From the IMG/VR virus record IMGVR_UViG_3300048856_000029, positions 88,846 through 115,723 of that record: a stretch of 26,878 bases of DNA; one strand, 5' to 3'. Under the pieces are notes generated by a model. That model ran no database searches, had not been told where the DNA came from, and saw only the letters and a program-made list of their open reading frames with translations. Positions 1 to 26,878 of the stretch are shown here, piece after piece (the first letter of the stretch is position 1; every line of letters starts with the position of its first letter). Source of the DNA: a virus. The position numbers were made by a program, and so were the translations under genes.

Positions 1-24
1 AGACTGCAAAGAGAAGGAGCAATC

Positions 25-243
25 ATGAAATACCAAGTTTCCATCACCATGAACATTGAAGCGGAAGGAGAGAAGGAGGCCGCACTTGAAGGCTACAGTC
101 AAATCCTGCGCGCCGGTATGGACGTCGAGACCGTAACTCTCCGAGTCACCGACAGCGCCGGTGTGACGAAGGATATTACACTCGACGTCGAGGAGGCCGA
201 TGACTACGCTGGCTTGAGGTTGCCGACCGGCTTCCTGGGATAA
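25..243 (+). CDS. hypothetical protein (72 aa)
   Basis: ATG preceded by AAGGAG RBS; plausible acidic small phage protein. Confidence 0.7.
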   Translation: MKYQVSITMNIEAEGEKEAALEGYSQILRAGMDVETVTLRVTDSAGVTKDITLDVEEADDYAGLRLPTGFLG

Positions 244-311
244 CCTTCCGATCTTGCACCCCAAGACCTCTGGCTCTATTGCACAACCGTAAGCAACAGC
301 CAGAGGCCTCT

Positions 312-623
312 ATGAAACCCTACCTCCCACTCCTCGCCGCGGGACTCGCGGCATCACCCGTGGCAGCCCAGGCAGCCGAGTTGCCGGACAACACACCGAC
401 CCGGCCTATCACGATCGCGCCGAAGAACTCGCCCATGGGCGACAAGCGCATCATCTTCTCCAAGCAGATCCTGTCGATGAAGGACTGCCGCGACGCCCTG
501 CCGGAAATGCTTAACGGGCTCACCAAGGAAGACGACGGCATCATCTACGCGTGCCTGCCTGCAGATCTCACGGTTCTCCAGGAGGGCGTGATCTACCCCA
601 TGGTCCAATATACCGCAAAATAG
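312..623 (+). CDS. putative exported protein with signal peptide
   Basis: ATG at 312 gives MKPYLPLLAAGLAASPVAAQA-A (basic, hydrophobic, AxA cleavage site); two Cys in mature part. Confidence 0.65.
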   Translation: MKPYLPLLAAGLAASPVAAQAAELPDNTPTRPITIAPKNSPMGDKRIIFSKQILSMKDCRDALPEMLNGLTKEDDGIIYACLPADLTVLQEGVIYPMVQYTAK

Positions 624-768
624 GCCAGCGCGCGCTAGACGAAGGACCATTCACCCAACGGGGAGCGCGTGAAGCAGGCGCTCCCCGCACGGGCAGCCAG
701 GCTGCGGCAGGCATGGACAAACCTGTGCCTTAGCGTTATCAATCCGAAGGGAACGGATGAGGAACGCC

Positions 769-1002
769 ATGACGATCCGACTGCCAAGACAGATCACGCC
801 CTACCCAGACCGAGACCTCGATTGCCAGCAGGCACTGGAAGAGACCTTCCGGCAGATTCTAGACCTCGCTGAGCGATCCGGATGGTCCAAAACCGAAGCC
901 GCGGAAGCTCTGCGGGAACTGTCCTTTGCCCACTTGGTTATGGAGGAGGAAAACATAAAAACAACCCTCGCAATTATCCAAGCAGGGCTCACCAAGCATT
1001 GA
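769..1002 (+). CDS. hypothetical protein
   Basis: GAGGA RBS before ATG 769; YPDRDLDCQQALE resembles small rhizobial hypothetical proteins (recalled). Confidence 0.6.
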   Translation: MTIRLPRQITPYPDRDLDCQQALEETFRQILDLAERSGWSKTEAAEALRELSFAHLVMEEENIKTTLAIIQAGLTKH

Positions 1003-1199
1003 AAGAATACAAGGTCTATATCGAAATCGCGGGCCAGAAGGTTCTGGATAGAAACCGGATCAAGGAGTCGGATCTCCTGACCGCTATCTCGGGCTGCTAT
1101 AGTGCAAAACCTCCGAAGATCGTGATTGCCCACGCCATTCTCCAGGGAGGCGCTTATATCGACCCTCCTTTCCGGATCAGTCTCACCAGGATCGACTGA
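999..1199 (+). CDS. hypothetical protein
   Basis: TTG start overlapping the upstream stop (TTGA); fills the gap before the ligase. Confidence 0.4.
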   Translation: MKEYKVYIEIAGQKVLDRNRIKESDLLTAISGCYSAKPPKIVIAHAILQGGAYIDPPFRISLTRID

Positions 1200-1229
1200 T
1201 ATTTAACCATTTGCTGATGCAATGGGTGG

Positions 1230-2264
1230 ATGGCGAAACCACCCAGGAAAACCCTCTCCATTGGTCTTAAGAAGGAGATCGAGGATGCGCTGCTCAAGAG
1301 CCGCGTCCTCTGGGAGAAGCCCGACTTCCAGCGCCCCCAGCTCTTGCTTGATCCTATGCCGGCTCGCGTGGAACCCTGCCTGGCAGAACTCACTGCCAAG
1401 CCACCCAAGGGCGACAAGTGGGGCTACGAGATCAAGTGGGACGGCTACCGCGCTCACGTTCACCGGGAGACGAGCGGCGTAAGGATCCTCACCAAGAATG
1501 GGCACGATTGGGCACACAAGTTCCCCGCCATCGCTGGAGCCGCGCTCGCACTCAGTCCGACTACCTATATCATGGACGGCGAAATCGTGGTGTTCGATGA
1601 CCAGGGCAGGTCCGACTTCAACCTTCTGATCAGTTCCTTGGGTGGTCGTGCAGGGACTAAGCCGGCAGCCGACGCCATTTTCGTCGCGTTCGACCTCTTC
1701 TACCAAAACGGCCACGACCTGCGTCGCATGGAATACTCATCGCGGCGCCGCATCCTCCAAGAGGGCCTGGAAGGCATCACCGGTGCCATCAGGCTCTCGG
1801 AAGAGTTCGATGCTGATCCCGACGTCCTTTTCAAACACGCTTGTGAGTTCGGGCTCGAAGGTATCATTGCTAAGGATAGAGAAGCACCGCACACGCCAGG
1901 CAGGACCGGCGTATGGCGCAAGATCAAGTGCATCCAGTCCGATACCTTCCGGATCATCGGATACGAACCATCGAGCACGCCAGGCACTCTGTCGAGCCTA
2001 CTGCTGGCGCAGGACGACAATGGCACACTGACCTACGTCGGATCGGTCGGCACGGGGTTTAAGGATCGCGATCGCCGTGGTCTCAAGAGCCAGCTCGACA
2101 AGCAGAAGATCGCCAAGCCAGAAATCCCGGTGAACACCGCTCGAAAGAACTTGGTCTTCGTTCAGCCAACCCTCTATGCCGAGATTGAATACCGCGGATG
2201 GACACAGGACAGGAAGCTACGCCACGCCTCGTTTAAGGGACTGCGTGATCCCGAGGACATGTAA
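1230..2264 (+). CDS. ATP-dependent DNA ligase, LigD ligase-domain type
   Basis: EIKWDGYR (motif I, KxDG), DGEIV, AFDL, EGIIAK, WRKIK, VGSVGTGF, LRHASFKGLR. Confidence 0.93.
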   Translation: MAKPPRKTLSIGLKKEIEDALLKSRVLWEKPDFQRPQLLLDPMPARVEPCLAELTAKPPKGDKWGYEIKWDGYRAHVHRETSGVRILTKNGHDWAHKFPAIAGAALALSPTTYIMDGEIVVFDDQGRSDFNLLISSLGGRAGTKPAADAIFVAFDLFYQNGHDLRRMEYSSRRRILQEGLEGITGAIRLSEEFDADPDVLFKHACEFGLEGIIAKDREAPHTPGRTGVWRKIKCIQSDTFRIIGYEPSSTPGTLSSLLLAQDDNGTLTYVGSVGTGFKDRDRRGLKSQLDKQKIAKPEIPVNTARKNLVFVQPTLYAEIEYRGWTQDRKLRHASFKGLRDPEDM

Positions 2265-2325
2265 ATCTGGACTCTCCCATCGGTCTGCGCTAGAACAAAA
2301 CAGGAACATGGTGGGAGTAAGATTT

Positions 2326-2556
2326 ATGAGCACTGAAATCACAATCGGCGATACAGTCAGAGTCCGAGGCGTCCGCTCACCAAAGATGATCGTTCTGGAC
2401 CAAACCTTCACGGATGATGACACGGTCTACAACTGTCTTTGGTTCGACATGGACCAGTGCGCCCGAACCCTATCGCTCAAAGCCGCTTTCGTCGAGTTAG
2501 CCACACCAGACACCTCTACCTTCGGTTCGATCCCGGTGTATGGCGTCGCGAGTTGA
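2326..2556 (+). CDS. YodC/DUF2158-like small protein
   Basis: IGDTVRV..SPKMIV...NCLWFD matches the recalled family pattern; GGGAG RBS. Confidence 0.65.
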   Translation: MSTEITIGDTVRVRGVRSPKMIVLDQTFTDDDTVYNCLWFDMDQCARTLSLKAAFVELATPDTSTFGSIPVYGVAS

Positions 2557-2559
2557 CCG

Positions 2560-2814
2560 ATGGCAAACAAACAGCAGGTTGTCGACCTTCATCGCCAAAA
2601 CCCGGCTCTCACGTCGGGCCAAATAGCGAAGCTCCTTAATTGCGGGCCCGGCTACGTCGTGTCCACGTTTAAGCGAGAGGGGCTCACGCTGCCGAACGCC
2701 GCGAAGTTTCAAGGGCCTCGCCAGCAAGAGCGCGAAGCTTGTGCTCGTCTGGCCGAGGATCTAGGATCGCCTGAGATCGCAGCCGCGATAAGAGCTCGCG
2801 CCGATTTCAAATGA
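2560..2814 (+). CDS. small HTH-containing protein
   Basis: LTSGQIAKLLNCGPGYV is HTH-like; C-terminal EREACARLAE..IAAAIRAR is a common phage motif. Confidence 0.65.
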   Translation: MANKQQVVDLHRQNPALTSGQIAKLLNCGPGYVVSTFKREGLTLPNAAKFQGPRQQEREACARLAEDLGSPEIAAAIRARADFK

Positions 2815-2830
2815 GCTTTCGGAGAAGCCA

Positions 2831-3073
2831 ATGACCACGCCCAATGAACTTTACAAATATTTGGCGAAATCAATGATCCGAAATGGAATCCTAAAGGGCG
2901 AGAACGAGGTCGCCCAGAGCAGCAACGGCGACATGTTTATCCGGGTCAACAACCAGGTCTTCAAGCTCCACCTCGAGGAGATCCAGGCTATCAGCCAACA
3001 TTCCGAAGCCGAGAAGGTCGCCAAAGAGTTCATGCAGACCCAACCGTATCCTTATACCGAAGCCGACGCGTGA
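2831..3073 (+). CDS. hypothetical protein
   Basis: GGAGA RBS; in operon with neighbours. Confidence 0.65.
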   Translation: MTTPNELYKYLAKSMIRNGILKGENEVAQSSNGDMFIRVNNQVFKLHLEEIQAISQHSEAEKVAKEFMQTQPYPYTEADA

Positions 3074-3312
3074 CCCAGGAAGAACGAGAGGCAGCAGTTG
3101 CCAAGCTCGAGGATCGGCTCGCCGGACTCTTTGCACGTCTTAAGGTTTTCACCGAAGCCGAGCAGCGCAATGGCTACGCAACCAAAGAGAGCGTCGCTCT
3201 ACAAGCCTACTACCGCGAGCAGATCTACGCCACCGACGTCGAAATCGACGCACTCGCCTGTCCAGTGATCTACACCCCGGGAACCGACGGCGACCTCCCG
3301 ACGGACATCTAA
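3070..3312 (+). CDS. hypothetical protein
   Basis: GTGA start/stop overlap with the upstream ORF. Confidence 0.6.
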   Translation: MTQEEREAAVAKLEDRLAGLFARLKVFTEAEQRNGYATKESVALQAYYREQIYATDVEIDALACPVIYTPGTDGDLPTDI

Positions 3313-3470
3313 GCCCACCCCGGCACCAAGTCCGGCCGGCTTACAGCGACAAAGATCAGGAAGGGTGACAACCGGCAGACGATCACGAGCAGGGCAAGGA
3401 TCGACACGCTGAAGCGGCCATGGGCCTCTCCACTGATCTTGCGACTACTGAACTTCAGGTGATTCTTCAT
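3309..3470 (-). CDS. small membrane protein
   Basis: GGAG RBS before ATG at 3470; hydrophobic stretch FSVSILALLVIVCRLSPFLIFVAV. Confidence 0.5.
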   Translation of the reverse strand: MKNHLKFSSRKISGEAHGRFSVSILALLVIVCRLSPFLIFVAVSRPDLVPGWA

Positions 3471-3830
3471 TCGTGGCTCCAGGCGAGAGATTCGCTGGCA
3501 CCACACTGGCTATAAGCCTACCCTCCGGGCCGGGCGTCAATGAAGAAAACGGTGCTACTCACGGAGTCGTTTCCAACTCGCCCTTTTTGAACGAGATAGG
3601 GGATAACTTTCCCTCATTAGCTGCACAAGCCGAGACCGCAACCAACCCGCACCAAGCCCCAGGACCGGTCCAAGCTTGCCCAGGCACCCTGAGTCGTCAA
3701 GATAGCCTTGCCGGTTCTTGACAACCTTCCTTGCCTCGGCTGTTCACGCACCATCTCCAGATGATGAGTCCTTAACCAGTTCTTTCCCAAAAGTTTACAC
3801 CCAAGCCACTCTCCCAGATTTTCACCCTCC

Positions 3831-4022
3831 GTAAAGAACGAAATCGCTAATTAACGCAATCGCTAAAACTATCGTAAAAGCGCACAGAACAGCTCCAGCG
3901 ACAAAAGCGATCACAGAGACAGCAAACACTCAGGAAACGCATCACAGCAAAACGTCGCAAGAAACAACAAGCGCTCCAGCGTCATCTCACGAAACGCAAG
4001 CACAGCAGCGCTTGATAGATAT
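3831..4022. other. A-rich, GG/CC-depleted non-coding patch starting with a TCGCTAA array
   Basis: Only 3 GG/CC in about 190 bp; strong A/C strand skew; no ORF. Confidence 0.7.
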
Positions 4023-4610
4023 CCCGAGCACTGACCCATAAAGAGCACCAAAGCTCACCCCGGCTCATCGACCACCGGAGAGCTAGACAGACACCTACAG
4101 GCTCAAGAGAGCACCAACAGCTATAGAAGCATGTGTAGACCATAGAGAGGGAAGAGAGCTGTCGATAGGTCTGATAGACGCGAGAGACTGTAGAGGTAGT
4201 GAGGGTTCCGCGCCATCATCCTCCCCTCTCCCACACCAGCACCCCGAGCTACCCACCCCGAGACGGCAAATTTCGACTGCCGGCCTTTTCCCGCTTCTAA
4301 CCCAAGATCGGGTCACTTAGCGTCTACAAGGTCTCGATGATGAGACACAGCGTTAAGGTCGATAGGAGTTTGACATGCCCTCAGACCGAAATGACTTAGA
4401 GGCGGTTCGCTCGACGGGGCGTATCGCCTCTCTTTTTGGCTAAACGGATAAACCAGGAACCAGGCGCGTCCGCTCCCTAGACCGGGGAATGTGGGTGATC
4501 CATCGAGGTGACACCCGTGCCGGAGATCCTTCATCCTCGCCGGACCATGGACGATCCATGGATAAGCCGCGGACCCTCCATGGCGAGCCGGAACCTTGTC
4601 GATCCGAGGA

Positions 4611-4694
4611 CACAATCCGGTCCGTGCTCAGTCAATTATTACTTATTCCTAAGAGTATTATATATATATATGACTGACGACGGCAAAAATTGTG
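4611..4694. repeat. ~85-bp imperfect palindromic element, copy A (inverted homolog at 18096-18183)
   Basis: CACAATCCGGTCC..TCAGTCAATTATTACTTATT..(TA)n..TGACTGACGACGG..ATTGTG; aligns with the reverse complement of 18096-18183. Confidence 0.8.
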
Positions 4695-4902
4695 ACAGGA
4701 TTGTGGCACGCTCCGGCACGTAAGAGTCCTTGACTTCCCTGTCATCTCTCCTCGGCTTGTCCATGGCGCCCGCCAGCGGCTCCCTGGCACGCAATCGTGC
4801 CAGCCCTGCGCCATTTTCTATCCTGAAATCAAAGCGTTAGTGTCTAAACATCGAAAGCGAAACGACGCTTTCGACAGTCAACAACGCTCACAGGAGAGAC
4901 AC

Positions 4903-5589
4903 ATGACCAAGTCCAAGAACGTCCAGGCACCCGCAGGCCAAGGCAAGCTCGAAGAATACGCCTTCAAGACCGCTGCCGGCCGCTACACCACCCAGCAGGT
5001 GATGGAATACGCGGCCAAGGTGAAGGCAGCCTTCGACGACCGCATCAAGTTCGAAATCACCTCCTCACCGTCCGGCTCGGCGAACCTGCCGATCGTGGAG
5101 AAGCTCAACAAGCGCCTCGAGACGATCAGCCTGCCCGACGTCACCCGTGGCCTGATGGAGCTCGGCGCCGACCCCAACTTCATCAACCACACAATGAGCA
5201 AGGATGGGAACGGCGCACGCTTCAACATCTACGCCATCGACAAGGCGATCAAGCTGGTGAAGTTCCTGATGTCGACCGACAAGGTGCCGGCTGTTCTCTT
5301 CGCCTGCCTCAAGTCGATGATCAACTTCAAGGCGGCCGGCGAGACGTTCACCAGGGAATTCGCTGAAGCCGCCGTCTGCGACAAGATCCGCCTTGAGCCC
5401 TCTGCCGGCGCCAAGCTGCTCATGCGCCACACCGTCGACAAGTCGACCGCCTCGACGCAGACCAGCTCCAATATGCGCGTGCTGGCAAGCCTGGGGCTCA
5501 TCAAGGTCAACGGCTCTGCTCGGGCCGCTTCCTACGAGTTTGCAGATACGGACCAGGCGAAGTATCTGCAGAAGCTCGTCGCTGCCTAG
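4903..5589 (+). CDS. 228-aa protein, paralog of 7091-7660; possible C-terminal winged helix
   Basis: AGGAG RBS and ATG at 4903; phage-typical codon usage; NMRVLASLGLIKV..SYEF resembles a wHTH helix plus wing. Confidence 0.85.
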   Translation: MTKSKNVQAPAGQGKLEEYAFKTAAGRYTTQQVMEYAAKVKAAFDDRIKFEITSSPSGSANLPIVEKLNKRLETISLPDVTRGLMELGADPNFINHTMSKDGNGARFNIYAIDKAIKLVKFLMSTDKVPAVLFACLKSMINFKAAGETFTREFAEAAVCDKIRLEPSAGAKLLMRHTVDKSTASTQTSSNMRVLASLGLIKVNGSARAASYEFADTDQAKYLQKLVAA

Positions 5590-5616
5590 TCTCGCCGGAT
5601 AAGCAGCGACCTGGTG

Positions 5617-5652
5617 GAAGGGGAGAGGACGTGTGGAGCCTCTCCCCTTCTT
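5617..5652 (+). terminator. hairpin, probable terminator
   Basis: GAAGGGGAGAGG-N10-CCTCTCCCCTTC-TT just after the stop codon. Confidence 0.6.
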
Positions 5653-5905
5653 GCCCTGCCTGACCGATCCATGGCTTCACCATAAACCGGTGGGGTCCAT
5701 GGGACCGGTGGCCGGGGAACCAAGCGTGAGCACGCCATGGGTCGGGGAAGGCTTGGGTGTCGGTCCAGCCATGGACAGGCCAAGGTGTCGCCGCGTCCAG
5801 GCCGTGGCCTCCCTGCCCCACTCGGCGCCAGCATCTCACCTCCCGCAATCCTTCTGGGCAATTGCGATGATTAGTCATCGACAAGCGAACGAGAGGATTT
5901 CTCAA

Positions 5906-6196
5906 ATGGACGTCCACTTCAACACCGGCCGACTCTACACCGCTGCAGGCCAAGTCATTCGTGCCGTCTGGGACAAAGAGAACGAGGTGATCCACTTCGC
6001 CGACTTCTCTCGTGCGTGCAATGGCTCGATCGACGCGCCCGAGTGGATGATCAACTTCACCACGCCGGGCGGGCTCGCCAGGTTCGTGATGGAGCACTAC
6101 GACCGGCACGCCTACAAGAGCACCCCGCAGTCCTGGGAGCTCCTTATGGTGAAGGGCCGGGATAGCCAGGCCCAGGTTCATCACTTCGGCATGTGA
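5906..6196 (+). CDS. hypothetical early phage protein (96 aa)
   Basis: GAGAGGA RBS and ATG 5906 (MDVHFNTGRLYTAAGQVI); the upstream extension in the ORF track looks non-coding. Confidence 0.75.
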   Translation: MDVHFNTGRLYTAAGQVIRAVWDKENEVIHFADFSRACNGSIDAPEWMINFTTPGGLARFVMEHYDRHAYKSTPQSWELLMVKGRDSQAQVHHFGM

Positions 6197-6279
6197 GCGG
6201 CGACAAGCGACTACCAGTTTCGCTAATTCGCTATTTCGCTATTATGCTATTGTCAGCAACGAGACGAAGAGGTTCTCAC

Positions 6280-6468
6280 ATGACCATGATCCCTGCCCCC
6301 AAGCGCGTCATCCGCCTCGAGCCCATGGCGCCCATGCGTCCACTCGCCGGCCTGAAAGAGCCGTTGATCCAGACCACCAAGGACAGCTTCGCGTTCATCG
6401 CCTTCATATCGTTCGTGGCCCTGGTTGCTGCGATCGCCAGCATGGTCTCGTTCCAACCACCCGTCTGA
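6280..6468 (+). CDS. small single-pass membrane protein
   Basis: GAGG RBS and ATG 6280; C-terminal TM segment FAFIAFISFVALVAAIASMV. Confidence 0.7.
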   Translation: MTMIPAPKRVIRLEPMAPMRPLAGLKEPLIQTTKDSFAFIAFISFVALVAAIASMVSFQPPV

Positions 6469-6493
6469 GAGGAGGTGATCCATATCTCGCGTT

Positions 6494-6522
6494 AGCCGGC
6501 CCAGAGCCGGCTTTCGTCGTTT
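6494..6522 (+). terminator. probable intrinsic terminator
   Basis: AGCCGGC-CCAGA-GCCGGCT followed by TTCGTCGTTT. Confidence 0.5.
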
Positions 6523-6762
6523 CAGGGGTAGCCATGACTGAGGTAGCGGGGTTTTCAGGAACCGGTGGGCTCTGGGAGCCGGGGAATGGCACTGCGTCCA
6601 TTCCCCTTTGTAGCCGTGGGTGTGTGATCCGCATCCGAGGATGCGCCTCGGCTGGAACGACTCTAGGCCCATCCATGGTCAGTGGCCACCCTAAAATCCA
6701 GGAACCAACCACTTTCGCCCCTGGTGTCGCCATCCCTCGCCGGCTCCCGATCCAGCTCCACA

Positions 6763-6796
6763 GTCGCTGCGGCTCGTCGCTGCGGCTCGTCGATGC
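6763..6796. repeat. 13-bp tandem repeat, about 2.6 copies
   Basis: GTCGCTGCGGCTC GTCGCTGCGGCTC GTCGATGC at the left edge of the GG/CC-free zone. Confidence 0.8.
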
Positions 6797-6800
6797 ACGC

Positions 6801-6824
6801 AAAAGAGCGCGCTTTCGCGCGCTC
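6801..6824 (-). terminator. intrinsic terminator of the GG/CC-free operon
   Basis: Minus strand GAGCGCGC-GAAA-GCGCGCTC-TTTT (GNRA loop); stem built without GG/CC. Confidence 0.75.
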
Positions 6825-6843
6825 CTCTGTCTAAGTTGTATCG

Positions 6844-7020
6844 CTATTCTGCGTGTCGTTCGTCGCGCTTGTAGCTCACTAGAGACGCGATATCGACGCT
6901 ATCGAAATCGTCGTCTAGCAATTCGACGTCAACGCGCAATGCGTTGATGTTATTCATTAGCTGTTGCTCACGAAAGCGCTCGCGCTCGCGACGTTCTTTC
7001 TTGCTCAAGTGAATGCGCAT
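6844..7020 (-). CDS. 58-aa protein with basic N-half and acidic C-half; lacks Gly/Pro/Trp
   Basis: ATG at 7020 with TAAGAGA RBS; lies between the 189-aa gene and the terminator. Confidence 0.6.
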   Translation of the reverse strand: MRIHLSKKERRERERFREQQLMNNINALRVDVELLDDDFDSVDIASLVSYKRDERHAE

Positions 7021-7049
7021 GTTCAAATCTCTTATTCGACGTTGAGAGA

Positions 7050-7074
7050 GACTAGCGCGACGAGCGCGCTAGTC
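7050..7074. other. perfect 10-bp-stem hairpin between the two GG/CC-free genes
   Basis: GACTAGCGCG-ACGAG-CGCGCTAGTC. Confidence 0.75.
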
Positions 7075-7090
7075 ATTCAATTTTGACTTA

Positions 7091-7660
7091 TCACGCAAAG
7101 CGCGCAACGATCGCTTGAACAATCTCGTTATCGTTGATTGCGTAAGTATCGCGCGACAACTGAGAGACGACGTTGATAGCAGCGAGCGCGCGCATGTTCA
7201 TCGTTGCATGACGCTTTGCAGACGAATAAGCAGTCTTGCGACGATAATAGAGATGAACGCGCTCTTTCGCGACTTTCAAGTCTTTGTTGAGCGCAATCTC
7301 GAAATCAGAAAGACGAATGTTCTTTTCATCGTTCTTCTTGAAGTTCGCGAGCGTGCGAATGCACTCTTCGACACATGACTTAAGATCTTCGATCTTCTTT
7401 TGATCGATCACGAATGAGAGCACGTCAGCGACGTTTTCGAGCGCTTTCATGTCGAACTTGTCGTCTGCTTGTTTCTTGTCATGCGCAAAGTCTGCGACGA
7501 CTTCGCAGCGTTCAAGCAGATCAGCGACTTTCTGTTGAGAAACGACCAGAGTGCACTTCTTGATGAAGTTCAGCGAAGCGCTCGACTTGTCGTTCTTCAG
7601 TTCTTCATCGTAGCGAGCAGACAGCGATGCAGCATACTTGTTGAGCGTTACGTTCGTCAT
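7091..7660 (-). CDS. 189-aa protein without Gly/Pro/Trp; paralog of 4903-5589
   Basis: Long ORF with AAAGAGAG RBS; colinear motifs shared with 4903-5589 (YAA, SASL/SANL, NFK, NMRxLA). Confidence 0.85.
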   Translation of the reverse strand: MTNVTLNKYAASLSARYDEELKNDKSSASLNFIKKCTLVVSQQKVADLLERCEVVADFAHDKKQADDKFDMKALENVADVLSFVIDQKKIEDLKSCVEECIRTLANFKKNDEKNIRLSDFEIALNKDLKVAKERVHLYYRRKTAYSSAKRHATMNMRALAAINVVSQLSRDTYAINDNEIVQAIVARFA

Positions 7661-7721
7661 GTTAGTCTCTCTTTCTCTCTTTGTTGTGAAGCGTTGTTGC
7701 TTCGTCGTGTTGACAATGATG

Positions 7722-7749
7722 AATATACAGATTGATTTGATAGTTGCAA
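7722..7749 (-). promoter_or_regulatory. putative sigma70-like promoter of the GG/CC-free operon
   Basis: Minus strand TTGCAA-N16-TATATT about 60 bp upstream of ATG 7660; TCGCTAA array immediately upstream. Confidence 0.55.
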
Positions 7750-8148
7750 TAGCTATTTCGCTAAATCGCTAACTTTTTTATGGAGATCGGGATTCGCTTA
7801 TAGAACGTCACAGACGCGCATAGACGCTTGAGCAGTGTCTCACAGCGCAGAGTGCTCGGGATCGACTGTGTGACGCGCTGTGTGTCGAAGCGCGCGCAAT
7901 CGAACGTGCAAGCGACAGTGTGAAGCGAGATAGTTGCGATGAAAGCGAAGTCTTAGAAAAATCGTGGGTAGCTGAAGGGGATGCCTTCTGGCGCCGGAGC
8001 ACTTCCGGAATGGGACTACCTCTCCTAGCGCCCTATCAGGACGGACAGCTCTCTACACGCCGGTCGGTAAAGATCGGTCAAGCTCTCCTCTGCCCCCCCG
8101 CAGCCCGGTATCCTGGCGCCCTGACTACCTATCCTGCGCCTCAGCTAA

Positions 8149-8166
8149 TCATTCAGTATTGACTTA
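8149..8166. promoter_or_regulatory. 18-bp palindromic operator
   Basis: TCATTCAGTATTGACTTA; consensus T(C/A)AGT(C/A)A-N4-T(G/T)ACT(G/T)A. Confidence 0.7.
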
Positions 8167-8182
8167 TCGTGAAGCGCCTTCT

Positions 8183-8797
8183 ATGGTTCCTGCCATCATC
8201 CATACGGAGCTTTCCCCTATGAACACCTTTCCCCAGGGCATCCTCGCCTCTTCCGACGGCCGCATGATCGTCGATCTCGAAAACGGTCGCATCCTCATCA
8301 CCGATCCGCCTGCAGATCCGGCCGCTGACTTCGAGGAATACTACGAATACGAGGTGCCGGCCGCGCTGTCGGTTCTCCTGGTCGACGGCAAGACGGTTTC
8401 GATGGAAGACGTCGCTGCAGTCGGCGAGAAGGACGGTCGCCTCTATATCGTTCATGCCAATGGCGCTGTGACCCACCTCTCCTACCCGTTCATCTCCTGG
8501 ACCGCTGTCGATACCTTCGCGGAGCCGGACGTCGATCGGGGCGATGTCACCGAAGATGCCGCTTGCGACTGTGAGGTCTGCAACCAGGAGCCGGAGCTCG
8601 ATCGCGAGGCGCTTGATGGCCTGAAGGCGAAGATCCGCGCCGAGAACGAACAGCGTGCTGCCGTGAAGCAGGCTGTCAACGAGGAGCCGCAGGTCGTCAA
8701 CGTGACCATGAACGTCGCCGCCCCGGTCGCCGAGACCGTGCAGCGGATGGTGCAGGAAGCCCTGCGCAACGCCGTCCGCATGGGTCACTTTCGCTAA
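8183..8797 (+). CDS. acidic hypothetical protein with CxCxxC
   Basis: Long ORF with phage codon usage; start uncertain (8183 or 8219). Confidence 0.75.
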   Translation: MVPAIIHTELSPMNTFPQGILASSDGRMIVDLENGRILITDPPADPAADFEEYYEYEVPAALSVLLVDGKTVSMEDVAAVGEKDGRLYIVHANGAVTHLSYPFISWTAVDTFAEPDVDRGDVTEDAACDCEVCNQEPELDREALDGLKAKIRAENEQRAAVKQAVNEEPQVVNVTMNVAAPVAETVQRMVQEALRNAVRMGHFR

Positions 8798-8826
8798 TTC
8801 GTTAATCCGCTAAAGGACGAAATCCG

Positions 8827-9069
8827 ATGCACGATGGTCTGCCCGTCAAGGGCTACAAGCCGCAGAACCAGGAGAAGATTGACCTGGTCAACGCCAACAA
8901 GGAGCTCGAGGAGCGTTGTCTGCGCCAGGCAGAACGGATCAAGGCTGATCCGAACTACGACGGCCGGATGGCCGCCCTCGCCTTCACCCATATCCAGGAC
9001 GCCTTCATGTGGCTGAACCGCGCCGTCTTCCAGCCGGCCCGCGTCTCGCTGCCGGAGGACAGCCGTTGA
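8827..9069 (+). CDS. Acb2/Tad1-fold cyclic-nucleotide sponge-like anti-defence protein
   Basis: VKGYKPQNQEKIDLVNANKE and RMAALAFTHIQDAFMWLNRAVFQP parallel the recalled Acb2 pattern (IKGYRxLSQEEID..N..KE / RW.AI..T..Q...M...RA.AQP). Confidence 0.75.
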   Translation: MHDGLPVKGYKPQNQEKIDLVNANKELEERCLRQAERIKADPNYDGRMAALAFTHIQDAFMWLNRAVFQPARVSLPEDSR

Positions 9070-9575
9070 GCGTTGTCGTCTATCACGACGGGATCATGGC
9101 AGCCGACACCCGAGCCTATTCGGGTGATCGGCATTTCGTGGGCAACAAGCTCAAGATCCACCGAATGCCGGACGGCTCGCTGCTGGGCATCGTCTCCAAC
9201 CAGGTCGGTATGCCCGAGGCGTTCAAGCAGTGGGTGGCAGAAGGCGCAGATCGCGAAGCGGTCATGCCGGATCAGCCCTCCTTCGAGGCGATTCATGTCA
9301 TGCCCGACGGCAAGATCTTCTATTACGACGATGGCTATACGCCGTCCGGGCCGATCGTCGCCCAGACGCTCACCATCGGCTCGGGCAAGAAGTATGCGCT
9401 CGGCGCCATCAAGATGGGTGCCGATGCGGTCAGGGCCGTCGAGATCGCCATCGACTGCGATGTCTGGTGTGGTGCGCCTGTCAGCGCCCTGCCCCTGAAC
9501 GAACCGCGGCTGGTCGAGGATCCGAAATCGCTATTTAGCGATATCGCTGATTCCGGGGAGGCGGCCGATGCTTGA
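9066..9575 (+). CDS. Ntn-hydrolase, HslV/proteasome-beta-like peptidase
   Basis: TTG start overlapping the upstream stop, GGAGG RBS; (M)SVVVYHDGIMAADT..KI..IGSGKKYALGAIKMGADAVRAVEIA..D. Confidence 0.75.
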   Translation: MSVVVYHDGIMAADTRAYSGDRHFVGNKLKIHRMPDGSLLGIVSNQVGMPEAFKQWVAEGADREAVMPDQPSFEAIHVMPDGKIFYYDDGYTPSGPIVAQTLTIGSGKKYALGAIKMGADAVRAVEIAIDCDVWCGAPVSALPLNEPRLVEDPKSLFSDIADSGEAADA

Positions 9576-9762
9576 GCTGAAGGTTCGCCTTTTCCTCCTG
9601 CAGATCGTCGGCTTCCTAGCGATTCTGGCATTCGTGATCTTTGGCCTGACGCTCTTCATGGCGATCTGGGTGGTCGGCGTGCCGCTGGTCATTCTGCTCG
9701 GCATCGCCTTCGGCCTGTGCCGGCTTGCCAACCGGATTGATCCGACGACAAGATGGAGATAG
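9568..9762 (+). CDS. small two-TM membrane protein
   Basis: GGAGG RBS; almost entirely hydrophobic. Confidence 0.65.
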   Translation: MLELKVRLFLLQIVGFLAILAFVIFGLTLFMAIWVVGVPLVILLGIAFGLCRLANRIDPTTRWR

Positions 9763-9788
9763 GGCGATTTCGCCCTTTCTTGCTTTCG

Positions 9789-10058
9789 CTATTTCCCTTC
9801 GCGGCTTTTCAGCCACATGTCGAAGGACTCCTCGAGCAGCTCCTTCATCGACATGCCGGCGCTCGACGCCGTCACCTTGTATTTCAGCTTGAAGTCCGGG
9901 AGCACCTTGAAGTTCAGATCGGTGAACAGATCCGACTTCTTGGTCTCCATGTTGTCTGCGACCAGGGTCGGCTTTTCCTCGGTCGCCAGAGCGCCGAGAT
10001 AGCTCATCTTCTGCGGCTTGGCCGGCACCTTGGCTTTCGTTCCCGTGGTCTGCTTCAT
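9789..10058 (-). CDS. ribbon-helix-helix partition adaptor (ParG-like, type Ib)
   Basis: Coupled to parA (ATGA overlap); flexible N-terminus then DLNFKV-PDFKLKYKVTASSAGMSMKELLEESFDMW, an RHH pattern. Confidence 0.75.
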   Translation of the reverse strand: MKQTTGTKAKVPAKPQKMSYLGALATEEKPTLVADNMETKKSDLFTDLNFKVLPDFKLKYKVTASSAGMSMKELLEESFDMWLKSREGK

Positions 10059-10699
10059 GCTGCGATCTCCTTCAATTCATTCAGTCGGTCGACGATCTCG
10101 GCAGCCAGGGTATCGGCGCGCTCATTGAGGGTCGAGTATTTGGTCTCGGAGACGGCCGCGCCGCTGTTTTGTGCCATCTGATACCCAGTCTTGGCCGCAA
10201 GATCCGTGTCGGCGACCAGGAAGCCCTGGTTCTTCAGGAACCCGGCTGCCTCGCGGGTCGCAAGATCGCTTTCCGTGGTCTTGTTGAGGACGAAGATCAG
10301 CTTGGTCAACGGCACGCCCTTGCTGACGAGCTCGTTGGCGAAGCGCACTTGCGGGCGCAGATCGTCGGCCGTCAGACCTGTCGGGATCACGACCAGGTCG
10401 GCGATGCGGGCTGCTTCCAGGGAGTTGATATCGGAGTCCGGCGCGCCATCGATGACCAGCAGGTCGAATGGCTGGCCTTTCAGCTTCTTGACCGAGTTCA
10501 TCGGCTCGGCTGCGATCTCCGGCTCCATGCCTTGTTGCATCCGCACGGCCACCCAGTCGACCGAGGTCAACTGTCGGGTGTTGAAATCGCAGATCTTCAC
10601 CGACCAGCCGGCGATCGCGAAAGTGCGTGCGAGCAGCCGGGCTAGTGTCGATTTGCCGACGCCACCCTTCTGGGATAGGCAGGCTATGACATATGACAT
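10055..10699 (-). CDS. parA: ParA family partition ATPase (short, type Ib)
   Basis: Deviant Walker A QKGGVGKST; IDGAP; ADLVVIP. Confidence 0.92.
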   Translation of the reverse strand: MSYVIACLSQKGGVGKSTLARLLARTFAIAGWSVKICDFNTRQLTSVDWVAVRMQQGMEPEIAAEPMNSVKKLKGQPFDLLVIDGAPDSDINSLEAARIADLVVIPTGLTADDLRPQVRFANELVSKGVPLTKLIFVLNKTTESDLATREAAGFLKNQGFLVADTDLAAKTGYQMAQNSGAAVSETKYSTLNERADTLAAEIVDRLNELKEIAA

Positions 10700-10739
10700 C
10701 GCTAAATCCTCGTTTTCGCCAATTCGCCTTTTCGCTAAA
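10697..10739. repeat. 8-bp-periodic TCGCTAA array over the parA start/promoter (parS-like)
   Basis: ATCGCTAA ATCCTCGT TTCGCCAA TTCGCCTT TTCGCTAA; a second array lies at 9763-9803 downstream of the operon. Confidence 0.65.
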
Positions 10740-10890
10740 CCTAGCTCTGCTTGGTTAACGAACTATGACTGATTTGGGAAGGGAGGAGGGTGACGCGGCC
10801 CATTTGCGTCAACAACGACAAAGAGAGACCCACACTTTCCAGGAGTGAGAGACGACTTGGTCTAGGGCCGCGCCGAGACCGATATAATTC

Positions 10891-11241
10891 TCAGTCAGGC
10901 ACAAAGCAACGCTGGTCGAAGAGGTATTCATACTGGTCGAGGCTCTCCACGACGATCATCGGCCAGGAGACCCGAACCGCATCTCGCATCGGCTGCTCCT
11001 CGATCCAGCACTTGGATGGATCAACACCGAACTGATGGGCAATGAACTGCTCGAGGGTCCAGTTATTCCGAGCCAGTTGGATCTTCTCGACGTCATTCGA
11101 CCGGGTATTTAACGAAAAGGCGATTTCGCGAATTGTGCCGGAAACGTCGTTGACCTCGGTGAAGGTCAGATGCCTGCGGTGTTTGGGCACGCTCATGTCG
11201 AGCGTGCCCATCTTCTTGCCATCAAACCAGACCTGGATCAC
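10891..11241 (-). CDS. hypothetical protein
   Basis: GTGA overlap with the kinase stop codon. Confidence 0.65.
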   Translation of the reverse strand: MIQVWFDGKKMGTLDMSVPKHRRHLTFTEVNDVSGTIREIAFSLNTRSNDVEKIQLARNNWTLEQFIAHQFGVDPSKCWIEEQPMRDAVRVSWPMIVVESLDQYEYLFDQRCFVPD

Positions 11242-11801
11242 AGCACCGGCCCGATAACGTCGATCAGCTTACCGGCCAGATCGTGCCGGGCATCTTCCTT
11301 GGAGAGACCGCGGGCCAGGCCGTCGTTCATGATCCGGTGATCGGCATAGGCCGGATTGTAGGTGTCGAACTCGAACTTCGACGGGCCGGCGAGGGGATTG
11401 ACGATCTCCAGGACAAGAGCGCCCCTTTCCTTCCAGTAGCGACCCTGCTCACGGCGAACGGAGCCGAACACGGCGCGAGAGCCCTTCGGGCGGGCATTGT
11501 GGCTCATCATCGGGATGACATCGCCACCGAATTTCTCCTCGAAGGCATTGCCGATCTCGCCGAGGATCTCGCGAACCTGCCACTTGCGGCCATTGATCTC
11601 GACAAATTCGAGCTTGCCGGCCTGGGTGAAGACCTGCTCGGCCGTCAGTCCCAGATAGTCCATTGCGATCTTGCGAAGGGGAAGGCCGTCATCGGCCAGC
11701 TCGTGCCCGTAGAGCTCGTTGATAATCTCGGCTGCGGTCGACTTGCCGGAGGTCGGATTGCCGCAAAGGGCGATGAGAGCGGGGTAGGGGGTGTAGTTCA
11801 A
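11238..11801 (-). CDS. deoxynucleoside monophosphate kinase-like P-loop protein
   Basis: IALCGNPTSGKSTAA; PLRK; REILGEIG; SVR; IMNDG; AGGAG RBS. Confidence 0.8.
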   Translation of the reverse strand: MNYTPYPALIALCGNPTSGKSTAAEIINELYGHELADDGLPLRKIAMDYLGLTAEQVFTQAGKLEFVEINGRKWQVREILGEIGNAFEEKFGGDVIPMMSHNARPKGSRAVFGSVRREQGRYWKERGALVLEIVNPLAGPSKFEFDTYNPAYADHRIMNDGLARGLSKEDARHDLAGKLIDVIGPVL

Positions 11802-11821
11802 GGGATTGCTCCTGTTGATGT

Positions 11822-11839
11822 TCAGTCAGTATTTACTGA
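11822..11839. promoter_or_regulatory. 18-bp palindromic operator
   Basis: TCAGTCAGTATTTACTGA upstream of the kinase. Confidence 0.75.
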
Positions 11840-11876
11840 ATACAACAGCAGCTGATTTAGGGAAAGGTCGATTTCG

Positions 11877-12053
11877 CTAATTCGCGATTTCTGCCGATGC
11901 TTCGCGGGCACTTTTCCGTCGCAGCAGGCGATTGAGGCGCTCCACCTCGTCGTTGAGCTCCTTGATCCGCTCCAGATAGTAGCTTTCCGAATAGGCCGAC
12001 AGACCACAGGAGTTGAAGAAATGGACGGGGTCGATCTTGCGTTCTTCGCTCAT
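11877..12053 (-). CDS. small coiled-coil hypothetical protein
   Basis: ATGA overlap with the helicase; GGAGG RBS. Confidence 0.6.
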   Translation of the reverse strand: MSEERKIDPVHFFNSCGLSAYSESYYLERIKELNDEVERLNRLLRRKSAREASAEIAN

Positions 12054-13663
12054 GCTGCCTCCTTCAAGGCCTTGATGCGCCGTTCGGCGAACAGCTTCCA
12101 CGGGAAATCGTCATTGACCGCAAGGATGCCTTCCTTGAAGCCGGGCGTGTTCTCGACGACGCGCCGGCGCGAGGTGGCGTGTTCGGCAAGCGTAAGATTG
12201 TTGGAGCAGGTATAGTCGGCGACGAAGGCGACGTTTGCCATGCCCTTCTTGCGCCGCAGACCACGGCCGATGCGCTGGCGCAGCGCTACTTCTGCCTTGC
12301 CACCGCCCGCGAGCTGGATCACCCCGAGGGCAGGGACGTCAACGCCGACGTCGACAATGGTCGAGCCGATCAGAACGTCGATCTCGCCGGCGCCGAGCTG
12401 CCGGAGCGCCTCGTCACGTTCCTCCTGGCTGTTCTCGCCACGCAGGAAGACCGCCTTCAGCCCGACCTTGGTCATCTTCTGGAGCAGGATCTCCCCATGC
12501 TCCATGCGCTGCACCAGGGTCAGCACCGGCAACTGGTAGAGCTTTGCCATCAGGGCATCGCGAATGATGTCCTTGTGCATGAGCTGGTTCTCGACATAGC
12601 CGAACTGGTAGGCGCGCTGCCAGGGCGAGGTGCGGAACAGCTTCGGATGCGGCTTCGAGGTGACGAACTTGAAGAACGGCTTGGCGAGAATGCCGCGGTT
12701 GATCAGCTCCTCTTCCGAAATGTTGATCAGCACCGAGCCGAATGCTGCCATCAGGCGCATATTGTCTTCAGCAGAGTCGCGCATGAAGGGCGTTGCCGTC
12801 AGAGCGACCCGGATCGTCGCGTTCTTGCAGTGCTTGAGGATCTGGTAATAGCTGTTGCCGCCCGCTTCATGGGCTTCCTCGCCGATCACAACGTCGATCA
12901 TCTCGAGGAATTTCAGATAGCGGTTCCGCTTTTTCGTCTTTTCGTTAAATCGCTCAAGGGCGATTTCGCGAACCTGCTCCTTGGACATGTTGCTGTCCTT
13001 CTTCTTGGAGCGATGGATCGACTTGACGACGGCCCGGATCTCTTCGTCGAGGTTAGGCTCCTCGAGCGCCTGGACGAGCGTCTGCACCATGCCGAGGTTG
13101 ATGCCCTTGACCATCTTCTCCTGACCGTCGCCGAGGACGCCGGTGTTGAAGTTGAGCGCGTCGACCTGGCGCTTCATCTGGTAGAGCAGCACACCGCGGG
13201 TGGTCAGGAAGAGGGTAGGGCGCCGGTAGCGGGCCATGACGAGCTTGGCGATCTTCGACTTGCCACCGCCCGTCGCCACGCGAATGATGCCGCGGCCGTG
13301 CTTCTCGACCTGGCGCAGCGCCTTCATCTGGTAGTCGTAGTCCGGATTATCATTGCCGAACTCGTCCACGATCGGGTTTTCGGGGCCAAGCGGGGCAACA
13401 TGCGGCTTGCGCAGGAGCTGAACCTTGTAGCCGCGGCGCGTCAGCTCCGAATGCACCATGTAGGCGAAGCCGGCCGGAAAGCTCGAGGTCTTGTATTCGT
13501 AGAATGAGGAGCGGCCGTCCCAGGTGCCCTGATTGAAGGCAAAGGACTGCTCGGCGCCGTCGACCATGTAGGAGAGCAGATCGGAAACGGTGTTCTCGAC
13601 TTCTTCGGTCGGGTCGATCAGCTTGGCGACGACAGCGTTATGGGCGAGCTTTACGGTTTTCAT
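12050..13663 (-). CDS. SF2 DExH helicase (UvsW/Res-III-like)
   Basis: ATGGGKS, EEAH, TAT, DVGVDVP, QRIGRGLR. Confidence 0.92.
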   Translation of the reverse strand: MKTVKLAHNAVVAKLIDPTEEVENTVSDLLSYMVDGAEQSFAFNQGTWDGRSSFYEYKTSSFPAGFAYMVHSELTRRGYKVQLLRKPHVAPLGPENPIVDEFGNDNPDYDYQMKALRQVEKHGRGIIRVATGGGKSKIAKLVMARYRRPTLFLTTRGVLLYQMKRQVDALNFNTGVLGDGQEKMVKGINLGMVQTLVQALEEPNLDEEIRAVVKSIHRSKKKDSNMSKEQVREIALERFNEKTKKRNRYLKFLEMIDVVIGEEAHEAGGNSYYQILKHCKNATIRVALTATPFMRDSAEDNMRLMAAFGSVLINISEEELINRGILAKPFFKFVTSKPHPKLFRTSPWQRAYQFGYVENQLMHKDIIRDALMAKLYQLPVLTLVQRMEHGEILLQKMTKVGLKAVFLRGENSQEERDEALRQLGAGEIDVLIGSTIVDVGVDVPALGVIQLAGGGKAEVALRQRIGRGLRRKKGMANVAFVADYTCSNNLTLAEHATSRRRVVENTPGFKEGILAVNDDFPWKLFAERRIKALKEAA

Positions 13664-13703
13664 GTTTTCTCGAATTGCCTATTGCGGTCTTTTCCATCTA
13701 TGA

Positions 13704-13721
13704 TAAGTAAATACTGACTGA
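13704..13721. promoter_or_regulatory. 18-bp operator in the divergent promoter region
   Basis: TAAGTAAATACTGACTGA; overlaps a minus-strand TATCAT -10. Confidence 0.75.
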
Positions 13722-13751
13722 TTGCTGCCACATAATCAAGGCAAGGACTGA

Positions 13752-14501
13752 ATGACATATCCTCAACCCCTGATGCTGGACCCGCGGGCGCTTTCGCCGA
13801 ATCCGTGGAACACCAACATCGTCACCCCGGAAAACGAGCGAAAGCTCGAGGAGTCCATCAAGCGACTTGGGTTCTTTCGTCCGGTCATAGTTCGCGAAAT
13901 CGCTAATTCGGGAATTAGCGATATCACATATCAGCTTCTGGGCGGCGAGCATAGAGCGCAGGCTGCAGTTCGCCTGAAGATTTCGAAGATCCCGGTCGTT
14001 AACCTTGGCCCGATCAGCGACCTGGAAGCCAAGGAGATCGGGATTGCCGACAATGCCCGATACGGCGTCGACGATCAGATCGCCTTTGCCGAGCTGGTCA
14101 AGGACATGGGCAATGCCGATCAACTCGAAACCTTCCTTCCTTATGCCGAGAGTGACTTCGCTGACCTCTTCGCATCTGCTGAAATAGATCTGGATGCTTT
14201 GGCGCTCGACGAGGATTTCGAGCGGAAAGAGGACAAAGCCGAGGACGACGAATCGGCTCAGCCGAAAGCGCCCAAGACCCACACGATCATCCGCTTCAAG
14301 GTCACGAACCGCGACGCCGAGGATCTCACCCGGCTGATCGAAGCGACCAAGCAGGGGCAGGGGTTCACCTTATCCGACGAGCTGACCAATGCGGGCGACG
14401 CCCTGGTCCATCTGCTGCTCAACAACAAGCCGGCCGCTGCCGGCGAAGACGATGATCTTCCCGAACTGGAAGACCTCGCCATCGACGGGGACGACGCATG
14501 A
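13752..14501 (+). CDS. ParB/Srx N-terminal domain protein 1
   Basis: LSPNPWNTN, LEESIKRLGFFRPVIVR, GGEHRAQAA, ADNARYG. Confidence 0.88.
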   Translation: MTYPQPLMLDPRALSPNPWNTNIVTPENERKLEESIKRLGFFRPVIVREIANSGISDITYQLLGGEHRAQAAVRLKISKIPVVNLGPISDLEAKEIGIADNARYGVDDQIAFAELVKDMGNADQLETFLPYAESDFADLFASAEIDLDALALDEDFERKEDKAEDDESAQPKAPKTHTIIRFKVTNRDAEDLTRLIEATKQGQGFTLSDELTNAGDALVHLLLNNKPAAAGEDDDLPELEDLAIDGDDA

Positions 14502-14677
14502 TCACCCCGAAGTTCGATGACTGCCGCTCCTGCGTCTTCTTCCTCAAAAATCGCCGCAACCCGATCTGCAAGAGCTGCGATGCGGGCGAGTTCTACGAGG
14601 AGAAGCACACCTGCCGGGAGAAGACCAACGACGAACTGATGAAGCTCTACGGGGAATATACCGATGACGACGAATAG
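14498..14677 (+). CDS. 59-aa Cys-rich protein (CxxC-N11-CxxC), not in the ORF track
   Basis: ATGA overlap; MITPKFDDCRSCVFFLKNRRNPICKSCDAGEFYEEK... Confidence 0.75.
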   Translation: MITPKFDDCRSCVFFLKNRRNPICKSCDAGEFYEEKHTCREKTNDELMKLYGEYTDDDE

Positions 14678-15335
14678 GCCGGTCCAACTGCTCGATATCG
14701 AGCAGATCAAGCCCTACGAGAACAACGCCAAGAAGCACTCGGCCGAACAGGTCGGCAGCCTGGTGAAGCTGATCGAACGCTTCGGCTGGACGCAACCGAT
14801 CGTCACCGACCGCGACTTCGTGATCATCGCCGGTCACGGCCGGCGCCTGGCAGCCCTTGAGATGGGGCTCAAGAAGGTGCCCGTCATCGTCCGCGAGGAT
14901 CTGACCAAGGACGAGGCCAACGCTCTCCGGCTCGCCGACAATCGCGTCTCCTCGACCGAATACGACCTGGCGCTCGAACAGGCGGAGCTGCAGGCGCTCT
15001 CCATGGTCGATCTCAACTTCGACCTCACCGATCTCGGCTATTCCGAGCATGAGCTGAACTTCTCGACCGCCGATCTTGGCGAGCTGGATGACTCCATCTT
15101 TGTCGACGACATCAACGGCGCGGTCGAAAAGCAGAAGAACGAGAACAAGGAAAAGGTCGAAGAGGTCGACGATGTCGCCGCGCCTGTCGTCGATGCGCTC
15201 GGCTTCAAACGTGTGACGATCGCCGAAAGCCGCGTGCTGCGCGACCTGATGGCCCGCATGGAAGTCGCGACCGGCAAGAAGGGCGCTCCGGCGCTGATCG
15301 ACTTCGTCTCCTCCAGACTGGAAAAGGCCGCATGA
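14664..15335 (+). CDS. ParB/Srx N-terminal domain protein 2
   Basis: IKPYENNAKKH, FGWTQPIV, IIAGHGRRLAA, LRLADNR. Confidence 0.9.
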   Translation: MTTNRPVQLLDIEQIKPYENNAKKHSAEQVGSLVKLIERFGWTQPIVTDRDFVIIAGHGRRLAALEMGLKKVPVIVREDLTKDEANALRLADNRVSSTEYDLALEQAELQALSMVDLNFDLTDLGYSEHELNFSTADLGELDDSIFVDDINGAVEKQKNENKEKVEEVDDVAAPVVDALGFKRVTIAESRVLRDLMARMEVATGKKGAPALIDFVSSRLEKAA

Positions 15336-15757
15336 TCGAGATCGAGGCACAGAACGTCATCGATCTGAAGTCGCGCAAGCCCTACCGGCTGGTGCGCGAG
15401 GAGCAGATCAAGGCTCGGCGCAAGGCCAAGCGCCAGGCAAAGAAGGAACTCGATGAAGGGCGCGCCGAATACCGCGAGGCGATTTTGTCGTCTCTGCGCC
15501 AGATCACGAAACTCGTCGAGGAGGGCAAGCTGCATGGCCTGATCCTGCTTGCGCAGGAGCCCAAGTCGAAACTCTTCCTGACCGACGTGGTCCTGGATGA
15601 ACGGTTTGTGCCGGCACAGGATCTGTTCGCCTTCGTCGGCTGCCTCGAGGCTCTGAAGCTGGAGCTGTCGGATGCCTCGACGATGGCGCCGGTGCTCGGT
15701 CTCGACGGCTCGGTCATCGATCCGGAAGTCAACTACATCGAGGATTACGAGGAATGA
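15332..15757 (+). CDS. hypothetical protein
   Basis: Translationally coupled at both ends. Confidence 0.75.
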   Translation: MIEIEAQNVIDLKSRKPYRLVREEQIKARRKAKRQAKKELDEGRAEYREAILSSLRQITKLVEEGKLHGLILLAQEPKSKLFLTDVVLDERFVPAQDLFAFVGCLEALKLELSDASTMAPVLGLDGSVIDPEVNYIEDYEE

Positions 15758-16398
15758 GCGTCTACACGATCAACAAGGCGTTTACGTCGTCCGTCGAGCG
15801 CACGCCGCGGGTGCTGGAGATCGCCGAGGGTTTTGGCCTGGGACTGACCGACAAGAGGTTCGTCGTCTATGACAACCTTCAGCTCGAGGTGAAGCAGGGC
15901 GATATCGTCTATATCCTCGGCCAGTCGGGCTCGGGCAAGTCGCTGCTGCTGCGCGACCTGGTCTCGCAGATGCGCGGGGAGGGGAGGGCGGTCGCCGACC
16001 TCAACGAACTGGTGCTGCCGGACGTGCCGGTGATTGACTGTCTCGGCACCACGACCACCGAGGCCACCAATCTGCTTGCCAAGGCCGGCATCTCCGACGC
16101 CTGGATCTATATCCGCAAGCCCTCCGAGCTTTCCGACGGCCAGCGCTATCGCCTGAAACTGGCGATGATGCTCGGCATGAACGCTGATGTCTGGGCGGCC
16201 GACGAGTTCGGAGCCGTGCTCGATCGCACCACTGCGAAGATCATCGCCTTCAATCTGCAGAAAGTCGCCCGAGAGAACGGCAAGACCCTGATCGTTGCGA
16301 CAACTCATTCCGACCTCGAGGAAGAACTGGGACCGACGCTGTCGATCCACAAGCGGTTCCGCGAAAAGGTCGACATCAAGGAAGGGCTGGCGGCATGA
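15754..16398 (+). CDS. stand-alone ABC-type ATPase
   Basis: GQSGSGKS, LSDGQ signature, ADEF Walker B, TTH H-loop; no permease nearby. Confidence 0.9.
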   Translation: MSVYTINKAFTSSVERTPRVLEIAEGFGLGLTDKRFVVYDNLQLEVKQGDIVYILGQSGSGKSLLLRDLVSQMRGEGRAVADLNELVLPDVPVIDCLGTTTTEATNLLAKAGISDAWIYIRKPSELSDGQRYRLKLAMMLGMNADVWAADEFGAVLDRTTAKIIAFNLQKVARENGKTLIVATTHSDLEEELGPTLSIHKRFREKVDIKEGLAA

Positions 16399-16694
16399 AT
16401 TTCGGTAAGGCACTCGAATTCGCCAAGAAGGGCAAGGTCATCCGTCGGGCGGAGTGGAATGCGAAGGCAAAGGTCTACCTGGAAGCCGGATCGCGCGACA
16501 CCTCCAAGCTTTATGGCCGCACCCGGATCGAGGCTGCACTCAGAGCCGAACTGTTCCAGCCCGGCGACAAGGGCACCGTCACCCGGCTGCCGAACCTCAA
16601 CCTGAAAACGCCGGGCGGCGAGACGCTGACCGGCTGGCAACCCTCACAGCTCGAAATGCTGGCAGAAGATTGGGAGATCATTTCCGATGAGTAA
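16395..16694 (+). CDS. DUF2829/Tad2-like protein
   Basis: MNFGKALEFAKKGKVIRRAEWN ... GWQPSQLEMLAEDWEII matches the family termini. Confidence 0.82.
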   Translation: MNFGKALEFAKKGKVIRRAEWNAKAKVYLEAGSRDTSKLYGRTRIEAALRAELFQPGDKGTVTRLPNLNLKTPGGETLTGWQPSQLEMLAEDWEIISDE

Positions 16695-16884
16695 GACCAC
16701 GACCTATCGCACGACCCGCGACATCGTCATTCCGGCCGGCACCGAAGTCGGCCCGGCGCCGCGGCGCACCGATTACATCTCCCGCCACAGCGAGATCCTG
16801 ATCGGCTTCGACAAGGACACGACCGGCAACCTGCGCTTCGACACCGAGGAGGCGCTTCAGCTCGGTCTGATCGAGGAAGTTTGA
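16687..16884 (+). CDS. hypothetical protein
   Basis: GGAG RBS; coupled to neighbours. Confidence 0.65.
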   Translation: MSKTTTYRTTRDIVIPAGTEVGPAPRRTDYISRHSEILIGFDKDTTGNLRFDTEEALQLGLIEEV

Positions 16885-16997
16885 TGCGGCTGAAATCGCT
16901 AATTCTTGCTTTCGCTATTTCGCTGCTGGTGAGCACTTGCAGCGCGACAGCACCTGCACTCGCAAAACTCGACGGAGCGCGCTGTGAGCGAAACTGA
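16884..16997 (+). CDS. possible 37-aa signal-peptide-like ORF
   Basis: TGATG overlap, GAGGA RBS; MRLKSLILAFAISLLVSTCSATAPALAKLDGARCERN. Confidence 0.4.
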   Translation: MRLKSLILAFAISLLVSTCSATAPALAKLDGARCERN

Positions 16998-17850
16998 GAC
17001 GATTGTGACGCGATCTGACAGCGCACGAGCACGTTTCTCGCTGGCCGACGACATGTTCATCGAACGGGGCACGATCGAAGACTGGAACCTGCTGCACGAT
17101 CTCCACTACAAGGCGGAGAAGCTGCCGCTTGGACCGCGCTTCTGGCGTCTGGATCTGCATGGCGAGACGATCGGCGTCCTGGTGACGGGCACGCCGAAGG
17201 GTATGCTGCGCGAGCGGCACCTGGCCTTTCCGAAGCTGAAGCCGACCGGCCAGGAGACCAAGCTCACCAACACCAACCGCTATCACTACATCAACGCCAA
17301 CTTCCGGGTGATCTCGAGGTTCGTGATCGACACGATGTATCGCGGCATCGGCGCCGGCTACCGGATGATGAACCTGGTCTCCCGCATGGAGGGCAACACC
17401 TTCATGGAGATCCAGTCGTCCATGTCGAAGTTCAACATCTTCGGCCAGAAGGCAGGCTTCAAGTTCGTCAAGCCGATGAACGCCAACAAATACGAGCAGG
17501 GGATGAAGTTCTTCCGCTCGCATTTCCAGGCCACGCCCCAGGACTTCGAGGCGATCGTCAACGAGATTGAGGGCTCGCCGGCACGCGAGAGACTGATCCA
17601 GGCCTGCCGGGAGTTCTACCAGCGCAACTCGGCGCTCGAGAATACAGGTGCTGCCCGTGAAAAGGCCGACGAGCGCGTCGCGGCCATGACCACCCGTGGC
17701 CTGGTCAAAGGCATTCAGCAGGTCTGCCTGGCCTCGCCCATGTATGGCGTCTGGAAGTGCCCGGACAAGAAGGGCAGCGTGCCGGAGCGAATGCCGTTGC
17801 TTGCTTTCGATGCGCAGGGCACGTCCGAACCTCTGAGGTGGAAGGCCTGA
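16984..17850 (+). CDS. GNAT-fold acyltransferase, Mom-like candidate DNA-modifying enzyme
   Basis: LHYK near the N-terminus; ISRFVIDTMYRGIGAG acyl-CoA-binding motif; SSMSKFN. Confidence 0.75.
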   Translation: MSETETIVTRSDSARARFSLADDMFIERGTIEDWNLLHDLHYKAEKLPLGPRFWRLDLHGETIGVLVTGTPKGMLRERHLAFPKLKPTGQETKLTNTNRYHYINANFRVISRFVIDTMYRGIGAGYRMMNLVSRMEGNTFMEIQSSMSKFNIFGQKAGFKFVKPMNANKYEQGMKFFRSHFQATPQDFEAIVNEIEGSPARERLIQACREFYQRNSALENTGAAREKADERVAAMTTRGLVKGIQQVCLASPMYGVWKCPDKKGSVPERMPLLAFDAQGTSEPLRWKA

Positions 17851-18095
17851 TGGCGAAGATCCGCAGAGGCAAGAAGCAGGCGCAGATCGCCCAGGTGATC
17901 CTGCAGGCGGCCGACAGCGGCGAGTATCTCACGGTCTCACAGATCTGGGATGCGCTTCCCTACAAGTGCGCCTACGGAACGCTCCGGAAGATGCTGAAGG
18001 TCTTCGAGGACCGGAAGATGATCGAGAAGGAACGAACCGGAATGAGTGTAACGGTGAAGCCTATGCTTCTCCTTTACCAATGGTATCGGACCTAG
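17850..18095 (+). CDS. winged-helix DNA-binding protein (81 aa)
   Basis: TGATG overlap; LTVSQIWDAL..AYGTLRKMLKVFEDRKMIEKER. Confidence 0.75.
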   Translation: MAKIRRGKKQAQIAQVILQAADSGEYLTVSQIWDALPYKCAYGTLRKMLKVFEDRKMIEKERTGMSVTVKPMLLLYQWYRT

Positions 18096-18183
18096 CAATC
18101 CGGAGCCGTCTTCAGTCAATTATTATCTATCTACTAGCTTCATAGTAATAAGTAATTATTGACTGACGATGGACCGGATTGTG
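18096..18183. repeat. ~85-bp imperfect palindromic element, copy B, upstream of terS
   Basis: CAATCCGG..TCAGTCAATTATTA ... TAATTATTGACTGA..CCGGATTG; contains operator 18149-18166, with another operator at 18198-18215. Confidence 0.8.
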
Positions 18184-18229
18184 ACGATGTGCGATGATAA
18201 GTAAATGTTGATTGATCATAGTTAGGACG

Positions 18230-18904
18230 ATGGAAGAACAGGACACCTCTCCGGCCGAAGAGAACCAGCCGGATAACGCGAAAGCCAAGCGGCTCACCGA
18301 GGCGGAATACGCCGAGGCGAAGGAGCTATACGAACTGGGCAAGATGCGCCTCGTTGACCTCAGCGAGAAGTATGGCGTCACCCGGCAGGCTTTGTCGCAG
18401 CGCTTCAAGAACGATGGTGTTTCCTACGGCTCGCGCGCCGATGAAATGCAGGCTGCCGTCTCCGAAGGCGTGAAGGCCGCTGTTGCAACACACACCGGGC
18501 AGCAGGTCGCCGCGGCGCTGGAGCGCTATGTCGAAAAGCGTCTCGAGTGGATCGAGGAGACCAGGCTTGCCGGCTACAAGTCGCTAAAGCAGGCCGATAT
18601 TCTGGCAAAGAAGGTAGTTGCCGAGGCGATCCAGAACAAGGCGCCGATGGCGTCGACCGACGACGACCTGAAGGCCGTCCAGCGTTTCCAGAAGATCATT
18701 GCCGAGAACACGCTCACCCGGCTCGAAGTCCTGCGCGCCCATGAGGTGATCGAGGAAGACGATCTGCCGAACATCACGTTCGCCGACCTCACCGACGAAG
18801 ACATTCTCTCGCATCACCGTGACAACGGGCTGCTCGAGGAAGGCGTCGATCCGGAAGAGGTGCTTGCCGAACTCGCCAAGGGCACGGAGGGCCTGGGCGA
18901 ATGA
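18230..18904 (+). CDS. terminase small subunit (probable)
   Basis: N-terminal HTH (LVDLSEKYGVTRQALSQRF); directly upstream of terL. Confidence 0.75.
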   Translation: MEEQDTSPAEENQPDNAKAKRLTEAEYAEAKELYELGKMRLVDLSEKYGVTRQALSQRFKNDGVSYGSRADEMQAAVSEGVKAAVATHTGQQVAAALERYVEKRLEWIEETRLAGYKSLKQADILAKKVVAEAIQNKAPMASTDDDLKAVQRFQKIIAENTLTRLEVLRAHEVIEEDDLPNITFADLTDEDILSHHRDNGLLEEGVDPEEVLAELAKGTEGLGE

Positions 18905-20178
18905 GTTCGGCCGATGTGCTCCTGAAGGCCCACCGCGGTCAGAAGATCGTCATCAAGGATAAGCGCCGCTTCAAGGTGATTGTCGCTGGTCGGCGTTGGG
19001 GCAAGACCCAGATCTCCAAGATCGCGCTGATCAAGGCGGCCGTCAGCCGCAAGAAGCAGCTCGTCTGGTATGTGGCGCCGACCTATCAGATGGCCCGGCA
19101 GATCCTTTGGGACGACCTGAAGGCCTGCGTCCCGAAGAAGCTCATCGCCTATAACGGCATCAACGAAACCCGGATGACCATCCGGCTGATCAATGGCAGC
19201 CGCATTGAGCTGAAGGGCGCCGACAATCCGGACTCGCTGCGCGGTGTCGGTATCAACTTCCTGGTTCTCGATGAGGCCCAGGACATGAAGCCCGATGTCT
19301 GGGAAACGGTTCTGCGCCCGACGCTCGCCTCGACGGGCGGCCAGGTCATCTTCATCGGCACGCCGAAGTCCTTCAACTGGCTCTATGACCTCTACCAGCT
19401 CGGCCAGCGCGGCGACACCTATGTCGACGAAAAGGGCAAGGTGGTCATCAACCAGTGGAAGTCCTGGCAGTTCCCGACAATCATGTCGCCGTTCATTCCG
19501 CGCTCGGAAATCGAGCACGCCCGGCGAGAAATGGATCCGAAGTCCTTCAAGCAGGAGTTCGAGGCCAGCTTCGAGACCATGTCCGGCCGCGTCTACTATG
19601 CCTTCGATCGCAAGGTGCATGTCGGTGACTACACGTTCAATCCGAAGCTGCCGATCATCATCGGCCAGGACTTCAACATCGATCCGATGTCGTCGGTCGT
19701 CATGCAGATCCAGGACAACGGCGACATCTGGGTGGTCGACGAGGCGATCCTTTACGGCTCCAACACCCAGGAGACGGCCGACGAGATCGCGCGCCGCTAC
19801 TATCGCCAGATGAACCAGATCACCTTCTATCCTGACCCTGCCGGCAACAACCGGTCGCACGCCCGCGGCGAGTCCGACCTCGATATCCTGCGCGACGCAG
19901 GCTTCAAGCGGATCGTCTTCCGGCGCAAGCACCCGCTGGTCTCCGACCGCGTCAACTCGGTCAACCGGCTCTTGATGTCGGCCGACGGTGCCGTGCGGCT
20001 GAAGTTCGACCGCAAGTGCAAGAAGACAATCGAGGCGATGGAGCAGACGATCTACAAGCCCGGCACTCGTGACGTAGATAAGTCTATGGGCGTCGAGCAC
20101 CCGGCTGACGCACTCGGCTACTTCGCGGAATACGAATATCCCGTTCGCAAGATCGAGATCATGGGTCTGTCTTTGTAG
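18901..20178 (+). CDS. terL: terminase large subunit
   Basis: AGRRWGKT, VAPT, LRG, LVLDEA, GTP, GQDFN, YPDPAG, HPADA. Confidence 0.95.
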   Translation: MSSADVLLKAHRGQKIVIKDKRRFKVIVAGRRWGKTQISKIALIKAAVSRKKQLVWYVAPTYQMARQILWDDLKACVPKKLIAYNGINETRMTIRLINGSRIELKGADNPDSLRGVGINFLVLDEAQDMKPDVWETVLRPTLASTGGQVIFIGTPKSFNWLYDLYQLGQRGDTYVDEKGKVVINQWKSWQFPTIMSPFIPRSEIEHARREMDPKSFKQEFEASFETMSGRVYYAFDRKVHVGDYTFNPKLPIIIGQDFNIDPMSSVVMQIQDNGDIWVVDEAILYGSNTQETADEIARRYYRQMNQITFYPDPAGNNRSHARGESDLDILRDAGFKRIVFRRKHPLVSDRVNSVNRLLMSADGAVRLKFDRKCKKTIEAMEQTIYKPGTRDVDKSMGVEHPADALGYFAEYEYPVRKIEIMGLSL

Positions 20179-20180
20179 AG

Positions 20181-20209
20181 TTGCCATTCAGTCAATACTG
20201 ACTTATCAT
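20181..20209 (+). promoter_or_regulatory. promoter with the operator filling the -35/-10 spacer
   Basis: TTGCCA-ttcagtcaatactgact(17)-TATCAT upstream of the portal gene. Confidence 0.75.
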
Positions 20210-20235
20210 TAGGACAAGTTTACCGGACAGGCCCC

Positions 20236-21834
20236 ATGGATAACACGCAGCTTCGCAACTTCTTCGATCGCCGGCATCCGCTGTATGCCAGCACCGCTGC
20301 GCATTGGGCGTTTCTGGAAGCCACCTATCAGGGTGGTCGCGAGTGGTTCGAAAACAACATCTTCTCCTACCAGAAGGAAGGGAAGAAGGAGCTGAAGGCC
20401 CGCAAGGAGCGCGCCTATCGCTTCAACCACACCCGCGAAGTGGTCGACCTCGTCCAGAAGTATCTCTTCAAGGGCGTCATCACCCGCAACAAGGAAAACG
20501 CGCCCGAGGTGGTCAAGAAGTTCTGGGAGCGCTCCACGCTCCAGAACATGCGCATCGACCAGTTCATGCGCTCGGCGTCCTCGTCCTCGTCGGTCAAGGG
20601 CCGCTCCGCGCTGGTTGTCGACAACAACGTTCGTCCGGGCGCCGTCTCCATCGCCGAGGCGAAAGAATCCAATATGCGGATCTACGCCTATCTGGTCGAC
20701 AATTCTGACATTCTCGACTTTGCCTTTGACGAGGACGGCGATGGCGGGCTCCTGTGGGTCAAGCTGCGCGAATACTATCGCGACGACACCGATCCCCTGA
20801 CGAGCACCGGCGACGTGATTGAGCGCGTCCGGCTGTGGACCCGCACCGAATGGATGCTCTTCGAGGAGATCGAGGATCAGCTCGAGTCCGGCCAGACCAT
20901 CCGCGGCCCTCGCAGCCGCCTACAGGGCAAGCCGCAGAAGAAGGTCGTCATCAAGGAGCAGGGCGTACACGAGCTCGGCCGCGTGCCGGTGATCTTCCTC
21001 GACCATATCATCACCGACAATCCGTATCGCACGCCGAGCCTGATCGACGACATCGCCTATCTCGACCGTGCCGTCGCCAACTACCTGTCGAACCTGGACG
21101 CCATCATCCAGGATCAGACCTTCTCGCAGCTCACCATGCCGGCGCAGTCGCTGCTTCCGGGCGAGGAACCCTACAACAAGCTGGTGGAGGCCTCGACCAA
21201 GCGCGTGGTCGTTTACGATGGCGGGCAGGGCGCTACCGCAAAGCCCGAGTTCATCTCGCCCGATCCGAAGCAGGCGAATGTCATCATCACGGTGATCAAC
21301 AAGATCATCAACGAGATCTACCATACGATCGGCCTGGCCGGCGAACGCACCAAGGAAGACAATGCCGTCGGTATCGACAACTCTTCCGGCGTCGCCAAGG
21401 CCTACGATTTCGAGCGCGTCAACTCACTGCTGACCTCCAAGGGTCAGTCGCTCGAAAAGGCCGAGAACGAACTTGTGGAGCTGGTCTGTCTGTGGGCGAA
21501 AGAGACGCTGCCCGAGACGCGCCTGGTCAAGTATCCGGAAAGCTATGACGTCATGCGTCTGGCTGACGAGCTTGCCGTTGCCGAACAGCTCGCCAAGATC
21601 GATGCGCCCAAGGAAGTCCGCCGCGAGCAACTCAAGCTCATGGTCGACAAGCTGTTCCCGCAGCTCAAGAAGGACGTCATCGAGAAGATCCGCAAGGATA
21701 TCGACAAGTGGCTGGAAGGTGTCGACCTCCTGGCTCCCCCTTCAACATTTGGAAAGTCGGCCGTCACTCCCTCTCGGCAGGGTCAGGTGACGAAGTCCTC
21801 TCCCAACAAGCAGGCCTCCGCGGCCACGAAGTAA
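20236..21834 (+). CDS. portal protein
   Basis: 532 aa after terL; HELGRVPVI, DIAYLD..N..S, SGVAKAYDF resemble SPP1-type portals. Confidence 0.85.
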   Translation: MDNTQLRNFFDRRHPLYASTAAHWAFLEATYQGGREWFENNIFSYQKEGKKELKARKERAYRFNHTREVVDLVQKYLFKGVITRNKENAPEVVKKFWERSTLQNMRIDQFMRSASSSSSVKGRSALVVDNNVRPGAVSIAEAKESNMRIYAYLVDNSDILDFAFDEDGDGGLLWVKLREYYRDDTDPLTSTGDVIERVRLWTRTEWMLFEEIEDQLESGQTIRGPRSRLQGKPQKKVVIKEQGVHELGRVPVIFLDHIITDNPYRTPSLIDDIAYLDRAVANYLSNLDAIIQDQTFSQLTMPAQSLLPGEEPYNKLVEASTKRVVVYDGGQGATAKPEFISPDPKQANVIITVINKIINEIYHTIGLAGERTKEDNAVGIDNSSGVAKAYDFERVNSLLTSKGQSLEKAENELVELVCLWAKETLPETRLVKYPESYDVMRLADELAVAEQLAKIDAPKEVRREQLKLMVDKLFPQLKKDVIEKIRKDIDKWLEGVDLLAPPSTFGKSAVTPSRQGQVTKSSPNKQASAATK

Positions 21835-21939
21835 GAAACCGTCGAGATATTGACGGCCTGACAGACGTGCATACCCGAGCGGCCAAGATACCGGCCAAAC
21901 CTACATCGATCGCCCGAGAGAATGGGCAAGGAGAATGAT

Positions 21940-22866
21940 ATGACTGAAGTTCTGAAGAAGTATGCCCGCACCAGCCTTGGTGCATTTGCTGCGGCCCCGA
22001 TGTATCCGGGTGCGCCGCGTATTGCATTCGCTCCCGAAAATGAAGGCAATGGTGGCTCCGGTGACGGCGATGATGCCGGTGGAGACGATGATGGCGCTGG
22101 CAATGACGGTGGCAGCGACGATGACGGTGCCGGCGATGACGGTGCTGGTGACGAAGGCGGCGACAACAAGGGCGGCGCTGACGGCAAGGGCAAGAAGAAG
22201 GAAGACGACGAGAAGGCCAAGCTTCTGCGCGAGTCCATGAAGCGCAAGCAGAAGATCGCCGATCTCGAAAACGAATTGAAGAAGTTCGAAGGCATCGATC
22301 CCGAGGCCGTTCGCGCGCTGCTCGCTGAAAAGCGCCAGGCCGAACTTGCGGCCGAGGAAGCCAAGGGTAATTTCGACCGCGTCAAGCAGATGATGGCCGA
22401 GGCGCACGATGCTGAAAAGAAGACCCTGAATGACACGATCGCCGATCTTCAGAACCAGCTCAAGGTGCGCGACGGCGAACTCGACAAGCTGACCGTCGGC
22501 CAGTCCTTCGCCCTGTCCCAGTTCATCAGCGAGGAGCTGACCCTGCCGCCGAGCAAGGCCAAAAAGGTCTACGGCGAATATTTCGAGCGCGTCGATGGCA
22601 AGGTCGTCGCCTATGACCAGCCGGCCGGCGCATCCACCCGCACCATTCTCACCGGTGCCGATGGCAAGCCGCTCTCCTTCGACGACGCTCTGCGCAAGAT
22701 TGTGGAGCTCGATCCGGAGAAGGATCGCCTGATCAAGCAGAAGGTGACGCCTGGTGCGGCATCTTCCTCCAAGAAAGTCGATCCGGCAGCACAGTCGAAC
22801 GACAAGCCCGAGAGGAAGCTTTATGGTGTCAGCCGCATCGCTCTCGGCCTGGAAAAGAGCAAATAG
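21940..22866 (+). CDS. capsid scaffolding protein (probable)
   Basis: Gly/Asp-rich linker and coiled coils; between portal and capsid; AAGGAG RBS. Confidence 0.75.
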   Translation: MTEVLKKYARTSLGAFAAAPMYPGAPRIAFAPENEGNGGSGDGDDAGGDDDGAGNDGGSDDDGAGDDGAGDEGGDNKGGADGKGKKKEDDEKAKLLRESMKRKQKIADLENELKKFEGIDPEAVRALLAEKRQAELAAEEAKGNFDRVKQMMAEAHDAEKKTLNDTIADLQNQLKVRDGELDKLTVGQSFALSQFISEELTLPPSKAKKVYGEYFERVDGKVVAYDQPAGASTRTILTGADGKPLSFDDALRKIVELDPEKDRLIKQKVTPGAASSSKKVDPAAQSNDKPERKLYGVSRIALGLEKSK

Positions 22867-22886
22867 TCCTGGTCTATCGCGATTTG

Positions 22887-22973
22887 GTGCAGTCAGTCAA
22901 TACTGACTGCACTTTTTCTCTTGCGGGATTCGGTTTCTCCAGGTTACACTATTGATCAGTCAATACTGATTGA
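22887..22973. promoter_or_regulatory. two operators upstream of the capsid gene; the first is in a hairpin followed by a T-run
   Basis: GTGCAGTCAGT-CAAT-ACTGACTGCAC-TTTTT and TCAGTCAATACTGATTGA. Confidence 0.75.
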
Positions 22974-23006
22974 ACGGCCGTAGGCCTTTTGTGTAGGAGA
23001 AAAACC

Positions 23007-23909
23007 ATGCCCCTTCTGGTGGAAGAAGCCGAGAAGCTGTCTCAGGAAGACAAGGCCCGCGGCGTCATTGAAGAAATCATCGACGACGAGGCGCTGTTTG
23101 CGCTGCTCCCGTTTCAGCACGTAACGGACAAGACGTTCACGTATGTCCGTGAAGCAACCCTGTCTGAAGGCGAATTCCTGGACGCTTACGAAGCCGTTCC
23201 GGAAGGCGCTGCAACCTTCGAAGAGGTCTCGACCAAGCTGAAGGTTCTCGCAGGCGACGTCGACATCGACAAGTTCACTGCATCCGTGCAGTCCAACCTC
23301 AACCCGCAGATCGCGATCCAGGTTGCCGCTAAGGCAAAGGGTCTCGGCCGCAAGTACAAGCGGACGCTCGTCAACGGCGACACGTCCGTCAATGCCAAGT
23401 CCTTCGACGGCATCAAGAAGCTCACCCCGGCTGCGCAGACCCTGGTCGCCGGCGCCAACGGCGCTGCCGTATCCTGCGAAATGCTCGACGAGCTCCTCGA
23501 CGCTGTTAAGCTCGGCGCCGACGTTCTGATGATGCGCAAGGGCACCTGGCGCGCCATCCGCGGCATCATGCGTTCGTTCGGTGGCAACACCGGCGACATG
23601 ATCCAGATCCCGAACTTCGGCAAGCCCGTTCCGGCCTACGACGGTATCCCGGTGATCATCAACGACTTCATCGGCGCCGACGAAGTTCAGGGCTCCGCCA
23701 ACGAGTCCACCTCGATCTACGCTCTGCGTCTGAACGAGGCTGACGGCTTCCATGGTATCTACGGTGGCGACGCCGCTGGTATCCAGTTTGAAGACATCGG
23801 CACGATCCAGAATAAGGACGCCGTCCGGTTCCGCGTCAAGTGGTATTCCGGCACCGCCCTCAAGGCAACGCACTCCGTTGCCCGCCTGAAGGGTATCCTC
23901 AACGTTTAA
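23007..23909 (+). CDS. major capsid protein (HK97-fold, probable)
   Basis: 300 aa; AGGAGA RBS; GDVDIDKF, NGD..FDGIKK, YDGIPV, RVKWY. Confidence 0.88.
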   Translation: MPLLVEEAEKLSQEDKARGVIEEIIDDEALFALLPFQHVTDKTFTYVREATLSEGEFLDAYEAVPEGAATFEEVSTKLKVLAGDVDIDKFTASVQSNLNPQIAIQVAAKAKGLGRKYKRTLVNGDTSVNAKSFDGIKKLTPAAQTLVAGANGAAVSCEMLDELLDAVKLGADVLMMRKGTWRAIRGIMRSFGGNTGDMIQIPNFGKPVPAYDGIPVIINDFIGADEVQGSANESTSIYALRLNEADGFHGIYGGDAAGIQFEDIGTIQNKDAVRFRVKWYSGTALKATHSVARLKGILNV

Positions 23910-23910
23910 G

Positions 23911-23939
23911 TTGATGATCAGTCATTACTGACTTATTAT
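23911..23939 (+). promoter_or_regulatory. promoter with the operator in the spacer
   Basis: TTGATG-atcagtcattactgact(17)-TATTAT. Confidence 0.65.
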
Positions 23940-23967
23940 AAGGGGCAGGGCAATCCTGCCCCTTTTG
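23940..23967 (+). terminator. intrinsic terminator after the capsid gene
   Basis: AAGGGGCAGG-GCAAT-CCTGCCCCTT-TTG. Confidence 0.75.
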
Positions 23968-24001
23968 CTGTTTTGGAACCCGCAAACAAGATTGGTGACG
24001 A

Positions 24002-24949
24002 ATGCACTATCTGAAAACTGTATCGAAGGGCTGGCAGGGCTATACCGGTCATCTCAACATCATCCCATTCAAGAACGGCATCTCGACTGAACCGGTGTCG
24101 CAGACGATCGCCGATCGCATCGCCGGCGCCGTGGCTGTCGTGGCCTGTGACGCTGACGGTAACGAGATCGAGGGTGATGCAAACGTCGGCATCCAATATC
24201 GCCTGGTGTCGGAAGCTGCGACCCGCGCAGCGCTTGCCGCGCCGCTTGCCCGGCAGTCCGACGGCGATAAGTCGATGGAAGAAAAGCTCGACGCCTCTAA
24301 GGCGCTGAAGTCGCCGGTCGACACCTTCTACACCCAGGAAGATCTCGAAAAGATCGCTGACGAGGGTGGCATCAAGGCACTGCGCGTCGTTGGCGACAAA
24401 TGGAAGGTCAAGGGCAAGGCCATCGTGGATCTCATGAAGGAGATCCTGTCGGCACAGGCGAAGTTCGTCGCGCTGCGCAACGCCGCGCTCGAGAAGTCGG
24501 GCGGCCAGATCCTGAAGGCCACACAGCGCGCCGATGAGATTGAAGCCGAGGTCACGCTCGTGGACGACGTTCCGGTCGCACTCGGCTTTGAAGGCATGGC
24601 TGCCGAATACCAGGGTCCGAACGACGTTGTCATCCCGGCCGACGCGCTGATCAACGCCGCCCTCAAGCACTCCGGCAAGTCGCTCACCGGCTGGAACGCC
24701 TGGCGCGACAGCGAGCGAAAGGTCGCGATCGAGGCTGAACTCGAAGCTCTGTCTCGCCACTATGGCGTAGACGTCAAGGCGGTCGAGGCTGCCGCTGAAG
24801 TCGCTCCCGAACAGGAGCAGAAGCCTACTGAGGAGGAGACTCCGAATGAAGATGCTCCCGAGCAGGAGCAGGGCGAGAGCGGCGAACAGGAGCAGGCGGA
24901 AGGCGACAGGCCGGAAGACGAGACCGAAACCGCCGAGAAGGACGCCTGA
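24002..24949 (+). CDS. virion-module hypothetical protein with acidic tail
   Basis: Post-capsid position; helix-extension-helix-like segment LEKIADEGGIKALR..IVDLMKEIL. Confidence 0.8.
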   Translation: MHYLKTVSKGWQGYTGHLNIIPFKNGISTEPVSQTIADRIAGAVAVVACDADGNEIEGDANVGIQYRLVSEAATRAALAAPLARQSDGDKSMEEKLDASKALKSPVDTFYTQEDLEKIADEGGIKALRVVGDKWKVKGKAIVDLMKEILSAQAKFVALRNAALEKSGGQILKATQRADEIEAEVTLVDDVPVALGFEGMAAEYQGPNDVVIPADALINAALKHSGKSLTGWNAWRDSERKVAIEAELEALSRHYGVDVKAVEAAAEVAPEQEQKPTEEETPNEDAPEQEQGESGEQEQAEGDRPEDETETAEKDA

Positions 24950-24952
24950 TCG

Positions 24953-25759
24953 ATGGCAATGAAGCTCTACCCCGAAGATTACGACGTGGCGCTTGAGGTC
25001 CAGTTCGTGGATCTCAACAATGCTGCTGTCGTGGTTCAGCGTATCGACGCCGTGCTCTACGACGGTGACGATCAGGTGCTGCTCGAAATGGACAATCTGC
25101 CCTTCGATGCGGCAGACACGTCCAAGACGATCACCGTGCCCGCCGCGCTCAACCGTCTCGGGGAGGGCGAAACTTCTGCCGCGCGTGCTCTGCGCGTGGT
25201 TCTGACGACGGACGCCGGCAAGATCCGGCGCTCCTTCGGCTATATCATCGAGGGTGAAAGCCGCCTGGAGCTGCTCAATAATACCTGGGTCACGCTCGAG
25301 GCGGCCGAAGTTCTGGCGCGCGACATGCCGGAGCTGAAAAGCTGGAGTCAGTCGAGCGACGAGCAGCGCGCCGCAGCCCTCATCAACGCCTATTCTCGTA
25401 TGCAGCGCATCCAGCTCCGCTTCACCAACCCATTGCCCGGCGAGGAAGACGAAGAGGACCGCTGCGAGAAGCACACCATCCTACGCCCGGGCGTCTGGAA
25501 CGAGCTGACAGCCGACGACTTCCTAGCCTTTCCAAAGCCGTTCCGCACCGCATTGCGCCGCGCCCAGATCTGCGAAGCCAACAGCATCCTGACCGACAAT
25601 CCGTTCGCTGAGCGTCATCGAGCCGGTGTGATCTCGGAAACCGTCGGCGAAAGCTCCGTCATGCTGCGCGGTGGAAAGCTCGAGCTTGGTGTCGCCAATG
25701 AAACGCTGCGCTGCCTCGCCGGCTATGTCTACTATCAGGTGAGCATCGCCCGCGCATGA
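24953..25759 (+). CDS. head-tail adaptor-like protein
   Basis: NTWVTLEAAE, RAAALINA, RAQICEA, GVISETVGESS; position in the head module. Confidence 0.7.
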   Translation: MAMKLYPEDYDVALEVQFVDLNNAAVVVQRIDAVLYDGDDQVLLEMDNLPFDAADTSKTITVPAALNRLGEGETSAARALRVVLTTDAGKIRRSFGYIIEGESRLELLNNTWVTLEAAEVLARDMPELKSWSQSSDEQRAAALINAYSRMQRIQLRFTNPLPGEEDEEDRCEKHTILRPGVWNELTADDFLAFPKPFRTALRRAQICEANSILTDNPFAERHRAGVISETVGESSVMLRGGKLELGVANETLRCLAGYVYYQVSIARA

Positions 25760-26526
25760 TCAGCAATCATCTGACTGTCCGCGCGATGGAAGCCAACCAG
25801 CGCTACCTGGCCTTCACCGACCGGCTGCGCGGCTTCTATCATTCATCGCTGACGGCCCACGACTTCGGCTCACCGGCCTTTCTGAACCGCATCTCCCAGG
25901 AGGCCGAAACGGCCTCTTTGTGGTTTCTGCGCGAAGAGTGGCAGCACATTCAGTCCTTCACGCAGGAAATCGCTGAGATTGCGCGCAGAGCGACGTTGAG
26001 CGAAATCGAGAGTATCGACGCGCGAGAGCTGACGGACGAAGCCCTCGAGCATGTGAGCGCGTCTTGCGACTATCTTTATTCAGAGATTGTCGCTCAGGTC
26101 TCGCGTGACACGACGACGCTCAAAAGAACGCTGCAACGGGTCAATCTGGAAGTGTCGATCGCCTCGCGCTCGCGTGGCTCCTCACGCCGTTCTGCGCTGA
26201 TGGAATACATGATTGGCAACAAGGCCGACATCGACTTCGCCTTCCACGACCGCGCATCCCGCAAATGGAAGTCCTCTGCCTTCGTGCGCTCAGTCTGGCG
26301 CCACACGCTCCTGTCGATCTACAACGAGATCGTCCTCTTCACGCTCGCCGAGCACGGCCTGCGCACAGCCGAGATCCATTCCGACAATGATGACGCCAAT
26401 CACCGCGGGATGATCATCGCGCTGTCCTCGAACGGCGAGCTGCCGACCTATTCCGAGATCCGCGAGCAGATCTTCCATCCCAACGCCAACAGCTACCTCA
26501 AGAAGACGGAGACCGCTGATGTTTAG
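25756..26526 (+). CDS. putative head morphogenesis/minor head protein
   Basis: Coupled ORF; C-terminal FHPN resembles Mu gpF-like HPN motifs. Confidence 0.6.
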   Translation: MISNHLTVRAMEANQRYLAFTDRLRGFYHSSLTAHDFGSPAFLNRISQEAETASLWFLREEWQHIQSFTQEIAEIARRATLSEIESIDARELTDEALEHVSASCDYLYSEIVAQVSRDTTTLKRTLQRVNLEVSIASRSRGSSRRSALMEYMIGNKADIDFAFHDRASRKWKSSAFVRSVWRHTLLSIYNEIVLFTLAEHGLRTAEIHSDNDDANHRGMIIALSSNGELPTYSEIREQIFHPNANSYLKKTETADV

Positions 26527-26860
26527 GCCGAACATGACCGGCACGCTGACACGCTTTACCGGCCGCGACCGGCACGCGCAGGAGATCTTCTCCGAGCCGG
26601 TGTCAGTCGGCTTTGCGCCTGTCCGGCTCCTGTCGCAGACCGAAAAGACCTCGGTTCGATCGGACTCGTCGGCGTCACGCGGCCAGGCAGAGCAACCGGC
26701 CGGCGTGTTCAAGATCCTAGTCGAGAGATCGGCGGAGTTGAAGGCTGACGATCGCATGGAGCTACACGGCGCCGGCTATCGCGTTGTCGGCATTCATCCC
26801 CGCTACCGCGTGTTCGGTGAGCTTGACCACATCGAGGTCGACCTGGAGCCGCTGCCATGA
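26519..26860 (+). CDS. putative head-closure protein
   Basis: 113 aa, beta-rich, DRMELHGAGYRV..H.EV pattern; position. Confidence 0.6.
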   Translation: MFRPNMTGTLTRFTGRDRHAQEIFSEPVSVGFAPVRLLSQTEKTSVRSDSSASRGQAEQPAGVFKILVERSAELKADDRMELHGAGYRVVGIHPRYRVFGELDHIEVDLEPLP

Positions 26861-26878
26861 TCGACCTCGATGTGGTCA

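What the first reader, a model, noticed from the sequence alone, without database searches (positions are those of the whole stretch)
4903..7660. Convergent paralog pair: one normally coded, one purged of Gly/Pro/Trp
The 228-aa ORF (4903-5589, +) and the 189-aa ORF (7091-7660, -) align colinearly by eye: YAAKVKAAFDD/YAASLSARYDE, SGSANL/SSASL, RFNIYAIDK/KFDMKALEN, CLKSMINFKAAGE/CIRTLANFKKNDE, NMRVLASLGLI/NMRALAAINVV, SYEF/TYAI. The first has about 12 Gly and 7 Pro. The second has none, and Gly positions are replaced by Asn or Asp, the usual substitutes in left-handed turns. This is an internal control showing the protein was reshaped to fit a DNA-level constraint. Inference: a 'pioneer' copy expressible from incoming virion DNA and a second copy used later, possibly winged-helix DNA-binding regulators or a heterodimer.
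Basis: partly seen in the sequence, partly recalled or inferred. Interest (0 to 1): 0.9.

Follow-up and report, generated by a model that had tools for sequence, protein, structure and literature searches.

The report
Phage paralogs split by GG/CC ban
A phage-plasmid keeps two copies of one winged-helix gene; one lies in a 1.2-kb stretch where GG and CC are almost banned on both strands, so its protein has lost all glycine and proline, which points to an undescribed activity that reads this two-letter DNA step.

Summary
Confirmed. The two ORFs are true paralogs (HHalign 94%, E 1e-7, 180 columns) with a C-terminal winged helix, in a 115.7-kb RHEph10-like phage-plasmid. The 189-aa copy lacks Gly and Pro because it lies in a 1.18-kb island with 7 GG/CC steps. 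Its gene has 1 where recoding predicts 52, so the constraint is on DNA. Trp is uninformative: both copies lack it. Conserved Gly columns become Asn/Asp. The pair, one purged and one normal, recurs in 11 of 12 related viral genomes; the best tree fits one old duplication; dN/dS is 0.1-0.4. The island recurs in Pseudomonas and Acinetobacter relatives, is anchored on a single-copy motif (19 of 22 genomes), and in enterobacterial relatives bans a narrower motif. Best reading (45%): the phage's ParB-ParB-ABC-GNAT module modifies GG/CC, and DNA next to a probable genome end must stay unmodified to be used first. No modification, genome end, timing or heterodimer is shown.

The parts
4903..5589 (+). 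Normally coded paralog, 228 aa; helical N-terminal domain plus C-terminal winged helix; 12 Gly, 7 Pro; 100 GG/CC steps
4823..4892 (+). GG/CC-free promoter-leader of the normal paralog, ending at its GGAG ribosome-binding site
4628..4645 (.). 18-bp palindromic operator (one of 45 in the genome)
6785..7965 (.). GG/CC-free island, 1181 bp, 7 GG/CC steps against about 160 at the genome rate; the only such stretch in the genome
6844..7026 (-). 60-aa ORF without Gly/Pro/Trp, second gene of the island; 0 GG/CC against 14 expected
7050..7074 (.). Hairpin built from CG/GC steps only, between the two island genes (terminator-like)
7073..7090 (.). 18-bp palindromic operator directly after the stop codon of the 189-aa gene
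7091..7660 (-). Purged paralog, 189 aa, no Gly/Pro/Trp, 1 GG/CC step; ribosome-binding site written GAGAG, without GG; under purifying selection
7722..7749 (-). Sigma-70-like promoter match (TTGCAA-16-TATATT) for the island genes; consensus match only
7946..7985 (+). Island boundary element: GAAGTCTTAGA (single copy in the genome) followed by GGGGATGCC; candidate packaging or terminus site, function not shown
13752..17850 (+). Two ParB-fold genes, a stand-alone ABC ATPase and a weakly GNAT-like gene upstream of the terminase genes; candidate writer of a GG/CC modification (inference)

Best explanation
Shown: an old duplication left alphaproteobacterial SSU5-like phage-plasmids with two winged-helix genes. 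One sits in a roughly 1-kb segment next to a conserved single-copy site where GG/CC is continually removed on both strands, and its protein gave up Gly and Pro to fit. Inferred: (1) the lytic ParB-ParB-ABC ATPase-GNAT module modifies progeny DNA at GG/CC after replication, as Mu Mom does at adenines; (2) the single-copy site marks the packaged genome end; (3) the modification hinders host RNA polymerase or end-processing enzymes, so the first-used segment carries no target sites, while elsewhere only promoter-leaders are cleared; (4) the purged copy is the first-made DNA-binding protein of infection, and the normal copy keeps the full Gly-containing wing for use once unmodified DNA exists.
For: Synonymous-level purge, 1 against 52. 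Both strands, untranslated DNA, hairpin and ribosome-binding site are purged. Synonymous sites are near saturation between relatives yet GG/CC stays at 0-4 per gene. One purged and one normal copy in 11 of 12 IMG/VR genomes, B1VFA, RHEph10 and a Shinella plasmid. Island edge at one motif in 19 of 22 genomes, gene in either orientation. Enterobacterial relatives ban a narrower context at the same place (16 observed against 252 expected for eight NGGN words; TGGN and NGGA tolerated), as an enzyme with lineage-specific specificity would. 24 of the 36 longest GG/CC-free gaps outside the island end just before a start codon. The ParB-ABC-GNAT module is in every lineage examined. In the Cyrano lysogen both the island gene and the module are at background (PMC9928086 S1 Table). 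A nickie-like relative has fixed ends, long direct terminal repeats (PMC11256456). Precedents: Mom is a GNAT-fold DNA modifier (PMC7261163); ParB folds activate post-replicative phage DNA modifiers (PMC13229309).
Against: No modified base has been reported for these phages in the papers I could search. The GNAT call is weak (Pfam E 0.037). Co-occurrence of module and island is shared descent, not independent evidence. No terminus coordinates were found, so the motif is not shown to be an end. Promoter depletion is modest after correcting for base composition (one of six flanks clearly significant). Xanthomonadales relatives keep the module but purge only 130-250 bp patches and have Gly-rich genes there. 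Known modified phage DNAs are generally transcribed through (my own knowledge), so why a whole coding sequence must be cleared is not explained.
Confidence: 0.45

Rival explanations
1. Attack-site avoidance. A nuclease or other DNA-damaging factor (host defence, or a phage-encoded enzyme aimed at unprotected DNA) acts at GG/CC. The first-entering or unprotectable end segment escapes by having no sites, and its product or a modification protects the rest.
For: Same anatomy as above. Purged DNA includes spacer beyond the promoter or terminator up to the motif. Site absence in the first-injected region is enough for escape in T7-like and T5-like phages (PMC12455610, PMC10644984).
Against: One host factor would have to act across alpha- and gammaproteobacteria. 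Promoter-leader clearing across the genome is not predicted by a host nuclease. No defence or anti-defence family matched the pair in Pfam, PHROGs or NCBIfam.
Confidence: 0.25
2. Local mutation or a physical property of DNA. The end segment is repeatedly exposed (single-stranded, resected, bent) so that CC/GG decays by damage, or GG/CC steps impair ejection, melting or end recombination. No reader protein is needed.
For: Gly to Asp/Asn is reachable by G-to-A transitions (genetic code). Synonymous divergence is higher in the island gene than in its paralog (dS about 1.2 against 0.75 for one pair). The island is anchored on a site.
Against: The island keeps about 48% G+C with CG and GC strongly enriched. 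The far edge often lies within 50-150 bp of the stop codon and length varies 0.7-1.8 kb with gene content. Enterobacterial islands tolerate GGA/TCC and TGG/CCA, which fits a reader better than bulk physics; TCC is a UV-mutable context (my own knowledge). Removing a 97%-conserved Gly would need extreme mutation pressure.
Confidence: 0.15
3. CRISPR PAM avoidance (CC for type I-F, NGG for Cas9) around an anti-CRISPR-like early operon.
For: GG/CC is the I-F PAM on one strand and the NGG PAM on the other (own knowledge). The island is complete in Pseudomonas phage nickie and in Acinetobacter.
Against: The narrower enterobacterial motif matches no PAM I know. Promoter-only clearing elsewhere is unexplained. 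The trait is strongest in rhizobial phages.
Confidence: 0.05
4. RNA- or protein-level constraint: an RNase site, mRNA structure, Gly/Pro tRNA or EF-P shortage, or selection on the protein itself.
For: The genes are fully purged while upstream spacer DNA is slightly leaky (5 of 7 exceptions).
Against: Both GG and CC are absent from the same strand, including codon junctions and synonymous codons. DNA upstream of the promoter is purged. Hairpins persist, built from CG/GC.
Confidence: 0.05

Closest known systems
Restriction-site avoidance in the first-injected region of T7-like (Murciavirus) and T5-like (BF23) phages (PMC12455610, PMC10644984)
   Same: A short, position-defined segment lacks a motif that is common in the rest of the genome; likely an end segment with early genes.
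   Different: There the motif is 6 or more bases and its loss does not reshape proteins. Here it is a dinucleotide on both strands, it removes two amino acids from the protein, and it is kept across phages of alpha- and gammaproteobacteria. The end position is not shown here.
Phage Mu Mom (PMC7261163)
   Same: GNAT-fold enzyme modifying phage DNA; the candidate module here has a weak GNAT signature and lies beside the terminase genes.
   Different: Mom acts on adenine; I know of no site-free island in Mu. The protein here has no significant match to solved structures or curated families and comes with ParB-fold and ABC ATPase genes. Activity untested.
ParB-dependent phage T-dioxygenases (PMC13229309)
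   Same: ParB-fold partner for sequence-specific, post-replicative DNA modification, often near terminases.
   Different: No dioxygenase in this module; the target would be G or C.
SSU5-related phage-plasmids, RHEph10 and pLM21S1 (PMC7969092, PMC4447125)
   Same: Genome size, gene order, ParA, helicase, ParB-ParB-ABC-GNAT, terminase, portal, capsid; 60% and 44% identity of the two paralogs to RHEph10 proteins.
   Different: Neither paper's searched passages mention the island or the pair; RefSeq annotates the antisense ORF at the RHEph10 island instead of the conserved gene.
Winged-helix DNA-binding domains (MarR/ArsR/Fur, Cdc6/ORC, kleisin WH)
   Same: Residues about 77-189 align to many winged helices at Z 6-7.7.
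   Different: No hit stands out; the N-terminal helical domain and the whole architecture match only unnamed clusters.

Membership tests
Paralogous pair | Significant full-length profile similarity | tested here: met
   HHalign 94%, E 1.3e-7, 180 columns; one HMM finds both copies in 11 of 12 genomes
Paralogous pair | Same fold in independently made models | tested here: met
   Atlas models of both proteins hit one 207-aa cluster at TM 0.69 and 0.65; the 228-aa model hits an unnamed 188-aa viral protein at E 1.5e-9, 22% identity. My own two models shared alignment rows and are not independent
Winged-helix regulators | Three-helix bundle plus beta wing | tested here: met
   pLDDT 91 model; top 50 structural hits are mostly winged helices, Z up to 7.7, rmsd 2.6, 79 aligned
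Winged-helix regulators | Sequence-specific DNA binding and a regulatory role | not testable with these tools
   45 operators exist but their binder is unknown
Named wHTH family (MarR, ArsR, Fur, RepA) | Match to a curated profile | tested here: not met
   No Pfam, PHROG or NCBIfam family above threshold
Lysogeny repressor | Expressed in the lysogen | tested here: inconclusive
   Enterobacterial island gene CYRAN_113 is at background in the lysogen while CYRAN_45 is 10-fold above; but it is only a weak homolog (HHalign 23%, E 9e-4) and says nothing on the normal copy
SSU5-related phage-plasmids | About 110-kb genome with helicase, ParB-ParB-ABC-GNAT, terminase, portal, capsid block and ParA | tested here: met
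   close relative is a Shinella plasmid
First-injected (pre-early) segment | Lies at a fixed virion end | tested here: inconclusive
   Relative Nican01 has long terminal repeats but no coordinates are given; only contigs were available for this genome
First-injected (pre-early) segment | Expressed first after infection | not testable with these tools
   No infection transcriptome found
Mom-like DNA modification system | GNAT fold | tested here: inconclusive
   Pfam Acetyltransf_10 at E 0.037 only; no solved-structure match by sequence
Mom-like DNA modification system | Modified base in virion DNA at a defined motif | not testable with these tools
   Needs LC-MS or raw long-read signal

The most novel reading that the evidence does not exclude
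The whole SSU5-related phage superfamily, including hundreds of clinical phage-plasmids, writes an undescribed base modification at GG/CC (a narrower context in enterobacteria) and keeps a modification-free boot segment at the genome end. That segment encodes a winged-helix protein rebuilt without Gly and Pro, while an unconstrained paralog takes over later: a life-cycle switch written in dinucleotide content.
Probability: 0.3. Interest if true: 0.93.

Novelty: categorically new. Interest (0 to 1): 0.8.

Why it matters
The pair is a natural controlled experiment: one fold, with and without Gly and Pro, in the same genome and repeated across many genomes. It shows that a DNA-level rule can remove two amino acids from a working protein. 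It also predicts an unknown activity that reads GG/CC, with a named candidate module, a named candidate end site and a lineage-specific motif, all testable in cultured phages (RHEph10, nickie, SSU5). If it is a modification, it would be a new base chemistry and would bear on restriction resistance of a very common phage-plasmid group (967 plasmid records carry the GNAT-like gene).

Tried and rejected
Heterodimer prediction returned no answer (score 0.00); not used as evidence either way. No RNA holder listed for this stretch; the only run is probably the source sample and is held as contigs, so it shows no ends or expression. Independent repeated purging: a first tree nested one purged protein (P0158) among normal copies, but the AU test did not reject one clade (p 0.25) and a better-sampled tree moved it next to the normal clade; not claimed. 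A third paralog hinted by tblastn at genome 27300 lies over the DnaB helicase gene and is not found by the family HMM. Foldseek against PDB gave no significant hit. No Rfam match at 3300-9000. Homology of nickie gp019 to the family was not detectable; SSU5 and Xanthomonadales island genes match only weakly, the Acinetobacter one clearly (E 6e-11). No second copy found in nickie or SSU5. Ten literature searches found no description of the island or the pair; the 2013 Iyer et al. paper on phage DNA-modification neighbourhoods was not held. Terminus coordinates for relatives were not found. UV damage and Ssp phosphorothioation at CCA were considered and disfavoured because TCC and CCA are tolerated in enterobacterial islands.

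Full report
Context. The window is the last 26.9 kb of a single 115.7-kb contig with a terminal overlap. Gene order and protein matches place it with Rhizobium phage RHEph10, which is related to the Sinorhizobium plasmid-prophage pLM21S1 and more distantly to the AB and SSU5 phage-plasmid groups (PMC7969092, PMC4447125). A close relative is deposited as a Shinella plasmid.

The pair is real. BLASTP gives 22% over 171 aa and HHalign of the two families gives 94%, E 1.3e-7, over 180 columns, reproducing all six listed segments. The Atlas's own models of the two proteins both hit one unnamed 207-aa cluster (TM 0.69 and 0.65). The 189-aa model is confident (pLDDT 91) and its residues 77-189 align to many winged helices at Z 6-7.7, none outstanding. 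No curated family matches either protein. The 189-aa gene is under purifying selection, dN/dS 0.10-0.38 across six genomes, so it is very likely translated; direct expression data for this genome do not exist here.

The constraint is on DNA. The 189-aa gene lies in a segment, 6785-7965, with 7 GG/CC steps. It is the only such segment in the genome, and no other dinucleotide shows a comparable gap for its frequency. Recoding the same protein with the phage's codon usage gives 52 GG/CC on average and never under 34 in 2000 trials; the real gene has 1. The paralog has 100 against 97 expected. The second island ORF, the hairpin, the ribosome-binding site and DNA upstream of the promoter are purged as well. 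Gly (GGN), Pro (CCN) and Trp (TGG) are the codons that cannot avoid GG or CC. Trp is absent from both copies, so only Gly and Pro carry information. At three conserved Gly columns 28 of 36 purged sequences have Asn or Asp, and the wing Gly is deleted in 10 of 12. Synonymous sites are near saturation between relatives while GG/CC stays at 0-4 per gene, so the purge is ongoing.

The pattern is conserved. A profile search found 348 family members. Among 169 in hand, G+P+W counts are bimodal: 18 have 0-3, 151 have 9-28. Eleven of twelve IMG/VR genomes carry two copies, and the twelfth contig ends inside its island. In all eleven and in B1VFA one copy has no Gly, Pro or Trp and 0-10 GG/CC per kb, the other 106-176 per kb. 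The same holds for RHEph10 (one Gly) and the Shinella plasmid. The best-sampled tree puts purged and normal copies on two sides of nearly one branch, which fits one old duplication; repeated independent purging is not shown. Pseudomonas phage nickie has a 1.1-kb island with a Gly/Pro/Trp-free gene of undetectable homology; an Acinetobacter phage-plasmid has an island with a clear homolog. I found no second copy in nickie or SSU5, so the pair appears limited to the alphaproteobacterial branch while the island is wider.

Three further facts bear on mechanism. First, in 22 genomes the island is 0.7-1.8 kb, and in 19 one edge is the motif GAAGTCYTAGA, single-copy in this genome. The island always lies on the same side of it, and the gene points away in 13, towards it in 5. 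The constraint is therefore tied to a site as well as to a transcription unit. Second, enterobacterial phage-plasmids have the same motif and an island at the same place, but ban a narrower context: eight words of the form A/C/G-GG-C/G/T occur 16 times against 252 expected in five islands, while TGGN, NGGA and GGGC are tolerated. The pattern was read from SSU5 and then held in four others, which are related and not independent. Xanthomonadales relatives purge only 130-250 bp patches. Third, 24 of the 36 longest GG/CC-free gaps outside the island end just before a start codon, including the leader of the normal paralog; after composition control the effect is modest (43 against 71 in the 15 bp before operators; other flanks weak).

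Expression and ends in relatives. In the E. coli LF82 lysogen the island gene CYRAN_113 (86% identical to SSU5_120), its small neighbour and the ParB-ABC-GNAT genes are at background, while the putative repressor is 10-fold above; CYRAN_113 rises in macrophages at 6 h (PMC9928086 S1 Table). This fits a lytic-phase gene rather than a maintenance repressor, but the link to the Rhizobium family rests on synteny, the boundary motif and a weak profile match. Nican01, a nickie relative, has long direct terminal repeats by PhageTerm, without published coordinates (PMC11256456).

Mechanism. I favour self-modification (0.45): the module at 13752-17850 modifies GG/CC in progeny DNA, the motif marks the packaged end, and the first-used segment must stay unmodified, so the protein made from it was rebuilt without Gly and Pro while a duplicate outside kept them. 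The duplication, the DNA-level purge, the anchoring and the fold are shown. The modification, the end, the timing and the division of labour are inferred. Rivals are avoidance of an attacking nuclease (0.25), local mutation or DNA physics (0.15), CRISPR PAM avoidance (0.05) and RNA- or protein-level causes (0.05). The genome also carries 45 copies of an 18-bp palindromic operator, none in shuffles, with copies at 4628 and 7073; the pair are candidates to bind it or the boundary motif, but nothing here shows that.

Novelty. Site avoidance in first-injected DNA is known for longer restriction sites (PMC12455610, PMC10644984), and GNAT- and ParB-linked phage DNA modification is known (PMC7261163, PMC13229309). 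I found no paper on a dinucleotide-free island, or on a paralog pair split by it, in the searchable library, which lacks most subscription journals. Earlier agents of this scan described the island in other genomes (e1-3543736, e1-5352931) and promoter clearing (e1-5343836); those are leads, not support. A later check priced the claim of a GG/CC-reading factor at 19 in 100; I put it higher because of the context-specific ban in enterobacteria and the site anchoring, while noting that no factor has been seen.

Noticed in passing
whole genome; window 4628, 7073, 8149, 11822, 13704, 18112, 18149, 18198, 20188, 22893, 22956, 23918: 45 copies of an 18-bp palindromic operator (core AGTCA-N4-TGACT), 0 in shuffles; binder unknown.
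   Followed up: partly
window 7946-7985 and relatives: Boundary element GAAGTCYTAGA conserved from Rhizobium phages to nickie, Acinetobacter, Xanthomonadales and enterobacterial phage-plasmids; single copy here; candidate packaging site.
   Followed up: partly
L004:42359-43394, L020:10890-12022, L091:3879-4567, L092:3907-4690, L093:3778-4308: Enterobacterial phage-plasmids ban a narrower GG context at the island, so their island protein keeps Gly.
   Followed up: yes
L001:15258-15938: RefSeq annotates the antisense ORF (gp097) at the RHEph10 island; the conserved gene is on the other strand.
   Followed up: yes
window 7858; L001, L008, L013 about 80-100 bp from the boundary motif: A GGG exception recurs at a similar distance from the motif in several islands, suggesting a binding site that needs it.
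   Followed up: no
window 16974-17043 and 25965-26097: GG/CC-free patches of 54-69 bp inside coding DNA, one at the start of the GNAT-like gene; possible internal promoters.
   Followed up: no
window 3844, 3860, 6220, 7758, 7766: TCGCTAA repeats, two of them just upstream of the island promoter.
   Followed up: no
window 4657-4686, minus strand: Good sigma-70 match pointing left into a gene-poor stretch (3700-4600), with an operator just downstream; no Rfam match.
   Followed up: partly
whole genome: Strong avoidance of GTAC (0.09 of expected), ATGCAT, CAGCTG and GCATGC, typical of restriction-site avoidance.
   Followed up: no
L017:27181-27355, L018:15185-15439 and 16272-16406: Xanthomonadales relatives purge only the promoter and the stretch beside the motif and keep a Gly-rich gene between them.
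   Followed up: partly

Follow-up and report, generated by a model that had tools for sequence, protein, structure and literature searches.

The island and its genes

The window, meaning the whole stretch of 26,878 nucleotides analysed here (positions 88,846 to 115,723 of IMG/VR virus record IMGVR_UViG_3300048856_000029), contains an island that is almost free of the dinucleotides GG and CC. It carries two open reading frames on the minus strand, together with candidate control elements, as follows (window coordinates):

6803..6825, minus strand: candidate intrinsic terminator at the end of the unit, with a stem of alternating GCGC
6826..7965: GG/CC-free island (exceptions CC 7546, GG 7782, GGG 7789 and GGG 7858)
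6844..7020, minus strand: small ORF P0002, 58 aa from ATG 7020 or 60 aa from TTG 7026
7050..7088, no strand: 10-bp GC-alternating hairpin and one copy of the AGTMARTAYTGACT-like palindrome, between the two ORFs
7091..7660, minus strand: 189-aa gene P0001, predicted helical N-terminal domain and C-terminal winged helix (~residues 93-189)
7722..7749, minus strand: sigma70-type promoter candidate TTGCAA-16-TATATT for the 189-aa gene (consensus match only)
7750..7772, no strand: palindromic operator-like site adjoining the -35 box, with a near-perfect second copy before the SSB gene (G000:44835)
7948..7958, plus strand: boundary motif AAGTCTTAGAA, family consensus AAGTCYTAGA, at a sharp island edge

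Across positions 6826-7781 (956 bp, 46.5% GC), we found one CC (7546-7547) and no GG, against an expectation from the composition of the segment itself of 50.6 + 53.0 GG/CC, or ~104 together. This recount agreed with the initial annotation, which had reported one CC, no GG and about 100 expected, and which had followed the depletion on to about 7965 with only three G-runs; we located these at 7782 (GG), 7789 (GGG) and 7858 (GGG). As had also been stated there, CG and GC were abundant (100 and 82 copies, with 51.8 expected of each), and low GC content was rejected as the cause, since both dinucleotides exceeded expectation. In the whole genome (115,723 bp, 58.9% GC), the mean spacing of GG/CC was 7.3 bp. 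Gaps of 722, 236 and 107 bp were the longest, each of them within the island, and the next was 80 bp. A whole-genome scan revealed a single island of this kind in 115.7 kb and no gap of comparable size for any other dinucleotide class. The claim that GG and CC are used freely elsewhere stood insofar as the island is unique, but short promoter-like patches were found to be GG/CC-free as well. An assembly artefact was ruled out, as a single contig, probably from the source sample, spans the island with zero differences and relatives retain it.

The rule also held in the non-coding DNA of the island, and both GG and CC were gone from the coding strand. The disappearance of both dinucleotides from coding and non-coding DNA indicates that the constraint acts on double-stranded DNA. 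Both translations contained zero Gly, Pro and Trp, as initially annotated, and the codons GCC, ACC, TCC, CGG and AGG were not used in the P0001 gene. When the synonymous codons of this protein were redrawn and GG/CC were counted in 5000 trials, genome codon usage gave 51.7 ± 5.4 GG/CC (minimum 33) and uniform synonymous codons gave 32.9 ± 5.2 (minimum 15), compared with the one observed. The purge reaches synonymous and codon-junction sites, and the loss of amino acids is insufficient as an explanation. The GAGAG-type ribosome-binding sites described for the island proved to be real, in a genome where GGA or AGG lies upstream of 110 of 151 called genes. Relatives carry a 64-aa ORF at the position of P0002, with the SVELL.. 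motif in common. The island had been described as a whole operon; both ORFs obey the rule, but a hairpin and an operator-like palindrome lie between them, and a single operon was not established.

Just beyond the downstream edge of the island lies a short GTCGCTGCGGCTCGTC-like tandem repeat in two copies (6762-6795), and the contig of the GG-banning genome G001 breaks within a similar tandem repeat inside its own island. Additionally, TCTAAG(A), an inverted half-copy of the boundary motif, was seen at the opposite island edge (6830-6836, and 103937-103950 in Pseudomonas phage nickie), which may be due to chance.

The model of P0001 built from 48 sequences reached a pLDDT of 95; an earlier model from 13 sequences was poor. 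In the predicted structure, residues 93-189 form a winged helix, and nearly all of the top 50 structure matches covered these residues, with Z-scores of 6.2-8.2 and rmsd values of ~2-3 over 65-90 residues. Many of these matches were tied, and no single winged-helix family stood out among them; the whole fold matched solely uncharacterised phage proteins. Searches of Pfam, PHROG and PADLOC, and Foldseek against the PDB, gave no named family for P0001 or P0002. The simplest reading of the model is that P0001 is probably a DNA-binding regulator. It may bind the operator-like site at 7750-7772, for which the evidence is circumstantial: a site that differs between lineages recurs at the SSB gene in three genomes.

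Gly and Trp are missing from all 13 close homologs of P0001, which together contain one Pro. Among 44 distant homologs, most lack Gly, Pro and Trp, and several carry Gly and Pro. A paralog with normal usage was found in the same genome (4903..5589, plus strand; probability 99.2%), 1.5 kb from the P0001 gene and convergent with it. It holds 101 GG/CC in 750 bp and encodes 12 Gly and 7 Pro, and the region upstream of it (4822-4893) is GG/CC-free. The genomes X66 and G002 also hold both paralog copies. With a paralog of ordinary Gly, Pro and GG/CC usage in the same genome, the purge is not a requirement of the fold, which places the constraint on the DNA.

Family, banned words and boundary motif

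The island shared ~66% nucleotide identity with Rhizobium phages RHEph10, RHph_N1_10 and RHph_Y2_11, and by sequence comparison and the annotation of these relatives the genome is an SSU5-like rhizobial phage-plasmid of the RHEph10 group, of siphovirus type. Its 115.7 kb encode RepC, ParA and the 22-gene core common to SSU5, Cyrano and nickie, with the shared gene order of helicase, two ParB-like proteins, ABC ATPase, GNAT-like protein, terminase and portal. Gene order and a genome of ~110 kb are the likeness among the SSU5 supercommunity (SSU5, Cyrano/pLF82, pMT1-like and Acinetobacter members), Nickievirus and the RHEph10 group; the SSU5 supercommunity records that we examined carry no annotation of the island, the banned words or the boundary motif. 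In G001, the TerL gene is split by ~1.3 kb (89011-90342), possibly by an intron or intein.

A scan of GG and CC over the genome and its relatives found the island to be unique in the genome and retained in the relatives. In particular, the three cultured relatives keep it, with rare exceptions at differing places, rather than using GG/CC normally at the orthologous loci. Perfect GG/CC-free runs measured 693-1447 bp in further rhizobial contigs, 1137 bp in nickie and 1083 bp in Nican01, and the exceptions within rhizobial islands were nearly all GGT or GGA. The view of the initial annotation that selection acts on the DNA itself was upheld by this conservation, by the synonymous purge, by the involvement of both strands and by the normal paralog.

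At the same position, SSU5 and Cyrano were free of [AC]GG[CGT] for 1302 and 1321 bp, with a mean spacing of this word of 24-29 bp and next gaps of 161 and 242. These two genomes seem only half-depleted until the GG contexts are split, as TGG and GGA are tolerated. A Klebsiella member was free of the identical word over 1301 bp. Of two Acinetobacter baumannii members, the first was free of [AGT]GG for 1008 bp or of GG[ACG] for 1155 bp, and the second was free of [ACT]GG[AC] for 1706 bp. Each enterobacterial and Acinetobacter word was the best among 2,250 patterns tried; it is nevertheless not a selection artefact, because the banned-word gaps are 46-64 times the mean spacing and each lies at the expected place. 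Lineages thus differ in the word that they ban: the members from rhizobia and Pseudomonas exclude any GG, those of Salmonella, E. coli and Klebsiella exclude [AC]GG[CGT], and the two from A. baumannii exclude two different words. This difference between lineages suggests that the phage probably sets the word.

Across the family, the word-free block measured 1-1.7 kb, and 4,000-15,800 banned-word sites were left elsewhere per genome. The island genes of SSU5, Cyrano and nickie are positional equivalents, with no detectable homology to P0001. JGB6 and BUCTxx99 were GG-free only in the non-coding flanks, and their positionally equivalent gene uses GG without constraint. The list of genes expressed in the Cyrano lysogen (PMC9928086) does not include the island genes CYRAN_112/113, which would suit a role at entry or in the lytic cycle.

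Several further observations were made during these scans. Six viral contigs (L114, L120, L124, L135, L140 and L142) combine the boundary motif with an island that is depleted only in part (gaps 130-297 bp), and they probably represent additional lineages whose banned words are longer. Among gaps in words other than GG, the largest was found in Cyrano (22940-23894, L081; 615 bp TA-free and 954 bp [AC]TA-free), probably a repetitive tail-fibre gene, and a viral contig of 36% GC was AA/TT-free for 216 bp (L045:1712-1928), 53 times the mean spacing. Two counts bear on the idea that unmarked island DNA might be over-represented in sequencing. Six short metagenome contigs, picked by the island gene, consisted almost wholly of island. 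Homolog clusters numbered 12 for the island gene and 1 and 6 for two neighbours, with search sensitivity differing between them.

The motif AAGTCYTAGA marks a sharp island edge in ten genomes, whose hosts span approximately three bacterial classes. Immediately beyond it the banned word was back at normal density, and the far side was GG-rich. The motif was also found in both partial cases, JGB6 and BUCTxx99. In nickie, JGB6, BUCTxx99 and Acinetobacter p5768 the island gene is directed towards the motif, whereas in the members from rhizobia and enterobacteria it is directed away; as the orientation differs, the motif is not part of the promoter. Nican01 was reported to have long direct terminal repeats (DTR (long) by PhageTerm; given without coordinates in PMC11256456, Table 2), which makes a terminase or end site plausible, and its record begins at the terminase. 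We consider AAGTCYTAGA a plausible candidate for a terminase or genome-end site, judging from its position. The papers on psageB1, ANB28 and Cyrano give no genome ends. A scan of viral contigs for the motif gave mostly chance matches, with no enrichment at contig ends, and special secondary structure beside it was not supported, as the folding of this DNA was no stronger than that of shuffled sequence (z -1.0). [quoted passage not shown]

Promoter-like patches and a candidate modification module

Intergenic GG/CC-free runs of at least 45 bp outside the island were compared with local shuffles. We found 24 such patches in this genome (G000), with 6.7 ± 2.4 expected, and an excess in the other GG-banning genomes (nickie, 34 vs 3.5; X66, 27 vs 7.1; G001, 19 vs 3.9; G002, 22 vs 3.0; Ancylobacter member, 28 vs 2.8); these intergenic counts are approximate, as the gene calls came from a simple codon-model script. 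CG/GC-free runs in the same test were at expectation. Patches were also at expectation in the control phages 7-7-1, D3 and RHEph01 and mildly raised in 16-3 (7 vs 3.3), and none of these four has an island. SSU5 and Cyrano showed no excess of word-free intergenic patches. The patches in the window were as follows:

3829..3895, no strand: example of a GG/CC-free promoter-like patch outside the island
4822-4893, 6214-6271, 11811-11860, 16974-17043 and 18106-18225: other patches

The patches contain -10-like boxes and two palindrome families, one AGTMARTAYTGACT-like and the other related to the site at 7750-7772. The AGTMARTAYTGACT-like 14-bp palindrome has ~44 copies genome-wide, mostly just upstream of genes, late genes included (in the window at 7075-7088, 8151-8164, 11824, 13706, 18151, 18200, 20190, 22895, 22958 and 23920), and is a candidate repressor operator or phage-specific promoter element. 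Repeats related to the 7750-7772 site were located at 6212-6245, 8791 and 9528, and its best second copy precedes the SSB gene, at the head of an SSB-exonuclease-RecA block. A site shared between the island and the SSB gene was present in three genomes (G000, X66 and G002), with a different sequence in each.

A candidate DNA-modification module (13752..16398, followed by a GNAT-like gene) lies upstream of the terminase:

13752-14501 and 14664-15335, plus strand: two ParB-like genes
between the second ParB-like gene and the ABC ATPase gene, plus strand: 141-aa ORF
15754-16398, plus strand: soluble ABC ATPase (phrog_293)
16984..17850, plus strand: GNAT-like acyltransferase (phrog_886, COG2401/MK0520-type), candidate writer
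18901-20178: terminase, downstream of the GNAT-like gene and followed by the portal gene

The GNAT fold was assigned from a weak Pfam match, Atlas features and annotation, and the soluble ABC ATPase adjoins this GNAT-fold protein, as in the COG2401 type. GNAT homologs were found in 31 phage and 967 plasmid records. The order ParB-ParB-ABC-GNAT-TerL was present in all genomes examined, and the four control phages had neither the GNAT protein nor the island; this link is a co-occurrence within one related family and so is not independent. GNAT and ABC were 97-99% identical among three same-word genomes (median 84-86%), and between two Acinetobacter genomes with different words they were 62% and 67% identical (TerL, 76%). 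Within the block, these two genes were conserved best between genomes with the same word and less well between genomes with different words, which lends weak support to a writer role. No other obvious modifier was found in the shared core, and no TGT/DpdA was found in G000 with PF01702, a model that matched 14 of 14 controls and that a very divergent DpdA may escape. Homology of the GNAT protein to Mu Mom was not significant (hhalign probability 0.7%, E 0.075, 22 columns), with a shallow profile that a remote kinship at the level of the fold may escape. The ParB-ParB-ABC-GNAT module is thus the only evident candidate for the writer of a DNA mark.

Interpretation and known systems

The banned word follows the phage and not the host, both strands are affected, and promoters and one unit are cleared. 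The best fit to this pattern, at a probability of roughly 60%, is a covalent mark made by the phage. To the same degree we favor the proposal that the phage marks its own GG-words, probably by the module, and that host RNA polymerase has to transcribe the regulator unit from a genome that carries the mark. Late in infection, the phage would place a covalent mark on its double-stranded DNA at a word centred on GG, and the mark would protect this DNA against host nucleases. The likeliest writer would be the ParB-ParB-ABC ATPase-GNAT module, with a word preference that drifts between lineages; that this module does write the mark we rate at slightly below even odds. The mark would hamper host RNA polymerase and DNA-binding proteins, and the winged-helix regulator unit would have to be transcribed from fully marked incoming DNA, which, we propose, is why all its target sites have been removed between the AAGTCYTAGA boundary and the terminator. 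The regulator would probably turn on the SSB/exonuclease/RecA operon, and in GG-banning lineages promoters and operators elsewhere would be locally cleared too.

A modification at GG/CC had already been the favored hypothesis of the initial annotation; the words, the promoter patches and the conserved candidate module fit it, but no modification was detected. Several results weigh against the mark. The gene in JGB6 and BUCTxx99 uses GG freely, so a block of elongation would not be universal, and such a block would require removal or dilution of the mark for the other genes, for which no eraser was identified. Moreover, SSU5 and Cyrano have no excess of word-free patches, the GNAT protein lacks significant similarity to Mu Mom, and the island genes of SSU5, Cyrano and nickie are not detectably homologous to P0001. 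In a bolder version, which we put forward tentatively, an undescribed guanine-directed hypermodification by a ParB-ABC-GNAT machine with an evolvable specificity of 2-4 bp would silence the incoming genome, infection would start from the unmarked island at the genome end, and the missing word would be the specificity of the enzyme. The family in that version includes plasmids, hundreds of them, from Klebsiella, E. coli, Acinetobacter, Salmonella and Yersinia.

A phage-encoded non-covalent reader that binds GG-words and silences or compacts the DNA, while island and promoters stay open, would also predict a lineage-specific word set by the phage, effects on both strands and cleared promoters. 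Such a reader could be a protein of the virion core or nucleoid, or a DNA clamp formed by the ParB/ABC machine; ParB-like and ABC proteins have DNA-handling folds. We consider it unlikely, because near-zero tolerance over 1-1.7 kb and the loss of three amino acids are better fitted by a covalent block at each site, and no candidate reader was identified in the core gene set.

Similarly improbable is staged entry combined with avoidance of host defence, in which the island would enter first and have none of the sites at which a host G-directed nuclease, a DNA-modifying toxin or a CRISPR system (through its PAM) could act, and its product would then protect the remaining DNA. T7, in its early end, and T5, in its first-step-transfer region, are established cases of target sites being avoided in the DNA that enters first. 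The island adjoins a conserved motif that may be a terminus, and the long direct terminal repeats of Nican01 (PMC11256456) agree with this idea. However, two words occur in one host species, the E. coli, Salmonella and Klebsiella members share the same word, and 4,000-15,800 sites are left elsewhere in each genome. Mid-genome promoter patches are also cleared, the gene orientation to the motif varies between lineages, and the product, a winged-helix protein, matched no defence family. NGG and CC PAMs, moreover, remain in enterobacterial islands. PAM avoidance (NGG or type I-F CC), which had been offered initially as an alternative, is therefore unlikely: in these lineages TGG and GGA are allowed and the banned words are longer, and A. 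baumannii has two words. Avoidance of GGCC, CCGG or CCWGG sites, suggested alongside it, cannot account for the loss in every GG context.

A physical need of the DNA near the end used for packaging or ejection (for flexibility, or for avoiding G-runs and hot spots of oxidation or cross-linking), or a mutational bias confined to this region, would agree with a purge anchored at a conserved site, and GG steps are known oxidation hot spots. We regard this as very improbable, as neither would switch between GG, [AC]GG[CGT] and [ACT]GG[AC] while tolerating TGG and GGGC, the DNA beside the motif folds no better than shuffles (z -1.0), and the edges are sharp with GG-rich DNA on the other side. A constraint on RNA or protein (an mRNA-directed toxin, Rho, or a fold excluding Gly, Pro and Trp) is scarcely credible and largely refuted already: most of the 44 homologs lack these residues, but GG and CC both vanish, upstream untranscribed DNA obeys, synonymous sites are purged, and Gly and Pro occur in the paralog and in several homologs.

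The proposed phage-made mark touches two known kinds of phenomenon, phage DNA hypermodification and site avoidance in early DNA. In the literature, within partial journal coverage, we found no description of the island, its words, the boundary motif or a modification in this family, and no chemical, kinetic or restriction data on the virion DNA of any member. New here are the lineage-specific words, the common boundary motif, the promoter patches and the unconstrained paralog; words, motif and patches tie the island and the enzyme module into one testable prediction. If true, this would mean a new DNA chemistry and a new anti-restriction strategy in a clinically widespread phage-plasmid family, and a design principle in which selection on two letters of DNA is strong enough to strip three amino acids from a protein family. 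In other phages, such 'forbidden-word islands' could make sequence alone enough to reveal unknown modifications and the motifs at which they lie.

Like T7 and T5, the phage studied here shows a local purge in a small, probably early and possibly terminal block. Unlike in T7 and T5, a word of 2-4 bp is reduced to zero copies with loss of amino acids, the word varies with the phage and not the host, and mid-genome promoters are cleared too. Phages 9g and CAjan carry DpdA 7-deazaguanine modifications at GA and GGC motifs, and the likeness would lie in guanine marks at very short motifs. In contrast to these phages, this genome gave no TGT/DpdA match, and the annotation of a close relative lacks a Que pathway. 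The bacterial Dpd system uses a ParB-like ATPase, DpdB (PMC12839542). Mu Mom, by its annotation, resembles the proposed writer in being a GNAT-type enzyme that marks the DNA of its own phage at a motif, late, after replication and shortly before packaging. It differs in acting on A and in having no ABC or ParB partners. We know of no motif-free island in Mu.

A further comparison is with an ABC ATPase-GNAT DNA-base acylation system (COG2401/MK0520 type), which Iyer, Zhang, Burroughs and Aravind reportedly predicted in 2013. The ABC ATPase and GNAT-like genes of the window match this type and lie beside the terminase (Cyrano annotation, phrog_293, phrog_886). That system is a prediction only, with no known base or motif, and the island would give it its first motif predictions. 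A long-predicted enzyme system could thus be brought to direct experiment, as the genomes predict the modified base context of each phage: GG in RHEph10 and nickie, [AC]GG[CGT] in SSU5 and Cyrano, and others in the Acinetobacter members, in phages that are already cultured.

What the first reader, a model, noticed from the sequence alone, without database searches (positions are those of the whole stretch)
13752..18095. ParB-ParB-Zn finger-ABC ATPase-GNAT cluster next to terminase: candidate writer of a GG/CC DNA modification
Seen: a tightly coupled operon with two ParB/Srx-domain proteins, a CxxC-CxxC miniprotein, a permease-less ABC ATPase, a GNAT with an RGIGAG motif and a wHTH, directly upstream of terS/terL. 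Partition is already covered by the separate ParA/RHH pair, so these ParB domains probably do something else. Established: phage Mu Mom is a GNAT-fold DNA base-modifying enzyme, and ParB-domain genes often accompany phage DNA-modification genes near terminases. Inference: this is a packaging-linked hypermodification system, and the GG/CC-free operon reveals its target. Together they would form a writer plus modification-free boot-sector system.
Basis: partly seen in the sequence, partly recalled or inferred. Interest (0 to 1): 0.88.

Follow-up and report, generated by a model that had tools for sequence, protein, structure and literature searches.

The report
Terminase-linked ParB, ABC ATPase, acetyltransferase operon
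This phage-plasmid carries a real, conserved but never-tested gene set beside its DNA-packaging genes that probably marks phage DNA chemically, but I found no support for the claim that it targets GG/CC.

Summary
Window 13752-18095 is one coupled + strand operon: ParB1, a CxxC-CxxC miniprotein, ParB2, a 141-aa protein, a permease-less ABC ATPase, a Tad2-like (DUF2829) protein, a 65-aa protein, a GNAT-fold protein (RGIGAG) and a small probable wHTH, directly upstream of terS-like/terL/portal.

It is a known, predicted kind. The ATPase and GNAT are the two halves of the "ABC-type ATPase fused to acetyltransferase" protein (COG2401/MK0520). The Aravind group predicted this pair to acylate a DNA base (cited in PMC7824862). 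This scan has already reported the same module on other DNA (95 findings in at least 80 genomes).

The five-gene core (ParB1, ParB2, ABC, GNAT, wHTH) is present in every SSU5/nickie/RHEph10-type genome checked. ParB plus fused ABC-GNAT also sits beside the terminase in unrelated phages.

The GG/CC-free island (6824-7966) is real and conserved in some lineages. However, two complete relatives with an intact cluster have no island, and others have only a GGC/GCC-free or weak one. Four unrelated phages with the ABC-GNAT gene have no comparable GG-word island. The GG/CC target and the "boot sector" therefore remain an untested hypothesis (about 0.15).

The parts
13675..13724 (+). Promoter-like site and operator-like motif (ATAAGTAAATACTGACTGA) upstream of ParB1, in the 88-nt divergent gap from the helicase gene
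   Evidence: TTGCCT-18-TATGAT; sequence. A similar AAGTAA..TGACT motif stands before terS. That this is a repressor operator is an inference, following scan note e1-5352280.
13752..14501 (+). ParB1: ParB/Srx N-terminal domain protein (249 aa), with an acidic linker and a conserved C-terminal region
   Evidence: PF02195 E 1.3e-8, phrog_723 E 6e-58. GG[EQ]HR and DNxR motifs are conserved in 13 of 15 genomes. Present in 37 of 37 relatives with upstream DNA.
13896..13925 (.). 14-nt-arm palindrome inside the ParB1 coding sequence; candidate protein-binding site
   Evidence: I3. The same position in RHEph10 keeps the palindrome through paired changes. Absent in V1VFA-S, nickie and SSU5.
14498..14677 (+). 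59-aa CxxC...CxxC miniprotein (probable zinc ribbon); lineage-variable accessory
   Evidence: Sequence; no family hit. tblastn hits in about a third of relatives and in nickie; absent from SSU5, Cyrano and BUCTxx99.
14664..15335 (+). ParB2: ParB/Noc-type N-terminal domain protein (223 aa) with a helical middle and a two-helix C-terminal end
   Evidence: PF02195 E 5.5e-8; phrog_930 E 1e-81. AF2 pLDDT 83.8. Foldseek probability 1.0 to pNOB8 ParB-N, Noc and CTP-bound ParB. PDB profile hits E 1e-8. GHGRR..DN is invariant in 15 of 15 genomes.
15332..15757 (+). 141-aa protein of unknown family; accessory, restricted to the Rhizobium-type clade
   Evidence: No Pfam, PHROG or NCBIfam hit. tblastn hits only in the closer relatives.
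15754..16398 (+). Soluble ABC-type ATPase (214 aa), the N-terminal half of the split ABC-GNAT protein
   Evidence: PF00005 E 1e-13; phrog_293 E 1e-44. 43% identical to residues 20-195 of the fused protein P0162 (E 3e-44). Motifs intact in 14 of 15 genomes; the signature, Walker B and H-loop positions could not be aligned in JGB6, whose record splits several genes of this module.
16395..16694 (+). Tad2-like / DUF2829 protein (99 aa) in the variable slot between ABC and GNAT; candidate anti-Thoeris sponge, not part of the core
   Evidence: PF11195 E 9.8e-17, 61.7 bits against a cut-off of 25. The slot holds other or no genes in nickie, SSU5, pJN2-26, Cyrano and BUCTxx99.
16687..16884 (+). 65-aa protein of unknown family; accessory
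   Evidence: No family hit.
16885..16983 (+). 99-nt gap before the GNAT gene carrying GAAATCGCTAATTC, identical to one arm of the ParB1 palindrome
   Evidence: Function unknown.
16984..17850 (+). GNAT-fold acyl-CoA transferase-like protein (288 aa), the C-terminal half of the split ABC-GNAT protein, with a helical insert at about residues 170-250
   Evidence: phrog_886 E 2e-122. JGI name 'ABC-type ATPase with predicted acetyltransferase domain'. AF2 pLDDT 91.4. Foldseek and VIA hits to GNATs including TmcA, NAT10 and Mom. H41, Y42, R120, G123 and E142 are invariant. Distant homologues are fused ABC_tran + Acetyltransf proteins.
17850..18095 (+). Small basic protein (81 aa), probable winged helix; its start overlaps the GNAT stop codon; core member by position
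   Evidence: Penicillinase_R E 0.001 (below cut-off), phrog_900 E 1e-4. A small gene stands at this position in all relatives inspected, named 'DNA binding domain containing protein' in Cyrano.
18096..18211 (+). AT-rich gap with two operator-like motifs before terS; separates the cluster from the packaging operon
   Evidence: AAGTAATTATTGACTGA; AAGTAAATGTTGATTGA.
18212..20178 (+). Context: terS-like DNA-binding protein (18212-18904) and large terminase (18901-20178); portal follows at 20236-21834
   Evidence: phrog_867 E 1e-47. Relatives are annotated terminase large subunit and portal.
12050..13663 (-). Context: divergently transcribed UvsW-like SF2 helicase, conserved next to the cluster in all relatives
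   Evidence: ResIII E 4e-16, Helicase_C E 6e-11, UvsW_N E 4e-4. Present in 37 of 37 loci.
6824..7966 (.). Context only: the GG/CC-free island that the finding invokes. 722 bp have no GG or CC, and depletion continues to about 7966. It holds a 189-aa and a 60-aa gene on the minus strand, with no Gly, Pro or Trp. Not shown to belong to the cluster.
   Evidence: It is the only such stretch in the 115.7-kb genome (longest gap 722 bp, against 80 bp outside the island region and a mean of 7.3 bp).

Best explanation
This is the SSU5-supergroup version of a widespread, uncharacterised, terminase-linked phage module. Its core is five genes: ParB1, ParB2, a soluble ABC ATPase, a GNAT-fold transferase and a small probable wHTH. 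They are transcribed as one operon just upstream of terS/terL.

Shown:
- The domain identities hold.
- The ABC ATPase and the GNAT are the two halves of a protein that is a single chain in other viruses and archaea (COG2401/MK0520 type).
- The catalytic motifs are under purifying selection.
- ParB plus ABC-GNAT recurs beside the terminase in unrelated phages.

Inferred mechanism:
- ATP-driven dimerisation of the ABC domains clamps the enzyme on replicated phage DNA.
- The GNAT domain transfers an acyl group from an acyl-CoA to an exocyclic amine of a base shortly before or during packaging.
- The two ParB-fold proteins load or activate the enzyme on dsDNA, as the ParB partner of phage thymine dioxygenases does.

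The Zn miniprotein, the 141-aa and 65-aa proteins and the Tad2-like gene are lineage-specific inserts. The Tad2-like gene is most likely an unrelated anti-Thoeris cargo in a variable slot. The target sequence and the chemistry are unknown, and a GG/CC target is not established.
For: Domain calls.

Split-gene evidence: 214 homologues at E <= 0.001, many of 440-900 aa, with the query's GNAT part aligned behind an N-terminal ABC_tran domain. The window's ATPase is 43% identical to the N-half of one such fusion.

Conservation: the same order (helicase | ParB1-ParB2-ABC-[slot]-GNAT-small protein-terS-terL-portal) occurs in Rhizobium, Pseudomonas, Salmonella, Escherichia, Klebsiella, Stenotrophomonas and Xanthomonas phages. 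53 of 53 IMG/VR loci carry it.

Independent contexts:
- Fused ABC-GNAT followed by ParB_N and the terminase (L066, L068).
- Fused ABC-GNAT directly after the terminase (L069).
- ParB, then ABC-GNAT, then terL in Leptospira LE3 and Streptococcus phiNIH1.1.
- ABC-GNAT next to terL in Pseudoalteromonas SL25.

Archaeal-type fusions carry Gins51_C or TFIIB repeats, which points to DNA-associated action.

[quoted passage not shown] 2013). A phage ParB homologue activates a post-replicative DNA dioxygenase on dsDNA (PMC13229309).

No other DNA-modification gene is annotated in the relative RHEph10.
Against: There is no biochemical or sequencing evidence of any modification in these phages. The papers I could read on nickie-like phages report no restriction data, and no raw reads were available.

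The GNAT fold does not tell the substrate. Protein, small-molecule, RNA (TmcA, NAT10) and DNA (Mom) enzymes are tied at Z 10-12.

The ABC domain resembles transporter-type NBDs by sequence, not the Rad50/SMC/UvrA DNA clamps.

Fusions to TFIIB or GINS would also fit acetylation of DNA-bound proteins.
Confidence: 0.45

Rival explanations
1. The cluster writes a mark on GG/CC (or GG-containing words) in virion DNA. The GG/CC-free operon at 6824-7966 is a mark-free 'boot sector' that must be read from incoming modified DNA.
For: The island is real, unique in the genome and strand-symmetric, which argues for a dsDNA-level constraint. It is kept at only about 66% DNA identity in RHEph10, N1_10, Y2_11 and N1_15, and also in V1VFA-S (1279 bp) and nickie (1137 bp). 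19 of 37 IMG/VR relatives have a GG/CC-free stretch of 400 bp or more within 10 kb upstream of ParB2. Weak GG-word depletion sits at the syntenic place in SSU5, Cyrano, JGB6 and G004. The cluster is the only candidate DNA modifier seen in the relative's annotation.
Against: Cluster and island co-occur only as shared traits of one phage lineage, so this is not independent evidence.

Complete genomes G002 and G003 have an intact cluster with all catalytic motifs but no word-free island for any 2- to 4-mer. BUCTxx99 and pJN2-26 have none at the syntenic place, and SSU5 shows only 2.4-fold depletion in an AT-rich stretch.

Close relatives (L075/G005, L089, L117, L124, L130) ban GGC/GCC, with or without CGG or GGA, rather than all GG/CC, with no matching change seen in cluster content.

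Four unrelated phages with the ABC-GNAT gene have no comparable island; the best GG-word signal is a weak CCA/TGG gap in Nonlabens P12024S.

No ORF shares the island's distribution across genomes.
Confidence: 0.15
2. The GNAT is a protein acetyltransferase. The ATPase-GNAT pair, brought to DNA by the ParB proteins, acetylates a DNA-bound phage or host protein around the time of packaging (a ParB, terminase, portal, nucleoid protein or RNA polymerase).
For: Most characterised GNATs among the best structural matches are protein or small-molecule N-acetyltransferases (Naa10/Ard1, RimI, HP0935). Distant fused homologues carry TFIIB repeats or a Gins51 C-terminal domain, which fits targeting of proteins on DNA. 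Phage GNATs that acetylate host RNA polymerase are known (Rac; PMC7824862, section 3.4.4).
Against: No candidate substrate is conserved with the module across unrelated phages, other than ParB and the terminase. The strict pairing with an ATPase is unusual for protein N-acetyltransferases; it recalls the nucleic-acid enzymes TmcA and NAT10.
Confidence: 0.22
3. The module handles DNA rather than marking it. ParB CTPase/nuclease-fold proteins and an ABC clamp help to process concatemers or to start or police packaging. The GNAT-like domain binds acyl-CoA only as a cofactor or sensor.
For: Constant position next to terS/terL in many unrelated phages. ParB-fold proteins can be nucleases or NTPases (PMC10853773, introduction).
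Against: The acyl-CoA-binding motif R-G-x-G-x-G/S and the conserved H41, Y42 and E142 are invariant across lineages, as expected for an active enzyme. These phages already have a terS-like and a terL gene.
Confidence: 0.1
4. The pair acetylates RNA (for example a phage or host tRNA), like the ATP-dependent tRNA cytidine acetyltransferase TmcA.
For: TmcA (2zpa) and NAT10 are among the Foldseek matches. These phages carry tRNA genes. ATP dependence is shared.
Against: The ATPase is of ABC type, not helicase type. No tRNA-binding domain was detected. The genomic partners are ParB and terminase, not translation genes.
Confidence: 0.05

Closest known systems
COG2401 / 'MK0520'-type proteins (ABC-type ATPase fused to a predicted acetyltransferase domain) and the ABC ATPase-GNAT DNA-modification system predicted by Iyer, Zhang, Burroughs and Aravind 2013 (as cited in PMC7824862)
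   Same: Both halves are homologous to it: the ATPase is 43% identical to the N-half of a fusion, and the GNAT matches the C-half at E down to 1e-14. The motifs are the same and the phage context is the same.
   Different: Here the protein is split into two genes with up to two cargo genes between them. It is always accompanied by two ParB paralogues and a small probable wHTH. The family's function is a prediction only.
ParB-dependent phage thymine dioxygenases (5mYOX with a cognate ParB; PMC13229309)
   Same: A phage ParB-fold protein without a partition role is paired with a post-replicative enzyme that acts on dsDNA. This is the best experimental precedent for what the ParBs may do here.
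   Different: The enzyme there is an Fe(II)/2-oxoglutarate dioxygenase, not an ATPase-GNAT. It has one ParB, not two. No link to the terminase is described.
Phage Mu Mom (GNAT-fold DNA adenine N6-acyl transferase; PDB 8bv8)
   Same: GNAT fold (VIA Z 11.1, 151 residues aligned) and a phage late function that protects DNA.
   Different: There is no specific sequence relationship; Mom is tied with dozens of other GNATs. Mom needs no ATPase and no ParB.
TmcA / NAT10 (ATP-dependent RNA cytidine N4-acetyltransferases)
   Same: A GNAT is coupled to an ATPase that delivers a nucleic-acid base to the active site.
   Different: The ATPase is helicase-type there and ABC-type here. Those enzymes act on RNA and have a tRNA-binding domain, which was not detected here.
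Tad2 (Thoeris anti-defence 2, PF11195)
   Same: The 99-aa gene at 16395-16694 passes the Pfam gathering score for this family.
   Different: It is a cargo gene in a variable slot, not a conserved member of the module. Binding of the Thoeris signal was not tested.

Membership tests
COG2401/MK0520-type ABC ATPase-GNAT (split form) | ABC nucleotide-binding domain with Walker A, signature, Walker B and H-loop | tested here: met
   PF00005 E 1e-13. GQSGSGKS, [LM]SDGQ, ADE and TH are conserved in 14 of 15 genomes; JGB6 could be aligned only over Walker A.
COG2401/MK0520-type ABC ATPase-GNAT (split form) | GNAT fold with the acyl-CoA pyrophosphate-binding motif R/Q-x-x-G-x-G/A | tested here: met
   AF2 pLDDT 91.4. 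Foldseek probability 1.0 and VIA Z 11-12 to GNATs. R120 and G123 are invariant in 39 sequences.
COG2401/MK0520-type ABC ATPase-GNAT (split form) | Sequence homology of both halves to single-chain ABC-GNAT proteins | tested here: met
   (fused hits with ABC_tran + Acetyltransf_1/_10). (43% identity, E 3e-44). JGI and GenBank names.
COG2401/MK0520-type ABC ATPase-GNAT (split form) | Acyl transfer to a DNA base (the predicted activity) | not testable with these tools
   Needs biochemistry or nucleoside mass spectrometry. No raw reads of virion DNA were available.
ABC transporter (the database label of both genes) | Partner permease or transmembrane domain in the operon | tested here: not met
   No membrane-protein family was hit in any of the ten operon proteins. 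The 'ABC transporter ATP-binding subunit' label on the GNAT protein (phrog_886) is a misnomer.
Partition ParB (ParABS) | ParB N-terminal (CTPase-type) domain with the arginine motif | tested here: met
   PF02195 for both proteins. ParB2 matches Noc and CTP-bound ParB structures. GHGRR and GGEHR motifs.
Partition ParB (ParABS) | Adjacent cognate ParA in the same operon | tested here: not met
   ParA (10055-10699) lies 3 kb away on the minus strand with its own small RHH-like partner. In all relatives the two ParBs stand with ABC-GNAT and the terminase instead.
Partition ParB (ParABS) | Central centromere-binding HTH domain | tested here: inconclusive
   Only ParB_N is detected by Pfam. The ParB2 model has helices after residue 100, but no HTH family was matched.
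Mom family (phage Mu DNA adenine acyl transferase) | Specific sequence or structure relationship to Mom beyond the general GNAT fold | tested here: inconclusive
   No Mom family hit in Pfam or PHROGs. 8bv8 scores Z 11.1, tied with many other GNATs.
TmcA/NAT10 RNA acetyltransferases | Helicase-type ATPase domain and a tRNA-binding domain joined to the GNAT | tested here: not met
   The ATPase is of ABC type. Similarity to 2zpa is limited to the GNAT part.
Tad2 / DUF2829 (PF11195) | Match above the Pfam gathering score | tested here: met
   61.7 bits against a cut-off of 25, E 9.8e-17. Binding of the Thoeris signal is not testable here.

The most novel reading that the evidence does not exclude
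The ParB-loaded ABC ATPase-GNAT enzyme puts an acyl mark on G or C within short GG-containing words in virion DNA. GGC/GCC is the common core, widened to every GG/CC in the Rhizobium- and nickie-type lineages. One early operon is kept free of those words so that it can be read from, or bound on, the incoming marked DNA. The specificity drifts between lineages, which would explain the different banned words and the apparent absences.
Probability: 0.15. Interest if true: 0.85.

Novelty: new member of a known kind. Interest (0 to 1): 0.42.

Why it matters
The module is a core, catalytically intact gene set of the SSU5/pHCM2-type phage-plasmids, which are common in Salmonella, E. coli, Klebsiella and soil bacteria. 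A related ParB plus ABC-GNAT pair sits beside the terminase in many unrelated phages. Databases nevertheless label it as a transporter or a partition system, and nobody has tested it.

If it acylates DNA bases, it would be a new class of ATP-dependent DNA hypermodification. That would bear on restriction evasion, on sequencing artefacts and on enzyme tools.

The word-free island gives a cheap, concrete prediction of where such a mark might fall. Cultured phages (RHEph10, nickie, SSU5) are available to test it. This report also narrows that idea: the island is not a general companion of the module.

Tried and rejected
- **Fused close relatives.** A search among longer proteins found none. Fusions appeared only among distant relatives.
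- **Literature.** Iyer et al. 2013 and Krishnan et al. 2020 are not held. 'COG2401' gave no paper. Papers on nickie-like phages and on DLP3 gave nothing on this module; DLP3 DNA resists 15 enzymes, but that phage has a different gene set.
- **Sequencing runs.** Only Logan contigs of a soil metagenome, the probable source, hold the stretch. No RNA holder is listed and there are no raw reads, so no modification or expression test was possible.
- **Complex prediction, ParB1 with ParB2.** No verdict (score 0.17, mark 0.32). This is neither for nor against binding.
- **A gene with the island's distribution.** I looked for ORFs present in own, RHEph10, V1VFA-S and nickie but absent from SSU5, Cyrano, pJN2-26 and BUCTxx99. 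I found only a tail-completion protein and family-less ORFs on the strand opposite most genes of this genome, which may be non-coding shadows (not checked); one is antisense to ParB1.
- **Accessory genes and the island.** The presence of Zn, the 141-aa protein or Tad2 does not track with the island.
- **RNA-level or amino-acid-level explanations of the island.** Rejected, because GG and CC are absent in all frames, on both strands and in the promoter region.
- **Ordinary restriction-site or PAM avoidance.** Considered. A ban on every GG/CC is far broader than any single recognition site, and protecting 1 kb would not save the genome.
- **Promoter and terminator scan of the operon.** No more sites than in shuffled sequence.

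Full report
**What is there.**

The window is the last 26.9 kb of a 115.7-kb phage genome from a soil metagenome. It is about 72% identical in DNA to Rhizobium phages RHEph10 and RHph_N1_15. It is more distantly related to Pseudomonas phage nickie and to the SSU5-type phage-plasmids.

Between 13752 and 18095 nine + strand genes follow each other. Their junctions overlap by 1-14 nt, with one 99-nt gap:

| Gene | Coordinates | Main evidence |
|---|---|---|
| ParB1 | 13752-14501 | PF02195; phrog_723 E 6e-58 |
| CxxC...CxxC miniprotein | 14498-14677 | sequence |
| ParB2 | 14664-15335 | PF02195; phrog_930 E 1e-81 |
| 141-aa protein | 15332-15757 | no family |
| ABC ATPase | 15754-16398 | PF00005 E 1e-13 |
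| Tad2-like / DUF2829 | 16395-16694 | PF11195 E 1e-16 |
| 65-aa protein | 16687-16884 | no family |
| GNAT-like protein | 16984-17850 | phrog_886 E 2e-122 |
| probable wHTH | 17850-18095 | weak hits only |

. A terS-like gene, terL and the portal gene follow. A UvsW-like helicase is transcribed divergently upstream.

**The GNAT call.**

Pfam alone is weak (E 0.037). An AlphaFold model built on 39 homologues is confident (pLDDT 91.4). It matches dozens of GNATs: Foldseek probability 1.0 and VIA Z 11-12 over residues about 20-260. The helical stretch at about residues 170-250 falls inside the aligned range, so I read it as an insert in the fold.

R120 and G123 of the RGIGAG motif, and H41, Y42 and E142, are invariant. 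No class of GNAT stands out. Protein, small-molecule, RNA (TmcA, NAT10) and DNA (Mom, Z 11.1) enzymes are tied.

**ABC and GNAT are one split protein.**

A search of 1.8 billion representatives found 214 relatives of the GNAT protein. Many are 440-900 aa long, with the GNAT part behind an N-terminal ABC_tran domain. The window's ATPase is 43% identical (E 3e-44) to the N-half of one such fusion.

Sources already name the phage protein 'ABC-type ATPase with predicted acetyltransferase domain' or 'MK0520 protein'. Some fusions carry Gins51_C, TFIIB repeats or an intein, so the family reaches into archaea.

**Core and accessories.**

The order helicase | ParB1-ParB2-ABC-[slot]-GNAT-small protein-terS-terL-portal holds in phages of Rhizobium, Pseudomonas, Salmonella, Escherichia, Klebsiella, Stenotrophomonas and Xanthomonas.

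A scan of IMG/VR gave 73 distinct loci. All 53 with enough downstream DNA carry ABC, GNAT and terL. All 37 with 10 kb upstream carry ParB1 and the helicase.

The slot between ABC and GNAT holds different genes, or none, in different lineages. The Zn miniprotein and the 141-aa and 65-aa genes are likewise lineage-specific. Catalytic motifs of GNAT and ParB2 are intact in all 15 whole genomes examined. Those of the ATPase are intact in 14; in JGB6, whose record splits several genes of this module, only Walker A could be aligned. The ParB1 arginines are replaced only in the two Xanthomonadaceae phages.

ParB2 models as a ParB/Noc CTPase-type N domain, followed by helices and a two-helix C-terminal end.

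**Independent contexts.**

A ParB_N protein with a fused ABC-GNAT stands next to the terminase in unrelated phages:

- metagenomic contigs L066 and L068;
- a prophage with ABC-GNAT right after the terminase;
- Leptospira phage LE3 and Streptococcus prophage phiNIH1.1;
- Pseudoalteromonas SL25, which has the ABC-GNAT gene beside terL, with no ParB annotated.

This recurring link to ParB and to packaging is the main argument for a DNA-directed function.

**What is known.**

Iyer et al. [quoted passage not shown] O'Toole et al. 2026 (PMC13229309) show that a phage ParB homologue activates a post-replicative thymine dioxygenase on dsDNA.

I found no experimental work on this module. This scan has noted the same module 95 times in at least 80 genomes. 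It is thus a new member of a known, predicted kind.

**The GG/CC claim.**

The island is real. Positions 6824-7546 have no GG or CC, and depletion runs to about 7966. It is the only such stretch in the genome: the longest gap is 722 bp, against 80 bp outside the island region and a mean of 7.3 bp. GG and CC are missing on both strands, in all frames and in the promoter region. Its two proteins lack Gly, Pro and Trp.

It is kept at about 66% DNA identity in four Rhizobium phages (up to 1150 bp), and also in V1VFA-S (1279 bp) and nickie (1137 bp). Nineteen of 37 IMG/VR relatives have a stretch of 400 bp or more within 10 kb upstream of ParB2.

**The co-occurrence test.**

- The cluster is universal in this phage group, so co-occurrence inside the group is not independent evidence.
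- Complete genomes G002 and G003 (GNAT 52% and 68% identical, all motifs intact) show no word-free island for any 2- to 4-mer.
- BUCTxx99 and pJN2-26 show none at the syntenic place. SSU5 shows only 2.4-fold depletion in an AT-rich stretch.
- Some close relatives ban only GGC/GCC, with or without CGG or GGA (L075/G005, L089, L117, L124, L130).
- Four unrelated phages with the ABC-GNAT gene have no comparable island. The only outlier among GG-containing words is a weak CCA/TGG gap in Nonlabens P12024S.
- No ORF has the island's distribution across genomes.

The link can be rescued only by assuming lineage-specific target words, some too long to detect. That is possible but untested. In favour: the relative's annotation shows no other DNA modifier, and weak GG-word depletion recurs at the syntenic place in SSU5, Cyrano, JGB6 and G004.

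**Verdict.**

The module is confirmed. DNA base acylation before packaging is the most likely function (0.45), with protein acetylation as the main rival (0.22). The GG/CC-writer-plus-boot-sector model stands at about 0.15. It is worth a direct test, because cultured phages with and without a strict island exist.

Noticed in passing
window 13896-13925; 16892-16905; 7756-7772; also 3840-3866, 6218-6250, 9525-9545, 10696-10740, 11872-11890: A short motif family (AAATCGCTAA / TTTCGCTAA) is scattered over this part of the genome. It forms a 14-nt-arm palindrome inside the ParB1 coding sequence. RHEph10 keeps that palindrome at the same place through paired changes on both arms. One arm recurs exactly in the gap before the GNAT gene. 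Related copies stand in the island's promoter region and around parA. It may be the binding site of a partition or regulatory protein.
   Followed up: partly
window 13700-13724 and 18147-18217: Operator-like motifs (AAGTAA-N-TGACT type) stand before ParB1 and, twice, before terS. The cluster and the packaging genes therefore look like two separately repressed operons. This fits the genome-wide operator noted earlier in this scan.
   Followed up: partly
window 6824-7966 and relatives (G005 90146-91400; L117; L124; L130): The banned word of the island differs between relatives. It is all GG/CC in this phage, V1VFA-S and nickie. It is only GGC/GCC, with or without CGG/CCG, GGA/TCC or TGG/CCA, in others. 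GGC/GCC is the common denominator.
   Followed up: partly
window 16395-16694: A Tad2-like (anti-Thoeris) gene sits between the two halves of a split enzyme gene. The same slot holds other small genes, or none, in nickie, SSU5, pJN2-26, Cyrano and BUCTxx99, so it behaves as a cargo insertion point.
   Followed up: partly
window 4840-5589 (+) and 7091-7660 (-): The 189-aa island protein is a distant paralogue (22% identity, E 8e-6) of a normally composed 249-aa protein encoded 1.5 kb away. Neither has a family hit.
   Followed up: partly
proteins P0156, P0188, P0194 (distant fused homologues): Fused ABC-GNAT proteins occur with a C-terminal TFIIB repeat, with an N-terminal Gins51 C-terminal domain, and with an intein carrying a LAGLIDADG endonuclease inside the ABC domain. 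This suggests archaeal members tied to replication or transcription.
   Followed up: no
BUCTxx99 (L026 2899-3567) and JGB6 (L027 2965-3635): In the two Xanthomonadaceae phages the conserved ParB1 motifs read AGEHT and DNxH instead of GGEHR and DNxR. ParB1 may have lost nucleotide binding there, while ParB2 keeps GHGRR.
   Followed up: no
RHEph10 (L182, L183): The relative encodes a T5-like deoxynucleoside 5'-monophosphatase, a 'DNA transfer protein', RIIA/RIIB, its own sigma factor and CobS/CobT. T5-like stepwise DNA entry would matter for any 'first-read region' idea.
   Followed up: no
Nonlabens phage P12024S (L184) 30796-32005: A 1210-bp stretch without CCA/TGG (log10 expectation -7.6) lies inside a large gene of this unrelated phage, which also has a fused ABC-GNAT. 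It may be chance or composition.
   Followed up: no
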